Assembly: GCF_036507355.1 (NCBI RefSeq)
Contig: NZ_AP027877.1
Direction: 5' to 3' (one strand)
DNA from: Escherichia coli
GTDB taxonomy: Bacteria > Pseudomonadota > Gammaproteobacteria > Enterobacterales > Enterobacteriaceae
DNA length: 64,000 nucleotides
Shown here: positions 1-64,000 of the stretch, one piece after another
How positions within the stretch are numbered: position 1 is the first letter of the stretch
Layout of the letters: the number at the start of each line of letters is the position of its first letter
Notes under the pieces: generated by a model
Database searches by the model: none
What the model was told of the DNA's origin: nothing
What the model saw: the letters and a program-made list of their open reading frames with translations, nothing else
Position numbers and translations under genes: made by a program

Positions 1-1
1 G

Positions 2-193
<192 letters not shown>

Positions 194-589
194 CCCCTTC
201 TTATCGTGCCGGAATACATCCCATATTTCGGCACGCTCACCGGATGCGGCATCAGTGCATTATCCGGATAACAATATTCTCCTATCCAACTTTGGCACAT
301 CTATTGCTTTGTTATACAAGGCAAAGCTTTAACCAGCATCAGTACAACCCGGTTGCACCACAGCAATCCGCCGGTAGCACCAAAAGAGTGCATTTTAAGA
401 ATTTTGCTTCGGAATGGTGCGGTGCACTTCGCAAAAACAAACAATAAAACATCAATATCTTTACATTTAGCCAAACTAAATGTTACCTAACAGTCACAAC
501 ACTGCACAATAAAGTTGCAGACGATAACAACACAAACACTCACAACGGGTATCCATGCGTTCTTAACGCAGAAGATAAAGGAGTTGGAT

Positions 590-1498
590 ATGCAATTACG
601 TAAACCTGCCACAGCAATCCTAGCCCTTGCGCTTTCCGCAGGACTGGCACAGGCAGATGACGCCGCCCCGGCAGCGGGCAGTACGCTGGACAAAATCGCC
701 AAAAACGGCGTGATTGTCGTCGGTCACCGTGAATCTTCAGTACCTTTCTCTTATTACGACAATCAGCAAAAAGTGGTGGGTTATTCGCAGGATTACTCCA
801 ACGCCATTGTTGAAGCAGTGAAAAAGAAACTCAACAAACCGGACTTGCAGGTGAAATTGATTCCGATCACCTCACAAAACCGTATTCCTCTTCTGCAAAA
901 CGGCACTTTCGATTTTGAATGTGGTTCTACCACCAACAACGTCGAACGCCAAAAACAGGCGGCTTTCTCTGACACTATTTTCGTGGTCGGTACGCGCCTG
1001 TTGACCAAAAAGGGCGGCGATATCAAAGATTTTGCCGACCTGAAAGGCAAAGCCGTAGTCGTCACTTCCGGCACTACCTCTGAAGTTTTGCTCAACAAAC
1101 TGAATGAAGAGCAAAAAATGAATATGCGCATCATCAGCGCCAAAGATCACGGTGACTCTTTCCGTACCCTGGAAAGCGGTCGTGCCGTTGCCTTTATGAT
1201 GGATGATGCTCTGCTGGCCGGTGAACGTGCGAAAGCGAAGAAACCAGACAACTGGGATATCGTCGGCAAGCCGCAGTCTCAGGAAGCCTACGGTTGCATG
1301 TTGCGTAAAGACGATCCGCAGTTCAAAAAGCTGATGGATGACACTATCGCTCAGGTGCAGACCTCCGGCGAAGCGGAAAAATGGTTTGATAAATGGTTCA
1401 AAAATCCCATTCCGCCGAAAAACCTGAACATGAATTTCGAACTGTCAGACGAAATGAAAGCACTGTTCAAAGAACCGAATGACAAGGCACTGAACTAA
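590..1498 (+). CDS. gltI: glutamate/aspartate ABC transporter periplasmic binding protein
   Basis: ORF 515..1498; start refined to ATG at 590 preceded by AAGGAG; N-terminal signal peptide MQLRKPATAILALALSAGLAQA; 302 aa. Confidence 0.92.
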   Translation: MQLRKPATAILALALSAGLAQADDAAPAAGSTLDKIAKNGVIVVGHRESSVPFSYYDNQQKVVGYSQDYSNAIVEAVKKKLNKPDLQVKLIPITSQNRIPLLQNGTFDFECGSTTNNVERQKQAAFSDTIFVVGTRLLTKKGGDIKDFADLKGKAVVVTSGTTSEVLLNKLNEEQKMNMRIISAKDHGDSFRTLESGRAVAFMMDDALLAGERAKAKKPDNWDIVGKPQSQEAYGCMLRKDDPQFKKLMDDTIAQVQTSGEAEKWFDKWFKNPIPPKNLNMNFELSDEMKALFKEPNDKALN

Positions 1499-1620
1499 TT
1501 ACAAGAACCAGGGGCGGAAATTCTAGCCCTCTCGATTGTTACGTAGCACGGACAGACTATACGCCTGATGGTCGTTCCCCATCGGGCCTGAAAACCGCAA
1601 TACGCTGGGTAACAATCTTC

Positions 1621-1655
1621 GAGGGTAGCAGTTAACGCTGCTACCCTCTTTTTTC
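1621..1655 (+). terminator. GC-rich hairpin plus T-run between gltI and gltJ (terminator/attenuator)
   Basis: gagggtagcagttaacgctgctaccctc followed by ttttttc. Confidence 0.6.
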
Positions 1656-1667
1656 TGGAGTAGATTT

Positions 1668-2408
1668 ATGTCTATAGACTGGAACTGGGGTATTTTTTTA
1701 CAACAAGCCCCGTTCGGCAACACCACCTATCTTGGTTGGATCTGGAGTGGTTTTCAGGTGACGATCGCTTTGTCGATCTGCGCCTGGATTATCGCTTTCC
1801 TCGTCGGTTCATTTTTCGGCATTTTACGTACCGTTCCAAACCGTTTTCTATCCGGTCTGGGTACGTTGTATGTCGAACTGTTCCGCAACGTGCCGTTGAT
1901 TGTGCAATTCTTTACCTGGTATCTGGTGATCCCGGAGCTGCTGCCGGAGAAAATCGGCATGTGGTTTAAGGCCGAGCTGGATCCCAATATTCAGTTTTTC
2001 CTTTCATCCATGCTCTGCCTGGGGCTGTTTACTGCGGCTCGCGTTTGCGAACAGGTACGCGCCGCGATTCAGTCGCTGCCGCGCGGGCAAAAAAATGCCG
2101 CGCTGGCGATGGGGCTGACGCTGCCGCAGGCTTACCGCTATGTACTGTTGCCTAATGCTTATCGCGTTATCGTCCCGCCGATGACTTCCGAGATGATGAA
2201 CCTGGTGAAAAACTCCGCCATCGCCTCGACTATCGGTCTGGTGGATATGGCGGCGCAGGCGGGTAAATTGCTCGATTACTCGGCCCACGCCTGGGAGTCG
2301 TTTACCGCCATTACGCTAGCGTATGTGTTGATTAACGCTTTTATCATGCTGGTGATGACGCTGGTTGAACGTAAAGTTCGCCTGCCCGGCAACATGGGGG
2401 GCAAATAA
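1668..2408 (+). CDS. gltJ: glutamate/aspartate ABC transporter permease
   Basis: 246 aa ORF, multiple hydrophobic helices, immediately follows gltI. Confidence 0.92.
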
Positions 2409-3082
2409 TGTACGAGTTTGACTGGAGTTCTATTGTCCCTTCCCTGCCGTATCTGCTGGATGGGCTGGTGATCACCCTGAAAATCACCGTCACGGCAGTC
2501 GTGATTGGTATTTTGTGGGGCACCATGCTGGCGGTGATGCGCTTGTCCAGCTTTGCGCCCGTAGCGTGGTTTGCCAAAGCCTACGTTAACGTATTCCGCT
2601 CGATTCCTTTAGTTATGGTTTTGCTGTGGTTTTACCTGATCGTGCCGGGTTTTCTGCAAAACGTGCTGGGATTATCACCAAAAAATGATATCCGTTTAAT
2701 TTCGGCGATGGTGGCGTTTTCGATGTTTGAAGCGGCCTACTATTCAGAGATTATCCGTGCTGGTATTCAAAGTATTTCTCGTGGTCAGTCGAGCGCCGCG
2801 CTGGCGTTGGGAATGACTCACTGGCAGTCGATGAAACTGATTATTCTGCCGCAGGCGTTCCGCGCGATGGTGCCGCTGCTGCTTACTCAGGGCATCGTAC
2901 TGTTCCAGGATACCTCACTGGTGTATGTGTTATCTCTGGCCGATTTCTTCCGTACCGCCTCAACCATTGGTGAGCGTGATGGTACGCAGGTTGAGATGAT
3001 CCTGTTTGCCGGATTTGTTTATTTCGTTATTAGCCTTAGCGCGTCGTTGTTGGTCAGCTACTTGAAAAGAAGGACAGCATAA
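2408..3082 (+). CDS. gltK: glutamate/aspartate ABC transporter permease
   Basis: 224 aa ORF, start overlaps gltJ stop (ATGA-type coupling). Confidence 0.92.
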
Positions 3083-3807
3083 TGATTACCCTGAAAAATG
3101 TTTCAAAATGGTATGGTCACTTTCAGGTGCTGACCGACTGCTCAACCGAAGTGAAAAAAGGCGAAGTGGTGGTGGTTTGCGGCCCGTCTGGTTCCGGCAA
3201 ATCAACGCTGATTAAAACCGTCAACGGCCTCGAACCGGTGCAGCAAGGTGAAATCACCGTCGATGGTATCGTGGTTAACGACAAGAAAACCGATCTGGCA
3301 AAGCTGCGTTCCCGCGTCGGGATGGTATTCCAGCATTTCGAGCTGTTCCCTCATCTGTCGATTATCGAAAACCTGACCCTGGCGCAGGTGAAAGTGCTTA
3401 AACGCGATAAAGCACCCGCTCGTGAAAAAGCATTGAAATTGCTGGAGCGCGTGGGACTTTCCGCACATGCCAATAAATTTCCGGCACAGCTTTCCGGCGG
3501 TCAGCAGCAGCGTGTGGCGATCGCTCGCGCATTGTGTATGGATCCTATTGCCATGCTGTTCGACGAACCGACATCGGCGCTGGATCCGGAGATGATCAAC
3601 GAAGTGCTGGACGTAATGGTCGAACTGGCGAATGAAGGAATGACCATGATGGTGGTGACCCACGAAATGGGCTTTGCCCGTAAAGTGGCGAATCGGGTGA
3701 TCTTTATGGATGAGGGTAAAATTGTCGAAGACTCGCCGAAAGATGCGTTCTTCGATGATCCGAAATCGGACCGCGCAAAAGACTTCCTCGCGAAAATCCT
3801 GCATTAA
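3082..3807 (+). CDS. gltL: glutamate/aspartate ABC transporter ATP-binding protein
   Basis: 241 aa; Walker [13 protein letters not shown] signature LSGGQQQR, Walker [12 protein letters not shown]. Confidence 0.95.
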
Positions 3808-3924
3808 TCACTCTGGCGCGCATCCCCAAGTGCGCGCCATCTCACGCTTTATCGTTTCGCCCCTCGTATCTGTTACATCCTGGCGTTACCCTTGCCGCAA
3901 AGAAGCACACAACAAGGAGCAACA

Positions 3925-4860
3925 ATGGCACTGCCAATTCTGTTAGATTGCGACCCAGGTCATGATGACGCTATCGCAATAGTTCTCGCCCTCGCCTCAC
4001 CAGAGCTTGATGTCAAAGCAATTACGTCTTCCGCCGGAAACCAGACACCAGAAAAAACCTTACGCAATGTTCTGCGTATGCTGACCTTGCTTAATCGCAC
4101 CGATATTCCGGTAGCCGGCGGCGCAGTAAAACCGTTAATACGTGAGTTGATTATCGCGGACAATGTGCACGGCGAAAGCGGTCTCGACGGCCCGGCATTA
4201 CCGGAACCGGCGTTCGCACCGCAAAACTGTACGGCCGTAGAGCTAATGGCGAAAACGCTGCGTGAAAGTGCGGAACCTGTCACGATTGTGTCTACCGGAC
4301 CGCAAACTAACGTTGCCTTGCTGCTCAATAGCCATCCGGAACTGCATAGCAAAATTGCCCGTATCGTGATTATGGGTGGCGCTATGGGGCTGGGTAACTG
4401 GACGCCTGCGGCTGAATTTAATATTTACGTTGACCCGGAAGCGGCAGAAATTGTCTTCCAGTCAGGGATCCCGGTGGTGATGGCCGGTCTGGATGTTACT
4501 CACAAAGCACAAATCCACGTTGAAGACACTGAGCGTTTCCGCGCGATTGGCAACCCTGTTTCAACCATTGTTGCCGAACTGCTGGATTTCTTCCTCGAAT
4601 ATCATAAAGACGAAAAATGGGGCTTTGTCGGCGCACCGCTGCATGACCCATGCACCATCGCCTGGCTGTTGAAACCGGAGTTGTTTACCACTGTTGAGCG
4701 CTGGGTTGGCGTGGAAACACAAGGGAAATATACCCAGGGGATGACGGTTGTTGATTATTATTATCTGACTGGCAATAAACCGAATGCCACTGTAATGGTC
4801 GATGTTGATCGTCAGGGCTTTGTTGATTTACTGGCTGATCGTCTGAAATTTTACGCTTAA
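3925..4860 (+). CDS. rihA: pyrimidine-specific ribonucleoside hydrolase
   Basis: ORF 3892..4860; start refined to [16 protein letters not shown] (nucleoside hydrolase DxDxxxDD motif); 311 aa. Confidence 0.9.
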
Positions 4861-4943
4861 CACACGTCATTGATTAAGATCACCACGCGTTACCTGGGTG
4901 GTCTTAATCTGTTTATCTCTTTTTCTTTCAAGATATAAATGCA

Positions 4944-6614
4944 ATGGATAATGCAGAACTCGCCATTGGTATCGATCTCGGTACTACCAATAGTTTAATT
5001 GCCGTCTGGAAAGACGGTGCCGCGCAATTAATTCCAAATAAGTTCGGTGAATATTTAACACCATCCATAATTAGCATGGATGAAAATAATCATATTTTAG
5101 TCGGAAAACCGGCTGTATCACGGCGTACTTCGCATCCGGATAAAACGGCAGCGTTATTTAAACGTGCAATGGGCAGTAATACCAACTGGCGGTTAGGCAG
5201 CGACACATTTAACGCGCCAGAACTGTCCTCTTTGGTATTACGCTCATTAAAAGAAGATGCCGAAGAATTTCTGCAACGTCCGATTAAAGATGTGGTGATC
5301 TCTGTTCCGGCTTATTTCAGCGATGAACAACGCAAGCATACCCGTTTAGCAGCGGAGTTAGCCGGTTTAAATGCAGTTCGCCTGATTAATGAGCCAACGG
5401 CAGCTGCGATGGCGTATGGCCTACATACCCAACAAAATACCCGTTCGCTGGTGTTTGATCTCGGTGGCGGCACGTTTGACGTTACGGTGCTTGAGTACGC
5501 CACGCCGGTGATTGAAGTTCACGCCTCCGCTGGCGACAACTTCCTCGGTGGCGAAGATTTTACCCATATGCTGGTCGATGAGGTTTTAAAACGCGCGGAT
5601 GTCGCCAGGACCACGCTTAACGAGAGTGAACTGGCAGCCTTGTATGCCTGTGTGGAAGCGGCAAAATGTAGCAATCAATCGCTAATGCACATTCGCTGGC
5701 AGTACCAGGATGAAACGCGGGAATGCGAATTTTACGAGAACGAACTGGAAGATTTGTGGTTGCCGCTGCTCAATCGCTTGCGAGTGCCGATTGAACAGGC
5801 GTTGCGCGATGCGCGTCTGAAGCCGAGTCAAATCGACAGTCTGGTGCTGGTTGGCGGCGCGTCACAAATGCCGCTGGTGCAGCGAATCGCCGTGCGTCTG
5901 TTTGGCAAATTACCGTATCAAAGTTACGATCCGAGCACCATTGTCGCGCTGGGCGCAGCAATCCAGGCAGCCTGCCGCTTACGCAGTGAAGATATTGAAG
6001 AAGTGATCCTCACTGATATTTGCCCTTACTCGTTGGGCGTTGAGGTTAACCGTCAGGGCGTTTCCGGCATTTTCTCGCCGATTATTGAACGAAACACCAC
6101 TGTGCCCGTGTCGCGTGTAGAAACTTATTCAACCATGCACCCGGAACAGGATTCAATTACGGTTAACGTCTATCAGGGAGAAAACCACAAAGTTAAAAAC
6201 AACATTCTGGTGGAATCCTTCGATGTGCCGTTGAAGAAAACCGGGGCTTATCAGTCGATTGATATTCGCTTTAGTTATGATATCAACGGGTTGCTTGAAG
6301 TTGACGTGCTTCTGGAAGACGGCAGCGTTAAGTCCAGAGTGATTAACCACAGCCCGGTAACATTGAGCGCGCAGCAGATTGAAGAGAGTCGGACGCGGTT
6401 ATCCGCATTGAAAATTTATCCGCGCGATATGCTCATCAACCGCACCTTTAAGGCCAAACTGGAAGAGTTGTGGGCGCGGGCGCTGGGTGACGAGCGAGAA
6501 GAGATTGGCCGGGTGATCACCGATTTTGATTCGGCGTTGCAGTCAAACGATATGGCCCGCGTCGATGAGGTCAGGCGGCGGGCGAGCGATTATTTAGCCA
6601 TTGAGATCCCATAA
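4944..6614 (+). CDS. hscC: Hsp70-family chaperone HscC (Hsc62)
   Basis: 556 aa; Hsp70 motifs IDLGTTNS and DLGGGTFD; AT-rich 5' end. Confidence 0.92.
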   Translation: MDNAELAIGIDLGTTNSLIAVWKDGAAQLIPNKFGEYLTPSIISMDENNHILVGKPAVSRRTSHPDKTAALFKRAMGSNTNWRLGSDTFNAPELSSLVLRSLKEDAEEFLQRPIKDVVISVPAYFSDEQRKHTRLAAELAGLNAVRLINEPTAAAMAYGLHTQQNTRSLVFDLGGGTFDVTVLEYATPVIEVHASAGDNFLGGEDFTHMLVDEVLKRADVARTTLNESELAALYACVEAAKCSNQSLMHIRWQYQDETRECEFYENELEDLWLPLLNRLRVPIEQALRDARLKPSQIDSLVLVGGASQMPLVQRIAVRLFGKLPYQSYDPSTIVALGAAIQAACRLRSEDIEEVILTDICPYSLGVEVNRQGVSGIFSPIIERNTTVPVSRVETYSTMHPEQDSITVNVYQGENHKVKNNILVESFDVPLKKTGAYQSIDIRFSYDINGLLEVDVLLEDGSVKSRVINHSPVTLSAQQIEESRTRLSALKIYPRDMLINRTFKAKLEELWARALGDEREEIGRVITDFDSALQSNDMARVDEVRRRASDYLAIEIP

Positions 6615-6620
6615 ACACGG

Positions 6621-6660
6621 CTGCCGGATGCGGCGTAAACGCTGCATCTGGCATCGGCGC
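6621..6660. repeat. REP-like palindromic element between convergent hscC and djlC
   Basis: gccggatgcggcgtaaacgc...ctggcatcggcgc resembles the REP consensus core. Confidence 0.45.
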
Positions 6661-6673
6661 AAAAAACACATCG

Positions 6674-8125
6674 TCAACTAAACAACATCGCGATTTTGCC
6701 GAGAGCATAACCTATCACCAGCACCGTTAAGCTGATTTTGATAATGCTGGTAATGCTCTGTGGTTTTTCATCCTCATCATTTTTTTCTTCATGGTTTTCA
6801 GGTGTTGGCTCATCGACATCTTCATCCTCCGGCTCGAGTTTCACTTTCGTCAACAGCATCCGGGTGATAATGGCCTCTAATGGATGAGCATCTCCACCTT
6901 CCAGCCTTGTATTAAGACGGGCCAGCATCTCTTGTTTCGGAAACGCTTCAAGTACTACCTGTTCCGCTACCCGATACAAATCCAGTAACGGTGAATCTTG
7001 CTCTGTCTCGCTACCGACCCTCGATTTCCACCACGCCCATGCTTTGCGTTTGAAGAATAACGACTCAATAAACGATTGACCTAACGGCGATAGTTTTCCG
7101 CTATGTAAAATTTCCGCCCATAACAGACGCGTCCGGGCGCTCTCACCAGGAACATATTTCAACGGTTTACCTTGCGCATCTACCATGCTCCGTGCTTCGA
7201 TAACCATCACTAATAACGCGAAATAATCCGGGCAATGTTGTGCGCTCCACTGCAACAACAAATTATCGGCTTGTGTAGATGGGTAACTTCCCCAGTACGC
7301 GCAGAGATCGGCAAGCAGGCTTTCCCCCTCGCCGCAGTACAAACGTTGTGCACACTGGTAATACCGGGCATCTTCGCTTTCTGGTTCTTCCGTTTGCCAC
7401 TGTTGGGCAACAGGAATGAGTTCCGCCATACCTGTTTGCACCGAGCTGTACCAGCGCAACAGTTTGCGATGCAACTTCGCATCATCAGGAATTAACCACG
7501 GACCTGCCAACGCCAAAAACGCAGTGACATAGTCAGGATGGTAACGACAGCAACGTTCCAGCGCGAAGTAATACTCAACAGTCTGGTTCTGCAACGCAAT
7601 GGGATATTCCAGAAGGCTAAGGAAATCGAAACAATCACCAGCCTGAATGGCCTCAAGAAAAGCCTCCCTTTCTTCCTCATCCATTCCTACGCTGTCATTA
7701 AACGAATGCCAGTTCAAACGCTCTGCCAGCAAAGAAGCACAATTTAATGAAAGATATCGCGCTTCTATAGCGATTGCACACAGCGGCCAGCGTAATTGAT
7801 CGACATCCTCCATGTTCCAGGTATTTAATTGCTGAATAAATTTCTGCCAGGCGGAAGGCTGAAAACGATCACTTTCTGAATCCAGTAATGTCCTGAATGC
7901 ACGAAGTATTTCATGTTCAGCGGCGGCATCTTTTTCTTCATCATCTGCTTCCTCGACAGGATTTACCGCCAGTCGCAGCGCCTCTTCATAGGCCTGGCGT
8001 AATGCTTTAAACCCCTGCGGATCGGTTTCGGGATGACATAACGGTAAGCGAGCAAAATAAGCCTGGCGGATAATGTCTATTTGCGTCGTGCTTTCAATTT
8101 CGAGGATTTGCCAACATGTTTTCAT
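6674..8125 (-). CDS. djlC: J-domain co-chaperone of HscC with C-terminal membrane anchor
   Basis: 483 aa; N-terminal J-like region with [10 protein letters not shown]-terminal hydrophobic tail [18 protein letters not shown]; start overlaps ybeU stop by 4 bp. Confidence 0.88.
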
Positions 8126-8829
8126 AGGTCGCTCACATCCTTAAGCGTTACCGGGCATTCAGGCTGGACAGTTAATGGTTGCCAGGGAAGCGTGGCATAG
8201 AAACGATCGCTTCCCGCTGCTAGCTCTTCGAACATATGACTCCTGGCGCTATCGTATTTGTACAGGGTTAGCGCCTCGCGTAGCGAAGTGTTGTCTTCGC
8301 ACTGAGAAGATTGCCAGTAGAGACGCCCTAGTGAATAGGCAGAAAAATAGTGCATCCAGCTGTGATAGTAATGGTGAGCTCGTACATAGACGCGCGATTG
8401 CAGCCATAAACTCTCGTCTTCCGTCAGCCACTTGTTGAGCACACCAACCCGTGATAAAAAACCCATCCGCACATAATCCCAGGCTTTGATTCCCCCTTCC
8501 CCACAACACATAGCGGTTTGGGCAACGAACTGGGTATAAATCAACCCTCTCTCCGAGCCACCAGCAATTAATGCTTTCCACTCTTCAGGGGAAGAGCGAT
8601 GCCATGTCAGATATAAGCCAGCTAAATCATTGGCATGACCATCATCAGTCATCTGATAAATAGTCTGAATTAAATCATCACGATTATTTATTCCCCAGGA
8701 TGATGAGAGATCGAATTCTTTTATCCCGGTATACATTTTTGGCGAGTCATGCGCGGGTTTGCAACCCTGATTAAGTATTTCCATGGGCGCAGAAAGCGCA
8801 AAAAGAAGATATTGTTCTTCCTTATTCAT
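8122..8829 (-). CDS. ybeU: DUF1266-like protein, function unknown
   Basis: 235 aa; paralogue of ybeR with shared motif [20 protein letters not shown]. Confidence 0.85.
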
Positions 8830-8930
8830 TTGTTAATAATCCCTTAAGTGCATTAACTGACTACTTTTTTATTATTGATGAGTATAAACTTGACGCTTTC
8901 AAAATAAAAAGAAAATCGAAACATTCACAC

Positions 8931-9485
8931 ATGAATAAAAAATTAATGTATATATTCGCAATTTTTATAGTTGCAGCAATTACCTGTATTAGCCAACCCA
9001 AGAAAACGACGTTGCGTGATAAAGCCATGGTGAATTATGCCTTTGATTATTTAAGCTCACCGGGCAGTCTTCCATTCACCACGGCAGCCACGGAGCTTTC
9101 CGCGATTCATGGTCACTCAACGTCGCAATATCGCCTTGGAGAATTTTATCTTCATGGTAGCGACGGTAAACCACTGGATTATACACAGGCGAGATACTGG
9201 TATGAGCAATCAGCGGAACAGGAAAATCCACGCGCGCAAAGTAAACTGGGGTGGATCTACCTCAAAGGTCTGGGGGTCAAACCCGACACCCGTAAAGCAA
9301 TTCTCTGGTATAAGGAAGCAGCTGAACAAGGGTATGCTCATGCTCAATATACTTTAGGTTTGATCTACAGAAATGGCTCAGGTATTAATGTTAACCATTA
9401 TGAATCTCAAAAATGGTTAAAACTGGCCGCCAAACAACATTACAAAAATGCGGAAAGATTACTTGCCGGGCTTCCCGCACATTAA
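8931..9485 (+). CDS. ybeT: Sel1-repeat (TPR-like) protein with N-terminal hydrophobic segment
   Basis: 184 aa; N-terminal [21 protein letters not shown]; Sel1-like repeats (AQ..LG..Y..G.GV); AT-rich coding sequence. Confidence 0.85.
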
Positions 9486-9494
9486 CGTCGACTG

Positions 9495-10922
9495 TCACCC
9501 GAACAGATGGAGTATTTTCCCTATCAAACCAGCAAAGATAAAAATATAGAAAATAATTTTAATGATGCCCAGACAGCCTGGCCCACCATCGTCAACGGGC
9601 ATTGGCTGCGGTTGCGGCTCCGGTTCAACAGTTTGCTTCTCGGTAAAATTCGCCGCCTGAATTAATAATCGACGAATAATTAATGCTTCCAGTGGACAAC
9701 GATTTTCTGCATCAAGACGGCTTACGATCGGCATTAATGATTCTTCTGTTGGTTGGCTGGCCTGCACTAATTGTTTGGCAACTAAATATAATGGCCATAA
9801 GGGATGTTCTGTATCACGCGTGAGTGAGATCCGCGGCTTACGTCCTTTGTGCAAAACCATCTCGACCAGTGAACGCCCCAGAGCAGAGAGTTTTTCATCG
9901 CTGAGTATTTCGTATAAATGAAAACGCGTACGGGCGCTGTCGCCGGGGATATAAAGTAGCGGTTTTCCCTGATCGTTAACCAGTTCACGAGCTTCAATCA
10001 TCATCACCACTAACGGGTAATAATCGACCCGATGCTGACGGCACCATTGCAATATTAAAGCATCCGCCTGGGTGGAGGGATACTCGCGCCAGTAGTCACA
10101 AAGTTCTGCCAGCAAGCTTTCGCCTTCTCCACAATAGACGCGTTGTGCGTATTCATAATAACGCGCATCTTCATTATCAGGTTCAGCTTCCCGCCACGAC
10201 CGGGCGTAATCCAGGAGTTCGGGAATTCCCAGGCGACCTGCGCTATACCAGCGGAGTAAATTTCTGTGCAGTTTTGCATCATCGGGGATAATCACTGCGC
10301 GATGTTGCGCTAAATACAATGTCAGCCATTCTGGATGCGATGACCAAATCCGAGCGAACATTTGGTAAAAATCGATGGTGTCATTTTGCACGGCAACGGG
10401 CAGATGCAGGATGGTCTGGAAGTTAAAAACATTCCCCTTCGCAATGGCATATAAAAAGGATTCCAGTTCTTCTTCGTCTATTTCCCCGACGTTTTCTTCC
10501 TGCAACCACCGCAATCTTTCTGCTAATAACACCACGCACTCGAAGGATAAATGGGCAGTGTTCATGGCTATTGTGCACAGCGACCAGCGTAATTCATCAA
10601 TCTCTTCCATCGAGCAATAATTTAATTGCTGAATGAATCGCTGCCAGGCGGAGGGCAGAAAACGTTCGCTATCAGAGGCAAGTAACGCACGAAAGGCGAG
10701 CAGAATTTCATGTTCTGCTACCTCATATTCTTCTGGTTGCCAAACAGATTTAGCAGGCGACTGCGCAATCCGTAGCGCCTCCTCATACGCCTGACGAAGT
10801 TGTTTAAAACCCTGCGGATCGGTTTCTGGATGAAAGGACGGTAACAGCGCCAGATAAGCGCGGCGGATAATATCGACGTCAGTCGTTTCCTCTATGTTGA
10901 GGATCTTCCAGCAATTTTTCAT
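9495..10922 (-). CDS. djlB: J-domain protein with C-terminal membrane anchor, paralogue of djlC
   Basis: 475 aa; N-terminus [23 protein letters not shown]...[10 protein letters not shown]-terminal hydrophobic tail; start overlaps ybeR stop by 4 bp. Confidence 0.88.
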
Positions 10923-11626
10923 AGGTCGCTCATATCCTTAAGCGTTTCCGGGCATGTGGGGTAGTCAGCCAGTGGTTGCCAGGGTAAGGTCGCGTAATAT
11001 GCATCGTCACTGGCAAATAATTGATAAAACATATCATTGCCGGAATCGTCGTATTCTTTACGCGCTAAGAATTCACGTAATAAAGGCAGATTATCATCTT
11101 CGGGAGACTGCCAATATTGCCGACCAAAGGTATAACCGGCAAAGTATTGCCGCCAGTTACTATAATAACGTAGAGCCCGTAGATGAATACGCGACTGGAT
11201 CCATAGACTTTCTTCTTCACTCAACCAGTTATTAAGTACGCCCATTCGACTTAAAAAACCCATCCGGACATAATCCCATGCTTTAATTCCTCCCTCACCA
11301 CAGCATTCGGCTGTGCTGGCGACAAATTGCGCATAAGCCTGACCTTGCTCATTTAATTCAGCAAGATAGTCACGCCATTCACATGGAGAATAACGAAACC
11401 AGCGGTGATAAAACCCTGCCAACCGAGCGGCATGACCGTTATCGATCATTCGGTGAATTGTGCGCAGCAGGTCATCACGGTCATCAATTCCCCAGGAGGA
11501 AGAAAGGTCAAAAAAGCATGTACCTAAATACATTTTGGGGGATGAATGCGAAGGTAAACAGCATTCATTGCGTATTTCCATCGGAGTGGAAAGTGCAAAC
11601 AATATTTTTTGCGACTCCATGTCCAT
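10919..11626 (-). CDS. ybeR: DUF1266-like protein, function unknown, paralogue of ybeU
   Basis: 235 aa; same [20 protein letters not shown] motif as ybeU. Confidence 0.85.
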
Positions 11627-11783
11627 ATAATTTATCCTTAAACATTCATTTAATGAATGTAAACTACATTAGGAGGCTCATTTATTTATACTTTTCTGAC
11701 ACAACATAATACGCATAAAATAAGACTTACGCAAAAACGGAACACATAAAAATATAATATGTTTTATCTGCAACCATAAGGAA

Positions 11784-12767
11784 ATGATAATGATTTTTAC
11801 GTCAAGTTGCTGCGATAATTTGTCAATAGATGAGATTATCGAACGTGCTGAACAAGGCGATAGTGAGGCTCAATATATTGTTGGGTTTTATTATAATCGC
11901 GATAGCGCAATTGACTCTCCGGACGACGAAAAGGCCTTTTACTGGCTGAAGCTGGCCGCTGAGCAAGGTCATTGTGAAGCACAGTATTCCTTAGGGCAAA
12001 AGTATACCGAGGATAAAAGCCGTCATAAAGATAATGAGCAAGCCATCTTCTGGCTGAAAAAAGCTGCCCTACAAGGCCATACTTTCGCTTCCAACGCCCT
12101 TGGCTGGATACTGGATCGTGGAGAAGACCCCAACTATAAAGAAGCGGTTGCCTGGTATCAGATAGCCGCGGAGAGCGGAATGTCTTATGCGCAAAATAAT
12201 CTTGGGTGGATGTACAGAAATGGCAACGGAGTCGCACAAGACTATACGCTGGCATTTTTCTGGTACAAACAAGCTGCATTACAAGGCCATAGTGACGCGC
12301 AAAACAATCTGGCCGATCTTTATGAAGACGGAAAAGGCGTTGCTCAAAACGAGACACTCGCCGCATTCTGGTATTTGAAAAGCGCACAGCAGGGTAATCG
12401 GCATGCTCAGTTTCAAATTGCATGGGATTATAACGCTGGCGAAGGGGTGGACCAGGACTATAAGCAAGCGATGTACTGGTATCTGAAGGCTGCCGCTCAG
12501 GGGAGCGTCGGCGCTTACGTCAACATCGGTTATATGTATAAACACGGACAAGGCGTTGAGAAAGATTATCAGGCTGCCTTTGAATGGTTTACGAAAGCCG
12601 CTGAATGCAATGACGCCACTGCCTGGTATAACCTGGCCATTATGTATCACTACGGAGAAGGAAGACCTGTCGATCTCCGACAGGCTCTCGACCTGTATCG
12701 TAAAGTTCAGTCATCCGGAACCAGAGATGTCAGTCAGGAAATTCGTGAGACTGAAGATTTACTGTAG
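11784..12767 (+). CDS. ybeQ: Sel1-repeat (TPR-like) protein
   Basis: 327 aa; at least seven Sel1-like repeats (AQ..LG..Y..G.GV..D...A..W); Cys-rich N-terminus. Confidence 0.85.
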   Translation: MIMIFTSSCCDNLSIDEIIERAEQGDSEAQYIVGFYYNRDSAIDSPDDEKAFYWLKLAAEQGHCEAQYSLGQKYTEDKSRHKDNEQAIFWLKKAALQGHTFASNALGWILDRGEDPNYKEAVAWYQIAAESGMSYAQNNLGWMYRNGNGVAQDYTLAFFWYKQAALQGHSDAQNNLADLYEDGKGVAQNETLAAFWYLKSAQQGNRHAQFQIAWDYNAGEGVDQDYKQAMYWYLKAAAQGSVGAYVNIGYMYKHGQGVEKDYQAAFEWFTKAAECNDATAWYNLAIMYHYGEGRPVDLRQALDLYRKVQSSGTRDVSQEIRETEDLL

Positions 12768-12771
12768 AGAT

Positions 12772-12812
12772 AAAAACAAGGGCCGGGGAATTTCATTCGG
12801 CCCATATTCTCT
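12772..12812. terminator. hairpin between convergent ybeQ and ybeL
   Basis: gggccggggaatttcattcggccc stem-loop flanked by A/T runs. Confidence 0.4.
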
Positions 12813-12836
12813 TTATTGCTGTGCGAAATCAGACTA

Positions 12837-13319
12837 TTACGGCTCAAACGGGCGTCTCTGGAACTGGTCATGACCACATTTCGGGCATAGCGTCAGCACT
12901 TCCGGTGTGTAGATCGGGAGATGGAAGTGACATTTCTCGCAGACCAGATTTCCCAGCCCGACCACTTCTCCGCTGTGATAAACCCCATGATGATTGAGGT
13001 CCTGGAAAACTTCGCGCCATTCAAGCTGCGTTTTATCGGTGATGTCTGCCAGCTCCTGCCACAAGCTTTCTTTAATCACCCGCATAAAGACGCTGTCAGA
13101 TTCTTCTTTCAGGCTCTCTTCATAGCTCATGGCGAACTCTTCCAGGTCACGTCTGACAGCTCGCGTCAGCTCATCGACCTCGGTTCGCGTTAACTCCCCT
13201 GTTTTTATTACGCGCTCGCGCGCCTGTTCCACCAGTGCGTCGATATCACGTTCGCCATTGCGCAGGCGTTCGCTCAGTGACGCGACCAGTTCACGGTAAT
13301 ATTGAGCAACCTTGTTCAT
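12837..13319 (-). CDS. ybeL: DUF1451 zinc-ribbon protein
   Basis: 160 aa; C-terminal CxxC...CxxC (CEKCHF...CPKCGH). Confidence 0.85.
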   Translation of the reverse strand: MNKVAQYYRELVASLSERLRNGERDIDALVEQARERVIKTGELTRTEVDELTRAVRRDLEEFAMSYEESLKEESDSVFMRVIKESLWQELADITDKTQLEWREVFQDLNHHGVYHSGEVVGLGNLVCEKCHFHLPIYTPEVLTLCPKCGHDQFQRRPFEP

Positions 13320-13554
13320 CGTTTCATCTCCCGGGTCGTTAACTGACTATAATAATAGACGTTCTTTGTTCCTTGCTTTGCTAATACGCCCACAAACTCT
13401 GTAAATTAATGTATGAATAATCCGGGCATCATTTCAACGTCGAGTGCGCGAAAGGCTGTTTTGACGCGGACGTTTGGGCTATGCTATGCGGATCTGAAAA
13501 ACCACCTCTAACGCTACTTTTGTAGCCGTAATGAAAACAGGACCACTGGCTGCC

Positions 13555-16137
13555 ATGCAAGAGCAATACCGCCCGGAAGAGATAGAATCCAAAGTACAGC
13601 TTCATTGGGATGAGAAGCGCACATTTGAAGTAACCGAAGACGAGAGCAAAGAGAAGTATTACTGCCTGTCTATGCTTCCCTATCCTTCTGGTCGACTACA
13701 CATGGGCCACGTACGTAACTACACCATCGGTGACGTGATCGCCCGCTACCAGCGTATGCTGGGCAAAAACGTCCTGCAGCCGATCGGCTGGGACGCCTTT
13801 GGTCTGCCTGCGGAAGGCGCGGCGGTGAAAAACAACACCGCACCGGCACCGTGGACGTACGACAACATCGCGTATATGAAAAACCAGCTCAAAATGCTGG
13901 GCTTTGGTTATGACTGGAGCCGCGAGCTGGCAACCTGTACGCCGGAATACTACCGTTGGGAACAGAAATTCTTCACCGAGCTGTATAAAAAAGGCCTGGT
14001 ATATAAAAAGACTTCTGCGGTCAACTGGTGCCCGAACGACCAGACCGTACTAGCGAACGAACAAGTTATCGACGGCTGCTGCTGGCGCTGCGATACCAAA
14101 GTTGAACGTAAAGAGATCCCGCAGTGGTTTATCAAAATCACCGCTTACGCTGACGAGCTGCTCAACGATCTGGATAAACTGGATCACTGGCCAGACACCG
14201 TTAAAACCATGCAGCGTAACTGGATCGGTCGTTCCGAAGGCGTGGAGATCACCTTCAACGTTAACGACTATGACAACACGCTGACCGTTTACACTACCCG
14301 CCCGGACACCTTTATGGGTTGTACCTACCTGGCGGTAGCTGCGGGTCATCCGCTGGCGCAGAAAGCGGCGGAAAATAATCCTGAACTGGCGGCCTTTATT
14401 GACGAATGCCGTAACACCAAAGTTGCCGAAGCTGAAATGGCGACGATGGAGAAAAAAGGCGTCGATACTGGCTTTAAAGCGGTTCACCCATTAACGGGCG
14501 AAGAAATTCCCGTTTGGGCAGCAAACTTCGTATTGATGGAGTACGGCACGGGCGCAGTTATGGCGGTTCCGGGGCACGACCAGCGCGACTACGAGTTTGC
14601 CTCTAAATACGGCCTGAACATCAAACCGGTTATCCTGGCAGCTGACGGCTCTGAGCCAGATCTTTCTCAGCAAGCCCTGACTGAAAAAGGCGTGCTGTTC
14701 AACTCTGGCGAGTTCAACGGTCTTGACCATGAAGCGGCCTTCAACGCCATCGCCGATAAACTGACTGCGATGGGCGTTGGCGAGCGTAAAGTGAACTACC
14801 GCCTGCGCGACTGGGGTGTTTCTCGTCAGCGTTACTGGGGCGCGCCGATTCCGATGGTGACGCTGGAAGACGGTACCGTAATGCCGACCCCGGACGACCA
14901 GCTGCCGGTGATCCTGCCGGAAGATGTGGTGATGGACGGCATTACCAGCCCGATTAAAGCAGATCCGGAGTGGGCAAAAACTACCGTTAACGGTATGCCA
15001 GCGCTGCGTGAAACCGACACTTTCGACACCTTTATGGAGTCCTCCTGGTACTATGCGCGCTACACTTGCCCAGAGTACAAAGAAGGTATGCTGGATTCCG
15101 AAGCGGCTAACTACTGGCTGCCGGTGGATATCTACATTGGTGGTATTGAACACGCCATTATGCACCTGCTCTACTTCCGCTTCTTCCACAAACTGATGCG
15201 TGATGCAGGCATGGTGAACTCTGACGAACCAGCGAAACAGTTGCTGTGTCAGGGTATGGTGCTGGCAGATGCCTTCTACTATGTTGGCGAAAACGGCGAA
15301 CGTAACTGGGTTTCCCCGGTTGATGCTATCGTTGAACGTGACGAGAAAGGCCGTATCGTGAAAGCGAAAGATGCGGCAGGCCATGAACTGGTTTATACCG
15401 GCATGAGCAAAATGTCCAAGTCGAAGAACAACGGTATCGACCCGCAGGTGATGGTTGAACGTTACGGCGCGGACACCGTTCGTCTGTTTATGATGTTTGC
15501 TTCTCCGGCTGATATGACTCTCGAATGGCAGGAATCCGGCGTGGAAGGGGCTAACCGCTTCCTGAAACGTGTCTGGAAACTGGTTTACGAGCACACAGCA
15601 AAAGGTGATGTTGCGGCACTGAACGTTGATGCGCTGACTGAAGATCAGAAAGCGCTGCGTCGCGATGTGCATAAAACGATCGCTAAAGTGACCGATGATA
15701 TCGGCCGTCGTCAGACCTTCAACACCGCAATTGCGGCGATTATGGAGCTGATGAACAAACTGGCGAAAGCACCGACCGATGGCGAGCAGGATCGCGCTCT
15801 GATGCAGGAAGCACTGCTGGCCGTTGTCCGTATGCTTAACCCGTTCACCCCGCACATTTGCTTCACGCTGTGGCAGGAACTGAAAGGCGAAGGCGATATC
15901 GACAACGCGCCGTGGCCGGTTGCTGACGAAAAAGCGATGGTGGAAGACTCCACGCTGGTCGTGGTGCAGGTTAACGGTAAAGTCCGTGCCAAAATCACCG
16001 TTCCGGTGGACGCAACGGAAGAACAGGTTCGCGAACGTGCTGGCCAGGAACATCTGGTAGCAAAATATCTTGATGGCGTTACTGTACGTAAAGTGATTTA
16101 CGTACCAGGTAAACTCCTCAATCTGGTCGTTGGCTAA
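13555..16137 (+). CDS. leuS: leucyl-tRNA synthetase
   Basis: ORF 13531..16137; start refined to [11 protein letters not shown]; class I HMGH and KMSKS motifs; 860 aa. Confidence 0.95.
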
Positions 16138-16151
16138 GCGCGGGAGGAAGC

Positions 16152-16733
16152 GTGCGATATCTGGCAACATTGTTGTTATCTCTGGCGGTGTTAATCACCG
16201 CCGGATGTGGCTGGCATCTGCGTGATACCACGCAGGTTCCTTCCACTATGAAGGTCATGATCCTGGACTCAGGCGATCCGAACGGGCCGTTAAGCCGTGC
16301 GGTGCGTAACCAGTTACGTCTGAATGGTGTCGAGTTGCTTGATAAAGAAACCACGCGTAAGGACGTTCCATCCCTGCGTTTGGGTAAAGTGAGCATCGCG
16401 AAAGATACCGCATCGGTATTCCGTAACGGTCAAACAGCAGAGTATCAGATGATCATGACGGTGAATGCGACCGTGTTGATCCCCGGCCGTGATATCTACC
16501 CGATTAGCGCCAAAGTCTTCCGTTCGTTCTTTGATAACCCGCAAATGGCGTTAGCGAAAGATAACGAACAAGACATGATCGTAAAAGAGATGTACGACCG
16601 TGCTGCCGAACAGCTGATTCGTAAGCTGCCAAGCATCCGTGCTGCGGATATTCGTTCCGACGAAGAACAGACGTCGACCACAACGGATACTCCGGCAACG
16701 CCTGCACGCGTCTCCACCACGCTGGGTAACTGA
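16152..16733 (+). CDS. lptE: LPS assembly lipoprotein LptE
   Basis: 193 aa, GTG start; lipobox LITAGC. Confidence 0.9.
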
Positions 16734-17764
16734 TGATTCGGTTGTACCCGGAACAACTCCGCGCGCAGCTCAATGAAGGGCTGCGCGCGGCGTATCTTTT
16801 ACTTGGTAACGATCCTCTGTTATTGCAGGAAAGCCAGGACGCTGTTCGTCAGGTAGCTGCGGCACAAGGATTCGAAGAACACCACACTTTTTCCATTGAT
16901 CCCAACACTGACTGGAATGCGATCTTTTCGTTATGCCAGGCTATGAGTCTGTTTGCCAGTCGACAAACGCTATTGCTGTTGTTACCAGAAAACGGACCGA
17001 ATGCGGCGATCAATGAACAACTTCTCACACTCACCGGACTTCTGCATGACGACCTGCTGTTGATCGTCCGCGGTAATAAATTAAGCAAAGCGCAAGAAAA
17101 TGCCGCCTGGTTTACTGCTCTTGCGAATCGCAGCGTGCAGGTGACCTGTCAGACACCGGAGCAGGCTCAGCTTCCCCGCTGGGTTGCTGCGCGCGCAAAA
17201 CAGCTCAACTTAGAACTGGATGACGCTGCAAATCAGGTGCTCTGCTACTGTTATGAAGGTAACCTGCTGGCGCTGGCTCAGGCACTGGAGCGTTTATCGC
17301 TGCTCTGGCCAGACGGCAAACTGACATTACCGCGCGTTGAACAGGCGGTGAATGATGCCGCGCATTTCACCCCTTTTCATTGGGTTGATGCTTTGTTGAT
17401 GGGAAAAAGTAAGCGCGCGTTGCATATTCTTCAGCAACTGCGTCTGGAAGGCAGCGAGCCGGTTATTTTGTTGCGCACATTACAACGTGAACTGTTGTTA
17501 CTGGTTAACCTGAAACGCCAGTCTGCCCATACGCCACTGCGTGCGTTGTTTGATAAGCATCGGGTATGGCAGAACCGCCGGGGCATGATGGGCGAAGCGT
17601 TAAATCGCTTAAGTCAGCCGCAGTTACGTCAGGCCGTGCAACTCCTGACACGAACGGAACTCACCCTCAAACAAGATTACGGTCAGTCAGTGTGGGCAGA
17701 GCTGGAAGGGTTATCTCTTCTGTTGTGCCATAAACCCCTGGCGGACGTATTTATCGACGGTTGA
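16733..17764 (+). CDS. holA: DNA polymerase III delta subunit
   Basis: 343 aa; start overlaps lptE stop by 1 nt. Confidence 0.9.
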
Positions 17765-17765
17765 T

Positions 17766-18407
17766 ATGAAATCTTTACAGGCTCTGTTTGGCGGCACCTT
17801 TGATCCGGTGCACTATGGTCATCTAAAACCCGTGGAAACGCTGGCGAATTTGATTGGTCTGACGCGGGTCACAATAATCCCTAATAATGTTCCTCCGCAT
17901 CGTCCCCAGCCGGAAGCGAACAGCGTGCAGCGTAAACACATGCTTGAACTGGCGATTGCCGACAAGCCATTATTTACTCTTGATAAACGCGAGCTAAAGC
18001 GCAATGCCCCCTCTTACACTGCGCAAACACTGAAAGAGTGGCGGCAGGAACAAGGACCGGACGTGCCGCTGGCGTTTATTATTGGTCAGGATTCATTGCT
18101 GACCTTTCCGACCTGGTACGAATACGAAACGATACTCGACAATGCACATTTGATCGTCTGTCGGCGTCCAGGTTACCCACTTGAAATGGCGCAACCGCAA
18201 TACCAGCAATGGCTGGAAGATCATTTGACACATAACCCGGAAGATCTTCACCTTCAGCCTGCAGGTAAAATTTATCTGGCTGAAACGCCGTGGTTTAACA
18301 TCTCGGCGACCATCATCCGCGAACGTTTGCAAAACGGTGAATCGTGTGAGGATTTATTGCCGGAACCGGTATTGACTTACATTAACCAACAAGGCTTGTA
18401 TCGCTGA
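17766..18407 (+). CDS. nadD: nicotinate-mononucleotide adenylyltransferase
   Basis: 213 aa; [11 protein letters not shown] nucleotidyltransferase motif. Confidence 0.92.
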
Positions 18408-18430
18408 TACCTGTCGTTACGGAGGGCATG

Positions 18431-19042
18431 ATGCGACTGTGGTTAATTCGTCATGGCGAAACACAAGCGAATGTCGATGGTCTGTACAGCGGTCATGCGC
18501 CCACCCCCCTGACCGCACGCGGTATTGAGCAAGCGCAAAATCTGCATACACTGCTAGATGATGTTTCCTTTGACCTGGTTTTATGCAGTGAACTGGAACG
18601 GGCACAGCATACCGCGCGACTGGTTCTCAGTGACCGCCAGCTCCCCGTTCATATCATCCCTGAACTCAACGAAATGTTTTTTGGCGACTGGGAGATGCGA
18701 CATCATCGCGACCTCATGCAAGAAGATGCCGAAAACTATAGCGCGTGGTGCAATGACTGGCAGCATGCTATCCCCACGAACGGTGAAGGATTTCAGGCAT
18801 TTTCGCAACGTGTGGAACGCTTTATCGCAAGGCTTAGTGAATATCAGCACTATCAGAATATTTTAATCGTCAGCCATCAGGGCGTACTGAGTCTGTTAAT
18901 TGCTCGTTTAATTGGCATGCCTGCCGAGTCTATGTGGCATTTTCGCGTTGACCAGGGGTGTTGGAGCGCCATTGATATCAACCAAAAATTCGCGACGCTA
19001 CGCGTCCTCAATAGCCGTGCCATCGGGGTCGAGAATGCATGA
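18431..19042 (+). CDS. cobC: adenosylcobalamin/alpha-ribazole phosphatase (histidine phosphatase family)
   Basis: ORF 18428..19042; RHGE motif (LIRHGETQAN); 203 aa from second Met. Confidence 0.85.
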   Translation: MRLWLIRHGETQANVDGLYSGHAPTPLTARGIEQAQNLHTLLDDVSFDLVLCSELERAQHTARLVLSDRQLPVHIIPELNEMFFGDWEMRHHRDLMQEDAENYSAWCNDWQHAIPTNGEGFQAFSQRVERFIARLSEYQHYQNILIVSHQGVLSLLIARLIGMPAESMWHFRVDQGCWSAIDINQKFATLRVLNSRAIGVENA

Positions 19043-19283
19043 CTTTTCTGTTTTTTTACGGGTAAGCCGCAACGACCATTGACAGCCCCGGGCAGGCTGA
19101 TATTCTCCGCAGCCAGACTTTTTCCGCCAGACACGACTTTGTAGAAATTGTTTTACAAAAATGGCGATGCAATCTGCGGCGCGGGGTGGGATGATAGCCC
19201 ACTTTCGAAAGCCGATTCGGCGACAATTGTCCCGAAATCGCCTCTGGTTCAGGTATACTGACAGACCATTTTTATCTATTTGA

Positions 19284-19619
<336 letters not shown>

Positions 19620-19622
19620 TGC

Positions 19623-20090
19623 GTGAAGCTGCAACTTGTCGCCGTGGGAACGAAAATGCCGGACTGGGTACAAACCGGTTTTACCGAGTACCTGCGTCGT
19701 TTTCCAAAAGATATGCCCTTCGAGCTGATTGAAATTCCGGCCGGAAAACGCGGCAAGAATGCGGACATCAAGCGCATACTCGACAAAGAGGGTGAGCAGA
19801 TGTTGGCGGCCGCAGGCAAAAACCGCATTGTCACCCTCGATATTCCAGGCAAGCCCTGGGATACGCCGCAGTTAGCCGCTGAGCTGGAACGCTGGAAGCT
19901 GGATGGTCGCGACGTCAGTCTACTGATTGGCGGGCCTGAAGGGTTGTCGCCTGCCTGTAAAGCGGCGGCTGAGCAGAGCTGGTCGCTGTCGGCGCTTACC
20001 CTCCCCCATCCGCTGGTTCGCGTGCTGGTCGCAGAGAGTCTGTACCGGGCGTGGAGCATCACCACCAACCATCCTTATCACCGTGAGTGA
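19623..20090 (+). CDS. rlmH: 23S rRNA (pseudouridine1915-N3)-methyltransferase
   Basis: 155 aa ORF, GTG start 3 nt after rsfS stop. Confidence 0.88.
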
Positions 20091-20120
20091 TAAGGGAGCT
20101 TTGAGTAGAAAACGCAGCGG

Positions 20121-22022
20121 ATGAAACTACAGAACTCTTTTCGCGACTATACGGCAGAGTCCGCGCTGTTTGTGCGCCGGGCGCTGGTCGCCTTTTTGGG
20201 GATTTTGCTGCTGACCGGCGTGCTTATCGCCAACCTGTATAATCTGCAAATTGTTCGCTTTACCGATTACCAGACCCGCTCTAATGAAAACCGCATTAAG
20301 CTGGTGCCTATCGCGCCCAGCCGCGGCATTATCTACGACCGTAATGGTATCCCTCTGGCTCTCAACCGCACTATCTACCAGATAGAAATGATGCCGGAGA
20401 AAGTCGATAACGTGCAGCAAACGCTGGACGCTTTGCGCAGCGTGGTTGATCTGACCGATGACGATATTGCTGCATTCCGAAAAGAGCGCGCACGTTCACA
20501 CCGTTTCACCTCCATTCCGGTGAAAACTAACCTGACCGAAGTACAAGTAGCTCGCTTTGCCGTCAATCAGTACCGTTTTCCGGGCGTCGAAGTTAAAGGC
20601 TATAAACGTCGTTACTATCCTTACGGTTCGGCGTTGACCCACGTCATCGGCTATGTGTCGAAAATCAACGATAAAGACGTCGAACGCCTGAATAATGACG
20701 GCAAACTGGCCAACTATGCGGCAACGCATGATATCGGTAAGCTGGGCATTGAGCGTTACTATGAAGACGTGCTGCATGGTCAGACCGGTTATGAAGAGGT
20801 TGAAGTTAACAACCGTGGGCGTGTTATCCGCCAGTTAAAAGAAGTACCACCGCAAGCCGGACACGATATTTACCTGACGCTGGATCTCAAACTCCAGCAA
20901 TATATTGAAACGCTGCTGGCGGGTAGCCGCGCAGCTGTGGTAGTCACCGATCCGCGTACAGGTGGGGTGCTGGCGCTGGTTTCCACGCCTAGTTATGACC
21001 CAAACCTGTTTGTTGACGGTATCTCCAGCAAAGATTATTCCGCCTTGCTGAACGACCCGAATACACCGCTGGTGAACCGCGCCACACAGGGGGTTTATCC
21101 TCCCGCGTCTACAGTTAAACCCTATGTGGCGGTTTCGGCATTGAGCGCCGGGGTGATCACGCGCAATACGACGCTGTTTGACCCAGGCTGGTGGCAACTG
21201 CCAGGTTCGGAAAAACGTTATCGTGACTGGAAAAAATGGGGCCACGGGCGTCTGAATGTCACAAGATCGCTGGAAGAATCTGCGGATACCTTCTTCTATC
21301 AGGTGGCCTACGATATGGGGATCGATCGCCTCTCCGAATGGATGGGTAAATTCGGTTATGGTCATTACACCGGTATCGACCTGGCGGAAGAACGTTCCGG
21401 CAACATGCCTACCCGCGAATGGAAACAGAAACGCTTTAAAAAACCGTGGTATCAGGGTGACACCATTCCGGTTGGTATCGGTCAGGGTTACTGGACAGCG
21501 ACCCCAATCCAGATGAGTAAGGCACTGATGATCCTGATTAATGACGGTATCGTGAAGGTTCCGCATTTGCTGATGAGCACCGCCGAAGACGGCAAACAGG
21601 TGCCATGGGTACAACCGCATGAACCGCCCGTCGGCGATATTCATTCCGGTTACTGGGAGCTGGCGAAAGACGGTATGTACGGTGTTGCTAACCGCCCTAA
21701 CGGTACGGCGCATAAATACTTTGCCAGCGCACCGTACAAAATTGCGGCGAAATCTGGTACCGCTCAGGTCTTCGGTCTGAAAGCGAACGAAACCTATAAT
21801 GCGCACAAAATTGCCGAGCGTTTACGTGACCACAAACTGATGACCGCCTTTGCGCCTTACAACAATCCGCAAGTGGCTGTCGCCATGATTCTGGAGAACG
21901 GCGGCGCGGGTCCGGCGGTTGGTACGCTGATGCGCCAGATCCTCGACCACATTATGCTGGGTGATAACAACACCGATCTGCCTGCGGAAAATCCAGCGGT
22001 TGCCGCAGCGGAGGACCATTAA
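20121..22022 (+). CDS. mrdA: penicillin-binding protein 2 (elongasome transpeptidase)
   Basis: 633 aa; N-terminal TM segment; transpeptidase motifs STVK and KSG. Confidence 0.95.
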
Positions 22023-22024
22023 TC

Positions 22025-23137
22025 ATGACGGATAATCCGAATAAAAAAACATTCTGGGATAAAGTCCATCTCGATCCCACAATGCTGCTGATCTTACTGG
22101 CATTGCTGGTTTACAGCGCCCTGGTTATCTGGAGCGCCAGCGGTCAGGATATTGGCATGATGGAGCGTAAAATAGGCCAAATCGCGATGGGTCTGGTCAT
22201 CATGGTGGTGATGGCGCAAATTCCTCCACGCGTTTATGAAGGCTGGGCCCCCTATCTCTATATCATCTGTATTATTTTGCTGGTGGCGGTAGATGCTTTC
22301 GGTGCCATCTCTAAAGGCGCTCAACGCTGGCTGGACCTCGGTATTGTTCGTTTTCAGCCGTCGGAAATTGCCAAAATAGCCGTACCACTGATGGTTGCGC
22401 GCTTTATCAACCGCGACGTTTGCCCGCCATCGTTGAAGAACACTGGCATCGCTCTGGTGCTGATATTTATGCCCACGCTGCTGGTGGCTGCACAGCCTGA
22501 CCTGGGAACATCAATCCTCGTTGCGCTTTCCGGTCTGTTTGTACTGTTCCTCTCTGGCCTTAGCTGGCGTCTGATTGGCGTCGCAGTAGTGCTGGTGGCG
22601 GCGTTCATTCCGATTCTGTGGTTCTTCCTGATGCATGATTACCAGCGCCAGCGCGTAATGATGCTCCTGGACCCGGAATCAGACCCACTCGGCGCGGGCT
22701 ATCACATTATTCAGTCTAAAATTGCTATTGGCTCCGGCGGATTACGCGGCAAAGGCTGGCTGCACGGCACTCAGTCACAGCTTGAATTTCTCCCCGAACG
22801 CCATACTGACTTTATCTTCGCGGTACTGGCGGAAGAGCTGGGATTAGTGGGCATTCTGATTCTGCTCGCTCTCTACATTCTGCTGATCATGCGCGGGCTG
22901 TGGATAGCCGCCAGAGCGCAAACCACCTTTGGTCGCGTCATGGCTGGTGGCTTAATGCTGATATTATTCGTTTATGTCTTCGTAAATATTGGTATGGTAA
23001 GCGGTATTCTGCCGGTTGTAGGGGTTCCGCTCCCACTGGTCAGTTATGGAGGATCGGCGCTAATTGTGCTGATGGCTGGGTTCGGGATTGTAATGTCAAT
23101 CCACACCCACAGGAAAATGTTGTCGAAAAGCGTGTAA
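22025..23137 (+). CDS. mrdB: SEDS-family peptidoglycan glycosyltransferase RodA
   Basis: 370 aa polytopic membrane protein directly after mrdA. Confidence 0.95.
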
Positions 23138-23147
23138 GAGGTGCGCA

Positions 23148-24236
23148 ATGCGTAAGCAGTGGCTCGGGATCTGCATCGCGGCAGGAATGCTCGCGGCATG
23201 TACAAGCGATGATGGTCAGCAACAGACGGTAAGTGTACCGCAGCCTGCGGTATGTAACGGCCCCATAGTTGAAATTAGCGGGGCGGACCCGCGTTTCGAA
23301 CCACTGAACGCGACGGCAAATCAGGATTACCAGCGCGACGGTAAAAGCTACAAAATCGTGCAGGATCCGTCTCGATTTAGCCAGGCGGGACTGGCGGCAA
23401 TCTATGATGCCGAACCCGGCAGTAACCTGACGGCCTCTGGCGAAGCTTTCGATCCGACACAGCTGACGGCGGCCCATCCAACGCTTCCGATCCCCAGCTA
23501 CGCCAGAATCACTAACCTGGCTAACGGGCGCATGATCGTGGTGCGCATTAATGATCGCGGTCCTTACGGCAACGACCGCGTTATTTCGCTTTCTCGCGCA
23601 GCAGCTGACCGTCTTAACACGTCAAACAACACCAAAGTTCGTATCGATCCGATTATTGTCGCCCAGGATGGTTCGCTTTCTGGTCCTGGTATGGCTTGTA
23701 CCACAGTCGCCAAACAGACTTACGCCCTGCCTGCACCTCCCGATTTAAGCGGCGGCGCAGGAACAAGTTCAGTGTCAGGCCCGCAGGGTGACATTCTTCC
23801 GGTCAGTAATTCGACGCTAAAAAGCGAAGATCCGACCGGCGCGCCGGTAACCAGCAGCGGTTTCCTCGGCGCACCAACGACCTTAGCGCCAGGTGTACTG
23901 GAAGGCAGCGAACCGACGCCTGCTCCACAGCCCGTTGTTACAGCTCCGTCGACAACGCCTGCAACCTCGCCTGCAATGGTGACACCGCAAGCAGCCTCGC
24001 AAAGCGCCAGCGGCAACTTTATGGTGCAGGTCGGGGCCGTTAGCGATCAGGCTCGTGCGCAACAGTACCAACAGCAACTGGGACAGAAGTTCGGCGTCCC
24101 CGGTCGCGTAACTCAAAATGGCGCAGTCTGGCGGATCCAGCTTGGCCCATTCGCCAGCAAAGCCGAAGCCAGTACCTTGCAGCAACGTTTGCAAACCGAA
24201 GCCCAATTACAGTCATTTATTACCACCGCGCAGTAG
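23148..24236 (+). CDS. rlpA: septal ring lytic transglycosylase RlpA (lipoprotein with SPOR domain)
   Basis: 362 aa; lipobox LAAC; Pro/Ala/Thr-rich linker; C-terminal SPOR-like region. Confidence 0.92.
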   Translation: MRKQWLGICIAAGMLAACTSDDGQQQTVSVPQPAVCNGPIVEISGADPRFEPLNATANQDYQRDGKSYKIVQDPSRFSQAGLAAIYDAEPGSNLTASGEAFDPTQLTAAHPTLPIPSYARITNLANGRMIVVRINDRGPYGNDRVISLSRAAADRLNTSNNTKVRIDPIIVAQDGSLSGPGMACTTVAKQTYALPAPPDLSGGAGTSSVSGPQGDILPVSNSTLKSEDPTGAPVTSSGFLGAPTTLAPGVLEGSEPTPAPQPVVTAPSTTPATSPAMVTPQAASQSASGNFMVQVGAVSDQARAQQYQQQLGQKFGVPGRVTQNGAVWRIQLGPFASKAEASTLQQRLQTEAQLQSFITTAQ

Positions 24237-24375
24237 CGTAAAGCAGGCATCTGATGTGTCAATTTCTGTAAATGACGTTAACAAAGTCACGCGGAAAGTC
24301 AGATGCCTGCCGGTAGTGCATTTGCTATAGTAGGGCACTTTTTTTAATTCCATCACGGATGTCGTAGTTCAGACC

Positions 24376-25587
24376 ATGAATACCATTTTTTCCGCTCGTA
24401 TCATGAAGCGCCTGGCGCTCACCACGGCTCTTTGCACAGCCTTTATCTCTGCTGCACATGCCGATGACCTGAATATCAAAACTATGATCCCGGGTGTACC
24501 GCAGATCGACGCGGAGTCCTACATCCTGATTGACTATAACTCCGGCAAAGTGCTCGCCGAACAGAACGCAGATGTCCGCCGCGATCCTGCCAGCCTGACC
24601 AAAATGATGACCAGTTACGTTATCGGCCAGGCAATGAAAGCCGGTAAATTTAAAGAAACTGATTTAGTCACTATCGGCAACGACGCATGGGCCACCGGTA
24701 ACCCGGTGTTTAAAGGTTCTTCGCTGATGTTCCTCAAACCGGGCATGCAGGTTCCGGTTTCTCAGCTGATCCGCGGTATTAACCTGCAATCGGGTAACGA
24801 TGCTTGTGTCGCCATGGCCGATTTTGCCGCTGGTAGCCAGGACGCTTTTGTTGGCTTGATGAACAGCTACGTTAACGCCCTGGGCCTGAAAAATACCCAC
24901 TTCCAGACGGTACATGGTCTGGATGCTGATGGTCAGTACAGCTCCGCGCGCGATATGGCGCTGATCGGCCAGGCATTGATCCGTGACGTACCGAATGAAT
25001 ACTCGATCTATAAAGAAAAAGAATTTACGTTTAACGGTATTCGCCAGCTGAACCGTAACGGCCTGTTATGGGATAACAGCCTGAATGTCGACGGCATCAA
25101 AACCGGACACACTGACAAAGCAGGTTACAACCTTGTTGCTTCTGCGACTGAAGGCCAGATGCGCTTGATCTCTGCGGTGATGGGCGGACGTACTTTTAAA
25201 GGCCGTGAAGCCGAAAGTAAAAAACTGCTAACCTGGGGCTTCCGTTTCTTCGAAACCGTTAACCCACTGAAAGTAGGTAAAGAGTTCGCCTCTGAACCGG
25301 TTTGGTTTGGTGATTCTGATCGCGCTTCGTTAGGGGTTGATAAAGACGTGTACCTGACCATTCCGCGTGGTCGCATGAAAGATCTGAAAGCCAGCTATGT
25401 GCTGAACAGCAGTGAATTGCATGCGCCGCTGCAAAAGAATCAGGTCGTAGGAACTATCAACTTCCAGCTTGATGGCAAAACAATCGAACAACGCCCGCTG
25501 GTTGTGTTGCAAGAAATCCCGGAAGGTAACTTCTTCGGCAAAATCATTGATTACATTAAATTAATGTTCCATCACTGGTTTGGTTAA
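24376..25587 (+). CDS. dacA: D-alanyl-D-alanine carboxypeptidase PBP5
   Basis: 403 aa; signal peptide; SLTK and KTG motifs. Confidence 0.95.
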
Positions 25588-25640
25588 AAATCGAACACTT
25601 GAAAGTGTAATTTCCGTCCCCATATACTAAGCATCAGTAA

Positions 25641-25675
25641 AAAACTCCCGCCTTCTGGCGGGAGTTGCTATTTAA
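25641..25675 (+). terminator. hairpin downstream of dacA
   Basis: aaaaactcccgccttctggcgggagttgctattt. Confidence 0.45.
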
Positions 25676-25696
25676 TTACGTTACGCCGGAGCTGAC

Positions 25697-25960
25697 ATGA
25701 AAACCAAACTTAACGAACTGCTTGAATTCCCTACTCCTTTTACTTACAAAGTTATGGGGCAGGCGTTACCTGAGCTGGTTGATCAGGTGGTTGAAGTGGT
25801 ACAGCGCCATGCGCCAGGTGACTACACCCCAACGGTAAAACCAAGCAGCAAAGGCAACTACCACTCGGTATCTATCACTATCAACGCCACTCATATCGAG
25901 CAGGTTGAAACACTGTATGAAGAACTGGGCAAAATCGATATTGTCCGCATGGTTCTGTAA
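25697..25960 (+). CDS. ybeD: UPF0250/DUF493 protein
   Basis: 87 aa ORF in conserved position upstream of lipB. Confidence 0.85.
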
Positions 25961-26060
25961 CTCGCTTCTCCGTTACCCGGCCCCTGGTCGGGTAACTCCC
26001 CTCTCCTCGCTGTGATATACTTTTCCCCCACTTTTACTCATTCTCCACGGAGATGCCGTT

Positions 26061-26702
26061 TTGTATCAGGATAAAATTCTTGTCCGCCAGCTCGGTCTTC
26101 AGCCTTACGAGCCAATCTCCCAAGCTATGCATGAATTCACCGATACCCGCGATGATAGTACCCTTGATGAAATCTGGCTGGTCGAGCACTATCCGGTATT
26201 CACCCAAGGGCAAGCAGGAAAAGCGGAGCACATTTTAATGCCGGGTGATATTCCGGTGATTCAGAGCGATCGCGGTGGGCAGGTGACTTATCACGGGCCG
26301 GGGCAACAGGTGATGTATGTATTGCTTAACCTGAAACGCCGTAAACTCGGTGTGCGTGAACTGGTGACCTTGCTTGAGCAAACAGTGGTGAATACCCTGG
26401 CTGAACTGGGTATAGAAGCGCATCCTCGGGCTGACGCGCCAGGTGTCTATGTTGGGGAAAAGAAAATTTGCTCACTGGGTTTACGTATTCGACGCGGTTG
26501 TTCATTCCACGGTCTGGCATTAAACGTCAATATGGATCTTTCACCATTTTTACGTATTAATCCTTGTGGGTATGCCGGAATGGAAATGGCTAAAATATCA
26601 CAATGGAAACCCGAAGCGACGACTAATAATATTGCACCACGTTTACTGGAAAATATTTTAGCGCTACTAAACAATCCTGACTTCGAATATATTACCGCTT
26701 AA
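26061..26702 (+). CDS. lipB: octanoyltransferase (lipoate-protein ligase B)
   Basis: 213 aa ORF with TTG start. Confidence 0.9.
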
Positions 26703-27114
26703 TTTCATACCTCAATGGCCCAATTTACACTGGGTCATTACTCATAACACCTGCTAATGCTTTACATCTCCTTCGCGTTTGTATATTTTCTTTATCACTT
26801 GCAGAAATGCGATGCTACGCCTTGCTCCGTAACTCACCCCATTGATTAACTTATTGAAATAGTTGATTATGATGAGCAAAAGCGTTCCGTTCCAATTAGA
26901 CATAAGATTATTGTAATTTTTTTAAATATTATTTTTCCATGAATAAAATTGGAGTAAGTGCGTGGATAGTAATAATTAAATTGAATCCTGTTTAAGCAGA
27001 AAATCGTCAGAAGGTAAACCACAAATATTTACAACCTTACGAAATATTGATCTTAATCTTCTGACTATTTTTGAAGCTGTATATGTACATAAAGGGATCG
27101 TTAATGCAGCGAAA

Positions 27115-27915
27115 GTGCTTAATCTGACCCCCTCGGCAATCAGTCAGTCTATTCAGAAACTGCGCGTTATATTCCCTGACCCATTGTTTATTCGCAAAGG
27201 CCAAGGTGTCACTCCTACCGCATTTGCGATGCATCTACATGAGTATATCAGTCAGGGCCTTGAGTCCATTCTTGGCGCGCTGGATATCGAAGGAAGCTAT
27301 GATAAGCAACGAACGATAACTATTGCGACCACCCCCTCGGTCGGAGCCCTGGTCCTTCCTGTCATTTATCGGGCGATTAAAACTCACTATCCGCAGCTTT
27401 TACTGCGCAACCCGCCCATCAGCGACGCGGAAAACCAACTCAGTCAGTTTCAAACCGATCTCATCATCGATAACATGTTTTGCACCAATCGTACGGTGCA
27501 ACATCATGTTCTGTTCACCGACAATATGGTGTTAATTTGCCGCGAGGGAAATCCACTACTCTCTTTAGAAGATGACAGAGAGACTATCGACAACGCTGCA
27601 CATGTACTCCTGTTACCGGAAGGACAAAATTTCAGCGTTCTGCGGCAGAGAATTCAAGAGATGTTTCCGGACCGGCAGATCAGCTTCACCAGCTACAACA
27701 TTTTGACAATCGCTGCACTGGTTGCCAACAGTGACATGTTAGCGATTATTCCCAGCCGTTTTTATAACCTGTTTAGCCGTTGCTGGCCGCTGGAAAAACT
27801 GCCTTTTCCGTCCTTAAATGAGGAGCAAATAGATTTCTCTATCCACTACAACAAATTCAGCCTGCGTGATCCCATCCTGCACGGAGTAATAGATGTTATC
27901 CGTAATGCATTTTGA
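27115..27915 (+). CDS. ybeF: LysR-family transcriptional regulator; N-terminus uncertain (HTH-coding sequence continues in frame upstream to an in-frame TAA at 26977..26979)
   Basis: ORF 27115..27915 (266 aa, GTG start); upstream in-frame sequence encodes the LysR HTH region ...TTLRNIDLNLLTIFEAVYVHKGIVNAAK. Confidence 0.6.
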   Translation: MLNLTPSAISQSIQKLRVIFPDPLFIRKGQGVTPTAFAMHLHEYISQGLESILGALDIEGSYDKQRTITIATTPSVGALVLPVIYRAIKTHYPQLLLRNPPISDAENQLSQFQTDLIIDNMFCTNRTVQHHVLFTDNMVLICREGNPLLSLEDDRETIDNAAHVLLLPEGQNFSVLRQRIQEMFPDRQISFTSYNILTIAALVANSDMLAIIPSRFYNLFSRCWPLEKLPFPSLNEEQIDFSIHYNKFSLRDPILHGVIDVIRNAF

Positions 27916-28123
27916 AAAAGTATTGTTACAGCCAGATCACAGCGCAGAACGATAAAATGGCACAATCCAACAACAATTTTACATTTTCGCGACCGCTTTG
28001 GCTGCTTTCAGGTCCGTTTCAATGATATACTGCCAGTCGTTAATTCAAAAATAGTTGATAATTACAACAATCTATTGAATTGAAACGCTTTCCTTCGTAA
28101 TTCGCAACTGGAACACGCACGCT

Positions 28124-29089
28124 ATGAGTAAACCCATTGTGATGGAACGCGGTGTTAAATACCGCGATGCCGATAAGATGGCCCTTATCCCGGTTAAAAA
28201 CGTGGCAACAGAGCGCGAAGCCCTGCTGCGCAAGCCGGAATGGATGAAAATCAAGCTTCCAGCGGACTCTACACGTATCCAGGGCATCAAAGCCGCAATG
28301 CGCAAAAATGGCCTGCATTCTGTCTGCGAGGAAGCCTCCTGCCCTAACCTGGCGGAATGCTTCAACCACGGCACAGCAACGTTTATGATCCTCGGCGCTA
28401 TTTGTACCCGCCGTTGTCCGTTCTGTGACGTTGCCCACGGTCGCCCGGTAGCTCCTGATGCCAATGAACCAGTGAAACTGGCGCAGACCATTGCCGATAT
28501 GGCGCTGCGTTATGTGGTTATCACCTCCGTTGACCGTGATGACCTGCGCGATGGCGGTGCCCAGCACTTTGCGGATTGCATTACTGCCATTCGGGAAAAA
28601 AGCCCGCAAATCAAAATTGAAACTCTGGTGCCGGATTTCCGCGGTCGTATGGATCGTGCTCTGGATATTCTGACTGCAACGCCACCAGATGTGTTCAACC
28701 ATAACCTGGAAAACGTACCGCGTATTTACCGTCAGGTACGGCCTGGTGCAGATTACAACTGGTCGCTGAAGCTGCTGGAACGCTTTAAAGAAGCACATCC
28801 GGAAATCCCGACCAAGTCTGGTCTGATGGTGGGACTGGGTGAAACCAATGAAGAAATTATTGAGGTAATGCGCGACCTGCGCCGTCATGGTGTGACGATG
28901 TTAACGCTGGGGCAATATTTGCAGCCAAGCCGCCATCACCTGCCGGTTCAACGTTACGTTAGCCCGGATGAGTTCGACGAAATGAAAGCCGAAGCGCTGG
29001 CGATGGGCTTTACCCATGCTGCATGCGGTCCGTTTGTCCGCTCTTCTTACCACGCCGATTTGCAGGCGAAAGGGATGGAAGTTAAGTAA
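28124..29089 (+). CDS. lipA: lipoyl synthase
   Basis: 321 aa; radical-SAM CxxxCxxC (CTRRCPFC) plus N-terminal Cys cluster. Confidence 0.95.
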
Positions 29090-29120
29090 TCCTGTAATAA
29101 TTACTTACATCTGTCTGATA

Positions 29121-29149
29121 AAAAACCCGCTTTTTGAAGCGGGTTTTTT
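29121..29149. terminator. bidirectional rho-independent terminator between convergent lipA and tatE
   Basis: aaaaacccgctttttgaagcgggtttttt: stem-loop with A-run and T-run on either side. Confidence 0.75.
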
Positions 29150-29189
29150 GTATCGAACAAGATATTGAGGGAGCGTCCTGCTCGCCACG

Positions 29190-29393
29190 TCACTCTTTAT
29201 GAGAGAGCTTTTCAGCCTGAAGATCAACGTCTGCGCCTTTTTTCGCCGCAGCATCGTCATCATTCATCGCCTTCTTGAACCCTTTAATGGCCGCTCCAAG
29301 GTCTCCGCCCAGCGTACGTAACTTCTTAGTCCCAAACAGCAGAACGACCAGCGCCGCAACTACCAGCAGTTTGGTAATACTAATCTCACCCAT
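29190..29393 (-). CDS. tatE: twin-arginine translocase subunit TatE
   Basis: 67 aa; N-terminal TM helix [25 protein letters not shown] typical of TatA/E. Confidence 0.9.
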
Positions 29394-29521
29394 AGATACC
29401 TTCTTGACATATAACCGGCAACAGAACGCGCCTTAAAAACCAGAGAATATTAACGGTCATTCGACGCGCGCACACAATAGCAATCTGTAACAAGGTGAAT
29501 CAAGCGCCGAGTAAAAAAACA

Positions 29522-30316
29522 TCATAATAATTGCGGCGGCGCAAAGCGACGGTTGTTTAAGACGGGCAGTTGCGCGCGCACCTGACGCACACGTTCGGGC
29601 GTCACTTCCGCCATAATGAGTGCAGGCATTTCTGACGCTGCCGCAATGGTGACGCCAAAGGGATCTATAATCCGGCTTTGCCCGATATTTTTGTTCCCGC
29701 ACTCCCCCGCCGCCACCATATAACAGGTGGTATCCAGCGCACGAGCGGCAAGCAACGTTGACCAGTGATGCTCTTTGAGCGGCCCGCGAACCCAGGCGGC
29801 AGGAAGTGCCAGGATTTCAGCTCCCTGTAATGCCTGTGCCAGCGCCAGCTCTGGAAAGCGTAAGTCATAACAGGTCATCAGACCGACCTTCATCCCTTCC
29901 ACCTCCAGTAACGGAGCGATTTCATTACCAGCATCAACACGGCGTGATTCCTGAATGGCAAATGCATCATAGAGATGCAGTTTGGCATAACGGGCGACAA
30001 TGTTTCCTGCCTGTAGCGCCACCAGCATATTCCATGCGCGCCCCGGCGTTGAAGGAACATGAATCGTCAGAATTGTCGTCATCATGTTACGTTTACTTTC
30101 TCGCCGTAAACGTCCGAGGAATTCGCCTTCCAGCAGCTGTGCTGATTTAACCGATAGATCTGCATCATGATCATCGCGTGCCAGCAATGCTTCCGGCAGG
30201 ACAAACAGCGATACGTCGTTTTCCGCCGCCTGCGCCATCAACGAGGCACAAATCTCAGCGTTCTTTTCCCACACAGATGTAACAGCAAACTGTCCTGCAG
30301 CAACCAGCATTGCCAC
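29522..30316 (-). CDS. ybeM: C-N hydrolase (nitrilase superfamily) protein, apparently intact
   Basis: 264 aa uninterrupted ORF; catalytic Cys context [12 protein letters not shown]. Confidence 0.75.
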
Positions 30317-30402
30317 CTCCTGTCAGAGTCGTAAAATTCGCCAACGACGATTATTCGGCGTTACACTTATCACTCATACAAATCAAATAGCAGGATTTTG
30401 CA

Positions 30403-30786
30403 GTGTTACAACTTCTTTTAGCAGTTTTTATTGGCGGTGGTACGGGAAGCGTGGCGAGATGGCTGTTAAGTATGCGATTTAACCCGCTGCATCAGGCGAT
30501 TCCGTTGGGGACGCTGGCTGCAAATCTGATTGGGGCATTCATCATAGGAATGGGATTCGCCTGGTTCAGCAGGATGACAAACATTGATCCCGTGTGGAAA
30601 GTATTAATCACCACCGGATTTTGTGGCGGTCTTACAACCTTCTCAACATTTTCGGCAGAAGTGGTGTTTTTGTTACAAGAGGGCCGCTTTGGCTGGGCGT
30701 TACTGAACGTTTTCGTCAACCTTCTGGGGTCTTTTGCCATGACCGCACTGGCTTTCTGGCTGTTTTCGGCCTCAACCGCACACTAA
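30403..30786 (+). CDS. crcB: fluoride ion channel CrcB/FluC
   Basis: 127 aa, four hydrophobic helices. Confidence 0.9.
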
Positions 30787-30792
30787 AGACCA

Positions 30793-30821
30793 AAAAAAAC
30801 CCGCTGATTAAGCGGGTTTTG
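30793..30821. terminator. bidirectional rho-independent terminator between convergent crcB and cspE
   Basis: aaaaaaaacccgctgattaagcgggttttg. Confidence 0.75.
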
Positions 30822-30839
30822 AATTCTTGCTGACGTATC

Positions 30840-31049
30840 TTACAGAGCGATTACGTTTGCAGCAGAAGGGCCTTTGGCACCGTTAGTGATTTCGAACTCT
30901 ACGCGCTGACCTTCAGCAAGAGTTTTAAAACCATTAGTCTGGATTGCAGAGAAGTGTACGAACACGTCTTTGCTGCCGTCTTCCGGAGTAATGAAACCGA
31001 ATCCTTTGGACTCATTAAACCACTTAACGTTACCTTTAATCTTAGACAT
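30840..31049 (-). CDS. cspE: cold-shock-domain protein CspE
   Basis: ORF 30840..31133 trimmed to [20 protein letters not shown] (RNP1 motif); 69 aa. Confidence 0.92.
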
Positions 31050-31223
31050 CAAAATTACCTTTACATGAAAAATAGACACAAATGCTGTGTCGGTTACCAG
31101 TACACCAATTGTGGTACGCTTTGTCCAGTGCAACTTTACTAAAAAGTGATAAAAGTCGCGTTATTTTTGATGTTAATTATTTTACTCATTGATTTTAAAG
31201 AATTTACTAAAACTTCATTTGTC

Positions 31224-31714
31224 TCAAAACTGAAAGCGCATCCAGGCAAAGTACACATTACCATTGTTGTAGGTACCCGGAATATAGGTCATCTGAAAAG
31301 TCACTGGACCATAACCCACGGAGGCCAATGGCAGTAGAACCGGGAGAGGGATGTTATTCCAGTTATCACGTGCCGTTACGCCAGCGGTGAATCCCAGACC
31401 TAAATGAAAAGTTTCATCCGCCAGCGGTCGCCAGGTACTTTCCCATCCGTATCCGGCAATCGGTTCCCATTTGTTCCACGAGTCCTTAAATGCCATGGCA
31501 TACAGGCCATGCCAGTTTCCTTTTTCATCCCAACGCGACAGGCCAAAACCGCCACCCCACGGTCGCTCGTTATAGCGATCGGTTTTTTCTTTGTCGTAAG
31601 CGAAACGTGCATGCCAGGTGATGGCAGGAATATATAAATCATAATGTTCAGGCTGTTGCCAGGTTTGTGCAATATTTTCTCTAAACGTTGTCATCCACTC
31701 ATCTGCGTTAGCAA
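31224..31714 (-). pseudogene. pagP: lipid A palmitoyltransferase PagP, 5'-truncated: signal-peptide codons and promoter replaced by IS1
   Basis: Reading frame continues upstream of the ORF-track Met as ...[15 protein letters not shown] and runs straight into the IS1 terminus at 31715; first ~24 codons absent. Confidence 0.85.
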
Positions 31715-31729
31715 GGTAATGACTCCAAC

Positions 31730-32233
31730 TTATTGATAGTGTTTTATGTTCAGATAATGCCCGATGACTTTGTCATGCAGCTCCACCGATTTTGAGAACG
31801 ACAGCGACTTCCGTCCCAGTCGTGCCAGGTGCTGCCTCAGATTCAGGTTATGCCGCTCAATTCGCTGCGTATATCGCTTGCTGATTACGTGCAGCTTTCC
31901 CTTCAGGCGGGATTCATACAGCGGCCAGCCATCCGTCATCCATATCACCACGTCAAAGGGTGACAGCAGGCTCATAAGACGCCCCAGCGTCGCCATCGTG
32001 CGTTCACCGAATACGTGCGCAACAACCGTCTTCCGGAGCCTGTCATACGCGTAAAACAGCCAGCGCTGGCGCGATTTAGCCCCGACATAGCCCCACTGTT
32101 CGTCCATTTCCGCGCAGACGATGACGTCACTGCCCGGCTGTATGCGCGAGGTTACCGACTGCGGCCTGAGTTTTTTAAGTGACGTAAAATCGTGTTGAGG
32201 CCAACGCCCATAATGCGGGCTGTTGCCCGGCAT
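31730..32233 (-). CDS. insB: IS1 transposase InsB frame (InsAB' made by -1 frameshift)
   Basis: 167 aa ORF recognised as IS1 InsB. Confidence 0.9.
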
Positions 32234-32427
32234 CCAACGCCATTCATGGCCATATCAATGATTTTCTGGTGCGTACCGGGTTGAGAAGCGGTGTAAGTGA
32301 ACTGCAGTTGCCATGTTTTACGGCAGTGAGAGCAGAGATAGCGCTGATGTCCGGCGGTGCTTTTGCCGTTACGCACCACCCCGTCAGTAGCTGAACAGGA
32401 GGGACAGCTGATAGAAACAGAAGCCAC
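32152..32427 (-). CDS. insA: IS1 InsA transposition inhibitor/repressor
   Basis: 91 aa; [43 protein letters not shown] zinc-finger N-terminus. Confidence 0.92.
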
Positions 32428-32482
32428 TGGAGCACCTCAAAAACACCATCATACACTAAATCAGTAAGTTGGCAGCATCACC

Positions 32483-33848
32483 CCTTATTGGGGTTGTGGT
32501 TATTGTGGGTGTAGCTCGCTACATCATTAAAGGGTATTCCGCCACTGGCGTGTTATTTGTCGGTGGCCTGTTATTGCTGATTATCAGTGCCATTATGGGG
32601 CACAAAGTGTTACCGTCCAGCCAGGCTTCAACAGGCTACAGCGCCACGGATATTGTTGAATACGTTAAAATATTGCTAATGAGCCGCGGCGGCGACCTCG
32701 GCATGATGATTATGATGCTGTGTGGCTTTGCCGCTTACATGACCCATATCGGCGCGAATGATATGGTGGTCAAGCTGGCGTCAAAACCATTGCAGTATAT
32801 TAACTCCCCCTACCTGCTGATGATTGCCGCCTATTTTGTTGCCTGTCTGATGTCACTGGCCGTCTCTTCCGCAACCGGTCTGGGTGTTTTGCTGATGGCA
32901 ACCCTGTTTCCGGTGATGGTAAACGTTGGTATCAGTCGTGGGGCAGCAGCTGCCATTTGTGCCTCCCCGGCGGCGATTATTCTCGCACCGACTTCAGGGG
33001 ATGTGGTGCTGGCGGCGCAAGCTTCCGAAATGTCGCTGATTGACTTCGCCTTCAAAACGACGCTGCCTATCTCAATTGCTGCAATTATCGGCATGGCGAT
33101 CGCCCACTTCTTCTGGCAACGTTATCTGGATAAAAAAGAGCACATATCTCATGAAATGTTAGATGTCAGTGAAATAACCACCACTGCCCCTGCGTTTTAT
33201 GCCATTTTGCCGTTCACGCCGATCATCGGGGTGCTGATTTTTGACGGCAAATGGGGTCCGCAATTACACATCATCACTATTCTGGTGATTTGTATGCTGA
33301 TTGCCTCCATTCTGGAGTTCCTCCGCAGCTTTAATACCCAGAAAGTTTTCTCTGGTCTGGAAGTGGCTTATCGCGGGATGGCAGATGCATTTGCAAACGT
33401 GGTGATGCTGCTGGTTGCCGCTGGGGTATTCGCTCAGGGGCTTAGCACCATCGGCTTTATTCAAAGTCTGATTTCTATCGCTACCTCGTTTGGTTCGGCG
33501 AGTATCATCCTGATGCTGGTATTGGTGATTCTGACAATGCTGGCGGCAGTCACGACCGGTTCAGGCAATGCGCCGTTTTATGCGTTTGTTGAGATGATCC
33601 CGAAACTGGCGCACTCTTCCGGCATTAACCCGGCGTATTTGACTATCCCGATGCTGCAGGCGTCAAACCTGGGTCGTACCCTATCACCCGTTTCTGGCGT
33701 AGTCGTTGCGGTTGCCGGGATGGCGAAAATCTCACCATTTGAAGTCGTAAAACGCACCTCGGTGCCGGTGCTTGTTGGTTTGGTGATTGTTATCGTTGCT
33801 ACAGAGCTGATGGTGCCAGGAACGGCAGCAGCGGTCACAGGCAAGTAA
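32483..33848 (+). CDS. dcuC: anaerobic C4-dicarboxylate transporter DcuC, 5' end and promoter replaced by IS1 (possible fusion start inside IS1 end)
   Basis: ORF track 32469..33848 begins with TTG inside the IS1 terminal repeat; DcuC-like sequence from ...LIGVVVIVGVARYIIKGY onward. Confidence 0.7.
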
Positions 33849-33888
33849 ATAGTAATGCCGGAGGCAAGTTTCCTCCGGCTTTATCATG

Positions 33889-34569
33889 TCACCCACTGTG
33901 GTATATGCGTTGCGGTCTGCCAACTTTGCCGTGAACAATTTCAGCAATAATCAGATGGCGGCTGGCGCAATATTCAAGATAACGCCTGGCAGTGGTGCGG
34001 CTGATGGTCAGTGCCTGCGCCACTGTTTCTGCCGTATGTTGCACACCCGGCTCTTTGAACAGTTTTCGCACCGCGTTTAGCGTCAAAGGGTCAATGCCGG
34101 TCGGCAGTTCGTCTTTGGGTTCACCGCGAGCATAGGCATTAAACATCTCATCAATTTGCTTCTGGCTGGCGCTATCAATACTTTCCAGCATATGTTTACG
34201 CTGGCGGAAACGGGTTAGCGTTTGCCCCAGCCGTTCATAGGCAATTGGCTTAATGAGATAATCAAATACACCACAACGTACGGCTTCAGACACCGTTTCC
34301 ATATCGCTGGCTGCAGTGGTAAACACCACGTCGCCGGGATAATGCGCCTGCACCAGTTCATGCAGTAAATTAATCCCTCTACCGTCAGGAAGATAGTTAT
34401 CGAGCAAGATTAGCCCCGGCTTAAAACGCTCGATCATCATTCGGGCCTGCGCCAGGTTTCCCGCCAGTAATATCTGACTGAATCCGGGAATGTGACGAAT
34501 ATATTCCGCATGCATCTCTGCCAGCGGCGTTTCGTCCTCAACGATCAATAGGGTTAATGGAGCTGTCAT
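33889..34569 (-). CDS. dpiA: two-component response regulator DpiA (CitB)
   Basis: 226 aa; receiver domain LTLLIVEDE; C-terminal HTH. Confidence 0.9.
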   Translation of the reverse strand: MTAPLTLLIVEDETPLAEMHAEYIRHIPGFSQILLAGNLAQARMMIERFKPGLILLDNYLPDGRGINLLHELVQAHYPGDVVFTTAASDMETVSEAVRCGVFDYLIKPIAYERLGQTLTRFRQRKHMLESIDSASQKQIDEMFNAYARGEPKDELPTGIDPLTLNAVRKLFKEPGVQHTAETVAQALTISRTTARRYLEYCASRHLIIAEIVHGKVGRPQRIYHSG

Positions 34570-36196
34570 TAGGTTTCACTTTCGGAATATAGATTGAAAA
34601 TAAGGTACCGCAGGGATCATTATCTTCGAGAGTGATAACACCACCGCAGCGCGTTACGTAGCTGGCAATCAAGTACAACCCAATGCCATGTTCACCGGGC
34701 TCGTCAGCACGCGTACTGACCCCCTGCTCAAATATTTTGTCTCGTAGAGACTCTGGAACGCCGCAGCCCTGATCGGCGACTTCAATCACCACATCATCGC
34801 CTTCATCGCTGAGGAATAATTCAACGATCTTGTTTCCTTCATCGCTACGCAGGCTGGCTTCGAAGGCGTTATCAAGTAAATTTCCCACAATGGCGGCAAA
34901 CTCGGTGCTATCCAGTCCTGGCGGCAGTTGCGAAAGCTGGCTACCGGGGACGATGATCATTTTTAGCCCCAGTTCGCGGGCGCGCTGCACTTTACCAAAA
35001 AGCAGCCCCGCCACCTGGCGATCGGCAAACGCCTCGCGCAGGCTGTCAATAAGCTGTTGCTGGGCCTGAGACTCCCCCTGCACCATCGCCAGCACGCGAT
35101 CATACTCTTTCATCTGCAACAGACCATTGAGCGTCGACATCCAATTGAGATGCTCGTGTCGCAATGTACGAAGGCTCTCGACGTATTGTTTTATTTGCGT
35201 CAGTTGCGCATTGAGGGTGGAAATTTCGTCTTTACTACGAAAGCTGATAATGGCCCCCAGCAAATCATCACCTGAACGAATAGCTTCCCGATTGGCAATA
35301 ACGCTCAGACCGTTAAAGTTAGCCACCACATCCTGACGTTTTTCATCAATCTGTTCGGTAAAGAAATCGGCGGGCCTGACCACTTCAGCAATGGGTTTAC
35401 CCAACCATTGCCGTCCGGGGGAACTCAGCCCCAGCATCTTTCTTGCGTTACGATTGATGGCGGTAATGTAACCGTGCGGATCCACCGCAATCAGCCCTTC
35501 ATAAACCGAACTAAACAGCGCCTCTTGCTGACGGACCACGCGTGCGATTTGCTTTGGCTCCATGCCCATCATCTGCCGACGGATATGCGCGGCCAGGAAC
35601 CACGACAGCAACATCAGAATCCCTAACAGCACGACAAACACACCTGCCATCGGTAATAAAAACTCAGCCCGCCAGCTATCGATTTTACTCACCAGGTAGC
35701 CAATCGACACCACGCCGATGACTTTTCCATCGTCATCAAAGATTGGCGTTTTGGCGCGCATCGCCATACCCATTGACCCTTTCCCGGTAATGAAGTAGCT
35801 CTCCCCTTTCTCCAGCGCGCCCTGTTTGGTGAACTGCATAGGATAACCAATTTTCTCCGGATTAGGATGGTAAAGGCGGATCGAGTGCCGGTCGCCAATC
35901 ACCACATAATCAAAATCGGTATCTCTTTGTAATTTGTTAGCGATGGTCGCCAGCCGTTTGTAGTCACGCGTTTTCACCGTAGAGATGACACTGTCATTGG
36001 AGGCAATAATTTTCGCCTGATTCATTGCCATGTCGCGTACATGAAGCGTTAAATAGTCCTCAAAACTGGCCGTAAAATATTGCGCCAGGGCTGCAATGAC
36101 AAATATTGAGAACACCAGAATCAGCAAAAAGATACGCAGCGGAAATGCCAGTCTTTGGAAAAATGCAAACTGTTTATTCTCGTTAAGCTGCAACAT
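34538..36196 (-). CDS. dpiB: sensor histidine kinase DpiB (CitA)
   Basis: ORF 34538..36256 trimmed to MLQLNENKQFAFF; two TM helices, periplasmic domain, H-box and ATPase motifs; 552 aa. Confidence 0.88.
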   Translation of the reverse strand: MLQLNENKQFAFFQRLAFPLRIFLLILVFSIFVIAALAQYFTASFEDYLTLHVRDMAMNQAKIIASNDSVISTVKTRDYKRLATIANKLQRDTDFDYVVIGDRHSIRLYHPNPEKIGYPMQFTKQGALEKGESYFITGKGSMGMAMRAKTPIFDDDGKVIGVVSIGYLVSKIDSWRAEFLLPMAGVFVVLLGILMLLSWFLAAHIRRQMMGMEPKQIARVVRQQEALFSSVYEGLIAVDPHGYITAINRNARKMLGLSSPGRQWLGKPIAEVVRPADFFTEQIDEKRQDVVANFNGLSVIANREAIRSGDDLLGAIISFRSKDEISTLNAQLTQIKQYVESLRTLRHEHLNWMSTLNGLLQMKEYDRVLAMVQGESQAQQQLIDSLREAFADRQVAGLLFGKVQRARELGLKMIIVPGSQLSQLPPGLDSTEFAAIVGNLLDNAFEASLRSDEGNKIVELFLSDEGDDVVIEVADQGCGVPESLRDKIFEQGVSTRADEPGEHGIGLYLIASYVTRCGGVITLEDNDPCGTLFSIYIPKVKPNDSSINPIDR

Positions 36197-36575
36197 TGTT
36201 TTCCTTGCGGGTTGTCCCGAGCCTCTTTGACGGATGTAATTAAAATGTTGAATCAAAATACATAGATATTAATTATAATCGTGGCAAATTTTATTCATTA
36301 AATCAATTAAATCACTTAAACCTGCGGGTCATTTCGTAATTACATTAATTAAAAAACTTAAAACCATTAAATAAATAAAAAACCACTAACTCTATGTGAA
36401 ATAAATCAAAATTTCACGCCAAAATACTCCTTAGGATGTATAGCGAAAGGAGAAAAAGATATACCTCGATCACCCCCCTTTCTCCCAAGTGAAAATAAAA
36501 GGTTATCAGTTTGCAACATTGAACAACATTCGTTGCAAATCGATAACAACATGCACCTTCAGGATACTATTTATT
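36197..36575. promoter_or_regulatory. AT-rich divergent dpiB/citC control region with short direct repeats
   Basis: taaatcaattaaatcacttaaacc and repeated ttaaa/taaat units between divergent starts. Confidence 0.4.
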
Positions 36576-37634
36576 ATGTTCGGCAATGATATTTTCACCC
36601 GCGTAAAACGTTCAGAAAATAAAAAAATGGCGGAAATCGCCCAATTCCTGCATGAAAATGATTTGAGCGTTGACACCACAGTCGAAGTATTTATTACCGT
36701 AACCCGCGATGAAAAGCTTATCGCGTGCGGTGGAATTGCCGGAAATATTATTAAATGCGTTGCTATCAGTGAATCCGTTCGCGGTGAAGGACTGGCGCTG
36801 ACATTAGCCACTGAACTGATAAACCTCGCCTATGAGCGGCACAGCACGCATCTGTTTATTTATACCAAAACCGAATACGAGGCGCTGTTCCGCCAGTGCG
36901 GTTTTTCCACGTTGACCAGCGTACCAGGCGTGATGGTGCTGATGGAAAACAGCGCCACGCGATTGAAACGCTATGCCGAATCGCTGAAAAAATTTCGTCA
37001 TCCAGGGAACAAGATTGGCTGCATTGTGATGAACGCCAATCCCTTTACGAAGGGTCACCGTTATCTGATTCAACAGGCTGCGGCACAGTGCGACTGGTTG
37101 CATCTGTTTTTAGTCAAAGAAGATTCTTCACGCTTCCCCTATGAAGACCGGCTGGATCTGGTGTTAAAAGGCACCGCCGATATTCCACGCCTGACTGTGC
37201 ATCGCGGCTCCGAATACATCATCTCCCGCGCTACGTTCCCTTGCTACTTCATTAAAGAACAGAGCGTCATTAACCATTGTTACACCGAAATTGATTTGAA
37301 GATTTTCCGTCAGTACCTCGCTCCCGCGCTGGGTGTAACTCACCGCTTTGTCGGTACTGAACCCTTTTGTCGCGTTACCGCCCAGTACAACCAGGATATG
37401 CGCTACTGGCTGGAAACGCCGACTATCTCCGCACCGCCCATCGAACTGGTTGAAATTGAGCGGCTGCGTTACCAGGAGATGCCGATATCCGCTTCCCGGG
37501 TACGTCAACTGCTGGCGAAAAACGATCTCACGGCTATCGCGCCGCTGGTCCCTGCAGTCACGCTGCATTATTTGCAGAACCTGCTTGAGCACTCCCGCCA
37601 GGACGCGGCAGCTCGTCAAAAGACCCCCGCATGA
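36576..37634 (+). CDS. citC: [citrate (pro-3S)-lyase] ligase
   Basis: ORF 36489..37634 trimmed to ATG at 36576 (MFGNDIFTRVK); 352 aa. Confidence 0.9.
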   Translation: MFGNDIFTRVKRSENKKMAEIAQFLHENDLSVDTTVEVFITVTRDEKLIACGGIAGNIIKCVAISESVRGEGLALTLATELINLAYERHSTHLFIYTKTEYEALFRQCGFSTLTSVPGVMVLMENSATRLKRYAESLKKFRHPGNKIGCIVMNANPFTKGHRYLIQQAAAQCDWLHLFLVKEDSSRFPYEDRLDLVLKGTADIPRLTVHRGSEYIISRATFPCYFIKEQSVINHCYTEIDLKIFRQYLAPALGVTHRFVGTEPFCRVTAQYNQDMRYWLETPTISAPPIELVEIERLRYQEMPISASRVRQLLAKNDLTAIAPLVPAVTLHYLQNLLEHSRQDAAARQKTPA

Positions 37635-37648
37635 GAAACAGGTGAAAA

Positions 37649-37945
37649 ATGAAAATAAACCAGCCCGCCGTTGCAGGCACCCTTGAGTCTGGGGATGTGA
37701 TGATACGCATCGCCCCACTCGATACGCAGGATATCGACCTGCAAATCAATAGCAGCGTTGAGAAACAGTTTGGCGATGCAATTCGCACCACCATTCTGGA
37801 CGTTCTCGCCCGCTACAACGTGCGCGGCGTACAGCTGAATGTCGATGACAAAGGCGCACTGGACTGCATTTTACGTGCACGACTGGAAGCCCTGCTGGCA
37901 CGCGCCAGCGGTATCCCGGCTCTGCCATGGGAGGATTGCCAATGA
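37649..37945 (+). CDS. citD: citrate lyase acyl carrier protein (gamma subunit)
   Basis: 98 aa [26 protein letters not shown]. Confidence 0.9.
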
Positions 37946-38850
37946 TTTCCGCTTCGCTGCAACAACGTAAAACTCGCACCCGCCGCAGCATGTTGTTTGT
38001 GCCTGGTGCCAATGCCGCGATGGTCAGCAACTCCTTCATCTACCCGGCTGATGCCCTGATGTTTGACCTCGAAGACTCCGTGGCATTACGTGAAAAAGAC
38101 ACCGCCCGCCGCATGGTTTATCACGCGCTGCAACATCCGCTGTATCGTGATATTGAAACCATTGTGCGTGTCAACGCGCTGGATTCCGAATGGGGTGTTA
38201 ACGACCTTGAAGCCGTCGTTCGCGGTGGTGCGGACGTTGTGCGTCTGCCGAAAACCGATACCGCTCAGGATGTTCTGGATATTGAAAAAGAGATCCTGCG
38301 TATCGAAAAAGCCTGTGGTCGTGAACCCGGCAGCACCGGCCTGCTGGCAGCGATTGAATCTCCGCTGGGCATTACCCGCGCAGTGGAAATCGCTCACGCT
38401 TCCGAGCGTTTGATCGGTATCGCCCTCGGTGCAGAAGACTATGTGCGCAACCTGCGTACAGAACGCTCCCCGGAAGGAACTGAACTGCTGTTCGCACGCT
38501 GTTCCATTTTGCAGGCCGCGCGCTCTGCGGGTATTCAGGCGTTCGATACCGTCTATTCCGACGCTAACAACGAAGCCGGATTCCTGCAAGAAGCCGCCCA
38601 CATCAAACAGCTGGGCTTTGACGGCAAATCGCTGATCAACCCGCGTCAGATTGATCTGCTGCACAACCTCTACGCACCGACCCAGAAAGAAGTGGATCAC
38701 GCCCGCCGCGTCGTAGAAGCCGCTGAAGCCGCCGCTCGCGAAGGCCTCGGCGTGGTTTCCCTGAACGGCAAGATGGTGGACGGTCCGGTTATCGATCGCG
38801 CCCGTCTGGTGCTCTCCCGTGCAGAACTTTCCGGCATCCGCGAAGAATAA
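37942..38850 (+). CDS. citE: citrate lyase beta subunit (citryl-ACP lyase)
   Basis: ORF 37927..38850 trimmed to [10 protein letters not shown]; 302 aa; overlaps citD stop. Confidence 0.9.
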
Positions 38851-38860
38851 GGCAATCAAA

Positions 38861-40393
38861 ATGACGCAGAAAATTGAACAATCTCAACGACAAGAACGGG
38901 TAGCGGCCTGGAATCGTCGCGCTGAATGCGATCTTGCCGCTTTCCAGAACTCGCCAAAGCAAACCTACCAGGCTGAAAAAGCGCGCGATCGCAAACTGTG
39001 CGCCAACCTGGAAGAAGCGATTCGTCGCTCTGGTTTACAGGACGGCATGACGGTTTCCTTCCATCACGCTTTCCGTGGCGGTGACCTGACCGTCAATATG
39101 GTGATGGACGTCATCGCGAAGATGGGCTTTAAAAACCTGACCCTGGCGTCCAGCTCCCTGAGTGATTGCCATGCGCCGCTGGTAGAACACATTCGCCAGG
39201 GCGTGGTTACCCGCATTTATACCTCCGGCCTGCGTGGTCCACTGGCGGAAGAGATCTCCCGTGGTCTGCTGGCAGAACCGGTGCAGATCCACTCTCACGG
39301 CGGTCGTGTGCATCTGGTACAGAGCGGCGAACTGAATATCGACGTGGCTTTCCTCGGCGTCCCGTCCTGTGATGAATTCGGTAATGCCAACGGCTACACC
39401 GGTAAAGCCTGCTGCGGCTCCCTCGGCTATGCAATGGTTGATGCCGACAACGCAAAACAGGTCGTGATGCTTACCGAAGAACTGCTGCCTTATCCGCATA
39501 ATCCGGCAAGCATTGAACAAGATCAGGTTGATCTGATCGTCAAAGTTGATCGCGTTGGCGATGCTGCAAAAATCGGCGCTGGTGCGACCCGTATGACCAC
39601 TAACCCGCGCGAACTGCTTATTGCCCGTAGCGCTGCGGATGTGATTGTCAACTCTGGCTACTTCAAAGAAGGTTTCTCTATGCAAACCGGTACCGGTGGC
39701 GCATCGCTGGCGGTAACCCGTTTCCTGGAAGACAAAATGCGTAGCCGCGATATTCGCGCCGACTTCGCCCTCGGCGGTATTACCGCGACGATGGTTGATC
39801 TGCACGAAAAAGGTCTAATCCGCAAACTGCTGGATGTGCAGAGCTTTGACAGCCACGCTGCGCAATCGCTGGCCCGTAACCCCAATCACATCGAAATCAG
39901 CGCCAACCAGTACGCTAACTGGGGTTCGAAAGGTGCATCAGTTGATCGTCTCGACGTGGTGGTACTGAGCGCGCTGGAAATTGACACCCAGTTCAACGTT
40001 AACGTGCTGACCGGCTCTGACGGCGTACTGCGTGGTGCTTCCGGTGGTCACTGCGATACCGCGATTGCCTCTGCGCTTTCCATCATCGTCGCGCCGCTGG
40101 TACGCGGTCGTATTCCGACTCTGGTGGATAACGTGCTGACCTGCATCACCCCAGGCTCCAGTGTCGATATTCTGGTCACAGACCACGGTATCGCAGTTAA
40201 CCCGGCACGTCCGGAACTGGCAGAACGTCTGCAGGAAGCGGGCATTAAAGTGGTTTCCATTGAGTGGCTGCGCGAACGCGCGCGTCTGCTGACCGGTGAA
40301 CCACAGCCGATTGAATTCACCGACCGCGTCGTTGCCGTTGTGCGTTACCGCGATGGCTCGGTGATCGATGTTGTGCATCAGGTGAAGGAATAA
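38861..40393 (+). CDS. citF: citrate lyase alpha subunit (citrate CoA-transferase)
   Basis: ORF 38819..40393 trimmed to MTQKIEQSQRQ; 510 aa. Confidence 0.9.
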   Translation: MTQKIEQSQRQERVAAWNRRAECDLAAFQNSPKQTYQAEKARDRKLCANLEEAIRRSGLQDGMTVSFHHAFRGGDLTVNMVMDVIAKMGFKNLTLASSSLSDCHAPLVEHIRQGVVTRIYTSGLRGPLAEEISRGLLAEPVQIHSHGGRVHLVQSGELNIDVAFLGVPSCDEFGNANGYTGKACCGSLGYAMVDADNAKQVVMLTEELLPYPHNPASIEQDQVDLIVKVDRVGDAAKIGAGATRMTTNPRELLIARSAADVIVNSGYFKEGFSMQTGTGGASLAVTRFLEDKMRSRDIRADFALGGITATMVDLHEKGLIRKLLDVQSFDSHAAQSLARNPNHIEISANQYANWGSKGASVDRLDVVVLSALEIDTQFNVNVLTGSDGVLRGASGGHCDTAIASALSIIVAPLVRGRIPTLVDNVLTCITPGSSVDILVTDHGIAVNPARPELAERLQEAGIKVVSIEWLRERARLLTGEPQPIEFTDRVVAVVRYRDGSVIDVVHQVKE

Positions 40394-40396
40394 GCC

Positions 40397-41801
<1,405 letters not shown>

Positions 41802-41851
41802 TTATTTAAGCACTTGATAAATTTTGAAATATTAATTTTCGGAGAACCCGT

Positions 41852-43315
41852 ATGTCTTTAGCAAAAGATAATATATGGAAACTATTGGCCCCACTGGTGG
41901 TGATGGGCGTCATGTTCCTTATCCCTGTCCCCGACGGTATGCCGCCGCAGGCATGGCATTACTTCGCTGTGTTTGTGGCAATGATTGTCGGCATGATCCT
42001 CGAGCCAATTCCGGCAACAGCGATCAGTTTTATTGCGGTTACTATTTGCGTTATTGGCAGTAATTACCTGCTCTTTGATGCCAAAGAATTAGCTGACCCA
42101 GCGTTTAATGCGCAAAAACAGGCGCTGAAATGGGGTCTGGCTGGTTTTGCCAGCACCACGGTATGGCTGGTATTTGGCGCATTTATTTTTGCATTAGGGT
42201 ATGAAGTTTCCGGGTTAGGTCGTCGCATTGCCCTTTTCCTGGTGAAATTCATGGGCAAACGCACGCTGACGTTGGGTTATGCGATTGTCATTATCGACAT
42301 TCTGCTGGCACCGTTTACACCGTCCAACACCGCGCGTACCGGGGGTACGGTTTTTCCGGTCATTAAAAACCTGCCGCCGTTGTTTAAATCATTCCCGAAC
42401 GATCCGTCCGCGCGTCGTATTGGCGGCTATTTGATGTGGATGATGGTCATTAGTACCAGTCTGAGTTCGTCCATGTTTGTCACCGGTGCGGCACCAAACG
42501 TGCTGGGTCTGGAGTTCGTCAGCAAAATTGCCGGTATCCAGATTAGCTGGTTGCAGTGGTTCCTCTGCTTCCTGCCGGTTGGGGTTATCTTGCTTATCAT
42601 TGCGCCGTGGCTTTCCTACGTGCTGTACAAACCGGAAATCACACACAGTGAAGAAGTGGCAACCTGGGCGGGTGATGAACTGAAAACCATGGGTGCGCTG
42701 ACACGCAGAGAGTGGACACTGATTGGCCTTGTATTGCTCAGCTTAGGTTTGTGGGTATTTGGCAGTGAAGTCATTAATGCTACTGCGGTTGGTCTGCTGG
42801 CAGTTTCGCTAATGCTGGCCCTGCACGTTGTGCCGTGGAAAGACATTACCCGCTATAACAGCGCATGGAACACGCTGGTCAACCTGGCAACTCTGGTTGT
42901 GATGGCTAACGGCCTGACTCGTTCTGGTTTTATTGACTGGTTCGCCGGTACCATGAGTACGCACCTGGAAGGATTCTCACCAAACGCAACGGTGATTGTA
43001 CTGGTTCTGGTGTTCTACTTTGCACACTACCTGTTTGCCAGCCTGTCTGCGCACACCGCAACCATGCTGCCGGTTATTCTGGCCGTCGGTAAAGGTATTC
43101 CGGGCGTACCAATGGAACAACTGTGTATCCTGCTGGTGCTGTCTATCGGTATCATGGGCTGTCTGACGCCGTATGCAACCGGTCCTGGGGTGATTATTTA
43201 CGGCTGTGGCTATGTGAAATCAAAAGATTACTGGCGTCTTGGCGCAATCTTCGGGGTGATTTACATCTCTATGTTGCTGTTGGTTGGCTGGCCGATTCTC
43301 GCCATGTGGAACTAA
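41852..43315 (+). CDS. citT: citrate:succinate antiporter (DASS family)
   Basis: 487 aa polytopic membrane protein. Confidence 0.9.
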   Translation: MSLAKDNIWKLLAPLVVMGVMFLIPVPDGMPPQAWHYFAVFVAMIVGMILEPIPATAISFIAVTICVIGSNYLLFDAKELADPAFNAQKQALKWGLAGFASTTVWLVFGAFIFALGYEVSGLGRRIALFLVKFMGKRTLTLGYAIVIIDILLAPFTPSNTARTGGTVFPVIKNLPPLFKSFPNDPSARRIGGYLMWMMVISTSLSSSMFVTGAAPNVLGLEFVSKIAGIQISWLQWFLCFLPVGVILLIIAPWLSYVLYKPEITHSEEVATWAGDELKTMGALTRREWTLIGLVLLSLGLWVFGSEVINATAVGLLAVSLMLALHVVPWKDITRYNSAWNTLVNLATLVVMANGLTRSGFIDWFAGTMSTHLEGFSPNATVIVLVLVFYFAHYLFASLSAHTATMLPVILAVGKGIPGVPMEQLCILLVLSIGIMGCLTPYATGPGVIIYGCGYVKSKDYWRLGAIFGVIYISMLLLVGWPILAMWN

Positions 43316-43344
43316 TACGTTCGCCAAACGCTGAATAAATCATC

Positions 43345-43381
43345 ACGCCCGCCAGGTAAGCCCACCTGGCGGGCTTTTTTA
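43345..43381 (+). terminator. rho-independent terminator after citT
   Basis: cgcccgccaggtaagcccacctggcgggc followed by tttttt. Confidence 0.75.
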
Positions 43382-43428
43382 TGATTTAATAGATAGTATT
43401 CAGTGTATGTATGAGTTCCACACCCATT

Positions 43429-44235
43429 ATGAAAGCATTCTGGCGTAACGCCGCGTTGCTCGCGGTTTCTCTGCTTCCCTTCTCTTCTGCCAACGCCGTA
43501 GCGTTGCAGGCAAAACAGTATGGCGATTTTGATCGCTATGTCCTGGCCCTCTCCTGGCAAACCGGATTTTGCCAGAGTCAACACGATCGAAATCGTAACG
43601 AACGAGATGAATGTCGCCTGCAAACCGAAACGACCAACAAAGCTGATTTTCTGACCGTACATGGTCTGTGGCCAGGATTGCCTAAATCGGTCGCTGCCCG
43701 TGGTGTTGATGAACGCCGCTGGATGCGCTTCGGTTGCGCTACTCGCCCAATCCCGAATCTACCAGAAGCGCGCGCCAGCCGGATGTGTTCATCGCCGGAA
43801 ACCGGATTATCACTGGAAACGGCCGCTAAACTAAGTGAAGTCATGCCAGGAGCTGGCGGACGTTCCTGCCTGGAACGCTACGAATATGCCAAACACGGTG
43901 CCTGCTTTGGTTTTGATCCGGACGCATACTTCGGTACGATGGTACGCCTGAATCAAGAAATTAAAGAGAGCGAAGCCGGAAAATTCCTTGCGGATAATTA
44001 CGGTAAAACAGTGAGCCGCCGTGACTTTGACGCCGCCTTTGCCAAAAGCTGGGGAAAAGAGAACGTGAAAGCAGTTAAGCTAACGTGCCAGGGTAACCCT
44101 GCGTATTTGACTGAAATGCAGATCTCGATCAAAGCTGACGCCATCAACGCTCCGCTTTCTGCCAACTCATTCTTGCCACAACCACACCCAGGCAACTGTG
44201 GCAAAACCTTTGTGATTGATAAAGCGGGTTATTAA
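43429..44235 (+). CDS. rna: periplasmic ribonuclease I (RNase T2 family)
   Basis: ORF 43411..44235 trimmed to MKAFWRNAALLAVSLLPFSSANA signal peptide; 268 aa. Confidence 0.9.
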   Translation: MKAFWRNAALLAVSLLPFSSANAVALQAKQYGDFDRYVLALSWQTGFCQSQHDRNRNERDECRLQTETTNKADFLTVHGLWPGLPKSVAARGVDERRWMRFGCATRPIPNLPEARASRMCSSPETGLSLETAAKLSEVMPGAGGRSCLERYEYAKHGACFGFDPDAYFGTMVRLNQEIKESEAGKFLADNYGKTVSRRDFDAAFAKSWGKENVKAVKLTCQGNPAYLTEMQISIKADAINAPLSANSFLPQPHPGNCGKTFVIDKAGY

Positions 44236-44383
44236 TCATCTGATTTACAAAACACGCTAATTTGTCTTCCATAAACCAAGGCGATTAAGATTTATACATA
44301 ATGCGCTGCATTGAGGAATTCCCTGAATGTGACGCAAATCACTTCAAAGAGTGAGCAACAGTCAGTATCATCATGTGAGTTAA

Positions 44384-44417
44384 ACCCTCGCCGCCTGACG
44401 GTGAGGGTTTTCTTTTG
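44384..44417 (+). terminator. hairpin in rna-rnk intergenic region
   Basis: aaccctcgccgcctgacggtgagggttttcttttg. Confidence 0.4.
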
Positions 44418-44464
44418 GGTATGTTTATCTGCGACACTCGCAGTACCGACGACATGGAGTAAAA

Positions 44465-44875
44465 ATGTCCAGACCAACTATCATCATTAACGACCTGGAT
44501 GCCGAACGCATCGATATTCTGCTGGAGCAACCCGCCTATGCTGGTTTGCCAATCGCCGACGCGTTAAACGCAGAGTTGGATCGCGCCCAAATGTGTTCGC
44601 CAGAAGAGATGCCACACGACGTGGTGACAATGAACAGCCGGGTTAAATTCCGCAATCTTAGCGATGGCGAAGTGCGTGTGCGCACGTTGGTGTATCCGGC
44701 AAAAATGACCGATAGCAATACTCAGCTTTCCGTTATGGCTCCGGTAGGTGCCGCACTGCTGGGGCTGCGCGTTGGCGATTCCATTCACTGGGAACTTCCG
44801 GGCGGCGTTGCAACCCACCTTGAAGTGCTGGAACTCGAATACCAGCCAGAAGCTGCTGGCGACTATCTGCTTTAA
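44465..44875 (+). CDS. rnk: regulator of nucleoside diphosphate kinase (GreA/GreB-like)
   Basis: 136 aa [23 protein letters not shown]. Confidence 0.88.
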
Positions 44876-45012
44876 TCCCATCTGCACAAGCGATAACTCG
44901 CTTTGCCCAGAGGATGCACTCGCATCCTCTTTACGCAAAATCAGCAATTTTTCCTGGTTCTCACTGTTCACTTTTGCTGCAAAATTATTCCGTTTCGTTT
45001 GTGGGAATAACC

Positions 45013-45102
45013 ATGGCAGAAGCATTTTACATCCTGATAGGATTTCTGATTATGGCGGCGATTATCGTCATGGCTGTCCTTTACCTCGAAAACCACTCCT
45101 GA
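45013..45102 (+). CDS. candidate 29-aa hydrophobic small protein (MAEAFYILIGFLIMAAIIVMAVLYLENHS)
   Basis: Internal ATG of ORF 44914..45102 preceded by gggaataacc; single predicted TM helix; unverified. Confidence 0.3.
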   Translation: MAEAFYILIGFLIMAAIIVMAVLYLENHS

Positions 45103-45105
45103 CGA

Positions 45106-46344
45106 TCATATTGTTCCCCCCGGCATCGCATTCACCAGACCTGAAACCGCCTTCTGCGCCGCCTCTGCGCTTTGTGCACCGGGTACCAGAATCACCTTAC
45201 GGCACTCCTCTTCACGTTTTTCGAAAATCTCATATCCCCGGGCGGCCTCTTCAAACGGCATATAGTGGGTAACAATTTCTTCTGGTTTCAGTAATCCTTT
45301 CTCAATTAACGGTAATAATTCTCCCAGCCATGCGTGAACGTGGGTCTGTCCCATTTTAAACGTCAACCCTTTATCAAAGGCGTCGCCAAACAGGAAACCG
45401 TGAATAAATCCAGCGTAGACGCCCGGTACGCTAACAATGCCGCCACGCCTGACCGCCGCAATACACTGACGCAACGCTTTACCGCTGCTGCCCTCCAGTT
45501 TCAGGTTAGTCAGCACCGTTTCCGTGGTGCTGCCTTTCGCTTCAAAACCGACGGCGTCTATTACTGCATCCACGCCCCGGTGACCTGCCGTTTGTTCAAT
45601 AATTGACTGTGCCGGATCGCTATCTTCATCGAAATTAATCGGGATCGCGCCGTAGCGGTCAGCGGCGAAACGCAAGCGGTAGGGATGATGATCAACAACA
45701 AAAATCTGTTCCGCACCGAGCAACCGTGCACAGGCGATTGTCAACAATCCCACAGGACCAGCACCATAGACAGCAACGCTTGAACTTTGTTGGATCTGCG
45801 CATTTTTTGCTGCCTGCCATGCCGTTGGCAGAATATCAGAAAGGAAAAGGGCTTTATCATCTGAAAGCAAAGGCGGTACTTTAAACGGCCCCACATTCCC
45901 TTTAGGGACGCGGACATATTCCGCCTGCCCACCAGGAACGCCACCATACAGGTGACTATAACCAAACAATGCCGCGGGAGCTGGTATCTGTTTTTTATTG
46001 AGCGCAGCGCCTTTACCCGCATTGGTATTTTCGCAGGCGGCATATTACTGCATTCGACAGAAAAAACAGTCGCCACAAGCAATGACAAACGGAATTACCA
46101 CCCGGTCGCCTTTTTGCAAATTTTTTACGTCCTTTCCGGTTTCAACTACTTCCCCCATAAATTCATGACCAAAAATATCGCCATGTTTAACCTGGGGTAT
46201 TTTGCCTCGATAAAGATGGAGGTCAGAGCCACAGATCGCCGTTGCCGTAATACGCAGAATAATATCATCTGCCTGTTCAACGCCCGGATCGGGAACATTT
46301 TCTACCTGAACGTTATATGGGCCGTGATAAGTCAATGCTTTCAT
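45106..46344 (-). pseudogene. ybdR: Zn-dependent alcohol dehydrogenase-like oxidoreductase interrupted by an in-frame TAA at codon 100
   Basis: N-terminal ORF 46045..46344 (99 aa, ends ...[10 protein letters not shown]) and C-terminal ORF 45106..45969 are in the same frame; region between them translates without further stops ([32 protein letters not shown]); total 1239 bp. Confidence 0.8.
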
Positions 46345-46564
46345 GCAACCTCCAGAGACAGTTCAAAAAAGAGTCAGTCTTTAAGGGTAGCAATCACAGC
46401 GGGAAAACGGGCGGTACCACAGGTTTTGGGAGAATTCCTGGTGTTCAGTGAGAATATATTCATCACAGAAACAGTTCGTAAGGAAAAAGAACCAGACAAA
46501 TATCAGGGATAAATATTATAATCATGGCGAATGATTTGTTCATGATTAACAGGGAGAAAGGGTT

Positions 46565-46993
46565 ATGTATAAGACAATCATTATGCCAGTTGATGTATTT
46601 GAAATGGAATTGAGCGACAAAGCTGTTCGCCACGCTGAATTCCTCGCCCAGGATGACGGAGTTATTCATCTACTTCACGTACTACCCGGGTCAGCCAGCC
46701 TGAGCCTGCACCGTTTTGCCGCTGATGTGCGTCGTTTTGAAGAGCATCTGCAACATGAAGCAGAAGAACGTCTGCAAACGATGGTCAGCCACTTCACCAT
46801 CGATCCTTCCCGCATTAAACAACATGTCCGTTTTGGTAGCGTGCGGGATGAAGTCAATGAGTTGGCAGAAGAACTGGGGGCTGATGTTGTAGTTATTGGT
46901 TCTCGCAACCCATCGATTTCGACCCATCTGTTAGGTTCTAACGCCTCGAGCGTGATCCGCCACGCCAATCTGCCTGTACTGGTCGTTCGCTAA
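46565..46993 (+). CDS. uspG: universal stress protein G
   Basis: 142 aa ORF; Usp-family C-terminal region VVIGSRNP...LGSNASSV. Confidence 0.9.
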
Positions 46994-47010
46994 CAGATAA
47001 AAGTATTTAT

Positions 47011-47046
47011 GCCGCCCTGCCTGGAACATCCCGGCAGGGCTTTTTA
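47011..47046 (+). terminator. rho-independent terminator after uspG
   Basis: gccctgcctggaacatcccggcagggc followed by ttttt. Confidence 0.65.
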
Positions 47047-47049
47047 ATG

Positions 47050-47084
47050 CCATAAAAAAGCCGCCAGGTTTGACCCCGGCGGCT
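47050..47084 (-). terminator. terminator after ahpF (minus strand)
   Basis: aaaaaagccgccaggtttgaccccggcggct: stem-loop with U-run on the minus strand. Confidence 0.55.
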
Positions 47085-47113
47085 AAGCAATTGCAGGTGA
47101 ATCTTACTTCTTC

Positions 47114-48679
47114 TTATGCAGTTTTGGTGCGAATCAGGTAGTCAAAAGCACTCAGAGAGGCTTTGGCACCTTCGCCAGTGGCGATGATGATCTGCTTGTA
47201 CGGAACCGTCGTACAGTCACCCGCTGCGAACACGCCTTTCACGTTGGTTTCGCATTTCGCATCAATGATAATCTCGCCCATGCGGTTACGTTCGACTGCG
47301 CCTTCCAGCCAGTTGGTGTTCGGCAGCAGACCAATCTGGACGAAAATACCGGCCAGTTCGATGTTGTGAATATCGCCGCTGACACGATCTCGATATTCCA
47401 GACCAACGACTTTGCTGCCGTCGCCTTTCACTTCCGTGGTTTGCGCATTCAGAATAATGTCGACGTTTTTCAGGCTGCGCAGTTTGTCCTGCAGCACCTG
47501 GTCGGCTTTCATTTCTGGCGCAAATTCCAGCAGAGTTACGTGCTCAACGATACCCGCCAGGTCGATTGCCGCTTCCACGCCGGAGTTACCGCCGCCGATA
47601 ACCGCTACGCGTTTGCCTTTAAACAGCGGGCCGTCGCAGTGCGGGCAGTAGGTCACGCCTTTGGTGCGATACTGATCTTCGCCCGGAACGTTCATGTTGC
47701 GCCATTTTGCACCGGTCGCCACGATAATGCTGCGTGCTTTCAGTACCGCGCCAGAAGCTGTTTCAATCTGGTGCAGACCACCTTCAACCGCTGCCGGGAT
47801 TAGTTTGGTGGCGCTCTGGCTGTCGATCACATCAACGTCGTATTCATCAACGTGAACTTTCAGCGCACCTGCCAGTTTCTGGCCTTCGGTCTTCGGTACA
47901 GAAATGTAGTTTTCGATATCAACGGTATCGAGGATCTGACCACCAAAACGTTCGCCCATCAGACCGGTACGGATGCCTTTACGTGCGGAGTAAATTGCTG
48001 CCGCTGCACCCGCCGGGCCGGAACCAACGATTAATACGTCATAAGCATCACGCTTGTTCAGCTCTTCTGCCGCACGTTTTTCCGCGCCAGTATCAATTTT
48101 GGCAACGATTTCAGTCAACGTCATGCGGCCCTGACCAAACTCTTTCCCGTTTACGAACACTGCCGGAACGCCCATCACGTTGCGATCGGTGATTTCGTTC
48201 TGGAAGGTGCCGCCGTCAATTGCAGTATGCTTGATGCGCGGGTTGAGTACGCTCATCAGGTTCAGCGCCTGCACCACGTCCGGGCAGTTGTGGCAAGAGA
48301 GCGAGTAATAGGTTTCGAATTCAAAATCACCGTCAATATGGCGAATCTGCTCCAGCAGAGACTGCGCTTCTTTCGACGGATGACCACCGGTCCACAGCAA
48401 CGCCAGTACCAGCGAGGTGAACTCGTGGCCCAGCGGGGAGCCTGCAAAACGTGGCCCCTGGTTGGAACCTGGGTTGGTGATCAGGAAAGACGGCTTACGC
48501 ACCGGCAAGCTGTTATCTTCTTTAAAGGTGACTTTGTCTGACAGTTCTGCGATTTCAGCCAACAGTTCCTTGATTTCTGCCGATTTAGCGCTGTCATCCA
48601 GCGTGGCAATTAACTCAACAGGCTTGGTCAATTTCTCAAGGTAAGCCTTGAGTTGAGTTTTCATATTTGTGTCGAGCAT
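47114..48679 (-). CDS. ahpF: alkyl hydroperoxide reductase subunit F
   Basis: ORF 47114..48709 trimmed to [13 protein letters not shown]; two CxxC redox centres (CHNC, CPHC); FAD/NAD Rossmann motifs; 521 aa. Confidence 0.95.
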
Positions 48680-48756
48680 GTTTATCTCCTGGGCTTTAAA
48701 CATCATCATGCAAGCGGCCTCTGCGGCTACCTGGATGCAGCTTGCATCATGGTGCG

Positions 48757-48788
48757 GGGAAGAAAATCGGGTGCCGCAGCACCCGATT
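48757..48788 (-). terminator. hairpin between ahpC and ahpF (partial terminator/attenuator)
   Basis: aatcgggtgccgcagcacccgatt palindrome followed on the minus strand by a U-run. Confidence 0.5.
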
Positions 48789-48807
48789 AATTACGCGATT
48801 GCGGAAC

Positions 48808-49371
48808 TTAGATTTTACCAACCAGGTCCAGAGACGGAGCCAGAGTTGCTTCACCTTCTTTCCATTTAGCCGGGCAAACTTCACCTGGGTGAGAAGCTAC
48901 GTACTGTGCTGCTTTGATTTTACGCAGCAGGTCAGACGCGTCACGGCCAATGCCTTCAGCGGTAACTTCGATTGCCTGGATGATACCCTGCGGGTCAACA
49001 ACGAAGGTCGCACGGTCAGCCAGACCTTCATCTTCACGCATGTTGTCGAAGTTACGGGTCAGGGCGCCAGTCGGGTCGCCGATCATCGCATATTTGATTT
49101 TAGCGATGGTTTCAGAGCTGCTGTGCCATGCTTTGTGGGTGAAGTGAGTATCGGTAGATACTGCGTATACGTCTACGCCCAGTTTCTGCAGTTCTTCGTA
49201 GTGGTCAGCAACGTCACCCAGTTCGGTCGGGCATACGAAAGTAAAGTCAGCCGGGTAGAAGAAGAAGACGCTCCAGCGGCCTTCGGTATCTTTTTCGGTG
49301 ATTTCGATGAATTCGCCGTTTTTGAATGCCTGGTTTTTAAAAGGTTTAATTTTGGTGTTAATCAAGGACAT
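48808..49371 (-). CDS. ahpC: alkyl hydroperoxide reductase subunit C (peroxiredoxin)
   Basis: 187 aa; peroxidatic Cys context FTFVCPTE. Confidence 0.95.
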
Positions 49372-49742
49372 CTATACTTCCTCCGTGTTTTCGATGAGAT
49401 GTAAGGTAACCAATTTTTGCCGATTCGGCTAATGCGTTTCCATTATCAAATCGATAAGTTTTACCTTACAACCTTCGTAAGACAACTTTGTGAACTTTGC
49501 ACCGCCAGCGGCGATAAAAAGTAAAATGGCCCCCTTTCCAGGTGACCGTGTAATCTGAACTACCCTTTGGTATCTTCAGCGCCTGCCTGCAGGCAGAGGT
49601 GTTGCCCTTACAAATGCAACAACGACATGGATTACAACACCCTCATAAACAAAGGGCAATCACCTGATCTAAGCTCTTACCTATGACAGTGATAGGTTAT
49701 GCCTTTTACTCGACTTTTGCACTGACTGAAAAGGACAAATTA

Positions 49743-50489
49743 ATGTTAAAAAAGATACTTTTACTGGCTCTGCTTCCTGCAATCGCCTTCGCAGAGGAAC
49801 TTCCTGCTCCAGTAAAAGCGATTGAAAAACAGGGTATTACGATCATCAAAACGTTCGATGCCCCCGGAGGAATGAAAGGTTATCTCGGAAAGTATCAGGA
49901 TATGGGCGTCACCATCTACCTGACTCCAGATGGTAAGCACGCTATCTCTGGTTACATGTACAACGAGAAAGGTGAAAACCTGAGTAACACACTTATCGAA
50001 AAAGAAATTTACGCACCAGCCGGACGCGAAATGTGGCAACGGATGGAACAATCCCACTGGCTCCTCGACGGTAAAAAAGACGCGCCGGTCATTGTCTACG
50101 TCTTCGCCGATCCGTTCTGCCCATATTGTAAACAGTTCTGGCAGCAGGCGCGCCCGTGGGTAGATTCTGGCAAAGTACAGTTGAGAACATTGTTGGTTGG
50201 GGTTATCAAACCAGAAAGTCCGGCGACAGCCGCGGCAATTCTTGCCTCCAAAGATCCCGCAAAAACCTGGCAAGAATATGAAGCCTCTGGTGGCAAGCTT
50301 AAGCTAAACGTGCCTGCAAACGTAAGTACAGAGCAAATGAAAGTGTTAAGCGACAACGAGAAACTCATGGACGATCTGGGGGCAAATGTCACTCCGGCTA
50401 TCTATTACATGAGTAAGGAAAATACGCTGCAACAGGCCGTGGGGTTGCCCGATCAGAAAACGCTTAATATCATTATGGGAAATAAATAA
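49743..50489 (+). CDS. dsbG: periplasmic disulfide isomerase/reductase DsbG
   Basis: ORF 49683..50489 trimmed to [17 protein letters not shown] signal peptide; thioredoxin-like CPYC; 248 aa. Confidence 0.9.
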
Positions 50490-50697
50490 AAGGTAATTCA
50501 TGGATGGTTGAACTATATCCCTGCTTTTCAACCATCCTAAAAAAGCATGAATTGCTCGCTCTGCCCTAAGTGGCTGTGCTATTTTAGAAAAACTTAATCC
50601 TGAGTTAAGCAAAAAAACATAATCAATAAAAATATATACGCAAAAAACATTGATTAAGTGAATATATCATGGAAGAAAAATATAACCGGAGTAGTGT

Positions 50698-51600
50698 ATG
50701 ACCAATCTCTACGACTTGAAAAAGTTCGACTTAAATCTTCTTGTCATATTTGAGTGTATTTACCAGCATTTAAGCATTAGCAAAGCTGCTGAATCACTAT
50801 ATATCACCCCATCAGCCGTGAGCCAGTCGTTACAACGCTTACGTGCGCAATTTAATGACCCTTTATTCATTCGCTCAGGAAAAGGTATCGCGCCGACGAC
50901 AACAGGGTTAAATCTGCATCACCATCTTGAGAAAAATCTCAGAGGCCTTGAACAAACAATTAATATAGTCAATAAGTCCGAACTAAAGAAAAACTTTATT
51001 ATTCACGGCCCTCAGCTCATTTCTTGCTCTAATAATAGTATGCTGATCCGCTGCCTACGGCAAGATTCCTCTGTCGAGATTGAGTGCCATGATATCCTCA
51101 TGTCAGCAGAGAATGCTGAAGAACTGTTGGTTCACCGCAAAGCCGATCTGGTGATCACCCAAATGCCAGTGATCAGCCGTTCCGTCATTTGCATGCCATT
51201 GCATACGATTCGCAATACTCTAATTTGTAGTAATAGGCATCCACGAATTACTGACAATAGCACTTATGAACAAATTATGGCAGAAGAGTTCACCCAATTA
51301 ATATCTAAATCAGCAGGGGTTGATGATATTCAAATGGAAATAGACGAGAGATTTATGAATCGCAAAATTTCATTTCGTGGTTCCTCTTTGCTGACAATCA
51401 TTAATAGCATTGCAGTTACAGATTTACTGGGAATAGTCCCCTATGAACTTTATAACTCCCACCGTGACTTTCTTAATTTAAAAGAGATAAAACTAGAACA
51501 TCCGTTACCTTCAATAAAGCTTTACATTTCCTATAATAAATCTTCTTTAAACAATCTGGTGTTCTCCCGATTTATTGACCGTCTAAATGAGTGTTTTTGA
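50698..51600 (+). CDS. ybdO: LysR-family transcriptional regulator
   Basis: 300 aa; N-terminal HTH; AT-rich gene and upstream region. Confidence 0.85.
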   Translation: MTNLYDLKKFDLNLLVIFECIYQHLSISKAAESLYITPSAVSQSLQRLRAQFNDPLFIRSGKGIAPTTTGLNLHHHLEKNLRGLEQTINIVNKSELKKNFIIHGPQLISCSNNSMLIRCLRQDSSVEIECHDILMSAENAEELLVHRKADLVITQMPVISRSVICMPLHTIRNTLICSNRHPRITDNSTYEQIMAEEFTQLISKSAGVDDIQMEIDERFMNRKISFRGSSLLTIINSIAVTDLLGIVPYELYNSHRDFLNLKEIKLEHPLPSIKLYISYNKSSLNNLVFSRFIDRLNECF

Positions 51601-51746
51601 TATATAACTTCAGACAGCTACTATAACTTTCACCTATTTATTCACAGCGCGAATGAAAAATAAAACACTCTGCTTTTCAGTGTTTACTTTATAATTAACA
51701 GTCTTATCTCACTGATCACCCTGTAACGTTCAGAGAGCGTCTTCAG

Positions 51747-52967
51747 ATGTCTATTTATAAAATTCCTCTTCCGCTCAATATTCTGGAAGCTGCACGAGAG
51801 CGTATTACCTGGACACTCAACACCCTACCCCGCGTTTGTGTCTCATTTTCTGGCGGCAAAGACTCTGGTTTAATGCTGCATCTGACAGCCGAACTTGCCC
51901 GACAAATGGGCAAAAAAATCTGCGTTTTGTTTATCGACTGGGAGGCGCAATTCTCTTGCACCATTAACTATGTTCAGTCCCTGCGCGAGTTGTACACCGA
52001 TGTCATCGAAGAGTTTTACTGGGTTGCGCTCCCGCTTACGACGCAAAATTCCCTTTCACAATACCAACCCGAATGGCAGTGCTGGGAACCTGATGTCGAA
52101 TGGGTGCGTCAGCCCCCGCAAGATGCGATAACCGATCCTGACTTTTTCTGCTTTTACCAGCCAGGCATGACCTTCGAACAATTTGTACGTGAGTTTGCCG
52201 AATGGTTTTCACAAAAACGTCCGGCGGCGATGATGATCGGCATCCGTGCGGATGAGTCCTACAACCGTTTTGTCGCCATCGCCAGTTTAAATAAACAACG
52301 TTTTGCCGACGATAAACCCTGGACTACGGCCGCACCAGGCGGTCATAGCTGGTACATTTACCCCATTTACGACTGGAAAGTGGCTGATATCTGGACCTGG
52401 TATGCAAATCATCAAAGTCTCTGCAACCCACTGTATAACCTAATGTATCAGGCAGGCGTTCCTCTGCGTCATATGCGAATTTGCGAACCTTTTGGCCCGG
52501 AGCAACGACAAGGATTATGGCTCTATCACGTTATCGAACCGGATCGCTGGGCTGCTATGTGCGCACGAGTCAGCGGGGTAAAAAGTGGCGGCATTTACGC
52601 CGGACATGACAATCATTTCTATGGGCATCGGAAAATCCTCAAGCCAGAACATTTAGACTGGCAAGAATATGCATTATTGCTGCTCAATAGCATGCCAGAA
52701 AAAACAGCTGAGCATTACCGCAATAAAATCGCCATTTATTTGCACTGGTATCAGAAAAAAGGCATCGAGGTTCCACAAACCCAGCAAGGGGACATTGGCG
52801 CGAAAGATATCCCTTCCTGGCGGCGGATATGCAAAGTTTTACTCAATAACGATTACTGGTGTCGGGCATTATCATTTAGTCCTACGAAAGCGAAGAACTA
52901 TCAGCGTTATAACGAACGGATAAAAGGAAAACGTCAGGAATGGGGGATACTATGCAACAACGATTAA
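51747..52967 (+). CDS. ybdN: PAPS-reductase-like PP-loop ATP pyrophosphatase family protein
   Basis: 406 aa; PP-loop motif SFSGGKDS near N-terminus. Confidence 0.85.
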   Translation: MSIYKIPLPLNILEAARERITWTLNTLPRVCVSFSGGKDSGLMLHLTAELARQMGKKICVLFIDWEAQFSCTINYVQSLRELYTDVIEEFYWVALPLTTQNSLSQYQPEWQCWEPDVEWVRQPPQDAITDPDFFCFYQPGMTFEQFVREFAEWFSQKRPAAMMIGIRADESYNRFVAIASLNKQRFADDKPWTTAAPGGHSWYIYPIYDWKVADIWTWYANHQSLCNPLYNLMYQAGVPLRHMRICEPFGPEQRQGLWLYHVIEPDRWAAMCARVSGVKSGGIYAGHDNHFYGHRKILKPEHLDWQEYALLLLNSMPEKTAEHYRNKIAIYLHWYQKKGIEVPQTQQGDIGAKDIPSWRRICKVLLNNDYWCRALSFSPTKAKNYQRYNERIKGKRQEWGILCNND

Positions 52968-53569
52968 CGCAGGATTTAACGCAATTTCTCGCCAGCTTGC
53001 CGGAAGATGATCGCATCAACGCGATTAATGAAATCCGCATGGCGATCCATCAGGTTAGCCCCTTTCGTGAAGAGCCAGTGGATTGCGTTCTGTGGGTTAA
53101 AAACAGCCAACTTATGCCTAATGATTACAACCCAAACAACGTGGCACCACCCGAAAAAAAACTGCTGAAAAAATCCATTGAAATAGATGGTTTTACCCAA
53201 CCCATTGTGGTCACGCATACGGATAAAAATGCCCTGGAAATCGTGGATGGTTTTCACCGCCATGAAATTGGTAAAGGCTCATCATTATTACAATTACGCT
53301 TAAAAGGTTATTTGCCGGTGACCTGTCTGGAAGGTACGCGTAATCAACGCATCGCCGCGACTATTCGTCATAATCGCGCTCGTGGACGCCATCAAATCAC
53401 CGCCATGTCGGAAATCGTCCGTGAACTTAGCCAGTTGGGATGGGACGATAATAAAATTGGCAAAGAGCTGGGAATGGACAGCGACGAAGTGCTGCGCCTG
53501 AAGCAAATTAACGGCCTGCAAGAGTTGTTTGCCGACCGTCAATATTCCCGCGCCTGGACGGTTAAATAG
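52940..53569 (+). CDS. ybdM: ParB/sulfiredoxin-like domain protein
   Basis: 209 aa; DGFHRH motif; overlaps ybdN 3' end by 28 nt. Confidence 0.8.
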   Translation: MGDTMQQRLTQDLTQFLASLPEDDRINAINEIRMAIHQVSPFREEPVDCVLWVKNSQLMPNDYNPNNVAPPEKKLLKKSIEIDGFTQPIVVTHTDKNALEIVDGFHRHEIGKGSSLLQLRLKGYLPVTCLEGTRNQRIAATIRHNRARGRHQITAMSEIVRELSQLGWDDNKIGKELGMDSDEVLRLKQINGLQELFADRQYSRAWTVK

Positions 53570-54730
53570 CTAAAGCTGGCGCAGGCGTTCAGCTGCTGCC
53601 AGCAACGTCGATTCCTTCTTGGCAAAACAGAGACGAATCAGTTTATGAGGGAAGGGATCGGCGCAAAACACCGATAGCGGAATCGCCGCTACGCCGTGCT
53701 CCTGCGTCAGCCACTGGCAAAACTCAACATCATCCAGGGTAGATACGGCGCTGTAATCCACCAGCAAAAAGTATGTACCTTCACACGGTAAAATCTCCAG
53801 CCGGCTTTCATTTAAAGCATTCACCAGAATATCGCGCTTCTGGCGATAAAAGTCCGGTAACGCAAGATAATGCTCAGGTTCTGCACATAGCATATCAGCA
53901 AGCGCCAGCTGTGCCGGGGTATTCACCGAAAAGGTCAGATACTGATGTACCTTGCGAATTTCGGCACTGATGGGCGCTGGCGCAACGCAATAACCCACTT
54001 TCCAGCCGGTCATATGATAGGTCTTGCCAAACGATGACACCGCCACTGCCCGCTCACGCAGCTGCGGATGTGCCAGCACGCTGGCATGGCCCTGCTGTGA
54101 AAAGTTGATGTGCTCGTAGACTTCATCGCTAATGACAAAAATCTCGTGCCCGGCAATCGCCTGCCACAAAGCGGCGAAATCAGCCTGCTGCCAGACAGTA
54201 GCGCTGGGGTTATGCGGTGTGTTGAGGATCACCAGTCGGGTACGATCGCTTAACAAAGCGGCAAACTCCTGCCAGTCCACGCGAAAATACGGCGGTTGCA
54301 GCGCAATACGTTTCACTATCCCCCCAGAAAGCACGATGGCAGGGGCGTAACTGTCATAGCTGGGATCAAAACAAATCACTTCGTCGCCATTGCGCACCAA
54401 TGCGGTTATCGCTGCGTATAACGCCTCCGTCGCCCCTGCCGTCACGGTGATATCGCTGTCGGCATCCGGTTGATAGCCATACAGACGTTCCGTTTTCTGA
54501 GCAATCGCCTCGCGCAATGCCTGCACGCCGGTCATGGGCGCGTATTGGTTTGCCCCCTGGGCAACGTGGTACGCCAGCCGCTCCTGTAAATAGCGCGGAC
54601 CATCAAAATCAGGAAAGCCTTGCGAAAGGTTAATCGCCTGGTGTTGCTGCGCCAGCGCGCTCATCTGGGTGAAAATAGTGGTGCCAAGTTGTGGAAGTTT
54701 GCTTTGTGGAATCAGAGGGTTATTTGTCAT
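53570..54730 (-). CDS. ybdL: PLP-dependent aminotransferase (methionine-oxo-acid transaminase)
   Basis: 386 aa; aminotransferase class I fold with SFGKT lysine motif. Confidence 0.9.
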   Translation of the reverse strand: MTNNPLIPQSKLPQLGTTIFTQMSALAQQHQAINLSQGFPDFDGPRYLQERLAYHVAQGANQYAPMTGVQALREAIAQKTERLYGYQPDADSDITVTAGATEALYAAITALVRNGDEVICFDPSYDSYAPAIVLSGGIVKRIALQPPYFRVDWQEFAALLSDRTRLVILNTPHNPSATVWQQADFAALWQAIAGHEIFVISDEVYEHINFSQQGHASVLAHPQLRERAVAVSSFGKTYHMTGWKVGYCVAPAPISAEIRKVHQYLTFSVNTPAQLALADMLCAEPEHYLALPDFYRQKRDILVNALNESRLEILPCEGTYFLLVDYSAVSTLDDVEFCQWLTQEHGVAAIPLSVFCADPFPHKLIRLCFAKKESTLLAAAERLRQL

Positions 54731-54838
54731 TTTTATTGTGCCTGACGAAGTTGTGTGTTGAAGGCACTATAACACGATGCTAGTATTTGGCAATCAAGAC
54801 GTTTAGATGTCTAAATAAAACAACAAGGACAACACAAC

Positions 54839-55927
54839 ATGCCTCACAATCCTATCCGCGTGGTCGTCGGCCCGGCTAACTACTTTTCACATCCAGGAAG
54901 TTTCAATCACCTGCACGATTTTTTCACTGATGAACAACTTTCTCGCGCGGTGTGGATCTACGGCGAACGCGCCATTGCTGCGGCGCAAACCAAACTTCCG
55001 CCAGCGTTTGGACTTCCAGGGGCAAAGCATATTTTGTTTCGTGGTCATTGCAGCGAAAGCGATGTACAGCAACTGGCGGCTGAGTCCGATGACGATCGCA
55101 GCGTGGTGATTGGCGTCGGCGGCGGCGCACTACTCGACACCGCGAAAGCCCTCGCCCGCCGTCTCGGTCTGCCATTTGTTGCCGCTCCAACGATCGCCGC
55201 CACCTGCGCCGCCTGGACACCGCTCTCCGTCTGGTATAACGATGCCGGACAGGCGCTGCATTATGAGATTTTCGACGACGCCAATTTTATGGTGCTGGTG
55301 GAACCAGAGATTATCCTCAATGCGCCGCAACAATATCTGCTGGCGGGGATCGGTGACACGCTGGCGAAATGGTATGAAGCGGTGGTGCTGGCTCCGCAAC
55401 CAGAAACGTTGCCGCTAACCGTGCGACTGGGGATCAATAATGCGCAGGCCATTCGCGACGTCTTGTTAAACAGTAGCGAACAGGCGCTGAGCGATCAGCA
55501 AAATCAACAGTTAACGCAATCATTTTGCGATGTGGTGGATGCTATTATTGCTGGTGGTGGGATGGTCGGTGGTCTGGGCGATCGTTTTACGCGTGTGGCG
55601 GCGGCTCATGCCGTGCATAACGGTCTGACCGTGCTGCCGCAAACCGAGAAGTTTCTTCACGGCACCAAAGTCGCCTACGGAATTCTGGTGCAAAGCGCCT
55701 TGCTGGGTCAGGATGATGTTCTGGCGCAATTAACTGGAGCGTATCAGCGTTTTCATCTGCCGACTACGCTGGCGGAGCTGGAAGTGGATATCAATAATCA
55801 GGCGGAGATCGACAAAGTGATTGCCCACACCTTGCGCCCGGTGGAGTCCATTCATTACCTGCCAGTCACGCTGACACCAGATACGTTGCGTGCAGCGTTC
55901 GAAAAAGTGGAATCGTTTAAAGCCTGA
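54839..55927 (+). CDS. ybdH: iron-containing alcohol/hydroxycarboxylate dehydrogenase (glycerol dehydrogenase-like)
   Basis: 362 aa; GVGGGALLDTAKA nucleotide-binding motif. Confidence 0.88.
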   Translation: MPHNPIRVVVGPANYFSHPGSFNHLHDFFTDEQLSRAVWIYGERAIAAAQTKLPPAFGLPGAKHILFRGHCSESDVQQLAAESDDDRSVVIGVGGGALLDTAKALARRLGLPFVAAPTIAATCAAWTPLSVWYNDAGQALHYEIFDDANFMVLVEPEIILNAPQQYLLAGIGDTLAKWYEAVVLAPQPETLPLTVRLGINNAQAIRDVLLNSSEQALSDQQNQQLTQSFCDVVDAIIAGGGMVGGLGDRFTRVAAAHAVHNGLTVLPQTEKFLHGTKVAYGILVQSALLGQDDVLAQLTGAYQRFHLPTTLAELEVDINNQAEIDKVIAHTLRPVESIHYLPVTLTPDTLRAAFEKVESFKA

Positions 55928-55936
55928 CGTGCAAAT

Positions 55937-56134
55937 TTAGCAGCAGCGCGCGCCGCCTTTTCCACCGTAGCGCGCGTCCTGCCGCTCACGGAAAAACTCT
56001 TCGTAGGTCATCGGCGTTTGATCGGGATGGTTAACCCGCATATGTTCGACATAGTTGTCGTAATCAGGCATACCAATCATCAGTTTCGCCGCCTGACCTA
56101 AATATTTTCCGGCTTTTGCCAGTGAATCAAACAT
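55937..56134 (-). CDS. ybdD: DUF466 small protein downstream of cstA
   Basis: 65 aa [33 protein letters not shown]. Confidence 0.85.
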
Positions 56135-56286
56135 CAATACCTCCGGTAAACAGGTTGCTGAGAGAGTGCATTAATAGCTATCAACGCGCTCGGTCAGTCC
56201 CCTCGCCCCATCGAGGAGAGGGTTAGGGTGAGGGGGAACCCTCGGCACTATGCCAACATTCGCCAACATCCCCCCTCACTCTGACT

Positions 56287-58392
56287 TTAGTGCGCGCCTT
56301 TCGCCTGCGCTACGATCTCCTCAACATTTTCCGGCATCGGCTCATACGGCGTTTCTTTCGCCGTTGGCTTCGGCTCTTTCAATGCCGCAAGTGCCGTCTT
56401 AATCGAGAACAGTGCCAGAACCACCACGACCACCATAAAGAAGATGGTTAACCCGGCATCCAGACGGTTGTTGAACACCAGTTGCGCCAGCTGTGACTCA
56501 GTATACTGCGACGGAATATTGCCGCTGTCGATCATTGCCTGGAACTTGTTAGCAATGGCCAGGAAGCCGACTTTCGCATCCGGGCTAAACGCTTTCTGCC
56601 AGCCAGCGGTCAGGGTACAAATCAGCAGCCAGGCCGTTGGTACCAGCGCCACCCAGGCGTAACGTTGACGTTTCATTTTGAACAGCACCACGGCACAGAG
56701 CATCAGCGCCATCCCTGCCAGCATCTGGTTGGCAATACCAAACAGCGGCCACAGAGTGTTAATACCGCCCAGCGGATCGACCACACCCTGATGGAGGAAG
56801 TAGCCCCACGCCAGTACGCACAGCGCCGTTGCCAGCAGGTTAGCAGGCAGTGAATCGGTCCGCTTCAGGCCAGGAGACACCACGCCCAGCAGATCCTGCA
56901 ACATAAAGCGCGCAGCACGCGTACCCGCATCTACCGCCGTCAGAATAAACAGAGCTTCAAACAGAATGGCGAAGTGATACCAGAACGCTACATCCATCAT
57001 ACCACCCAGCGCACCGTGCAGGATGTAAGCCATCCCCACCGCCAACGTCGGCGCACCGCCCGCACGGGAAATGATCGACTGTTCACCCACTTCGCTGGCA
57101 ATCTGGTTGAGCGTATCTGGTGTAATGCTAAAGCCCCAGCTACTCACCACCTGCGCGGCAGAAGCGACCACATCCGCCGTCCCTGCCGGAGCCAGCACCG
57201 CCATTGGGCTGTTCATGGCAAAGTAAACGCCCGGATCGATGATACAGGCGGAAACCAGCGCCATAATCGCCACGAAGGATTCCATTAACATTCCACCGTA
57301 GCCGATAAAGCACGCCTGCCCTTCGTTCGCCAGCATCTTCGGCGTGGTGCCGGAAGAGATCAGCGCATGGAAGCCAGACACCGCACCACAGGCGATGGTG
57401 ATAAACAGGAACGGGAACAGGTTACCGGTCCATACCGGGCCAGTGCCATCGACAAATTTGGTCAGCGCAGGCATGGTCAGCGTCGGACGCATAATCAAAA
57501 TGCCTACCGCCAGACCGACGATAGTCCCGATTTTCAGGAAGGTAGAGAGGTAGTCACGCGGGGCCAGCAGTAACCACACCGGCAGCACCGCCGCCACAAA
57601 ACCGTAGCCCACCAGCATCCAGGTCAGCTGCACGCCGGTAAAGTCAAAGTACGGTGCCCAGGTCGGGCTTTCTGCCACCCAGCCGCCAGAGATAATGGCA
57701 AAAATCAGGAACACCAGGCCAATCACTGACACTTCGCCAATACGCCCCGGACGCAGATAGCGCAGGTAGATCCCCATAAACAGCGCCAGCGGAATGGTGA
57801 ACGCAACGGTATACGTTCCCCACGGGCTATGAGTCAGGGCTTTCACCACGATCATCGCCAGCACAGCAAGGATAATGACCATGATCATAAAGCAGGCCAC
57901 CAGCGCGATCACCCCGGCGGTTGGCCCCATCTCTTCTTTGACCAGCTCACCCAGCGAGCGACCGTCACGGCGCGTAGAAACAAACAGCACCATGAAATCC
58001 TGCACCGCACCGGCGAGAACCACCCCGGCGAGCAGCCAGATCATCCCCGGCAGGTAGCCCATTTGTGCTGCCAGCACCGGCCCCACCAGCGGCCCTGCTC
58101 CGGCAATGGCCGCAAAATGGTGACCGAACAGCACTTTCTTGTCCGTCGGCACATAGTCCAGCCCGTCGTTATGCCGCACCGCTGGCGTCATACGCGTCGG
58201 GTCAACCGCCAGCACATTTTTGGCGATATACAGACCATAAAAACGGTAAGCGATCAGATAGATACAGACCGACGCCACCACAATCCACAGTGCGTTGATC
58301 TGTTCCCCACGATTTAAAGCAATGTATCCCAGAGCAAATGCTCCCATTACAGAGAGCACTGTCCAGACGAGGTATTTCCCTGATTTGTTCAT
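56287..58392 (-). CDS. cstA: carbon starvation protein A (peptide/pyruvate transporter family)
   Basis: 701 aa polytopic membrane protein. Confidence 0.92.
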   Translation of the reverse strand: MNKSGKYLVWTVLSVMGAFALGYIALNRGEQINALWIVVASVCIYLIAYRFYGLYIAKNVLAVDPTRMTPAVRHNDGLDYVPTDKKVLFGHHFAAIAGAGPLVGPVLAAQMGYLPGMIWLLAGVVLAGAVQDFMVLFVSTRRDGRSLGELVKEEMGPTAGVIALVACFMIMVIILAVLAMIVVKALTHSPWGTYTVAFTIPLALFMGIYLRYLRPGRIGEVSVIGLVFLIFAIISGGWVAESPTWAPYFDFTGVQLTWMLVGYGFVAAVLPVWLLLAPRDYLSTFLKIGTIVGLAVGILIMRPTLTMPALTKFVDGTGPVWTGNLFPFLFITIACGAVSGFHALISSGTTPKMLANEGQACFIGYGGMLMESFVAIMALVSACIIDPGVYFAMNSPMAVLAPAGTADVVASAAQVVSSWGFSITPDTLNQIASEVGEQSIISRAGGAPTLAVGMAYILHGALGGMMDVAFWYHFAILFEALFILTAVDAGTRAARFMLQDLLGVVSPGLKRTDSLPANLLATALCVLAWGYFLHQGVVDPLGGINTLWPLFGIANQMLAGMALMLCAVVLFKMKRQRYAWVALVPTAWLLICTLTAGWQKAFSPDAKVGFLAIANKFQAMIDSGNIPSQYTESQLAQLVFNNRLDAGLTIFFMVVVVVLALFSIKTALAALKEPKPTAKETPYEPMPENVEEIVAQAKGAH

Positions 58393-58572
58393 AGTTGTTA
58401 TCCGTGTGCGTGTCCATAGAGATGTTACATTTTGTTTCTATAACATCTTTGCGCAATTTAACAACACAGCAACCATGTAAATCGGAGTTGAAACCAATAT
58501 TTAACTTAACAATGTTAACTCGATCACTCCGTTAACCGAGTTTTCCTGCAATCTCATATAATTCTGTCGGGT

Positions 58573-59734
<1,162 letters not shown>

Positions 59735-59735
<1 letters not shown>

Positions 59736-60592
59736 TATTTCACCTCGCGGAAGAGTAGCTTCCACCAGGCGTCGATGGTCGGGTTTTTCGCCAGCATGAC
59801 AAAGTCGATATCACCATGCACTTTGCGCCAGCGCGCCGCCAGCGCCATCATGCGCACCGAATCCAGACCGTAGTCGATCAGGTTGTCGTCATCGAACGGT
59901 TCATCGGACTCGTCCAGCAACGGCAGGATCACCTCACGCAGCGCCGCTTTGCTGGCGGGGATAGGTGCTGGCAGTAATTCTTCGGTCATCACCACCCGGC
60001 CAGAACGTCCGGCCACATATTTCAGCGACATCAAATGCTCGTCACGGCTGAAATCGGCCAGCGCATCCGCCACCATAAACGGTTTAATATCGCGCATAAA
60101 TGCGTCGGTTGCGGTGGTCATACAGCCAATGTGGGCATATACCCCTGTAATAATCAGCTGGTTACGTCCACTCTCTTTGAGCATTTGCTCCAGCGGAGAA
60201 CGATGAAACGCGCTGTAGCGCCACTTCACCAGCACCGTGTCGTCGGCATCTGGCGTCAGGCGATCCACCACCTTTTGCTGTTCCGGCGAGCGGGTCAGGC
60301 CCGGCCCCCACATATCATTCAACAGCGCCCGATCTTCATCGCTCTGCTCTTTCGGCTGGGCGGTGTAATAAACCGGGATATTGTGCTGTTTGCAGTAGTC
60401 GCGCAGCGCAGCAATATTCGCGATCACCTGCTCCATCATCGGGCAGTTCTCGCCCCAGAAGCTGACAAAATAGTCCTGCATATCATGGATTAACAACGCG
60501 GCACGTTGCGGTTCAAAGGCCCAGTCAACTTTATTCTGCGGAATATCGTGAGACTCCGGCAGTGCGTAAGCCTGTAATTTTGGAATAGCCAT
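59735..60592 (-). CDS. entB: isochorismatase / aryl carrier protein
   Basis: 285 aa; isochorismatase N-domain plus C-terminal carrier domain with LGLDSV. Confidence 0.92.
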
Positions 60593-60605
60593 CGTGTTCT
60601 CTCCT

Positions 60606-62216
60606 TCAGGCTGATGCGCGTGACGCCAGCCACTGACGTAATTGTTTTTTATCGACTTTCCCGACCGCCGTCAGCGGAAGTGAATCCACACACTCCACGC
60701 GATCCGGTAATTTAAATTCGGCAATACCCTGTTCACGCAGGAAACGACGCACCTGCACCGCGCGCAGCGGCTCTTTTACCACCAGATAAGCACAGCTTTT
60801 TTCGCCCATCAGCTCATCTTCCATGCTCACCAGTGCGGCATAGATCACCGCCGGATGGCGCAGCAGCAGGTTTTCGATCTCTTCGGCAGCGATCTTCTCG
60901 CCGCCACGGTTGATCTGATCTTTCTCGCGCCCCTGCACGGTGATGTAACCCTCTGGATCAATAGAGATCAGATCGCCGGAACAGTAAAAACCGTTGGCAT
61001 CAAAGGCGCTGGCATTGTGCTGCGGACTTTTGTAATAACCGCGGAAGGTGTACGGCCCGCGCGTCATCAGGCGTCCAACTTCCCCTTGCGGCAGTGGATT
61101 TCCTTCGGCATCGGCAACCCATACTTCATCGTCCGGACACATTGGGTAACCCTGGGTATGGATAATTTTCTCCGCGCTATCATCAAGTCGGGTGTAGTTC
61201 ACCAGCCCTTCCGCCATGCCAAACACCTGCTGCAATTGGCAGCCAATCTCAGCGGGAATACGCGCCGCAAGCGTGGCAGAAAGACGTGCGCCGCCGACCT
61301 GTAACAGTTTTAGCGAGGCAAGCTGCGCCCGGCTTTCGCCTTCAGCCAGCGCCTGCAACCACAGGCTGACTGCCGGCGGCACCAGCGCGGTAACGTTAAC
61401 CTGATGTTTTGCAATCAACGGGAAGCAAAGCGTGGCGCTGGGATCGGCCGCCAGAACAACCGTTCCTCCGGCAAGAAAGACGCCCAGCGATCCCGGCGAA
61501 CTCATGGCGTAGTTATGAGCCGCCGGGATCGCGCACAGGTAGCGCGTCTGTTGTGTGAACTGACAAATCTCGACGCTACGACGCACGCTGTAGTAGTAGT
61601 CGTTATGAGTGCGCGGGATCAGTTTCGGTGTGCCGGTGGTGCCGCCGGAAAGCTGGAAATAGGCCACTTCATCAGCAGGTGACGGCGTGGCAGTAAAATC
61701 CTCAGCCGGATGGTTAATCGCATCCTGCAAGTTATGCTCACCGCTGTCGTTGAGCAGATGCACCACGCGAATGGAGGAATGTTCTGTGACGAAAGTATTG
61801 AGGAAATCATCCCCGCTAAACAGCGCATGTTGGCGATCGGCAATCAGTAACGCCGGTTCAATCTGGCTGGCATAGGCGTTCAGTTCACTACGCTGATGGC
61901 TGAACAGCGCCAGCACTGGCGCAACGCCCAGTTTCAGCAGCGCGAAAAAGGTAATGTAAAGTTCAGCGACGTTACCCAGTTGTACCAGCGCGGTTTCACC
62001 AGGTTTAATGCCCTGACGGCGCAAACTACACGCGAGGTTATCCGCCGCCTGATTCAGCTCCCGATAACTCAACTGCCGCTCGCCGTCGATAACCGCGATG
62101 CTATCGCTCGCGGCGTGGCGGGTCAGAATGTCAGTCAGTGGCAAATCCTGCCAGTAGCCTTTTTCCCGATAGCGACGGGCAAACTCTTCCGGCCAGCGGG
62201 TAAATGGAATGCTCAT
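60606..62216 (-). CDS. entE: 2,3-dihydroxybenzoate-AMP ligase
   Basis: 536 aa adenylation enzyme. Confidence 0.92.
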
Positions 62217-62225
62217 CCTCGCTCC

Positions 62226-63401
62226 TTAATGCAATCCAAAAACGTTCAACATGGTAGAAAGTTTGACGCCGGTTTCGCGCCACTCACCCAACGGTGACGA
62301 CGCAGGTACAATCCCCGCTCCGGCAAACAGACGCACCTGATTTTCCCGCAGCTTCGCGCAGCGGATGGTCACCACCCATTCGCCGTTACCTTCGCTGTCA
62401 CACCAACCCACAATGCCGCCAAACAGTTCGCGGTCGAACGGCTCCAGTTCAGCAATAACCTGGGTCGCGGCCTGATGCGGGAAACCGCTCAGCGCGGGGG
62501 TCGGATGCAGCAGACAGGCCAGAGTCAGTGCGTTTTCTTGCGAATTCGCTTTACCTTCAAAGGGAGTTGCGAGATGCCACAGCGTCGGCGTGGTAATCAA
62601 TTGTGGAGAGGAGGGAACGTGTAACTCACTACTGCGTTCGCGCAGTACCTCTTTCATCGCCTGAGTCACCAGTTCATGTTCATGGCGATCTTTTTCTGAC
62701 GCCAGCAGACGATTACCCGCTTCGCGATCGAGCACTTCATCCGGCTGACGACGCGCGGAACCGGCTAACGGAATGGAGCTAAAACGCTCGCCGTCTTTAC
62801 GTAGCAGCAGTTCCGGGCTGGCCCCCAGCAGAACGCCACCATCTGCCAACGGCACATGGAAGTTGTAACTTACCGGGTTTTGCGCAATCAACCGTTCCAG
62901 CAATACGCCACTATCAATGGCGGCGTCAGTGGTGATATCAATCAACCGTGACAACACCACTTTGTCGACCTGCGGCGTGGCGGTAAGTGCGGCGGCGCGG
63001 GCAACCATCTGTTCAAACGTGGTTTGTTGCGGAATTGCCTGGCGTTCCACCACATTCAGCGACTGGCTGCGGGTGAAACGGCGTGCGGAAGCTTGTTTTT
63101 CCTGACGGGAGAACGACTGCCAGGATTCGGGAATATACAGCGACGAAGGCTGACGTGGATCGAAGGGAATCGCCCCGACCATCACCGGATTTTTGATGCC
63201 CTGCGCTTTGGCATCGGCAAACAGCGCGGCGAGTTTTTGCTGGAAGGGACTGTCGGGCGAATCCCCGTTCACAGCCGGTTCATCGAAGCGGGCGAAACAT
63301 CCTGACGTCGTAAAACTGCGGTACGGCGACATAAAGAAAAAGCGATTGGGCGCAAGTGTTGCCATGGTCTGCTGTACTTCCTCAGCCAGTGACGTATCCA
63401 T
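62226..63401 (-). CDS. entC: isochorismate synthase
   Basis: ORF 62226..63413 trimmed to [16 protein letters not shown]; 391 aa. Confidence 0.92.
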
Positions 63402-63430
63402 ATCATCCTCCACAAAATGATAAAGGCTTT

Positions 63431-63449
63431 AATAATGATTATCATTTAT
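63431..63449. promoter_or_regulatory. Fur box in entC/fepB divergent promoter region
   Basis: aataatgattatcatttat matches the iron-box consensus GATAATGATAATCATTATC. Confidence 0.75.
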
Positions 63450-63589
63450 ATTTTCGGTCGCTAACCTAAAAGCAAACGCGCACTATGTCAACTCTTGAGG
63501 TAACGCAATCTGCAACTCGGGGTTGCATCTGGTTGTGGTTACAATGAAAATGAGAAGCATTAACTTCATTAATAACAGGAAGCTGATTT

Positions 63590-64000
63590 GTGAGACTCGC
63601 CCCGCTCTACCGCAACGCCCTTCTATTAACAGGACTTTTGCTTTCAGGAATATCCGCAGTTCAGGCCGCCGACTGGCCGCGTCAGATTACTGACAGCCGT
63701 GGCACTCATACCCTGGAAAGCCAGCCGCAGCGTATTGTTTCCACCAGCGTCACCCTGACCGGCTCACTGCTGGCGATTGATGCTCCGGTGATCGCCAGCG
63801 GCGCGACCACGCCGAATAACCGCGTCGCGGATGACCAGGGCTTTTTACGCCAGTGGAGCAAGGTGGCGAAAGAACGCAAACTGCAACGGCTCTATATCGG
63901 CGAACCGAGCGCCGAAGCCGTTGCCGCGCAAATGCCGGATCTGATTTTAATTAGCGCAACCGGCGGGGATTCGGCGCTGGCGCTGTATGATCAGCTTTCC
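63590..64000 (+). CDS. fepB: ferric enterobactin periplasmic binding protein, 5' part (runs off window end)
   Basis: GTG start; translation [34 protein letters not shown]...; below the ORF-track length cutoff or truncated, so read directly from sequence. Confidence 0.8.

Follow-up and report, generated by a model that had tools for sequence, protein, structure and literature searches.

The ybeM gene in the 64-kb stretch of Escherichia coli DNA analysed here (the window) is, with high confidence, an intact wild-type allele which, to judge from its sequence, would encode a Nit1-type member of the nitrilase superfamily acting as a deaminated glutathione (dGSH) amidase. It is a gene already known and annotated, with a function assigned to it, and it occurs here in the intact condition that is usual for it. 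The allele that stands out is that of the laboratory strain K-12, where one missing base has put the catalytic residues into different reading frames.

The gene, its start and its immediate surroundings

A preliminary description of this DNA had pointed to an uninterrupted 264-codon frame between tatE and crcB. The frame is present in the ORF list and, though that description left the strand unstated, lies on the minus strand. The features needed for what follows are:

29522..30316, minus strand: ybeM as mechanical ORF, 264 codons from GTG, 0 internal stops (ORF list)
29522..30310, minus strand: ybeM CDS in its probable true extent, ATG to TGA, 262 aa
30311..30321, minus strand: ybeM ribosome-binding region, Shine-Dalgarno AGGAGG (30321-30316) and 5-nt spacer TGGCA (30315-30311), as read from the sequence
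29190..29393, minus strand: tatE, downstream neighbour of ybeM on the same strand, 100% identical to the K-12 gene
30403..30786, plus strand: crcB, fluoride channel gene, divergent from ybeM, with a 92-bp intergenic region to the ybeM ATG

The gene order tatE - ybeM - crcB is common to the window, EC1515, MG1655, BL21(DE3), Nissle and IMT5155. Upstream of ybeM the coding strand reads ACAGGAGGTGGCAATG, in which the GTG that opens the 264-codon ORF (30316-30314) overlaps a perfect Shine-Dalgarno sequence, AGGAGG (30321-30316), and the ATG at 30310 follows that sequence after 5 nt. In EC1515, whose ybeM allele is identical at the DNA level, the RefSeq CDS is 789 nt long (262 aa) and starts with ATG. 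Given the placement of the GTG inside the Shine-Dalgarno sequence, together with this 789-nt RefSeq CDS, the gene is best placed at 29522..30310, with translation probably beginning at the ATG at 30310, to give 262 aa, rather than at the GTG of the longer ORF.

In the 92-bp spacer between ybeM and crcB no Rfam family, the fluoride riboswitch included, is detected at E<=1. The sole promoter-like hexamer pair found in the scans would serve crcB; it lies on the plus strand at 30310-30337, overlapping the start of ybeM, and is a consensus match only. A consensus scan between ybeM and tatE returned no convincing terminator, and the two may or may not be co-transcribed. On the far side of crcB, cspE and its leader (30792-31234, minus strand) match the Rfam cspA thermoregulator family, RF01766, at 127.6 bits (gathering score 78).

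Published regulatory data are also at hand. The ybeM gene of Salmonella, followed with a translational reporter, was expressed very weakly and not in a FliA-dependent way, and the authors concluded that FliA promoters probably do not transcribe it (bioRxiv 10.1101/2020.09.09.289983). NsrR ChIP peaks occur at ybeM in both CFT073 and K-12, the motif not being given there, and in CFT073 under NO stress the gene is down-regulated (PMC5320621). These regulatory data leave the reading of ybeM unchanged.

Family membership and the catalytic triad

Membership in the nitrilase superfamily (the C-N hydrolases), as the preliminary description had it, is borne out by Pfam, NCBIfam and solved-structure matches alike. 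Against Pfam PF00795 (CN_hydrolase) the product scores 138.8 bits (cut-off 23.2; E=2.6e-40), with residues 5-247 corresponding to profile positions 2-255 of 256, and against the NCBIfam model for deaminated glutathione amidase, NF033621, it scores 449.6 bits where the curated cut-off is 355 (E=3e-135; profile 2-260 of 260), a margin of about 95 bits. With E values of 2.6e-40 in Pfam and 3e-135 in NCBIfam, the frame is far beyond what chance would leave open. Among solved structures, 14 superfamily members match at E<=1e-10, headed by the Nit domain of C. elegans NitFhit (1ems; E=1.2e-29) and by yeast 'NIT2' (4h5u; E=8.3e-27), and an alpha-beta-beta-alpha sandwich is very likely the fold. The exact 262-aa protein is already public on 893 contigs, under the name 'deaminated glutathione amidase [Escherichia coli]'.

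The catalytic residues are located as follows (residue numbers, here and below, are those of the 262-aa protein):

30191..30193, minus strand: Glu40 codon GAA, in an LPE motif aligned with the LPE of 1ems and 4h5u
29981..29983, minus strand: Lys110 codon AAA, in a YAKLHL motif aligned with YNKLHL of 1ems
29849..29884, minus strand: 12-residue Cys motif, residues 143-154, aligned with GLSICYDVRFPE of 1ems
29870-29872, minus strand: codon TGT of the nucleophile, Cys147, within the 12-residue motif

The catalytic-Cys motif mentioned in the preliminary description is thus found at residues 143-154, with the Cys codon TGT at 29870-29872. In the alignments to 1ems and 4h5u, the LPE that contains Glu40, the KLHL that begins with Lys110 and the CYD-RFPE context of Cys147 (TCYD) are all in register, and the Glu-Lys-Cys triad is complete.

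The nearest known counterpart is the protein of EC1515 (WP_001307668.1, NF033621), from which there is no difference: the DNA is identical over 1021 bp, the CDS is identical and of the same length, and the locus is the same. With eukaryotic Nit1 (1ems; yeast 4h5u, 4hg3 and 4hg5; mammalian Nit1) YbeM shares the branch by best match, the triad, the CYD-RFPE motif and the assigned reaction, the similarity being moderate rather than close (E about 1e-29 over about 250 residues). PDB entries 4h5u, 4hg3 and 4hg5, deposited as 'NIT2', represent the yeast Nit1 orthologue; it has an insertion before the C-terminal strand that is absent from YbeM (two HMMER stretches), and, unlike NitFhit, YbeM is without a Fhit fusion. 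The Nit2 or omega-amidase type (E. coli YafV, NF007757; mouse Nit2, 2w1v) has the same fold family and triad and likewise serves metabolite salvage, its substrate being the amide of a 2-oxo acid, though it belongs to a branch paralogous to that of YbeM.

This relatedness of Nit1 and Nit2 gives some footing to the view that the dGSH name is an over-annotation, and that YbeM acts on another amide or on a nitrile, either as an omega-amidase on 2-oxoglutaramate in the manner of Nit2 and YafV or as a true nitrilase. Mouse Nit2 (2w1v) is indeed among the structures matched by YbeM, and weaker matches exist to the models for an archaeal nitrilase (62.5 bits), N-carbamoylputrescine amidase (60 bits) and the YafV-type amidohydrolase PRK10438 (NF007757, an omega-amidase; 57.4 bits). 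However, every superfamily model other than that for dGSH amidase falls far short of its cut-off, the respective values for these three being 500, 410 and 249 bits, whereas the dGSH amidase profile is covered from one end to the other and its threshold well exceeded, and the top solved relatives, 1ems and 4h5u, are of the Nit1 branch. A different substrate is very improbable, and assignment of YbeM to the Nit1 type is preferred.

The K-12 lesion and the frequency of its allele

The preliminary description had put forward that some laboratory reference genomes carry ybeM as a pseudogene, and had named equally intact reference alleles as the observation that would tell against its reading. This is true of MG1655, in which ybeM (b4581) is annotated as a pseudogene, and of the K-12 derivative DH1, which, together with the clinical isolate EC-129, has the gene annotated as 'frameshifted'. 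Alignment to reference alleles also locates the lesion, and equal intactness fails for K-12. In an alignment of the window, MG1655, EC-129 and EC1515, the K-12 lesion proves to be the loss of one G from codon 67, at position 206 of the ORF and 200 of the CDS:

30111..30111, minus strand: the G deleted in the K-12 allele (C on the plus strand), codon 67, present in the window

Translation of the K-12 allele yields 66 native residues and 9 aberrant ones (LYGEKVNVT) before a stop. What remains is readable in another frame only, from Met76 (187 codons) and without Glu40, so that in the K-12 allele Glu40 no longer shares a reading frame with the other two catalytic residues, Lys110 and Cys147. Locus and neighbours are the same in MG1655 and the window; 9 substitutions are distributed across the CDS, and the MG1655 protein, once the deletion is repaired, differs from that of the window by 3 residues (V33A, V37A, A168V). 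Independently, the MG1655 gene has been called a pseudogene and used as a neutral insertion site (PMC4788846).

How widespread the deletion is was counted by megablast with an exact 28-base word, using a 54-mer centred on the K-12 junction, which can match deletion genomes only, and a 55-mer centred on the G, which can match only genomes that keep it. The two sets are disjoint and sum exactly to the 5424 complete E. coli genomes holding the locus, with the deletion in 860 (about 16%) and the G kept in 4564 (84%). Carriers of the deletion extend beyond laboratory strains: when 60 of their records were sampled at even intervals, NCTC86 was among them, and so were isolates of human, poultry, swine, river-water and seawater origin. 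Among strains with the gene annotated as intact are BL21(DE3), O157:H7 strains and the B2 strains Nissle and APEC IMT5155; strain W matches the full length of the 1021-bp query, and K-12 derivatives are 1 bp shorter. Most genomes thus have ybeM intact, which parsimony makes the ancestral condition as well, the deletion being derived because the deep-branching B2 alleles are intact.

With the best-known reference, K-12 MG1655, carrying a ybeM pseudogene, an intact frame might be taken as unusual, marking a special lineage that has retained or regained a gene generally lost from E. coli. To this next to no credence can be given, since 84% of the genomes holding the locus are undeleted, BL21(DE3), O157:H7, Nissle and IMT5155 are intact, W is of full length, and the deep-branching B2 alleles are intact as well. 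Retention of ybeM as a marker of a special lineage is refuted by the allele counts, 860 against 4564. The suggestion in the preliminary description of a 'lineage that keeps' the gene consequently holds in so far as the G and the full frame are kept in the window, but the lineage is not distinguished by this, as 4564 of the 5424 genomes keep the G too. The favoured reading is again that of a gene in its common, ancestral condition.

Two further alleles came to light. In the O166:H15 strain JNE21-003 (NZ_AP041809.1, locus L005, 1281-4198) ybeM is split by the IS21-like element ISEc62 (istA/istB), an independent route of loss. In EcN_Sk (NZ_CP172017.1, locus L008, 1-1654), which carries a Nissle-type label, crcB-ybeM-tatE is 100% identical to MG1655, frameshift included; another Nissle assembly (CP148105) is 2% different at crcB-ybeM-tatE, and intact. 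This suggests a K-12-derived patch in EcN_Sk, from recombination, strain engineering or assembly artefact.

Constraint on ybeM within an eroding neighbourhood, and its proposed role

Identity to MG1655 is about 98-99% along the window, which is collinear with positions 689535 down to 624100 of that genome; 58 of the 63 genes checked keep their K-12 length, the exceptions being pagP, dcuC, ybeF, ybdR and fepB, of which the last runs past the window end. At pagP and dcuC, a complete 768-bp IS1 (31715-32482; flanks 31224-31714 and 32483-33848), with its terminal inverted repeats intact and a target-site duplication absent, replaces 678 bp of K-12 sequence (MG1655 655949-656626), which comprises all of the pagP-dcuC intergenic region along with the opening 70 nt of pagP and 20 nt of dcuC. 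Both genes are 5'-truncated, their starts having been lost through this replacement, in what looks like an IS1-mediated adjacent deletion. Among 11 complete E. coli genomes with IS1 in or beside pagP, none has a perfect match to the pagP/IS1 junction in a single piece. A 40-mer across this junction also has no match among species-representative genomes, and the truncated PagP product has no database record. The two other lesions are nonsense codons. In ybeF (26962-27915, plus strand), the gene for a LysR-type regulator, codon 6 (26977-26979) is changed from CAA, as found in K-12 and EC1515, to TAA, and the longest remaining frame, from a GTG at 27115, covers 266 of 317 aa. In ybdR (45106-46344, minus strand), for a putative Zn-dependent alcohol dehydrogenase, the same CAA to TAA change affects codon 100 of 412 (46045-46047), and the gene is an apparent nonsense pseudogene in the window lineage.

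Other differences between the window and MG1655 are structural. Four are seen, at 483-490, 48793-48805, 56169-56173 and 63560-63562: the K-12 IS5D between gltI and lnt is absent from the window, which is also shorter by about 127 bp in the ahpC-ahpF spacer, about 33 bp near cstA-ybdD and about 183 bp in the fepB-entC spacer. They are probably repeat-element polymorphisms. BL21(DE3) (NC_012971.2, locus L011, 20933-29266) has lesions of its own in the region, with an internal stop in ybeQ, gltL split by IS150, and a frameshifted djlC in the place of K-12 djlB, ybeT, ybeU and djlC. All the genes damaged there (ybeQ, djlB, ybeT, ybeU, djlC and gltL) are intact in the window.

With four damaged genes in the same 64 kb (pagP and dcuC by the IS1-linked deletion, ybeF and ybdR by nonsense codons), it may be asked whether the ybeM frame of the window, too, is silent or decaying, a chance and short-lived survivor in a segment that otherwise accumulates pseudogenes. 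That the gene is dispensable in 860 genomes, and that its Salmonella reporter is very weak, would fit. Such a state nonetheless has only a slender chance of being the right one, for the protein is identical on 893 contigs and in EC1515, meaning that there is no lineage-specific missense change, and neither the catalytic triad nor the Shine-Dalgarno sequence is damaged. Moreover, intact alleles bear a mark of long-term constraint, with pN/pS about 0.1: comparison of the window allele with two from phylogroup B2 gives 0.09-0.10, from the small counts of 11-14.5 synonymous and 3-4.5 non-synonymous differences, which is consistent with purifying selection on intact copies of ybeM. A functional, constrained gene accordingly stays the preferred interpretation of the open frame.

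A further possibility, unlikely though less so than the alternatives above, is that the polymorphism is non-neutral. The deletion would then have spread to about 16% of complete genomes, many natural isolates as well as K-12 derivatives, through loss of dGSH amidase being advantageous or cost-free in some gut-commensal lineages of phylogroup A, and the window lineage would be keeping ybeM under selection while eroding its neighbours pagP, dcuC, ybeF and ybdR. If so, ybeM might be kept, e.g., for sulfur or glutathione economy inside the host.

As to what an intact YbeM would do, the starting point is a side reaction. Transaminases occasionally deaminate glutathione, giving its 2-oxo analogue, dGSH, and YbeM would hydrolyse the amide bond of that compound to release 2-oxoglutarate and cysteinylglycine. 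Following the superfamily mechanism, attack by Cys147 on the amide carbonyl would produce a thioester acyl-enzyme, with Glu40 presumably acting as general base and Lys110 stabilising, it may be supposed, the tetrahedral intermediate and its oxyanion. A thioester-forming Cys, a general-base Glu and a stabilising Lys are established nitrilase-superfamily chemistry, which we extend to YbeM by inference. The role would then most likely be one of metabolite repair or salvage, this physiological assignment being itself deduced. For dGSH as the probable substrate, the grounds are homology and the curated model. The 2017 study by Peracchi and colleagues reportedly showed E. coli homologues to be good and efficient dGSH amidases. 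For the eukaryotic counterpart, Nit1 splits dGSH into 2-oxoglutarate and Cys-Gly (PMC7041631; PMC10452834; both citing Peracchi et al. 2017), and mice, yeast and Arabidopsis that have lost it show no overt phenotype (PMC7041631). As a counterpoint to the proposed role, ybeM is dispensable in E. coli, given that about 16% of complete genomes are without a functional copy, and it is disrupted in other ways too (ISEc62).

That K-12 is unrepresentative at ybeM is a known caveat, here quantified as 860 deleted against 4564 undeleted genomes. The noteworthy allele is the K-12 one, likewise already known, and beyond correct annotation the significance of the window allele is small. In practice, the repair of glutathione damage in E. 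coli is best studied in a strain whose ybeM is intact (BL21(DE3), W or a carrier of the window allele, for example), K-12 serving as a natural null.

What the first reader, a model, noticed from the sequence alone, without database searches (positions are those of the whole stretch)
31224..33848. IS1 replaces the pagP-dcuC divergent promoter region and the 5' ends of both genes
Seen: a complete 768 bp IS1 (31715..32482) abuts the pagP reading frame, which lacks its first ~24 codons (the signal peptide), on one side and DcuC-like coding sequence lacking its initiator region on the other. The 9 bp flanking the two IS1 ends differ (cgttagcaa versus ccttattgg), so there is no target-site duplication. 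Established: simple IS1 insertion makes 8-9 bp target duplications, and IS1 promotes adjacent deletions. Inference: an IS1-mediated deletion removed the shared control region, inactivating PagP (no lipid A palmitoylation) and placing dcuC under IS1-derived signals.
Basis: partly seen in the sequence, partly recalled or inferred. Interest (0 to 1): 0.7.

Follow-up and report, generated by a model that had tools for sequence, protein, structure and literature searches.

The report
IS1-associated deletion disrupting pagP and dcuC
In this E. coli strain one copy of the mobile element IS1 has replaced 676 bp holding the starts and shared control region of two neighbouring genes, pagP (lipid A palmitoylation) and dcuC (succinate carrier); this is an ordinary, recent, strain-specific gene loss at a spot IS elements hit repeatedly.

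Summary
An intact 768-bp IS1 lies at 31715..32482. It is flanked by pagP lacking its first 70 nt and dcuC lacking its first 20 nt, and the flanks show no target-site duplication.

A near-identical relative (L008: 0 mismatches in 3269 bp on one flank, 4 in 9717 bp on the other) has the intact locus. The window has therefore lost 676 bp, including the whole 68% A+T intergenic control region, and lost it recently.

PagP is almost certainly null, because its promoter, ribosome-binding site, start codon and 23 of 25 signal-peptide codons are gone. The claim that dcuC runs on IS1-derived signals is not supported. No outward or hybrid promoter was found. The only in-frame start is a TTG inside the IS1 end with no Shine-Dalgarno sequence, although a database annotation accepts it (WP_338387754.1).

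In 13 complete E. coli genomes with IS1 in this neighbourhood, 10 are simple insertions with 8-9 bp duplications. Three are deletion alleles like this one, and two of those have pagP-side junctions within 7 bp of the window's. A K-12-like assembly carries the identical IS1-dcuC junction independently.

Verdict: a new allele of a well-known kind, an IS1-associated deletion at a local hot spot. Interest is low.

The parts
31224..31714 (-). pagP remnant: the last two bases of codon 24 through to the stop codon. This is the whole mature barrel coding sequence, but without promoter, RBS, start codon or 23 of the 25 signal-peptide codons. The longest ORF starts at Met31 (31694).
   Evidence: the K-12 PagP alignment runs from residue 18, but only residues 24-186 are pagP-encoded; 18-23 align to IS1-end sequence; NCBIfam PagP equivalog, profile 34-188 of 188; equals residues 7-162 of PDB chains 3GP6/1MM4
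31715..32482 (-). Complete IS1, 768 bp. The insB-distal inverted repeat (IRR, 31715..31737) abuts pagP. The insA-proximal inverted repeat (IRL, 32460..32482) abuts dcuC.
   Evidence: 99.5-99.6% identical to annotated IS1A-family copies
32152..32427 (-). insA, 91 aa
31730..32233 (-). insB' reading frame. The A6C -1 frameshift motif TTAAAAAAC lies at 32170..32178.
32448..32475 (-). Promoter-like site inside IRL that points inward toward insA. It is the only promoter-like site in or next to the IS1.
32483..33848 (+). dcuC remnant: third base of codon 7 through to the stop codon. It is 100% identical in protein to K-12 DcuC residues 8-461.
32469..32482 (+). In-frame TTG plus four codons (M-A-A-S-P) supplied by the IS1 end. 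They create a 459-aa fusion ORF that is recorded in databases as an intact DcuC.

Best explanation
A single IS1 now sits where 676 bp of chromosome used to be. The lost DNA held the 5' end of pagP, the whole divergent pagP-dcuC control region and the 5' end of dcuC.

Most likely route. IS1 first inserted at one of two local target hot spots, dcuC codon 7 or pagP codons 24-27. The resident copy then carried out an intramolecular transposition into the other hot spot. That deleted the DNA between the two sites and left one IS1 without a target duplication, which is the classical IS1 adjacent deletion.

Consequences.
- pagP is a null allele. The only available product is a leaderless, cytoplasmic 156-aa fragment, so lipid A cannot be palmitoylated.
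- dcuC has lost its own promoter region, ribosome-binding site and start codon, and is most likely silent or strongly under-expressed. Its coding sequence survives almost whole as a TTG-initiated fusion ORF.

Shown: the anatomy, the size and content of the loss, its recency, and the recurrence of junctions at these sites.
Inferred: the order of events, transposase involvement, and both phenotypes.
For: Structure and loss.

Empty site. L008 (Logan ERR3330519) has 0 mismatches in 3269 bp on the left flank and 4 in 9717 bp on the right. It carries intact 186-aa PagP and 461-aa DcuC.

Method control and precedent. Of 13 complete E. coli genomes with IS1 in this neighbourhood, 10 have perfect 8-9 bp duplications. 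Three lack a duplication and have lost DNA: tcmA_3 (1493 bp), MB51 (609 bp) and PSS-15 (the 459-bp estimate for PSS-15 is unreliable because its right flank mapped poorly, and its deletion reaches dpiB).

Hot spots.
- pagP-side deletion junctions fall at K-12 656627 (window), 656629 (tcmA_3) and 656634 (MB51).
- Other IS elements sit at 656632-41 in L027.
- 9 of 11 IS1 junctions in pagP fall in its first 140 nt (P = 1.2e-4 if uniform).
- The identical IS1-IRL|CCTTATTGG junction occurs in a K-12-like assembly. It is 99.98% identical to MG1655 but only 98.7% to the window, and the first difference is 67 bp from the junction.

Other points.
- tcmA_3 and PSS-15 share one IS1 site in dcuC (9-bp GCTGATTGC), with deletions running in opposite directions from it.
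- PagP signal peptide: the solved mature protein starts at N26.
- No outward promoter and no Shine-Dalgarno sequence.
- Literature: missing duplications are explained by adjacent deletion or IS-IS recombination (PMC11708052).
Against: - The product cannot distinguish intramolecular transposition from IS1-IS1 recombination or from a one-step insertion-plus-deletion.
- No expression data exist. NCBI's pipeline accepted the 459-aa ORF as DcuC, and it scores 881 bits against the DcuC equivalog, whose cut-off is 513. A functional protein is therefore possible if any transcript reads out of IS1.
- Only 64 kb of the genome was visible, so a second pagP or dcuC copy elsewhere is not excluded.
- The window's own double junction was not found in any independent assembly of the same lineage.
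Confidence: 0.8

Rival explanations
1. Two independent IS1 insertions in the same orientation, one in pagP codon 24 and one in dcuC codon 7, were followed by RecA-dependent recombination between the two copies. This removed one IS1 and the 676 bp between them. The end product and phenotypes are the same; only the route differs.
For: Both junctions coincide with, or lie within 7 bp of, sites used independently by IS1 in other lineages. This is what two separate insertions at hot spots would give. IS-IS recombination is a documented cause of missing duplications (PMC11708052). A near-identical sister strain shows a further IS1 junction in dcuC (L009), so IS1 is active in this lineage.
Against: It needs three events rather than two. 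None of the 13 complete genomes, nor the other loci inspected, shows the predicted intermediate with two IS1 copies in this locus. Target hot spots are equally expected under intramolecular transposition.
Confidence: 0.35
2. One reading: the gene stays active, transcribed and translated from IS1-derived signals as the 459-aa MAASP-DcuC fusion. It would then be expressed constitutively rather than under anaerobic control.
For: An in-frame TTG in the IS1 end gives a 459-aa ORF identical to DcuC from residue 8 onward. It passes the NCBIfam DcuC equivalog cut-off and is annotated as DcuC (WP_338387754.1). The same junction recurs in a second lineage, which could reflect selection. A review tabulates IS1 as forming fusion promoters (PMC9330008).
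Against: No + strand promoter-like site was found at 9/12 or 8/12 matches. The -35-like TTGGCA overlaps the TTG itself, so a hybrid promoter would start the mRNA downstream of that start codon. There is no Shine-Dalgarno sequence within 25 nt upstream. The review does not list the IS1 family among those with confirmed complete outward promoters. The recurrence is equally explained by a target hot spot.
Confidence: 0.2
3. Assembly artefact: the real genome has two IS1 copies flanking the 676-bp segment, or an intact locus, and the assembler collapsed the repeat.
For: IS1 is a multicopy repeat, and the window's double junction was not seen in an independent assembly of the same lineage.
Against: The join is between immediate neighbours in correct order and orientation, with clean IS1 ends at both sides. 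Comparable deletion alleles exist in three finished genomes. The identical right junction was assembled independently in two other data sets. The protein is recorded on a 4,643,937-bp contig, which implies a finished chromosome. Even under this rival, both genes would still be interrupted by IS1.
Confidence: 0.03
4. The allele is adaptive. Loss of PagP, or of the PhoP- and anaerobiosis-responsive control region, is selected repeatedly in natural E. coli, and IS1 is merely the commonest mutagen.
For: Thirteen pagP-affecting IS alleles were seen (11 IS1 junctions inside the gene; IS1 in MB51 and other ISs in L027). IS5 insertions in the dcuC/pagP intergenic region recurred in K-12 under kanamycin selection (PMC6307192). 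Adaptive pagP loss is reported for Yersinia pestis (my own recollection, not checked here).
Against: Only about 0.2% of 5426 complete genomes carry such IS1 alleles. The junctions cluster in the A+T-rich 5' end of pagP rather than across the gene, which points to target preference rather than selection for any knockout. Near-identical relatives keep the locus intact.
Confidence: 0.12

Closest known systems
Classical IS1-promoted adjacent deletions (e.g. from gal::IS1; my own knowledge) and the general category of IS copies that lack target duplications (PMC11708052)
   Same: One IS copy is retained. DNA is lost contiguously from one IS end. No target duplication remains. IS orientation is preserved.
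   Different: The order of events and transposase dependence were not observed here. The deletion is short (676 bp) and both ends lie at sites IS1 uses recurrently.
Natural E. coli alleles tcmA_3 (NZ_CP059835.1) and MB51 (NZ_CP073946.1)
   Same: IS1 is in the same orientation. The pagP-side junctions lie 2 and 7 bp from the window's. There is no duplication, and the pagP 5' end and intergenic region are deleted.
   Different: The dcuC-side end points differ. tcmA_3 loses 1493 bp and most of dcuC. MB51 loses 609 bp and keeps dcuC intact with 55 bp of upstream sequence. These are independent events in other lineages.
K-12-like assembly GCA_045080605.1 (contig DBBYGY010000040.1)
   Same: It has the identical IS1-IRL|CCTTATTGG junction and the identical 459-aa fusion ORF.
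   Different: The genetic background differs (99.98% identical to MG1655, 98.7% to the window). The contig starts inside IS1, so the pagP side is unknown.
IS5 in dcuC of K-12 W3110, and IS5 in the dcuC/pagP intergenic region of evolved K-12
   Same: Same locus, hit by insertion sequences in laboratory lineages (PMC2072959; PMC6307192).
   Different: A different IS family, simple insertions, no deletion of both gene starts.

Membership tests
IS1 (IS1 family insertion sequence) | About 768 bp with ~23-bp imperfect terminal inverted repeats beginning GGT(A/G)ATG | tested here: met
   768 bp; 23-nt arms, 78% complementary; each end unique in the window
IS1 (IS1 family insertion sequence) | insA and insB' frames joined by an A6C -1 frameshift site; transposase matches the IS1 model | tested here: met
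   ORFs of 91 and 167 aa; TTAAAAAAC motif present; NF033558 covered at positions 1-81 and 75-199 of 199
IS1 (IS1 family insertion sequence) | 8-9 bp direct target-site duplication at a simple insertion | tested here: not met
   Flanks are CGTTAGCAA and CCTTATTGG. This does not argue against IS1 identity; it shows the copy is not at a simple insertion.
IS-associated (adjacent) deletion | Contiguous loss of DNA, relative to an otherwise identical empty site, bounded by an IS end with no duplication | tested here: met
   676 bp missing relative to L008, whose flanks are 99.96-100% identical
IS-associated (adjacent) deletion | Formation depends on the transposase (intramolecular transposition) rather than on homologous recombination | not testable with these tools
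   Both routes give the same sequence. No polymorphism inside the IS1 was informative.
PagP, lipid IV(A) palmitoyltransferase (functional gene) | Full-length precursor with start codon and Sec signal peptide ahead of the beta-barrel | tested here: not met
   Codons 1-23 and one further nucleotide are absent. The barrel matches profile positions 34-188 of 188 and PDB chain residues 7-162.
DcuC, anaerobic C4-dicarboxylate carrier (functional gene) | Native start codon, RBS and upstream control region | tested here: not met
   20 nt of the CDS plus all 588 bp upstream are absent. The body matches the equivalog at positions 8-454 of 455.
IS1 fusion (hybrid) promoter | A -35 hexamer in the IS1 end, 16-18 nt from a -10 hexamer in the flank, facing the adjacent gene | tested here: not met
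   No + strand site at 9/12 matches or 8/12 matches. These are consensus scans only; promoter activity was not measured.

The most novel reading that the evidence does not exclude
pagP codons 24-27 and dcuC codon 7 are nucleotide-precise IS1 hot spots. The repeated natural loss of PhoP-controlled lipid A palmitoylation, together with the anaerobic dcuC control region, is convergent and selected in some E. coli niches rather than being neutral decay.
Probability: 0.12. Interest if true: 0.45.

Novelty: new member of a known kind. Interest (0 to 1): 0.2.

Why it matters
For this strain, it predicts no hepta-acylated (palmitoylated) lipid A, loss of PhoP-responsive outer-membrane remodelling, and probably loss of DcuC-mediated succinate efflux. 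Neither gene is known to me to be essential.

More broadly, it is a clean worked example of three points. First, a missing target duplication flags a deletion. Second, the A+T-rich pagP-dcuC control region and the pagP leader are recurrent IS landing sites in E. coli. Third, automatic annotation can report an intact DcuC whose first five codons are IS1 end sequence (WP_338387754.1). None of this changes current understanding of IS1, PagP or DcuC.

Tried and rejected
- E. coli B as the source: rejected. BL21(DE3) has a pagP that had to be deleted experimentally (PMC11253626), and no complete E. coli genome shares the double junction.
- Shigella as the source (suggested by only 99.4% best identity to 5426 genomes): not supported. 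The window holds a single IS. 59 of the 60 other complete K-12 genes align full length, collinear and gap-free without an internal stop; the exception is ybdR. S. flexneri 301 has a PhoP-bound pagP promoter. Near-identical short-read relatives are rare (14 contigs).
- Left-junction scan of GTDB representative genomes: 0 hits.
- Exact look-up of the window's 156-aa PagP fragment: not on record. The K-12 version is on record in 479 blocks, but mostly as a gene-caller start choice at intact loci, so it was uninformative apart from two further IS alleles.
- Literature search for the sample accessions: nothing found.
- The junction hairpin ACCCC-TTATT-GGGGT, flagged as terminator-like: no more stable than shuffled sequence (z = -0.6).
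- Rfam scan of 29000..35000: only the cspE leader matched, and no known RNA gene is annotated in the deleted interval of K-12.
- The two PagP substitutions relative to K-12 (N to T, Y to N) are not post-inactivation decay, because the left flank is 100% identical to the intact relative L008.
Full report
**1. What is in the sequence**

The window is an E. coli chromosomal segment collinear with K-12 from gltI to fepB, in reverse orientation. I compared 62 K-12 proteins with it by tblastn. Sixty align full length without gaps, fepB runs off the window end, and only PagP and DcuC are truncated internally.

Between them lies a 768-bp IS1 at 31715..32482.
- It has 23-nt imperfect terminal inverted repeats, each found once in the window and never in shuffles.
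- insA (32152..32427) and the insB' frame (31730..32233) lie on the - strand, with the A6C frameshift motif at 32170..32178.
- Both ORFs match the NCBIfam IS1 transposase model, and the element looks intact.
- The insA-proximal end (IRL) abuts dcuC. The other end (IRR) abuts pagP, so the transposase frames run in the same direction as pagP.

**2. What is missing**

Mapping 60 nt of each flank onto MG1655 gives exact matches that are 678 bp apart (NC_000913.3 655949-656626). The missing DNA is 70 nt of pagP (23 codons + 1 nt), the entire 588-bp intergenic region, and 20 nt of dcuC (6 codons + 2 nt).

The flanking 9-mers, CGTTAGCAA and CCTTATTGG, are unrelated.

**3. The empty site, and the age of the event**

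No complete RefSeq E. coli genome (5426 genomes) has the same double junction. The best identity of the 19.5 kb to the right is only 99.4%, so the lineage is poorly represented among finished genomes.

An exact look-up of the window's DpiB protein found 14 contigs. One of them, L008 (Logan ERR3330519), has 0 mismatches in 3269 bp on the pagP side and 4 in 9717 bp on the dcuC side. It carries an intact 186-aa pagP, a 461-aa dcuC and the intergenic region.

Relative to L008 the window lacks 676 bp (32% G+C), and no trace of that segment occurs elsewhere in the window. The event is therefore recent and specific to this strain or clone. The two PagP amino-acid differences from K-12 are lineage polymorphisms, not decay.

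A second near-identical relative, L009 (SRR31122001, 2 mismatches in 9492 bp), has a contig that ends in an IS1 IRR inside dcuC. The position is equivalent to window 32705/32706, and the IS1 is in the opposite orientation. IS1 is evidently active in this lineage and has hit dcuC more than once.

**4. How unusual is an IS1 here?**

Thirteen complete genomes have IS1 in this neighbourhood (pagP, the intergenic region, dcuC or next to cspE), in the orientation that my query could join. I fetched all thirteen and mapped both junctions onto K-12.
- Ten are simple insertions with perfect 8- or 9-bp duplications. This also validates the junction-mapping script.
- Three have no duplication and have lost DNA: tcmA_3 (1493 bp), MB51 (609 bp) and PSS-15 (about 459 bp by the script, but its right flank mapped poorly and the deletion reaches dpiB).
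- The pagP-side junctions of the deletion alleles lie at K-12 656627 (window), 656629 (tcmA_3) and 656634 (MB51). These are three independent events within 8 bp.
- Another genome has other IS elements inserted at 656632-41, and two loci share an oppositely oriented IS1 at 656570-78.
- Of 11 IS1 junctions inside pagP, 9 lie in the first 140 of its 561 nt (binomial P = 1.2e-4 against uniformity). Some of these may not be independent. That stretch, like the intergenic region, is about 69% A+T.
- tcmA_3 and PSS-15 share one IS1 site in dcuC (9-mer GCTGATTGC), with deletions running in opposite directions from it. This is the pattern expected when a resident IS1 sheds adjacent DNA.

**5. The dcuC junction recurs exactly**

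The 459-aa ORF that begins at a TTG inside the IS1 end is on record as WP_338387754.1 / HGG2576320.1. It was seen on three contigs, the longest of which is 4,643,937 bp. That longest contig is probably the source chromosome, although I could not confirm this.

One of the contigs, L020 (GCA_045080605.1), has the identical IS1-IRL|CCTTATTGG junction. However, it is 99.98% identical to MG1655 and only 98.7% identical to the window. It has 26 differences inside dcuC, the first only 67 bp from the junction.

So the same nucleotide and orientation were used independently in two lineages, which marks a target hot spot. The contig begins inside IS1, so its pagP side is unknown.

**6. Mechanism**

An IS copy without a duplication that sits at a deletion is conventionally explained in one of two ways. 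Either the resident IS performed an intramolecular transposition (adjacent deletion), or two IS copies recombined. A one-step insertion-with-deletion has also been proposed (PMC11708052). All of these leave the same sequence, and I could not separate them.

I favour insertion at one hot spot followed by intramolecular transposition into the other.
- It needs two events rather than three.
- Deletion alleles are common in this neighbourhood (3 of 13), whereas the two-copy intermediate was never seen.
- IS1 is the classical producer of adjacent deletions (my own knowledge).

I give roughly 0.55 to this route, 0.35 to IS1-IS1 recombination and 0.1 to a one-step event. These are sub-routes of the same outcome.

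**7. Consequence for pagP**

The remnant retains the whole mature barrel. It matches NCBIfam PagP profile positions 34-188 of 188. From Met31 it equals residues 7-162 of the crystallised mature protein, whose chain begins at the post-cleavage N-terminus.

It has lost its promoter region, RBS, start codon and 23 of 25 signal-peptide codons. Upstream PhoP binding has been shown for the S. flexneri orthologue (PMC5775216).

The longest ORF starts at Met31 and is in a different frame from insB'. A leaderless beta-barrel cannot reach the outer membrane (established knowledge), so PagP is null with high confidence.

**8. Consequence for dcuC**

The coding sequence is 100% identical to K-12 DcuC from residue 8 onward. 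IS1 supplies an in-frame TTG (32469) and four codons, so MAASP replaces MLTFIEL.

Nothing supports expression.
- The tool found no + strand promoter-like site in 30800..33000; the only site near the junction is IS1's own inward insA promoter.
- My relaxed 8/12 scan of 32100..32560 also found none.
- The -35-like TTGGCA in IRL overlaps the TTG itself and has no -10 partner. Any fusion promoter of the kind a review tabulates for IS1 (PMC9330008) would therefore start the mRNA downstream of the start codon.
- No Shine-Dalgarno sequence precedes the TTG, and the native GGAG/AGGA RBS was deleted.

I therefore rate dcuC as silent or strongly under-expressed (about 0.7). The database entry that calls this ORF an intact DcuC reflects a start codon assigned by the annotation pipeline, not evidence of expression.

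**9. Surroundings**

cspE and its leader are untouched. The leader gives an Rfam cspA-thermoregulator match at 30792..31234 that overlaps the pagP stop codon. dpiA and dpiB are full length. No known RNA gene is annotated in the deleted interval of K-12.

**10. Comparison with what is known, and verdict**

This is a new allele of a very familiar kind. IS hits in this locus are already documented in laboratory K-12: IS5 in dcuC of W3110 (PMC2072959), and IS5 in the dcuC/pagP intergenic region under kanamycin selection (PMC6307192). Natural deletion alleles of the same design exist in finished genomes.

The only mildly interesting points are the nucleotide-level recurrence of the junctions and the annotation artefact. 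Interest is 0.2. The most novel reading still open is convergent selection for loss of PagP or of the control region. I give it about 0.12, because the junctions track A+T-rich DNA rather than spreading over the gene, the alleles are rare (about 0.2% of genomes), and sister strains keep the locus intact.

Noticed in passing
window 46045..46047 (ybdR, - strand, 45106..46344): ybdR aligns full length to K-12 (98.3%) but has an in-frame stop at codon 100, so it is probably a point-mutation pseudogene in this strain.
   Followed up: partly
window 26962..27915 (ybeF, + strand): At the K-12 ybeF start the window has GTG, followed by a stop at codon 6 (26977..26979). The longest ORF starts at GTG 27115 and gives 266 aa instead of 317. 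This is either a shortened gene or a pseudogene.
   Followed up: partly
window 29522..30316 (- strand): ybeM (deaminated glutathione amidase) is an intact 264-aa ORF here, whereas it is annotated as a pseudogene in K-12 MG1655.
   Followed up: no
L009 9493..9518 (SRR31122001; equivalent to window 32705/32706): A strain 99.98% identical to the window has a contig ending in an IS1 IRR inside dcuC. The position and orientation differ from the window's, so this is a separate IS1 event in a sister strain.
   Followed up: partly
L020 1..140 (GCA_045080605.1, contig DBBYGY010000040.1): A K-12-like assembly carries exactly the same IS1-IRL|dcuC junction and the same 459-aa fusion ORF as the window, despite 1.3% flank divergence. 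The pagP side is unknown because the contig starts inside IS1.
   Followed up: partly
L001 (tcmA_3) 3214..3981 and L010 (PSS-15) 3216..3983: Two finished genomes have IS1 at the same dcuC site (9-mer GCTGATTGC, K-12 655127-35). One has a deletion toward pagP and the other a deletion toward dpiA/dpiB. This is as expected if a shared or hot-spot insertion shed DNA on either side.
   Followed up: partly
window 32469..32483; database protein WP_338387754.1: A RefSeq/TPA protein named as an intact DcuC takes its first five residues (MAASP) from the IS1 terminal inverted repeat. The start codon is a pipeline call without RBS support.
   Followed up: yes
window 30792..31234 (- strand): An Rfam cspA-thermoregulator match (127.6 bits) covers the cspE leader and coding region. 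Its 5' end overlaps the last 11 nt of pagP, so cspE signals begin inside the pagP 3' end and are untouched by the IS1 event.
   Followed up: no
L027 720..2995 (GCA_963281225.1) and L025 2156..2923 (OZ040088.1): Further IS alleles of pagP turned up. In L027, two non-IS1 transposase genes are inserted at K-12 656632-41. In L025, an oppositely oriented IS1 sits at codons 5-8 with a 9-bp duplication, and the same junction appears in a metagenome contig (L030).
   Followed up: partly

Follow-up and report, generated by a model that had tools for sequence, protein, structure and literature searches.

Organization of the pagP-dcuC locus

The window analyzed here, a 64,000-nucleotide stretch of Escherichia coli contig NZ_AP027877.1 (RefSeq assembly GCF_036507355.1), spans the lnt-gltI...leuS...lipA-tatE-crcB-cspE-pagP-dcuC-dpiAB-cit-ahp-ent segment. 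It is collinear with K-12 positions 689,535-624,100, in reverse orientation and at ~98-99% identity. Between pagP and dcuC lies a complete IS1 element (Table 1). The copy has the 768-bp size of the family and imperfect terminal inverted repeats of ~23 bp, and it matches Pfam families PF03811, PF12759, and PF03400. In IS1, the A6C motif serves as the site of a programmed -1 frameshift between insA and insB', and its presence here suggests that the element is intact and potentially active. A promoter-like site in the left inverted repeat (IRL), CTGCCA-N16-TATGAT, is directed inward and is presumably the insA promoter.

Table 1. Features at and around the IS1 junctions between pagP and dcuC, in window coordinates
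Feature	Coordinates	Strand	Remarks
Hairpin terminator between convergent crcB (+) and cspE (-)	30796..30820		crcB and cspE placed from K-12 annotation
pagP remnant	31224..31714	-	nt 1-70 gone; first start ATG 31694 (156 aa)
Complete IS1, 768 bp, IS1A-like	31715..32482	- (transposase genes)	Fills the K-12 655,949-656,626 gap
IS1 right inverted repeat (IRR)	31715..31737		23 nt, 78% complementary to 32460-32482; adjoins truncated pagP
insB' frame, intact	31730..32233	-	IS1 DDE transposase domain
insA, 91 aa	32152..32427	-	Zn_ribbon_InsA and HTH_Tnp_IS1 domains; directed away from dcuC
A6C programmed -1 frameshift motif, between insA and insB'	32170..32176	-	Position 307, IS1 sense strand
Promoter-like site in IRL, CTGCCA-N16-TATGAT	32448..32475	-	Inward, toward insA, away from dcuC
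IS1 left inverted repeat (IRL)	32460..32482		Adjoins truncated dcuC; holds the TTG of the chimeric ORF
Chimeric ORF, 459 aa, TTG start	32469..33848	+	14 nt of IS1, dcuC codons 7 (3rd base)-461, and stop
TTGGCA, -35-like hexamer	32469..32474	+	5/6 match to TTGACA; ends 8 nt from the IS1 end
Junction-made hairpin ACCCC-TTATT-GGGGT	32480..32494	+	Terminator-like scan match; 12 nt downstream of TTG
dcuC remnant, nt 21-1386 of native gene	32483..33848	+	Remaining coding sequence intact

The alignment to K-12 covers window positions 30000-31714 and 32483-36000 and breaks between them, where the 678 bp at K-12 655,949-656,626 are absent. The lost DNA consists of nucleotides 1-70 of pagP, the entire 588-bp divergent intergenic region, and nucleotides 1-20 of dcuC. 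The missing part of pagP encodes most of the signal peptide, and the remnant keeps the entire mature PagP domain. dcuC is activated by FNR (PMC5293742), and the lost sequence includes TTGATTTTAATCAG, an FNR-consensus-like box at -103 to -90, as well as the Shine-Dalgarno region GGAGACAGGA and the dcuC ATG. The GC content of the deleted interval is 31.7%, compared with 49-51% in the dcuC and pagP coding remnants; the breakpoints therefore coincide with the edges of an AT-rich island. The 9-bp sequences bordering the IS1, CGTTAGCAA on the pagP side and CCTTATTGG on the dcuC side, are different, and the target-site duplication of 8-10 bp (usually 9 bp) is missing, while simple IS1 insertions elsewhere in the same region do show target duplications. 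Because the flanks differ and 678 bp of K-12 sequence are gone, we regard the element as a deletion derivative rather than a simple insertion. The original prediction, which described a possible in-frame IS1::dcuC fusion at this junction, correctly recognized the chimeric open reading frame but overlooked both the 678-bp deletion and the beheading of pagP.

The chimeric open reading frame

The DcuC frame had been predicted to open at a TTG inside the IS1 terminal repeat, and the ORF listing confirms this placement. TTG 32469, part of ttggcagcatcacc and 14 nt in from the IS1 end, provides an in-frame start for an ORF of 459 aa. The sequence across the junction (marked by a slash), TTG GCA GCA TCA CC/C CTT ATT GGG, reads M-A-A-S-P-L-I-G-V-V-V. 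Residues 6-459 of the chimera are 100% identical to residues 8-461 of K-12 DcuC, and the Pfam DcuC domain (PF03606) is matched essentially in full (E = 5.8e-151; residues 6-449, profile positions 4-460 of 461). The first residues are changed: the native heptapeptide MLTxxE(L/I), conserved across Escherichia, Salmonella, Enterobacter, and Klebsiella, is swapped for MAASP. Neither the native DcuC N-terminus nor the FNR-dependent promoter region is retained. The first transmembrane segment keeps its hydrophobic core (LIGVVVIVGVARYII), and on this basis a chimeric DcuC, if made, might work. The undamaged dcuC coding sequence after the junction fits a recent event and fits maintained function too.

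An open frame of this kind is readily produced. One of the three phases at the IRL end has a start-type codon after its last in-frame stop; in the window, that stop is TAA 32457-59, and TTG 32469 is the only start-type codon to follow it. With one open phase in three, roughly one-third of random coding junctions with the IS1 IRL would therefore give such an in-frame fusion, and the chimeric frame is not beyond chance expectation.

Transcription across the junction

Two sources of transcription had been proposed for the fusion, namely transposase read-out and promoter elements carried by the IS1 end. The first is excluded because insA (32427 to 32152) and insB' lie on the - strand, facing away from dcuC and toward pagP. 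As to the second, hybrid (fusion) promoters of IS1 were reportedly described by Prentki et al. in 1986. To activate a neighbor, IS1 contributes an outward -35 box from its inverted repeat and the flank contributes a -10 box; the hybrid promoter works only where a correctly spaced flank -10 exists (PMC8764528, PMC9330008). In the cases of afaA in ST131 (PMC8764528) and of acrEF and blaTEM (PMC9330008), the same IS1 end faces the downstream gene as in the window; unlike these cases, the window offers no usable -10, and its proposed start codon falls within the -35 box. The outward -35 box is stated without its sequence (PMC8764528), and TTGGCA was identified as the window's -35 box from the sequence itself. 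Among the outward-reading hexamers in the final 30 nt of IS1, it alone reaches 4/6 matches or more to TTGACA, and its first three bases are the proposed TTG start codon. The hexamers at the corresponding -10 positions, GGGTTG, GGTTGT, and GTTGTG (16-18 bp spacing), match the consensus at 0, 2, and 1 of six positions, respectively, and matches remain at 0-2/6 for every spacing from 15 to 19. The predicted transcription start of the hybrid promoter, at ~32503-05, lies downstream of both TTG 32469 and GTG 32496. With the TTG inside the -35 box and transcription predicted to begin at ~32503-05, the promoter and start-codon roles of this sequence therefore exclude each other. The junction has the outward -35 element but neither a flank -10 nor a predicted transcript that would cover the start codon and its ribosome-binding site, and the idea that an outward IS1 promoter drives the TTG frame is not borne out. 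The arrangement in FDAARGOS_1284 is unlike that of the window: there, dcuC is intact, and an IS1 variant lying 38 bp upstream of it forms TTGGCA-N18-TATTAT.

A consensus-level scan of 31100-33000 returned no promoter-like sites on the + strand, and a relaxed + strand scan gave a single candidate (GTAAAA-N19-CATAAT at 32184). At this consensus level, no upstream promoter or read-through source for an expressed fusion was found, in scans that could miss weak or non-sigma-70 promoters, pervasive transcription, and SD-independent initiation. Like the IS1 genes, pagP and cspE lie on the strand opposite to dcuC. Read-through from an upstream + strand gene was considered and rejected: crcB, the only such gene within 2 kb on the upstream side of the TTG, lies at a distance of 1.7 kb and has a strong hairpin terminator behind it. 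This hairpin, between crcB and the convergent cspE, would act on the + strand, as its symmetric stem suggests.

Translation of the chimera

The TTG is poorly equipped as a translation start. In the 20 nt before TTG 32469, the best duplex with the anti-Shine-Dalgarno sequence reaches -0.2 kcal/mol at zero spacing, compared with -6.4 kcal/mol for the native ATG, and no Shine-Dalgarno sequence suited to an expressed fusion is present upstream of the TTG. Opening the -20 to +15 region costs 12.9 kcal/mol at the TTG versus 6.3 kcal/mol at the native start, a doubling that arises because the junction creates a CCCC-UUAUU-GGGG hairpin. The same hairpin sequesters the GGGG that might otherwise serve GTG 32505.

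These features bear on whether MAASP-DcuC could nonetheless be made at a low, FNR-independent level, with weak or pervasive transcription crossing the IRL and initiation at TTG 32469 proceeding without a Shine-Dalgarno sequence. The ORF is intact and in frame, the transmembrane-1 core is kept, an identical junction occurs in three backgrounds (see below), and RefSeq counts the protein as intact, all of which would agree with such expression. However, the upstream + strand shows no promoter-like site, the TTG is a weak start with negligible Shine-Dalgarno pairing and a hairpin 12 nt downstream, and the conserved N-terminal heptapeptide is gone. Moreover, the recurrence was found with the chimeric protein as the query, which sees in-frame copies only, and IS1 is classically polar in both orientations. 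We therefore consider low-level synthesis of the chimera improbable.

Initiation further inside dcuC is the other way in which a transporter might still be produced. The -35 box of the IRL would act with a -10 box in the flank, and translation from GTG 32496 or GTG 32505 would yield a DcuC of 450 or 447 aa. An outward -35 box is indeed known from IS1 (PMC8764528), GGGG 32490-93 pairs with the anti-Shine-Dalgarno sequence at -5.4 kcal/mol and lies 9 nt before GTG 32505, and this GTG is the start chosen in GenBank record BED23330.1. The -10 matches of 0-2/6 across spacings of 15 to 19 speak against a working promoter, however, and a transcript starting at ~32503-05 would be leaderless. The junction hairpin ties up the GGGG, and opening it costs 17-19 kcal/mol; half of transmembrane segment 1 would be missing from the product; and the 447- and 450-aa forms in databases are mostly older annotations that are not specific to the junction. 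Expression by this route appears most improbable.

The reading that we favor is that dcuC and pagP are most probably non-functional remnants of a recent IS1-associated deletion and that dcuC is silent. The deletion removed the FNR-type promoter of dcuC along with its 5' UTR, Shine-Dalgarno sequence, and ATG, and from pagP it took the start that encodes the signal peptide. The dcuC left behind would be a promoterless, RBS-less, and 5'-truncated gene, with the TTG of the IRL in phase by chance and the open reading frame mechanical only. The anatomy, the deletion, the gene orientations, and the missing consensus promoter and Shine-Dalgarno signals are observed directly, and from them we infer silence of dcuC in vivo. 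Constitutive expression of a chimera, as the original prediction envisaged, finds no support in an IS1 that has no + strand promoter-like site upstream of the TTG and no Shine-Dalgarno sequence before it. Its fallback, a silent dcuC, is favored by these same absences and by IS1 genes that face away.

Distribution and recurrence of the IS1 junction

The region from -100 to +100 of native dcuC is kept in 5396 of 5426 complete E. coli genomes, and none of the 5426 contains the window's IS1-dcuC junction in one piece. Neither orientation of the exact junction had a match in JGI metagenome contigs. Other IS1 events in the interval include deletions in tcmA_3 (K12rc 2373-3865) and MB51 (K12rc 2368-2975) and simple insertions in five further genomes.

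An exact look-up found the identical IS1-dcuC junction in two draft genomes, L004 (GCA_045080605.1) and L010 (GCA_008756675.1). In L004, dcuC and its flank correspond to K-12 with 1 mismatch in 4949 positions, and dcuC differs from that of the window by 26 synonymous changes, the first only 67 bp from the junction. L010 encodes a chimera with L287I, and its 9.4-kb flank is 100% identical to complete genomes in which dcuC is intact. The window, L004, and L010 have three different dcuC backgrounds, so the junction has at least three origins. These recurrences were found by a chimeric-protein look-up in which only in-frame copies in one orientation are detectable, and because of this they say little on selection; the in-frame orientation in 3/3 is not significant. 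The protein collection held no opposite-orientation chimera (MESLP-DcuC) and none of five other allele variants of the MAASP chimera, and L287F and V11A chimera variants were likewise not found. A 156-aa PagP variant (P0025) occurs on a draft contig that ends 2 nt before the ATG, short of any left junction.

Insertion sequences of another family have produced closely similar deletions. In NT1N31 and NT1N34 (IS5) and 23AR1101 (ISKpn26), the left flank ends in ...GCGTTAG, 3 nt from the pagP breakpoint of the window, and the right flank begins with CTTATTGG, 1 nt from the IS1 junction. As in the window, both genes are beheaded, dcuC stays in frame, and PGAP calls both intact from starts in or next to the IS ends. 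These cases differ from the window in the IS family involved and in their 4-bp targets; the start is called at an ATG within the IS end for ISKpn26 and at an ATT after the junction for IS5. TUM14664 carries ISKpn26 with the same left junction, and there the element ends 55 bp upstream of the dcuC ATG, its right end being 2 nt from the IS1 junction of MB51. Altogether, IS1 and IS5-family junctions coincide within 1-4 nt at three sites. Simple insertions, in which no gene start is deleted, are also on record: the dcuC::IS5 allele of W3110 (PMC2072959) is at the same locus and is an insertion within dcuC rather than a deletion, and kanamycin-adapted K-12 (PMC6307192) acquired IS5 in the dcuC-pagP 5' UTR region without removal of either gene start. 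In laboratory and natural strains alike, insertion sequences repeatedly hit the dcuC/pagP region.

In-frame recurrence could come from selection for a functional chimera or from shared target hot spots. If selected, the recurrent removal of this interval by IS1 and IS5-family elements would represent an adaptive allele, with the FNR-independent chimera expressed, the loss of exported PagP advantageous, or both; we judge this very unlikely. We prefer to read the IS1/IS5 coincidence as a sign of target hot spots that both families share at the AT-rich island's borders. A transpositional deletion has a target site at its distal end, and IS1 prefers AT-rich DNA (PMC9330008). Homology between the dcuC or pagP target and the IS1 ends was also considered as the cause of the hot spot and was rejected: no local alignment is better than CTTATTG, a score reached by 32% of random 60-nt K-12 windows.

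Origin of the deletion

IS1-promoted adjacent deletions were reportedly described by Reif and Saedler in 1975 and by Turlan and Chandler in 1995. The window resembles them in that the deletion begins exactly at the terminus of an intact IS1, the element is complete and without 9-bp direct repeats, and the distal endpoint resembles an IS1 target site, with the same nucleotide used in other strains. IS1 typically makes adjacent deletions of this form, with one endpoint exactly at the IS terminus and no direct repeats around the element, and intramolecular replicative transposition gives rise to them (reviewed in PMC9330008). The literature searched yielded no description of an IS1 deletion at the pagP-dcuC locus. 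The kind of event, ordinary IS1-associated pseudogenization, is known, and the deletion is a new instance of it for IS1 at this locus.

An IS1-associated deletion removed the 678-bp interval between pagP codon 24 and dcuC codon 7. One IS1 end may have transposed intramolecularly into a target close by, or two IS1 copies, one at each site, may have recombined. The two-copy route would begin with two independent IS1 insertions in the same orientation, at the pagP target CGTTAGCAA and the dcuC target CCTTATTGG, followed by homologous recombination. IS1 has used the dcuC site independently in L004 and L010 and has hit the 8-bp pagP cluster 2367-2374 in tcmA_3 and MB51, and recombination would, like the one-element route, leave a single IS1 without direct repeats. 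However, no genome with both simple insertions was seen, and the two routes yield an identical product that the sequence does not discriminate. We hold the two-copy route to be possible, if somewhat doubtful.

Database annotation and implications

The exact 459-aa chimera is present in NCBI as WP_338387754.1/HGG2576320.1, annotated as "anaerobic C4-dicarboxylate transporter DcuC." GenBank holds a 447-aa form that starts at GTG 32505 (BED23330.1) and a 156-aa PagP (BED23328.1); the former is probably the original record of the window's genome, a conclusion to which the adjacent accession numbers contribute. Two annotation pipelines consequently disagree on the dcuC start (TTG 32469 versus GTG 32505). 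The 447- and 450-aa DcuC forms, found on 64 and 39 contigs, respectively, were examined as further junctions and rejected, their names suggesting older genome projects; they probably stem from the choice of start site in intact genes and lack specificity for the junction.

The "intact DcuC" of RefSeq is an annotation rescue: WP_338387754.1 owes its listing as intact to the chance phase of a TTG in the IS1 inverted repeat. Start-codon rescue of this kind also affects pagP and the IS5-family junctions. In tcmA_3, PGAP opens the truncated pagP at an ATT within the IS1 IRR, and in 23AR1101, it opens dcuC at the ATG within the ISKpn26 end; more deeply truncated dcuC is labeled a pseudogene. That RefSeq lists a promoter-less, RBS-less dcuC as an intact transporter calls for caution in annotation, as tallies of intact dcuC and pagP can be in error for strains of this kind, and so can the metabolic models that depend on them. 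At three sites on the edges of a 32%-GC island, IS1 and IS5-family junctions fall together, which offers a small lead on shared target selection by unrelated transposases. For the organism itself, the deletion probably means a strain without DcuC-mediated succinate efflux and without PagP lipid A palmitoylation.

IS elements at the pagP-dcuC locus in other genomes

The IS1-dcuC junction of the window recurs, matching exactly, in two draft assemblies of differing background (comparison loci L004 and L010; see table). Both contigs reach only 126 nt into IS1, short of the pagP side; ends at this position look like an assembler k-mer overlap. A different arrangement is found in FDAARGOS_1284, where IS1 lies 38 bp upstream of the ATG of an intact dcuC and is flanked by a 9-bp duplication. 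This insertion created TTGGCA-N18-TATTAT, plausibly a hybrid promoter, in contrast to the IS1-dcuC junction of the window.

IS5-family elements occupy the same interval in three further loci. IS5 and ISKpn26, two elements with 91% mutual identity, share the left junction ...GCGTTAG|GGAAGG. On the right they join dcuC at nt 22 or at -55, which places these junctions 1-4 nt from those made by IS1 in the window and in tcmA_3 and MB51, two complete genomes with other IS1 deletions in this interval. Different family members were observed at the identical two junctions in two related strains (3 differences in 2.5 kb of flank).

Coordinates of features at the pagP-dcuC locus in the window and in comparison loci (L) from other E. 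coli genomes
Feature	Location	Source	Remarks
IS1 insertion	L006 2537-2580	NZ_CP070170.1, FDAARGOS_1284	divergent IS1, 93% identical
IS1-dcuC junction	L004 1-140	draft GCA_045080605.1	K-12-identical background
IS1-dcuC junction	L010 1-140	draft GCA_008756675.1	SK1144-like background
IS5/ISKpn26 between pagP and dcuC	L014 2806-4001	NZ_CM132250.1	
IS5/ISKpn26 between pagP and dcuC	L017 2408-3602	NZ_CP075480.1	
IS5/ISKpn26 between pagP and dcuC	L018 1907-3102	NZ_CP135649.1	
PagP start	L002 2714-2719	NZ_CP059835.1, tcmA_3	ATT codon within IS1 IRR; PGAP
pagP remnant	window 31224-31714	window, - strand	signal peptide gone, entire mature PagP domain kept

Length differences around the locus

The 64-kb window holds one IS1 copy (31715-32482) and lacks, at 483-490, the IS5D located between gltI and lnt in K-12 (687,851-689,045). 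Breaks in the BLAST alignment to K-12 mark further absent segments: ~127 bp of the ahpC-ahpF spacer (48793-48805), matching an ERIC/IRU repeat in size; ~33 bp near ybdD (56169-56173); and ~183 bp of the fepB-entC intergenic region (63560-63562). The complete genomes closest to window 20000-44000 (99.0-99.4% identity) span 26-36 kb, mostly 32-36 kb, for this 24-kb query and therefore hold 2-12 kb (mostly 8-12 kb) of extra DNA within the interval, absent from both the window and K-12.

Truncated pagP and the direction of possible IS1 read-out

Annotation can restore a truncated pagP: PGAP calls the 164-aa PagP of tcmA_3 (WP_251365464.1) intact from a start inside IRR, the pagP-side inverted repeat, a rescue of the same kind as that of dcuC in the window. 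Upstream of ATG 31694 in the window pagP remnant, no in-frame start-type codon was found. The remnant shares its strand with insA/insB' and lies immediately downstream of IRR, so any IS1 read-out would reach pagP, not dcuC.

Follow-up and report, generated by a model that had tools for sequence, protein, structure and literature searches.

Conserved 9-bp direct-repeat arrays, probable DpiA operator units, in the divergent dpiB-citC control region of Escherichia coli

The stretch of Escherichia coli DNA analysed here (64,000 nucleotides of contig NZ_AP027877.1, assembly GCF_036507355.1; hereafter the window) carries two divergent sets of citrate genes. On the minus strand lie dpiB (citA; 34538-36196), coding for the citrate sensor histidine kinase, and dpiA (citB; 33889-34569), coding for a response regulator that binds DNA through an HTH_64 domain, while on the plus strand citC (36576-37634) is the first gene of citCDEFXGT. 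The RefSeq annotation and the family models gave the same identities, and these are the ones (dpiB, citC and DpiA) that a preliminary description of the region had named: DpiB scored 1226 bits and CitC 592 bits, and DpiA scored 520 bits against the NCBIfam DpiA equivalog and contained Response_reg and the Pfam HTH_64 'DpiA-like' domain (163 bits). By the family models, the locus itself thus encodes the cognate regulator, including its DpiA-like HTH domain. The start codons are an ATG at 36196 on the minus strand for dpiB and an ATG at 36576 for citC, so the intergenic control region between them spans 36197-36575, that is, 379 bp with a G+C content of 0.31. A longer CitC beginning at GTG 36489, as found in an EHEC annotation, was rejected as not being a conserved coding extension because its frame is broken by indels in Citrobacter and Salmonella. 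Several complete E. coli genomes match positions 36100-36700 at 100% identity; there, the RefSeq annotation at the match gives the gene order dcuC, dpiA, dpiB, citCDEFXGT, rna, rnk. The spacer was found in 5419 of 5426 complete genomes of this species. The spacer is very probably the common control region of two divergent units, dpiBA for the citrate sensor and regulator and citCDEFXGT for citrate lyase and the citrate carrier.

The preliminary description had characterized this spacer as about 380 bp of very low GC content with direct repeats, and both points hold. G+C is 0.23 between 36230 and 36425, and the minimum 200-bp G+C of the entire 64-kb window (0.235) is located in the dpiB-citC spacer. 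Both of the repeat strings quoted were found, taaatcaattaaatcacttaaacc at 36299-36322 and cattaaataaataaaaaacc at 36365-36384, and their order turned out to be far stricter than had been described. We evaluated the significance of the repeats with dinucleotide-preserving shuffles of the spacer. TTAAA was observed 7 times versus 2.85 expected (P = 0.012), ATTAAA 5 times versus 1.05 (P = 0.0015) and TTAAA[ACT]C 4 times versus 0.48 (P = 0.0005). Orientation is biased as well, with seven TTAAA on the citC strand and zero TTTAA in reverse. All but one of the seven TTAAA cores fall into two triplets with an exact spacing of 9 bp, at 36298/36307/36316 and 36349/36358/36367. At least one triplet at this phasing arose with P = 1e-4 to 3e-4 in 20,000 shuffles of either the spacer or its AT-rich core, and two such triplets arose in 0 of 20,000 dinucleotide-preserving shuffles. 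When periods of 5 to 15 bp were tested, TTAAA pairs were found at 9 bp and at none of the others. Furthermore, on both strands of the 64-kb window (128 kb scanned) these were the sole arrays of at least three 9-bp-phased T[TA]AA[AG] units.

We refer to the two arrays, both on the plus strand and both recognized by their phasing and conservation, as A and B. Array A (36296-36322) consists of three 9-bp direct-repeat units, CATTAAATC, AATTAAATC and ACTTAAACC. Array B (36338-36382) has five 9-bp-phased units: a core of three strict units at 36347-36373 (AATTAAAAA, ACTTAAAAC and CATTAAATA), flanked by a degenerate AATTACATT on its 5' side and by AATAAAAAA on its 3' side. The first of these units reads TTACA (degenerate) in E. 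coli and TTAAA in Citrobacter and Salmonella, and the number of units in array B is 4 or 5, depending on the genus. The two arrays share a unit consensus, (A/C)(A/C)TTAAA(A/T)(C/A), as well as an AAAACCA signature, and from the start of array A to the start of array B there are 42 bp, or four helical turns.

The arrays stand out from the rest of the spacer in their conservation. We aligned the region from 13 taxa, ranging from Escherichia, Citrobacter and Salmonella to Hafnia and Buttiauxella, with a mean column identity of 68%. The sequence TTAAATCAATTAAA of array A (36298-36311) is invariant in all 13, from Escherichia to Hafnia and Buttiauxella, as is TAATTAA.AAA.T.AAAACCAT.AA in array B, while the flanking spacers diverge. 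Among 34 distinct orthologous sequences, the information content of the arrays was 1.57 bits per position, versus 0.38-0.67 for the adjacent spacers (0.67 for the inter-array spacer and 0.38 for the equally AT-rich positions 36251-36277), making the arrays the best-conserved part of the intergenic region. In the same set of sequences the three units of array A had 1.78, 1.78 and 1.50 bits per position and the top units of array B, B1 and B2, had 1.79 and 1.81. The most conserved units are therefore A1, A2, B1 and B2 (1.78-1.81 bits), the two strongest in each array.

Next to array B lies what appears to be the citC promoter. A CRP-like site, TGTGAAATAAATCAAA (36395-36410), agrees with the consensus at 9 of 10 positions, that is, it has one mismatch to TGTGA-N6-TCACA, and within it TGTGAAATA..TCAA.A is invariant in the 13 taxa. 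Scanning species-representative genomes for CitC yielded 80 loci, about 50 of them with a divergent dpiB and a spacer of 305-556 bp. A CRP-like site of this type was present in 61 of 78 scanned citC upstream regions, and in 55 of these 61 orthologues the start of TGTGA was followed, at a distance of exactly 37 bp, by a TAnnAT hexamer. Based on this fixed spacing, we predict that the hexamer, TAGGAT in E. coli (36432-36437, plus strand) and TACGAT in most others, is the -10 element of citC. With TAnnAT at +37, the centre of the CRP site would be at -41.5, the geometry of a class II CRP promoter, which in turn would put the citC start near 36444 and give a 5'UTR of ~132 nt. Relative to that putative start, array B would extend from ~-107 to -63 and array A from ~-149 to -123. 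Distances to the CRP-like TGTGA are fixed: 97 and 88 bp for the units of array A in 33 loci, and 55, 46, 37 and 28 bp for those of array B, whose signature A[AT]CCATWAA precedes TGTGA by exactly 33 bp in the majority of loci in which both motifs were found.

Overlapping the predicted -10 is a NarL 7-2-7-like sequence, TACTCCTTAGGATGTA (36425-36440), which has 2 mismatches to TACYYMTNNAKRRGTA and in which TAC.CC.TA.GAT is invariant in the 13 taxa. By count, matches to either motif are at chance level in the 64-kb window, with 3 observed versus 1.9 expected for the CRP consensus and 3 versus 2.7 for the NarL 7-2-7 (inverted TACYYMT heptamers, 2 bp apart). Since these counts are not significant, our reading of the two elements is based on their invariance, their fixed position and published regulation, namely the reported CRP control of cit promoters (PMC2735749, PMC12405535) and the reported inhibition of the citC promoter by nitrate/NarL (PMC12405535). 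A simple scan of the spacer for sigma-70 consensus promoters or terminators gave 0 hits, which fits activator-dependent promoters yet is uninformative.

We then compared loci with other gene arrangements. Arrays oriented towards citC are also found in Providencia, Moellerella, Pragia, Leminorella, Limnobaculum, Erwinia, Pantoea, Edwardsiella and Serratia, with one Serratia locus (L047) having an additional inverted array near citC. Throughout the Enterobacterales the arrays keep their sequence, their position and their citC-ward orientation. The combination of array, CRP-like site and -10 is retained upstream of citC in Serratia, where the divergent gene is dpiA alone, and that of array, CRP-like site and TAnnAT is retained where citC follows a co-directional dcuC-like transporter gene. 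This persistence of the module in other gene arrangements indicates that array B belongs to the citC promoter. The co-directional dcuC-like/citC loci, which are without any divergent promoter, have a single short array. Where neither dpiB nor dpiA is divergent from citC, array A is missing; it probably goes with the divergent promoter of dpiBA.

Three further blocks of the spacer are conserved. Block 1, TGTAATTAAAATGTTG (36235-36250), is an ArcA-like direct repeat and block 2, ATCGTnnCAnATT, is at 36278-36290; both have invariant positions in the 13 taxa. Their distances from the CRP-like TGTGA are also fixed, at 160 bp for block 1 (TGTAAnnAAnnTGTT) in 31 loci and at 117 bp for block 2 (ATCGTnnCAnAT) in 34 of the 34 loci where it was found. 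Between ~36235 and 36440 the 13-taxon alignment has zero indels between its columns. A conserved core of roughly 200 bp, length-invariant across genera, thus carries the two arrays together with blocks 1 and 2. Block 7, GnAAAnAAAAnGTTAT...TTGC...CAACA (36491-36528, plus strand), is A-rich and conserved and falls in the predicted citC 5'UTR. Several known motifs were considered for these blocks and rejected. As an ArcA box (TGTTA direct repeats in an 11-bp register) block 1 has 2 mismatches, a quality of match seen 48 times in the window versus 46 expected, and neither citC nor dpiB is mentioned in the text or the examined supplements of an ArcA ChIP-seq study. For blocks 1 and 7, sites for sigma-54, FNR and IHF were set aside on inspection of the alignment by eye, the GG, TTGAT or TTR positions they need not being conserved.

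On the dpiB side, the leader contains a 12-nt perfect complement, CCGTCAAAGAGG (36222-36233, minus strand), to the seed of the small RNA ChiX/SroB, whose sequence we verified as Rfam RF00368. For this reading we use the 12-nt perfect seed complement alone, as the energy of the ChiX-leader duplex (RNAduplex, -30.2 kcal/mol versus a shuffle mean of -23, sd 3.8) is uninformative. The complement fits reported small-RNA control of DpiA/DpiB, which the title of Mandin and Gottesman 2009 ascribes to RybC. It would place the dpiB transcription start at or above 36234, and hence array A within ~90 bp upstream of that start.

We also considered whether the spacer encodes a structured RNA with a regulatory role, be it a riboswitch, a leader or a small RNA. 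This was rejected, there being no Rfam match in the spacer at E <= 1 and no conserved pairing in the predicted citC 5'UTR, where RNAalifold returned 0 pairs for 15 orthologous 5'UTRs. An inverted repeat at 36502-36547 (16-nt arms, 88% complementary, 14-nt loop) is specific to Escherichia: its right arm is not conserved outside this genus in the 13-taxon alignment, and it is only marginally stable (folding z-scores of -1.4 and -1.8). Read on the minus strand, this inverted repeat is followed by a U-rich run, where nog1, a published antisense ORF (36811 to 36506; PMC4683798), has its 3' end.

Published work on the locus points in the same direction as the arrays. The preliminary description took control of the cit genes by DpiA as established, and this is well founded. 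Binding of DpiA/CitB at the dpiB-citC spacer is recorded in RegulonDB/EcoCyc, curated from Yamamoto 2008 (PMC6094552, PMC12405535). A 2025 biosensor study used the EcoCyc DpiA sites in the spacer to design truncations of the Citrobacter rodentium citC promoter, PcitC (PMC12405535). The construct described as 'lacking DpiA operator sites' (DTR305) lost its citrate response, and deleting the heterologous dpiAB genes alone did not cause such a loss (PMC12405535). We mapped the DTR305_Fwd primer to 36383-36410 of the window with 3 mismatches, and it matches four other Citrobacter loci exactly; the DTR304 primer had no match among the fetched loci, a set that does not include C. rodentium itself. 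From the position of DTR305_Fwd it follows that the truncation takes away the repeat-bearing part of the spacer, all of which is on the dpiB side of 36383. The construct begins directly after unit B4 (which ends at 36382) and retains the CRP-like site and the -10. It also deletes blocks 1 and 2, and so does not isolate the arrays. The promoter deletion that the preliminary description had proposed has in effect been carried out in this way, and DpiA binding to the fragment, the absence of which would have spoken against its reading, is reported in the literature as curated.

Taken together, the unit grammar, the conservation, the geometry, the precedent in the regulator family and the published truncation make it likely that the repeats are operator units for DpiA. 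The earlier suggestion of candidate DpiA operator half-sites therefore stands with respect to the operator and falls with respect to the half-sites: conservation, geometry and the literature favour an operator, and the repeats are tandem and direct, three to five per array, and not inverted. A single bidirectional promoter, as had also been suggested, does not fit either. The region looks like two separate divergent promoters that lie roughly 200 bp from each other and enclose the arrays, probably as a shared upstream activator region.

We propose that the arrays of 9-bp units serve as docking sites for the phosphorylated CitB-family regulator DpiA. The citC promoter would consist of cAMP-CRP bound at 36395-36410 and a weak -10, TAGGAT, and a head-to-tail oligomer of DpiA~P on array B, together with CRP at -41.5, would recruit RNA polymerase to citC. 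NarL binding over the -10 would block citC transcription when nitrate is present. Array A would most likely provide positive feedback on dpiBA, via DpiA or possibly via its paralogue DcuR. We infer the exact DpiA contacts, the transcription starts and the assignment of arrays to regulators. More speculatively, and with considerable doubt, 36235-36437 may assemble a single stereospecific, higher-order complex of CRP with a head-to-tail filament of DpiA (possibly plus DcuR) that activates both promoters simultaneously and, separately, block 7 may be a hitherto undescribed site of post-transcriptional control.

Another regulator of the same family could be the one that binds. The repeats, or array A specifically, would then be DcuR sites through which a DcuS/DcuR cascade acts on dpiBA, with DpiA using only array B or some other sequence. 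DcuR is of the same regulator family (the DcuR model gives DpiA a score of 135 bits), and the position of array A on the dpiB side, along with its loss where citC lacks a divergent dpiB or dpiA, would suit such a cascade. In addition, Scheu, in a 2012 abstract, reportedly places a DcuR site upstream of citAB and, if so, some of the repeats, array A most likely, may be DcuR's. Against this, arrays A and B are alike in both unit consensus and AAAACCA signature, and the EcoCyc 'DpiA operator sites' fall in the array segment. We consider this alternative somewhat unlikely, and DpiA operator units remain our preferred reading of both arrays. It is improbable that the repeats are generic AT-rich sequence bound by nucleoid proteins (H-NS, Fis, IHF) or acting as curved DNA or an UP element rather than specific operators. 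The spacer is indeed the lowest-G+C stretch of the window, its A-tract-rich sequence is typical of H-NS targets and our scan found it to be without a consensus promoter. However, AT-richness alone predicts neither base invariance across genera nor a 9-bp register, a single orientation and a fixed spacing to the CRP site. Moreover, the equally AT-rich stretch at 36251-36277 is poorly conserved, and the remaining low-G+C islands of the window contain no such 9-bp arrays. Finally, neutral replication slippage or local duplication without function can create tandem short repeats and might account for the varying unit number of array B, but it is effectively refuted by the order-wide conservation of sequence and position while neighbouring bases drift.

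In E. coli and related bacteria the spacer decides the onset of anaerobic citrate fermentation by bringing together signals from citrate, cAMP and nitrate. DpiA, in addition, connects beta-lactam stress with the SOS response. The citC promoter already serves as a gut biosensor, and the unit grammar together with the fixed-spacing map would aid the design of cleaner citrate sensors, the prediction of DpiA targets in other genomes and the reading of promoter mutations. Because DpiA/CitB binding to the dpiB-citC spacer is published and curated, the finding as such was already known, and because DpiA control of the spacer and binding to it are established, current understanding is unchanged. What may be new is the 9-bp grammar in its explicit form, the architecture of invariant length and the three conserved blocks (1, 2 and 7); the grammar, spacing and conservation may or may not have been described already.

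The closest comparison is with the CitB/DpiA binding region of Yamamoto 2008 in E. coli itself. It concerns the same locus and the same regulator, and its sites, like the arrays, are on the dpiB side of 36383. The arrays and this binding region are probably the same object. In Klebsiella pneumoniae, CitB is described as binding A+T-rich targets between divergent citrate-fermentation operons and acting with cAMP-CRP (PMC2735749). The CitB sites in the Klebsiella citS-citC control region (Meyer, Dimroth and Bott 1997, 2001), compared here by their description, are thus those of a homologous CitB-family regulator; the divergent partner of citC is citS-oadGAB-citAB in Klebsiella and dpiBA in E. 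coli.

A more distant member of the CitB family, MaeR of Lactobacillus casei, protects three tandem TTATT(A/T)AA repeats at the mae promoter, of which repeats 1 and 2, 1 bp apart and hence of 9-bp period, dominate binding (PMC5457438). The E. coli arrays resemble this operator in being tandem, direct and AT-rich with three repeats per site, and the two dominant MaeR repeats are mirrored by the two strongly conserved units of each E. coli array. When the reverse complement of the MaeR repeat, TT(A/T)AATAA, is set against the E. coli units, TTAAATAA agrees at 8 of 8 positions and TTAAATCA at 7 of 8; over six E. coli units the agreement is 5 to 8 of 8, by eye and with MaeR as a distant relative. 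MaeR differs in belonging to another phylum, in responding to malate and in being another regulator, and the E. coli spacer, unlike the MaeR operator, contains a pair of arrays with as many as five units and also a coupled CRP site. In this last respect it is similar to class III promoters, where an activator works together with CRP in a class II position. There, too, the CRP-like site is centred 41.5 bp upstream of the start, which for citC is the putative one, and a second activator is bound farther upstream in fixed helical phasing, as is predicted here from the sequence for DpiA on array B.

The TTAAA arrays upstream of citC were also found in other gene arrangements. In Serratia, a 5-unit array of the 9-bp direct repeat, the candidate DpiA operator, is present in all five loci (L047, L054, L063, L081 and L043). 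At L047, the only one of these in which open reading frames were read, dpiA rather than dpiB is divergent from citC, dpiB is absent, and an additional 3-unit array lies in inverted orientation ~97 bp upstream of citC. At three further loci (L031, L032 and L034), the divergent dpiB is replaced by a co-directional dcuC-like transporter gene that precedes citC; these loci keep a shortened TTAAA array, the TGTGA-N6-TCA site and the TAnnAT module, with a citC 5'UTR of ~37-50 nt. Two of the assemblies recovered in the CitC scan are probably contaminated or mislabelled. The L034 contig, labelled 'Chryseobacterium sp. 18061', bears an enterobacterial citC region with the promoter layout of Citrobacter sp. 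18056, and a 484-bp contig labelled 'Terrisporobacter mayombei' (L070) encodes a CitC with 99% identity to that of E. coli. Within the window, five other stretches have a G+C content below 0.32 over 200 bp (8751-9060, 11551-11880, 26781-27120, 50451-50810 and 51351-51720), and none of the five carries a 9-bp-phased TTAAA array.

Two invariant blocks stand at fixed distances from the CRP-like site: block 1 (36235-36250, TGTAAnnAAnnTGTT) at 160 bp and block 2 (36278-36290, ATCGTnnCAnATT) at 117 bp. Block 1, which is present also in loci without dpiB, resembles an ArcA box, with neither statistical nor ChIP support for ArcA. A third, A-rich block (block 7, 36491-36528, GnAAAnAAAAnGTTAT...TTGC...CAACA) lies within the predicted citC 5'UTR and is kept from Escherichia through to Hafnia and Buttiauxella; it is non-coding, and a search for RNA pairing within it found none that is conserved.

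The start of citC is placed at GTG 36489 (381 aa) in the EHEC annotation, whereas RefSeq places it at ATG 36576 (352 aa); the reading frame of the intervening 29-codon extension is not conserved in either Citrobacter or Salmonella. A 101-aa open reading frame with a GTG start (36506-36811, minus strand) overlaps the beginning of citC in antisense; it matches the overlapping gene nog1 published for EHEC (PMC4683798), and its 3' end enters the spacer. An inverted repeat at 36502-36547 (16-nt arms, GTTATCAGTTTGCAAC / GTTGCAAATCGATAAC) is followed on the minus strand by CUUUUAUUUUC, and together they resemble a terminator for nog1. The folding z-scores of the repeat are only -1.4 and -1.8, and conservation of its right arm is limited to Escherichia.

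On the dpiB side, the minus strand carries at 36222-36233 a 12-nt sequence, CCGTCAAAGAGG, that is perfectly complementary to the small RNA ChiX/SroB (Rfam RF00368). Since this complement lies within the dpiB leader, dpiB transcription would start at or above 36234. DpiA/DpiB are reportedly controlled by RybC, and the complementarity is consistent with such control.

Follow-up and report, generated by a model that had tools for sequence, protein, structure and literature searches.

Several short single-pass proteins, including MgrB and SafA (both acting on PhoQ) and MzrA (acting on EnvZ), are described as tuning sensor histidine kinases (PMC11429745, PMC12648545). The 34-residue protein YoaI has been shown to bind EnvZ in a two-hybrid assay and to raise EnvZ-OmpR output (Vellappan et al. 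2025, PMC11429745). Residues Ser26, Val27 and Glu31 of YoaI are invariant, and the substitutions E31A and E31Q lead to the loss of both EnvZ binding and EnvZ activation, with membrane levels of the protein unaffected. YoaI is predicted to be inserted with its N-terminus outside and its C-terminus inside the cell, and the growth delay that accompanies its overexpression is an artefact separate from its role on EnvZ (PMC11429745). Another small protein, YldA, is not mentioned in the YoaI study (PMC11429745). It was reported in a survey in which 80 short ORFs of E. coli MG1655 were fused on the chromosome, at their 3' ends, to the SPA tag; 36 of the encoded proteins were seen by immunoblot, YldA included, and Table 1 of that work places yldA, with 29 amino acids, between ybdR and rnk (VanOrsdel et al. 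2018, PMC6001520). The detection of YldA was made in LB. A later Ribo-seq study of E. coli under acid stress counts yldA among the "previously known sORFs"; the change of yldA was not significant, and its blank adjusted p-values suggest low counts. There is no entry for yldA in one supplementary file of PMC10100675.

The stretch analysed here (hereafter the window) comprises 64,000 nucleotides of an E. coli chromosome and includes the gene series citT-rna-rnk-yldA-ybdR-uspG-ahpF (Table 1). A first-pass annotation of the window had proposed an unannotated candidate for a small single-helix membrane protein in an otherwise gene-free gap between rnk and ybdR. The frame itself was read accurately, as the sequence gggaataacc at 45003-45012 directly precedes the ATG at 45013-45015 and a frame of 29 codons follows. 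The gene is not new: RefSeq annotates precisely this ORF as "yldA: small membrane protein YldA" (WP_000796528.1), the protein has NCBIfam and Pfam models of its own, and only by disregarding the current annotation can the gap be called gene-free. Tagging with an epitope at the native locus, which had been suggested as a check, had already been performed in MG1655 with the SPA tag and gave a positive result (PMC6001520), so that the proposal was correct but known. yldA is thus a gene that has been named and annotated, and its product was detected in 2018.

Table 1. Features of the yldA region; positions refer to the window unless another locus is given
Feature	Position	Strand	Description
rnk leader RNA	44311..44419	+	Known element, Rfam RF01771; 124.9 bits vs gathering score 50
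rnk	44465..44875	+	Upstream same-strand neighbour of yldA
rnk 3' hairpin	44910..44932	+	GAGGATGC-ACTC-GCATCCTC, then TTT; RNA fold prediction
K-12 type segment	44937..46547		1611 bp; yldA and ybdR; YldA MAEAFYILIGFLIMAAIIVMAVLYLENHS; K-12, EC1515; 3600 complete genomes
Shine-Dalgarno-like GGGA	45003..45006	+	Weak, putative; 6 nt upstream of the yldA ATG
yldA coding sequence	45013..45102	+	29 codons and TGA at 45100-45102; translation MAEAFYILIGFLIMAAIIVMAVLYLENHS
ybdR	45106..46344	-	Zinc-dependent alcohol dehydrogenase; converges on yldA; codon 100 is an in-frame TAA (46045-46047)
Alternative segment	L002 5088-5363		276 bp; yldA only; YldA MSEALGITAFYIFIAAIIVAAVLYLEQRW; ST131, APEC O1, ATCC 25922-like; 1818 complete genomes

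The translated product is identical at 29 of 29 positions to the MG1655 YldA given in Table 1 of PMC6001520, and it matches both the NCBIfam equivalog model NF041476 (57.9 bits, cut-off 45) and the Pfam model PF23689, YldA-like (73.6 bits, cut-off 27), over positions 1-29 of 29 in each case. The flanking genes rnk and ybdR and their orientation are also those of MG1655, and the sole difference is the premature stop codon in ybdR of the window strain. The best 19-residue Kyte-Doolittle mean of YldA is 2.97, which places it at the top of the 350 ATG-initiated ORFs of 20-50 amino acids in the 64-kb window, all others of which remain below 2.5. From this hydropathy, YldA is predicted to be a 29-residue single-pass inner-membrane protein. 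The initial description of the ORF as encoding a single-helix small membrane protein is therefore supported by the hydropathy, by the published SPA tagging and by the conservation of the frame across genera. Taken together, it can be stated with high confidence that the ORF is yldA, that it is real and protein-coding, and that it belongs to the YldA/YoaI family.

The conservation of yldA was assessed at both the protein and the DNA level. Among 1.84 billion representative proteins, a profile search returned 49 matches at E <= 1e-3, many of which are exactly 29 amino acids long, and the degenerate motif [AV][IV][IL][VI]xAVLYLE, scanned at the DNA level over 100,044 GTDB species genomes, was found at 35 loci. 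The enterobacterial loci, 29 of the 35, belong to Escherichia, Enterobacter, Citrobacter, Lelliottia, Kosakonia, Phytobacter, Huaxiibacter, Pseudenterobacter and unnamed Enterobacteriaceae, and all 29 carry an ATG exactly 15 codons 5' of the motif and a stop codon exactly 3 codons past its glutamate; the start, the length of 29 codons and the stop are thus kept in every relative found, which bears out the conservation of the frame that had been named as a further check. The six remaining loci (in Butyricicoccus, Prevotella, Opitutaceae, Ruminiclostridium, Tannerella and Bacillus) were rejected as chance matches, being located inside long ORFs and lacking the ATG. A GGGGA sequence is present in yldA orthologues at the site that corresponds to the Shine-Dalgarno-like GGGA of the window.

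Variation among yldA sequences falls mostly at third codon positions. In 30 sequences, the entropy at codon positions 1, 2 and 3 amounts to 0.61, 0.47 and 1.14 bits, respectively, and the mean pN/pS is 0.36 over all codons and 0.47 outside the searched motif. The other two forward frames are open in only 3 and 9 of the 30 loci. The family consensus is MxExLxIxLxFLIxAAIIVxAVLYLExHW, in which E3, I7 and the stretch A21-E26 are invariant, and all of these residues (E3, I7 and A21-V22-L23-Y24-L25-E26) are found in YldA of the window. The 29-codon yldA frame is under purifying selection across the Enterobacteriaceae.

Two overlapping reading frames were considered and set aside. The 62-aa ORF starting at ATG 44914, which is annotated in some databases, has an in-frame upstream extension that ranges from 31 to 160 codons among species, and its start falls within the stem of the rnk hairpin. 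An antisense ORF of 42 amino acids at 44968-45096 is not matched by conserved openness of any reverse frame, the three being open in 20, 2 and 0 of the 30 loci. In addition, the UniRef label "Protein MgtR", carried by the YldA of Citrobacter koseri (P0054), was not supported by any of the family searches performed here.

The relationship of YldA to YoaI was established by several comparisons. Against the YoaI equivalog model NF041475, YldA of the window scores 22.5 bits (E 8.7e-5), under the cut-off of 45, which indicates homology and not membership of the YoaI family; the E-values of YldA sequences range from 8.7e-5 to 6e-8, all under the cut-off, and that of YoaI against the YldA model is 0.035. 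The reciprocal HMM matches share one register, in which position p of YldA corresponds to position p+5 of YoaI. Alignment of 15 YldA with 6 YoaI sequences by hhalign gave a probability of 97.6 % and an E-value of 3.4e-12 over 28 columns. The profile-profile score ranges from 32 to 47, and its value with the bridging sequence omitted is 32.3 (probability 95 %). In comparison, 200 column-shuffled YoaI profiles yielded a mean of 8.8 (sd 2.1, maximum 16.4) and the reversed profile yielded 10.3, and these far lower scores argue that the match is not explained by composition alone. The bridging sequence, MNDPAFFDTLCITAVFLVIASALVMSVLYLERRW, is a YoaI according to NCBIfam (68.9 bits), is encoded in yoaI synteny between a tRNA_edit (yeaK-like) and a DUF441 (yeaL-like) gene, and ends in SVLYLERRW as in YldA. 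The databases already join the two families, since the precomputed Pfam PF23689.3 "YldA-like" annotation tags YoaI proteins, although the older PF23689 model misses E. coli YoaI. On the basis of these sequence comparisons, YldA and YoaI are homologous, the homology extending over the full length of YldA, and since both genes coexist in E. coli, the two are paralogues.

In the +5 register, E3, V22, L23 and E26 of YldA correspond to E8, Val27, L28 and Glu31 of YoaI, and Val22 and Glu26 are invariant in 30 of 30 YldA species sequences. The two proteins differ in that YldA lacks the five N-terminal residues of YoaI and has Ala21 in place of the invariant Ser26. They also differ in their genomic setting, as yldA does not share the yoaI synteny between yeaK and yeaL and is found next to rnk, between rnk and ybdR or uspG. 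The resemblance of YldA to the MgrB-PhoQ, SafA-PhoQ and MzrA-EnvZ pairs is one of general logic, that of a short single-pass protein tuning a histidine kinase. MgrB, SafA and MzrA are larger (48-127 amino acids), some of them act via periplasmic parts, and Pfam and NCBIfam scans of YldA gave no match to their families at E <= 1.

The invariable neighbour of yldA is rnk, which is located directly 5' on the same strand, at a distance of about 140 nt, in all 28 of the 29 enterobacterial loci that are long enough, spanning eight named genera. The weight that the first-pass annotation had given to ybdR was accordingly misplaced, as ybdR is missing from 15 of 27 informative loci and from about one third of E. 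coli genomes. In 29 of 29 aligned enterobacterial sequences, the stems of the hairpin at the 3' side of rnk are invariant and its loop is variable; no covariation was seen. The hairpin is probably a weak intrinsic terminator between rnk and yldA. Since only three T follow the stem, the terminator scan made no call at this site, and read-through into yldA is plausible. Its sequence conservation is unusually strict for a simple terminator. The scan for terminators and promoters detected no promoter between rnk and yldA, and a cross-species sigma-70 scan 5' of yldA gave no convincing conserved promoter, the only matches being weak (8/12) and confined to 7 of 29 sequences. No known RNA element was found over yldA in an Rfam search. 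Judging from the sequence of the interval, co-transcription of rnk and yldA is plausible, and expression of yldA would probably depend either on read-through past the weak hairpin or on a dedicated weak promoter.

On its other side, yldA is convergent with ybdR, as the initial annotation had stated; ybdR lies on the minus strand, and the stop codons of the two genes are 3 nt apart. ybdR is present in 12 enterobacterial loci, always convergent and with its stop 3-10 nt away from that of yldA. A further 15 loci lack it, and there uspG is directly next to yldA; two loci are too short to show either arrangement. In Enterobacter asburiae TN152 (L037, about 1057-1225), a remnant of the ybdR 3' end persists after yldA, which indicates that ybdR has been lost recurrently in the Enterobacteriaceae. 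At codon 100 of ybdR, the window has TAA, compared with CAA in K-12-like and EC1515 genomes. Owing to this in-frame stop, ybdR is a pseudogene in the window strain; the adjacent yldA is intact.

A megablast comparison of the region with 5426 complete E. coli genomes revealed two forms of the locus, and one yldA allele or the other is present in 5418 of them. Both alleles comprise 29 codons, yet they are identical at only 51 of 90 nucleotides (57 %) and have 15 of 29 residues in common; pS between them is 0.71, which is saturated, and blastn detects no similarity. That the length of 29 codons and 15 of the 29 residues have been kept while synonymous sites are saturated adds to the evidence for the importance of the peptide. 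As far as the rnk hairpin, the flanks of the two types are 98 % identical, compared with only 92 % identity at the start of uspG. The alternative allele matches that of E. albertii at 85 of 90 nucleotides and that of Escherichia sp. MOD1-EC7003 at 86 of 90, and its protein is nearly identical to YldA of E. marmotae. Citrobacter yldA (62 of 90 nucleotides, 22 of 29 amino acids) resembles the K-12-type allele more closely than the other E. coli allele does. From these comparisons we infer the alternative allele to be the native one of Escherichia; the K-12-type yldA-ybdR segment would have been acquired by recombination from an unsampled enterobacterial lineage.

A chimeric 67-aa ORF on a metagenome scaffold (P0046, L038 2703-2906) was rejected as a real gene, its junction being present in none of the 5426 complete E. 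coli genomes. In this ORF, codons 1-19 of the alternative allele are fused to yldA of the K-12 type together with its upstream region, with the junction at a short CAGCAATT microhomology. The chimera probably reflects either an error of assembly or a rare recombination event.

By analogy with YoaI, YldA may cross the inner membrane once and modulate a sensor kinase, a reading that we favour only tentatively and to which we assign less than even confidence. In such a mechanism, the helix would be inserted with its N-terminus outside and its C-terminus in the cytoplasm. A cytoplasmic C-terminus is suggested by the ending E-R-H/R-W of most orthologues, in line with the positive-inside tendency, and by the same orientation predicted for YoaI. 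Among YldA orthologues, a tail with no basic residue occurs only in the K-12-type form (ENHS), whose orientation is less certain. The invariant AVLYLE stretch would be located at the cytoplasmic end of the helix, with Glu26 aligned with Glu31 of YoaI, and might bind and tune a larger inner-membrane protein, for which a sensor histidine kinase such as EnvZ would be the most plausible, if tentative, candidate. The position of YldA under the YoaI equivalog cut-off (22.5 vs 45 bits) implies that partner specificity may differ.

A more elaborate form of this mechanism, which we consider rather unlikely, would make YldA a second YoaI-type connector that is co-expressed with rnk and binds EnvZ or another histidine kinase via AVLYLE and Glu26, the two alleles rewiring different lineages. 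The alleles differ in the outer halves of their helices and in their tails (ENHS vs EQRW), and if this proposal were true, such diverged alleles would give E. coli lineages (K-12 vs ST131 and APEC O1) a different wiring of a signalling step. As a lead, the locus is of modest value, in that YoaI, the only characterised member of the family, links two-component systems via a single glutamate; this glutamate is kept by YldA in every species examined, which provides a testable hypothesis based on YoaI. Further handles are the strict linkage to rnk and the allele split within E. coli, which is as deep as that between genera.

Small membrane proteins that act on membrane partners other than kinases include AcrZ, KdpF, CydX, MgtS and PmrR, and YldA could similarly be an accessory subunit or a regulator of a transporter, an oxidase or a lipid enzyme. 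It shares the anatomy of AcrZ-type proteins, with one helix and short polar ends, and yldA is among the transcripts raised by NaF, alongside genes for envelope and osmotic stress. The invariance of the AVLYLE block points to a specific partner, of whichever kind. We nevertheless consider a non-kinase partner somewhat doubtful, given that YoaI, the one homologue to have been characterised, exerts its effect on a sensor kinase via a glutamate that YldA retains, and that the one constant neighbour of yldA is rnk and not a transporter or enzyme gene. This constancy could itself be taken to mean that YldA, as the product of the second gene of an rnk-yldA operon, works with Rnk, as its tether, its modulator or a component of the same pathway. 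The same-strand adjacency in every informative locus of the eight genera, next to a variable ybdR, and the read-through expected from a hairpin followed by three T would fit such a partnership. Adjacency by itself is, however, no proof of common function, and the paralogue YoaI is encoded in an unrelated neighbourhood. Rnk carries Pfam domains of the GreA/GreB family and is a soluble protein with no known membrane role, and we regard a partnership with YldA as improbable.

Two further explanations draw on the convergence with ybdR and appear highly unlikely. According to one of them, yldA would matter only in cis, as a convergent "excludon" that lowers ybdR expression, and the peptide would be unimportant. 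The transcripts must overlap, as only 3-10 nt lie between the stops in all loci that carry both genes, and ExcludonFinder lists ybdR-yldA as a convergent excludon with overlapping transcription in MG1655 RNA-seq data. However, in the 15 species loci and the 1818 E. coli genomes devoid of ybdR, yldA persists with its amino-acid constraint, and it is intact next to the ybdR pseudogene of the window; its conservation where ybdR is missing largely refutes a purely cis-acting role. The other explanation, which we rate as equally remote, views YldA as a peptide akin to type I toxins, whose overproduction damages the membrane and which is restrained by an antisense transcript that overlaps its gene. 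The short, hydrophobic nature of the peptide, the ybdR mRNA as an antisense partner and the growth delay on overexpression of the homologue would be compatible with this view. Against it, yldA belongs to the core genes, being present once and in conserved synteny in almost every E. coli and across many genera; the Rfam search showed neither a dedicated antisense RNA nor any other element over it, ybdR is often absent, and the growth delay caused by YoaI is the overexpression artefact noted above. Modulation of a sensor kinase, with the tentativeness already expressed, remains the reading that we prefer for YldA.

The second most hydrophobic short ATG-initiated ORF of the window, at 55530-55628 on the plus strand, encodes MWWMLLLLVVGWSVVWAIVLRVWRRLMPCITV; as it is located out of frame within a 362-aa ORF (54839-55927), it is most likely a chance occurrence.

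Follow-up and report, generated by a model that had tools for sequence, protein, structure and literature searches.

Our results indicate, with a probability of roughly 0.93, that the ybdR gene in a 64,000-nucleotide stretch of Escherichia coli DNA (contig NZ_AP027877.1; hereafter the window) is an inherited loss-of-function allele, segregating in natural populations of the species as an ordinary nonsense pseudogene. The mutation itself, its occurrence in further genomes, and the pattern of substitutions on the affected alleles were observed directly. RefSeq already annotates this exact allele as an internal-stop pseudogene, and it does not depart from an ordinary nonsense pseudogene.

The gene lies on the minus strand (46344..45106; 1239 bp, 413 codons) and is colinear with ybdR (b0608) of E. 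coli K-12 MG1655. All 1239 of 1239 bases aligned to b0608 without gaps, with 18 substitutions and no indel (98.5% nucleotide identity). Translation of 45106-46344 revealed one internal stop, an in-frame ochre TAA at codon 100 (46047..46045), with the normal stop at codon 413. The codon is CAA (Gln100) in K-12, and the change to TAA is a C-to-T transition on the gene strand at window position 46047; a T follows the stop (TAAT). The mechanical open reading frames at the locus are one of 99 aa (46045..46344) and one of 287 aa that begins at a TTG (45106..45969). Downstream of the TAA, 312 codons are free of stops in the same frame, for which the chance in random sequence is, by arithmetic, roughly (61/64)^312, or about 3e-7. 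A preliminary description of the window had proposed that ybdR is split into a 99-codon and a 287-aa piece over 1239 bp by a single in-frame ochre codon, the frame being otherwise intact. Translation bore out every detail of this proposal. The further claim that the lesion is a point nonsense change and not an indel was upheld by the gap-free K-12 alignment.

The naming of the gene was likewise sound, as its neighbors are those of K-12 ybdR: uspG, ahpF, and ahpC lie to one side of it, with yldA, rnk, rna, and citT to the other. The order uspG-ybdR-yldA-rnk is identical in the window and in K-12, placing the gene in the orthologous position. The 220-bp divergent intergenic region between uspG and ybdR (46345..46564), which includes the ybdR ribosome-binding site GGAGG, is nearly unchanged, with one difference from K-12 and one from strain 33F4. 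On the other side, yldA (45013..45102, plus strand) is an intact gene for a 29-aa small membrane protein; it is convergent with ybdR and ends 3 bp from it. Its translation, MAEAFYILIGFLIMAAIIVMAVLYLENHS, agrees with the published YldA (PMC6001520). The yldA frame is open further upstream in both the window and 33F4, forming a 62-aa ORF (44914..45102, plus strand), and this longer ORF is the yldA product that PGAP annotates in 33F4.

By translation, Pfam matches, K-12 alignment, and its RefSeq label ("pseudo, internal stop"), the locus at 45106..46344 (minus strand) belongs to the zinc-dependent medium-chain alcohol dehydrogenase family. The 99-aa fragment matches Pfam ADH_N (PF08240; E = 2.8e-21, residues 25-97), while the 287-aa downstream ORF, which is encoded but follows the stop, matches ADH_zinc_N (PF00107; E = 1.1e-12). 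The nearest solved relative of YbdR is an alcohol dehydrogenase from Thermus sp. ATN1 (PDB 4CPD; E = 3.9e-73); next come formaldehyde dismutase and the glutathione-independent formaldehyde dehydrogenases (2DPH, 4JLW, 1KOL). Alignment to 4CPD located the catalytic zinc ligands Cys38 and His60 and the structural-zinc cysteines 90, 93, 96, and 104, all of which are present in the conceptual translation. The family features other than length are thus found at the locus; the full-length frame is interrupted by the TAA at codon 100. We therefore class the locus, on sequence grounds, as a pseudogene of the medium-chain zinc-dependent dehydrogenase family and not as a functional member.

To what enzyme the intact gene corresponds is a separate matter. 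All NCBIfam equivalog models scored YbdR far below their cut-offs, and no substrate or specific function can therefore be assigned to it. The model for FdhA, the glutathione-independent formaldehyde dehydrogenase (TIGR02819), gave 192.2 bits against an equivalog cut-off of 636.95 and was rejected. YbdR should not, as judged by these scores, be called a formaldehyde dehydrogenase.

The position of the stop suggests what the mutation would do. The structural-zinc motif has the form Cys90-x2-Cys93-x2-Cys96-x7-Cys104, and the TAA falls between its third and fourth cysteines. Thus, the C-to-T transition from Gln100 (CAA) to TAA would end translation after 99 residues, within the structural-zinc lobe of the catalytic domain. 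The part that is still translatable (46048..46344, minus strand; deposited as BED23343.1) encodes a partial GroES-like ADH_N domain with Cys38, His60, Cys90, Cys93, and Cys96 but without Cys104, as seen from PF08240 and the 4CPD alignment. The part expected to go untranslated (45106..46044, minus strand) comprises codons 101-412 and the normal stop and includes Cys104, all of the Rossmann NAD(P)-binding domain (PF00107), and the C-terminal portion of the catalytic domain. A 99-residue product should have no dehydrogenase activity, since the Rossmann cofactor-binding domain would be missing altogether, along with the fourth zinc ligand and the C-terminal half of the catalytic domain. Family knowledge of zinc-dependent medium-chain dehydrogenases likewise leads us to infer that the fragment is inactive.

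The preliminary description had left room for a sequencing error, in which case the strain would really carry an intact ybdR, and a single-base substitution is the type of change that such an error could give. However, the exact 61-mer centered on the TAA was found in 13 of 5426 complete RefSeq E. coli genomes, with near-identical 61-mers without the TAA in 3555 genomes of the same set. A 14th carrier, Res13-Sevr-PER07-33, was missed by the exact 61-mer due to an additional change 11 bases upstream that results in C96S. Identical TAA codons are therefore found in 14 independently sequenced and assembled complete genomes (0.26% of 5426), and codon 100 was CAA in all 11 of the 11 intact alleles sampled; the TAA version is absent from about 99.6% of ybdR-bearing genomes. 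The three best ybdR matches among the 5426 genomes (33F4, XJ34, and TR01) all contain the same TAA. In addition, 99-aa products occur on hundreds of contigs, with a sister 99-aa fragment that has the same ...CRMQ end on 555 public contigs. The window also contains 28T and 559A, which are linked variants specific to carriers. In the Logan assembly of the public run ERR3330519, which belongs to the window's own lineage, 6299 of 6300 bases around the gene are identical to the window and the TAA is present; this single mismatch in 6.3 kb makes the assembly close to read-level support. As the same dead allele is present in at least 14 other strains, it is an inherited pseudogene and not a sequencing error, and we give the latter next to no chance.

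The carriers are diverse in origin. They come from four continents (Turkey, Switzerland, China, Uruguay, Ecuador/Galapagos, and Canada) and from cattle, calf, beef, chicken, pig, frog, fresh water, and human stool. PGAP labels the gene "pseudo, internal stop" in every carrier that we fetched. TR01 is the sole genome labeled O157:H7 with the TAA, while the typical O157:H7 strain Vac_07.1 has a different, intact allele. Many of the protein accessions of TR01 over the 40-kb region are unique to it, suggesting an atypical strain or a noisier assembly. One replacement in the window ybdR, H11N (A at position 31), is otherwise found only in the ERR3330519 assembly, and an exact 40-mer containing it had no matches in GTDB representative genomes. 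Among the complete RefSeq E. coli genomes, the best match to the window over 24 kb is 99.1%, which places the source genome outside this set.

We compared the substitutions on TAA alleles with those on intact alleles. Changes were counted as private if seen only on TAA alleles when judged against a set of 11 intact alleles spanning the identity range, with one mis-flagged site in codon 98 corrected by hand for the intact set. The TAA alleles had 12 private replacement and 5 private silent changes, while polymorphism among the 11 intact alleles comprised 7 replacement and 29 silent changes, a signal of purifying selection. The difference was significant by Fisher test (p = 5e-4) and also without TR01 (p = 2.5e-3), although the sample is small, with 17 and 36 events. 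TR01 was dropped in the second test because of its many private protein alleles, which may reflect a lower-quality assembly. The replacements on TAA alleles are H10Y, H11N, Y45F, C96S, S161A, G187S, G232S, P307L, P345L, E365K, M407I, and G410R. Their fraction among the private changes (0.71) falls within the neutral expectation for the ybdR sequence (0.70-0.77). C96S, found in Res13-Sevr-PER07-33 (L026:1001-2239), removes a structural-zinc cysteine four codons before the stop and is a clear sign of decay following inactivation. Thus, a sense codon has been replaced, the lesion is heritable, and purifying selection is relaxed (in a small sample), as for a nonsense pseudogene. The TAA alleles thus show neutral decay, which points to ybdR being a true null.

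These data bear on whether the gene could still work, either because ochre suppression or read-through yields full-length YbdR or because separate N- and C-terminal pieces assemble. The frame downstream of the stop is open, and gene prediction reports the 287-aa ORF as a protein, both of which would be compatible with residual function. However, the near-neutral replacement-to-silent ratio, which differs from that of the intact alleles, and the loss of Cys96 argue against efficient suppression or read-through. In E. coli, few stop signals terminate translation more efficiently than UAAU (TAA with a T after it), and no tRNA gene is present within the 64-kb window. As for separate pieces, the break would divide the catalytic domain within its structural-zinc lobe. 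The first in-frame start-like codon after the stop, and the start of the 287-aa ORF, is a TTG at codon 126 that has no Shine-Dalgarno motif; no in-frame start codon with a good Shine-Dalgarno motif occurs after the stop before codon 384. We consider continued function very improbable. Programmed recoding (selenocysteine, pyrrolysine, or conserved read-through) was also rejected, as the codon is UAA and not UGA or UAG, and is not conserved in orthologs, and as an Rfam scan placed no element within ybdR.

Two other lesions are present in the window. At 31715..32482 is a 768-bp IS1 element with InsA and InsB ORFs and 23-nt terminal inverted repeats, lying between a pagP remnant (31224..31714, minus strand) and a dcuC remnant (from 32483, plus strand). 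The 678 bp that IS1 replaces, which are found in other strains, extend from pagP codons 1-24 (the signal peptide) through all 588 bp of the dcuC-pagP intergenic region to roughly codon 6 of dcuC. Both genes are left without a start codon and promoter, and the loss looks like an IS1-associated deletion. The second lesion is in ybeF (26962..27915, plus strand), which encodes a LysR-type regulator. This gene has an in-frame TAA at codon 6 (26977..26979), where translation of the 33F4 gene gives Gln; the next in-frame start is a GTG at 27115, within the helix-turn-helix region. A 61-mer containing the ybeF TAA had no exact match in the 5426 complete E. coli genomes, and the ochre mutation looks private to the lineage of the window. 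Rfam matches above the gathering threshold were the sRNA sroC (1494..1656, plus strand), a cspA-type thermoregulator 5′ UTR upstream of cspE (30792..31234, minus strand), the rnk leader (44311..44419, plus strand), and STnc70 (49516..49609, minus strand). All four are expected for this region of E. coli.

How old is the ybdR stop? The preliminary description had suggested a recent inactivation, and this holds in part. We found no further stops or indels in 10 alleles from complete-genome carriers (including Res13), in the window, or in the ERR3330519 assembly, and the upstream region is nearly unchanged. In terms of decay, the pseudogene appears young, with its degeneration barely begun. However, the allele is common to lineages whose flanks are 1-2% apart, exists as two sub-haplotypes, and has accumulated neutral-looking replacements, and so is much older than this strain. 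Over a 38-kb aligned flank, carriers differ pairwise by 350-576 sites (about 1-1.5%), with the exception of one clone in China and Ecuador whose members are 0-4 sites apart. The window differs from the other carriers at 685-798 sites (about 2%) over the same flank. This divergence means that the carriers are not one recent clone.

The strongest form of a recent date, an inactivation that is private to this strain or clone, would account for the lack of a second stop or indel and for the unchanged-looking upstream region and Shine-Dalgarno sequence. The window also contains two lesions that may be strain-level, the private ybeF stop and the IS1-associated deletion. Nonetheless, the flank distances among the carriers and between carriers and the window, the two sub-haplotypes with their carrier-private markers, and the 12 replacements accumulated across lineages all point the other way, and we find a private origin hard to credit.

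The haplotypes instead favor an older, shared origin. TAA alleles fall into two groups, one marked by 28T (H10Y) and the other by 6G, 63T, 210G, 366C, and 481G. Across all genomes surveyed, the closest non-carrier has 3 mismatches per 500 bases to group 1 and 7 per 500 to group 2, and lacks the markers. In the simplest reading, the stop came first and the markers later. We also sought an intact allele of the group 2 haplotype, which would have been a sign of recurrent mutation or short-tract recombination; the sole near match, Res13-Sevr-PER07-33, proved to be another TAA carrier. The most economical history would be a single old origin with subsequent divergence and a degree of recombination. 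That CAA changed to TAA repeatedly, on two haplotypes, is less likely.

Comparison of the flanks is consistent with exchange at the locus. Across 26017..64000, divergence between the window and the carriers is mosaic, reaching 2-3.5% over ent, cstA, ybdH, and ybdL (about 54000-62000) and about 2% over ahpF and uspG (46381-48379). The 2-kb bin containing ybdR has just 3 differences (0.15%) between the window and 33F4. This mosaic suggests recombination breakpoints near ybdR. In a model with a single old origin, one ancestor acquired the null allele and passed it on by descent; homologous recombination probably carried it further, into a range of lineages associated with livestock, water, and humans, where it would then drift neutrally as a pseudogene. 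Our guess at the age of the TAA allele is thousands of years or more.

Loss of ybdR is not limited to the TAA allele. About 1826 of 5422 genomes (about 34%) lack the gene, with uspG and rnk separated by 1195 bp rather than the 2529 bp found in the window (44465..46993). One example is the APEC O2:K1:H4 strain E12053, in which yldA directly follows uspG. An 82-aa, frameshift-like variant of ybdR is present on 14 contigs. The CenAsiaIII lineage of Shigella sonnei is reported to have acquired a stop codon in ybdR, termed reductive evolution (PMC6811581). A gene named ybdR has also been studied in Salmonella (PMC7913699). Together, these losses indicate that ybdR is dispensable in E. coli and Shigella, and its repeated loss fits weak selection.

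Loss of YbdR might instead be selected for, with the null spreading because enzyme inactivation, or an early end to its transcription or translation near the convergent yldA-rnk genes, is beneficial in some niches. The recurrence of loss (the one-third of genomes without the gene, the S. sonnei stop, the 82-aa variant, and the TAA on diverse backgrounds) would be expected under such selection, and PMC12288877 lists ybdR and yldA as a pair forming a convergent excludon. However, a dispensable, weakly selected gene would also show repeated loss, carriers make up just 0.26% of complete genomes, no phenotype is known, and the intact alleles are still under purifying selection (7 replacement to 29 silent). 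We therefore regard selected loss as unlikely. The broader version, in which the TAA allele, the absence of the gene, and the S. sonnei stop are all selected losses, spread by recombination and advantageous in some animal-associated niches, is slightly less likely again.

With ybdR in the window read as an inherited nonsense pseudogene, the two "hypothetical proteins" deposited from it, BED23343.1 (VEE46_31110, the exact 99-aa product) and BED23342.1 (VEE46_31100), are the two parts of a single dead ybdR gene, and one pseudogene feature should replace both. Beyond correct annotation the relevance is slight. The case adds evidence that ybdR is dispensable in E. coli and Shigella, and it offers a small, clean illustration of telling a real nonsense allele from a sequencing error without reads, through other genomes and a check for neutral evolution.

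Several known systems can be set beside the window allele. The solved enzymes 4CPD, 2DPH, 4JLW, and 1KOL have a fold family in common with YbdR, and their catalytic Cys and His and C-x2-C-x2-C-x7-C structural-zinc motif align with it, but they are distant homologs. The intact K-12 ybdR (NP_415141.1, a putative zinc-dependent alcohol dehydrogenase) has CAA at codon 100 and encodes a full 412-aa protein, whereas the window has TAA. In the S. sonnei CenAsiaIII lineage, ybdR is likewise inactivated by a nonsense mutation, a likeness at the level of the gene; that stop arose in a different organism and is dated to after 1996 (PMC6811581). The ybdR pseudogenes of 33F4 (AC0BJ3_RS04430), XJ34 (KFZ60_RS16400), and 873.10 (IEC99_RS16975) contain the same CAA-to-TAA change at codon 100 as the window, and that of 33F4 differs from it at 2 of 1239 bases.
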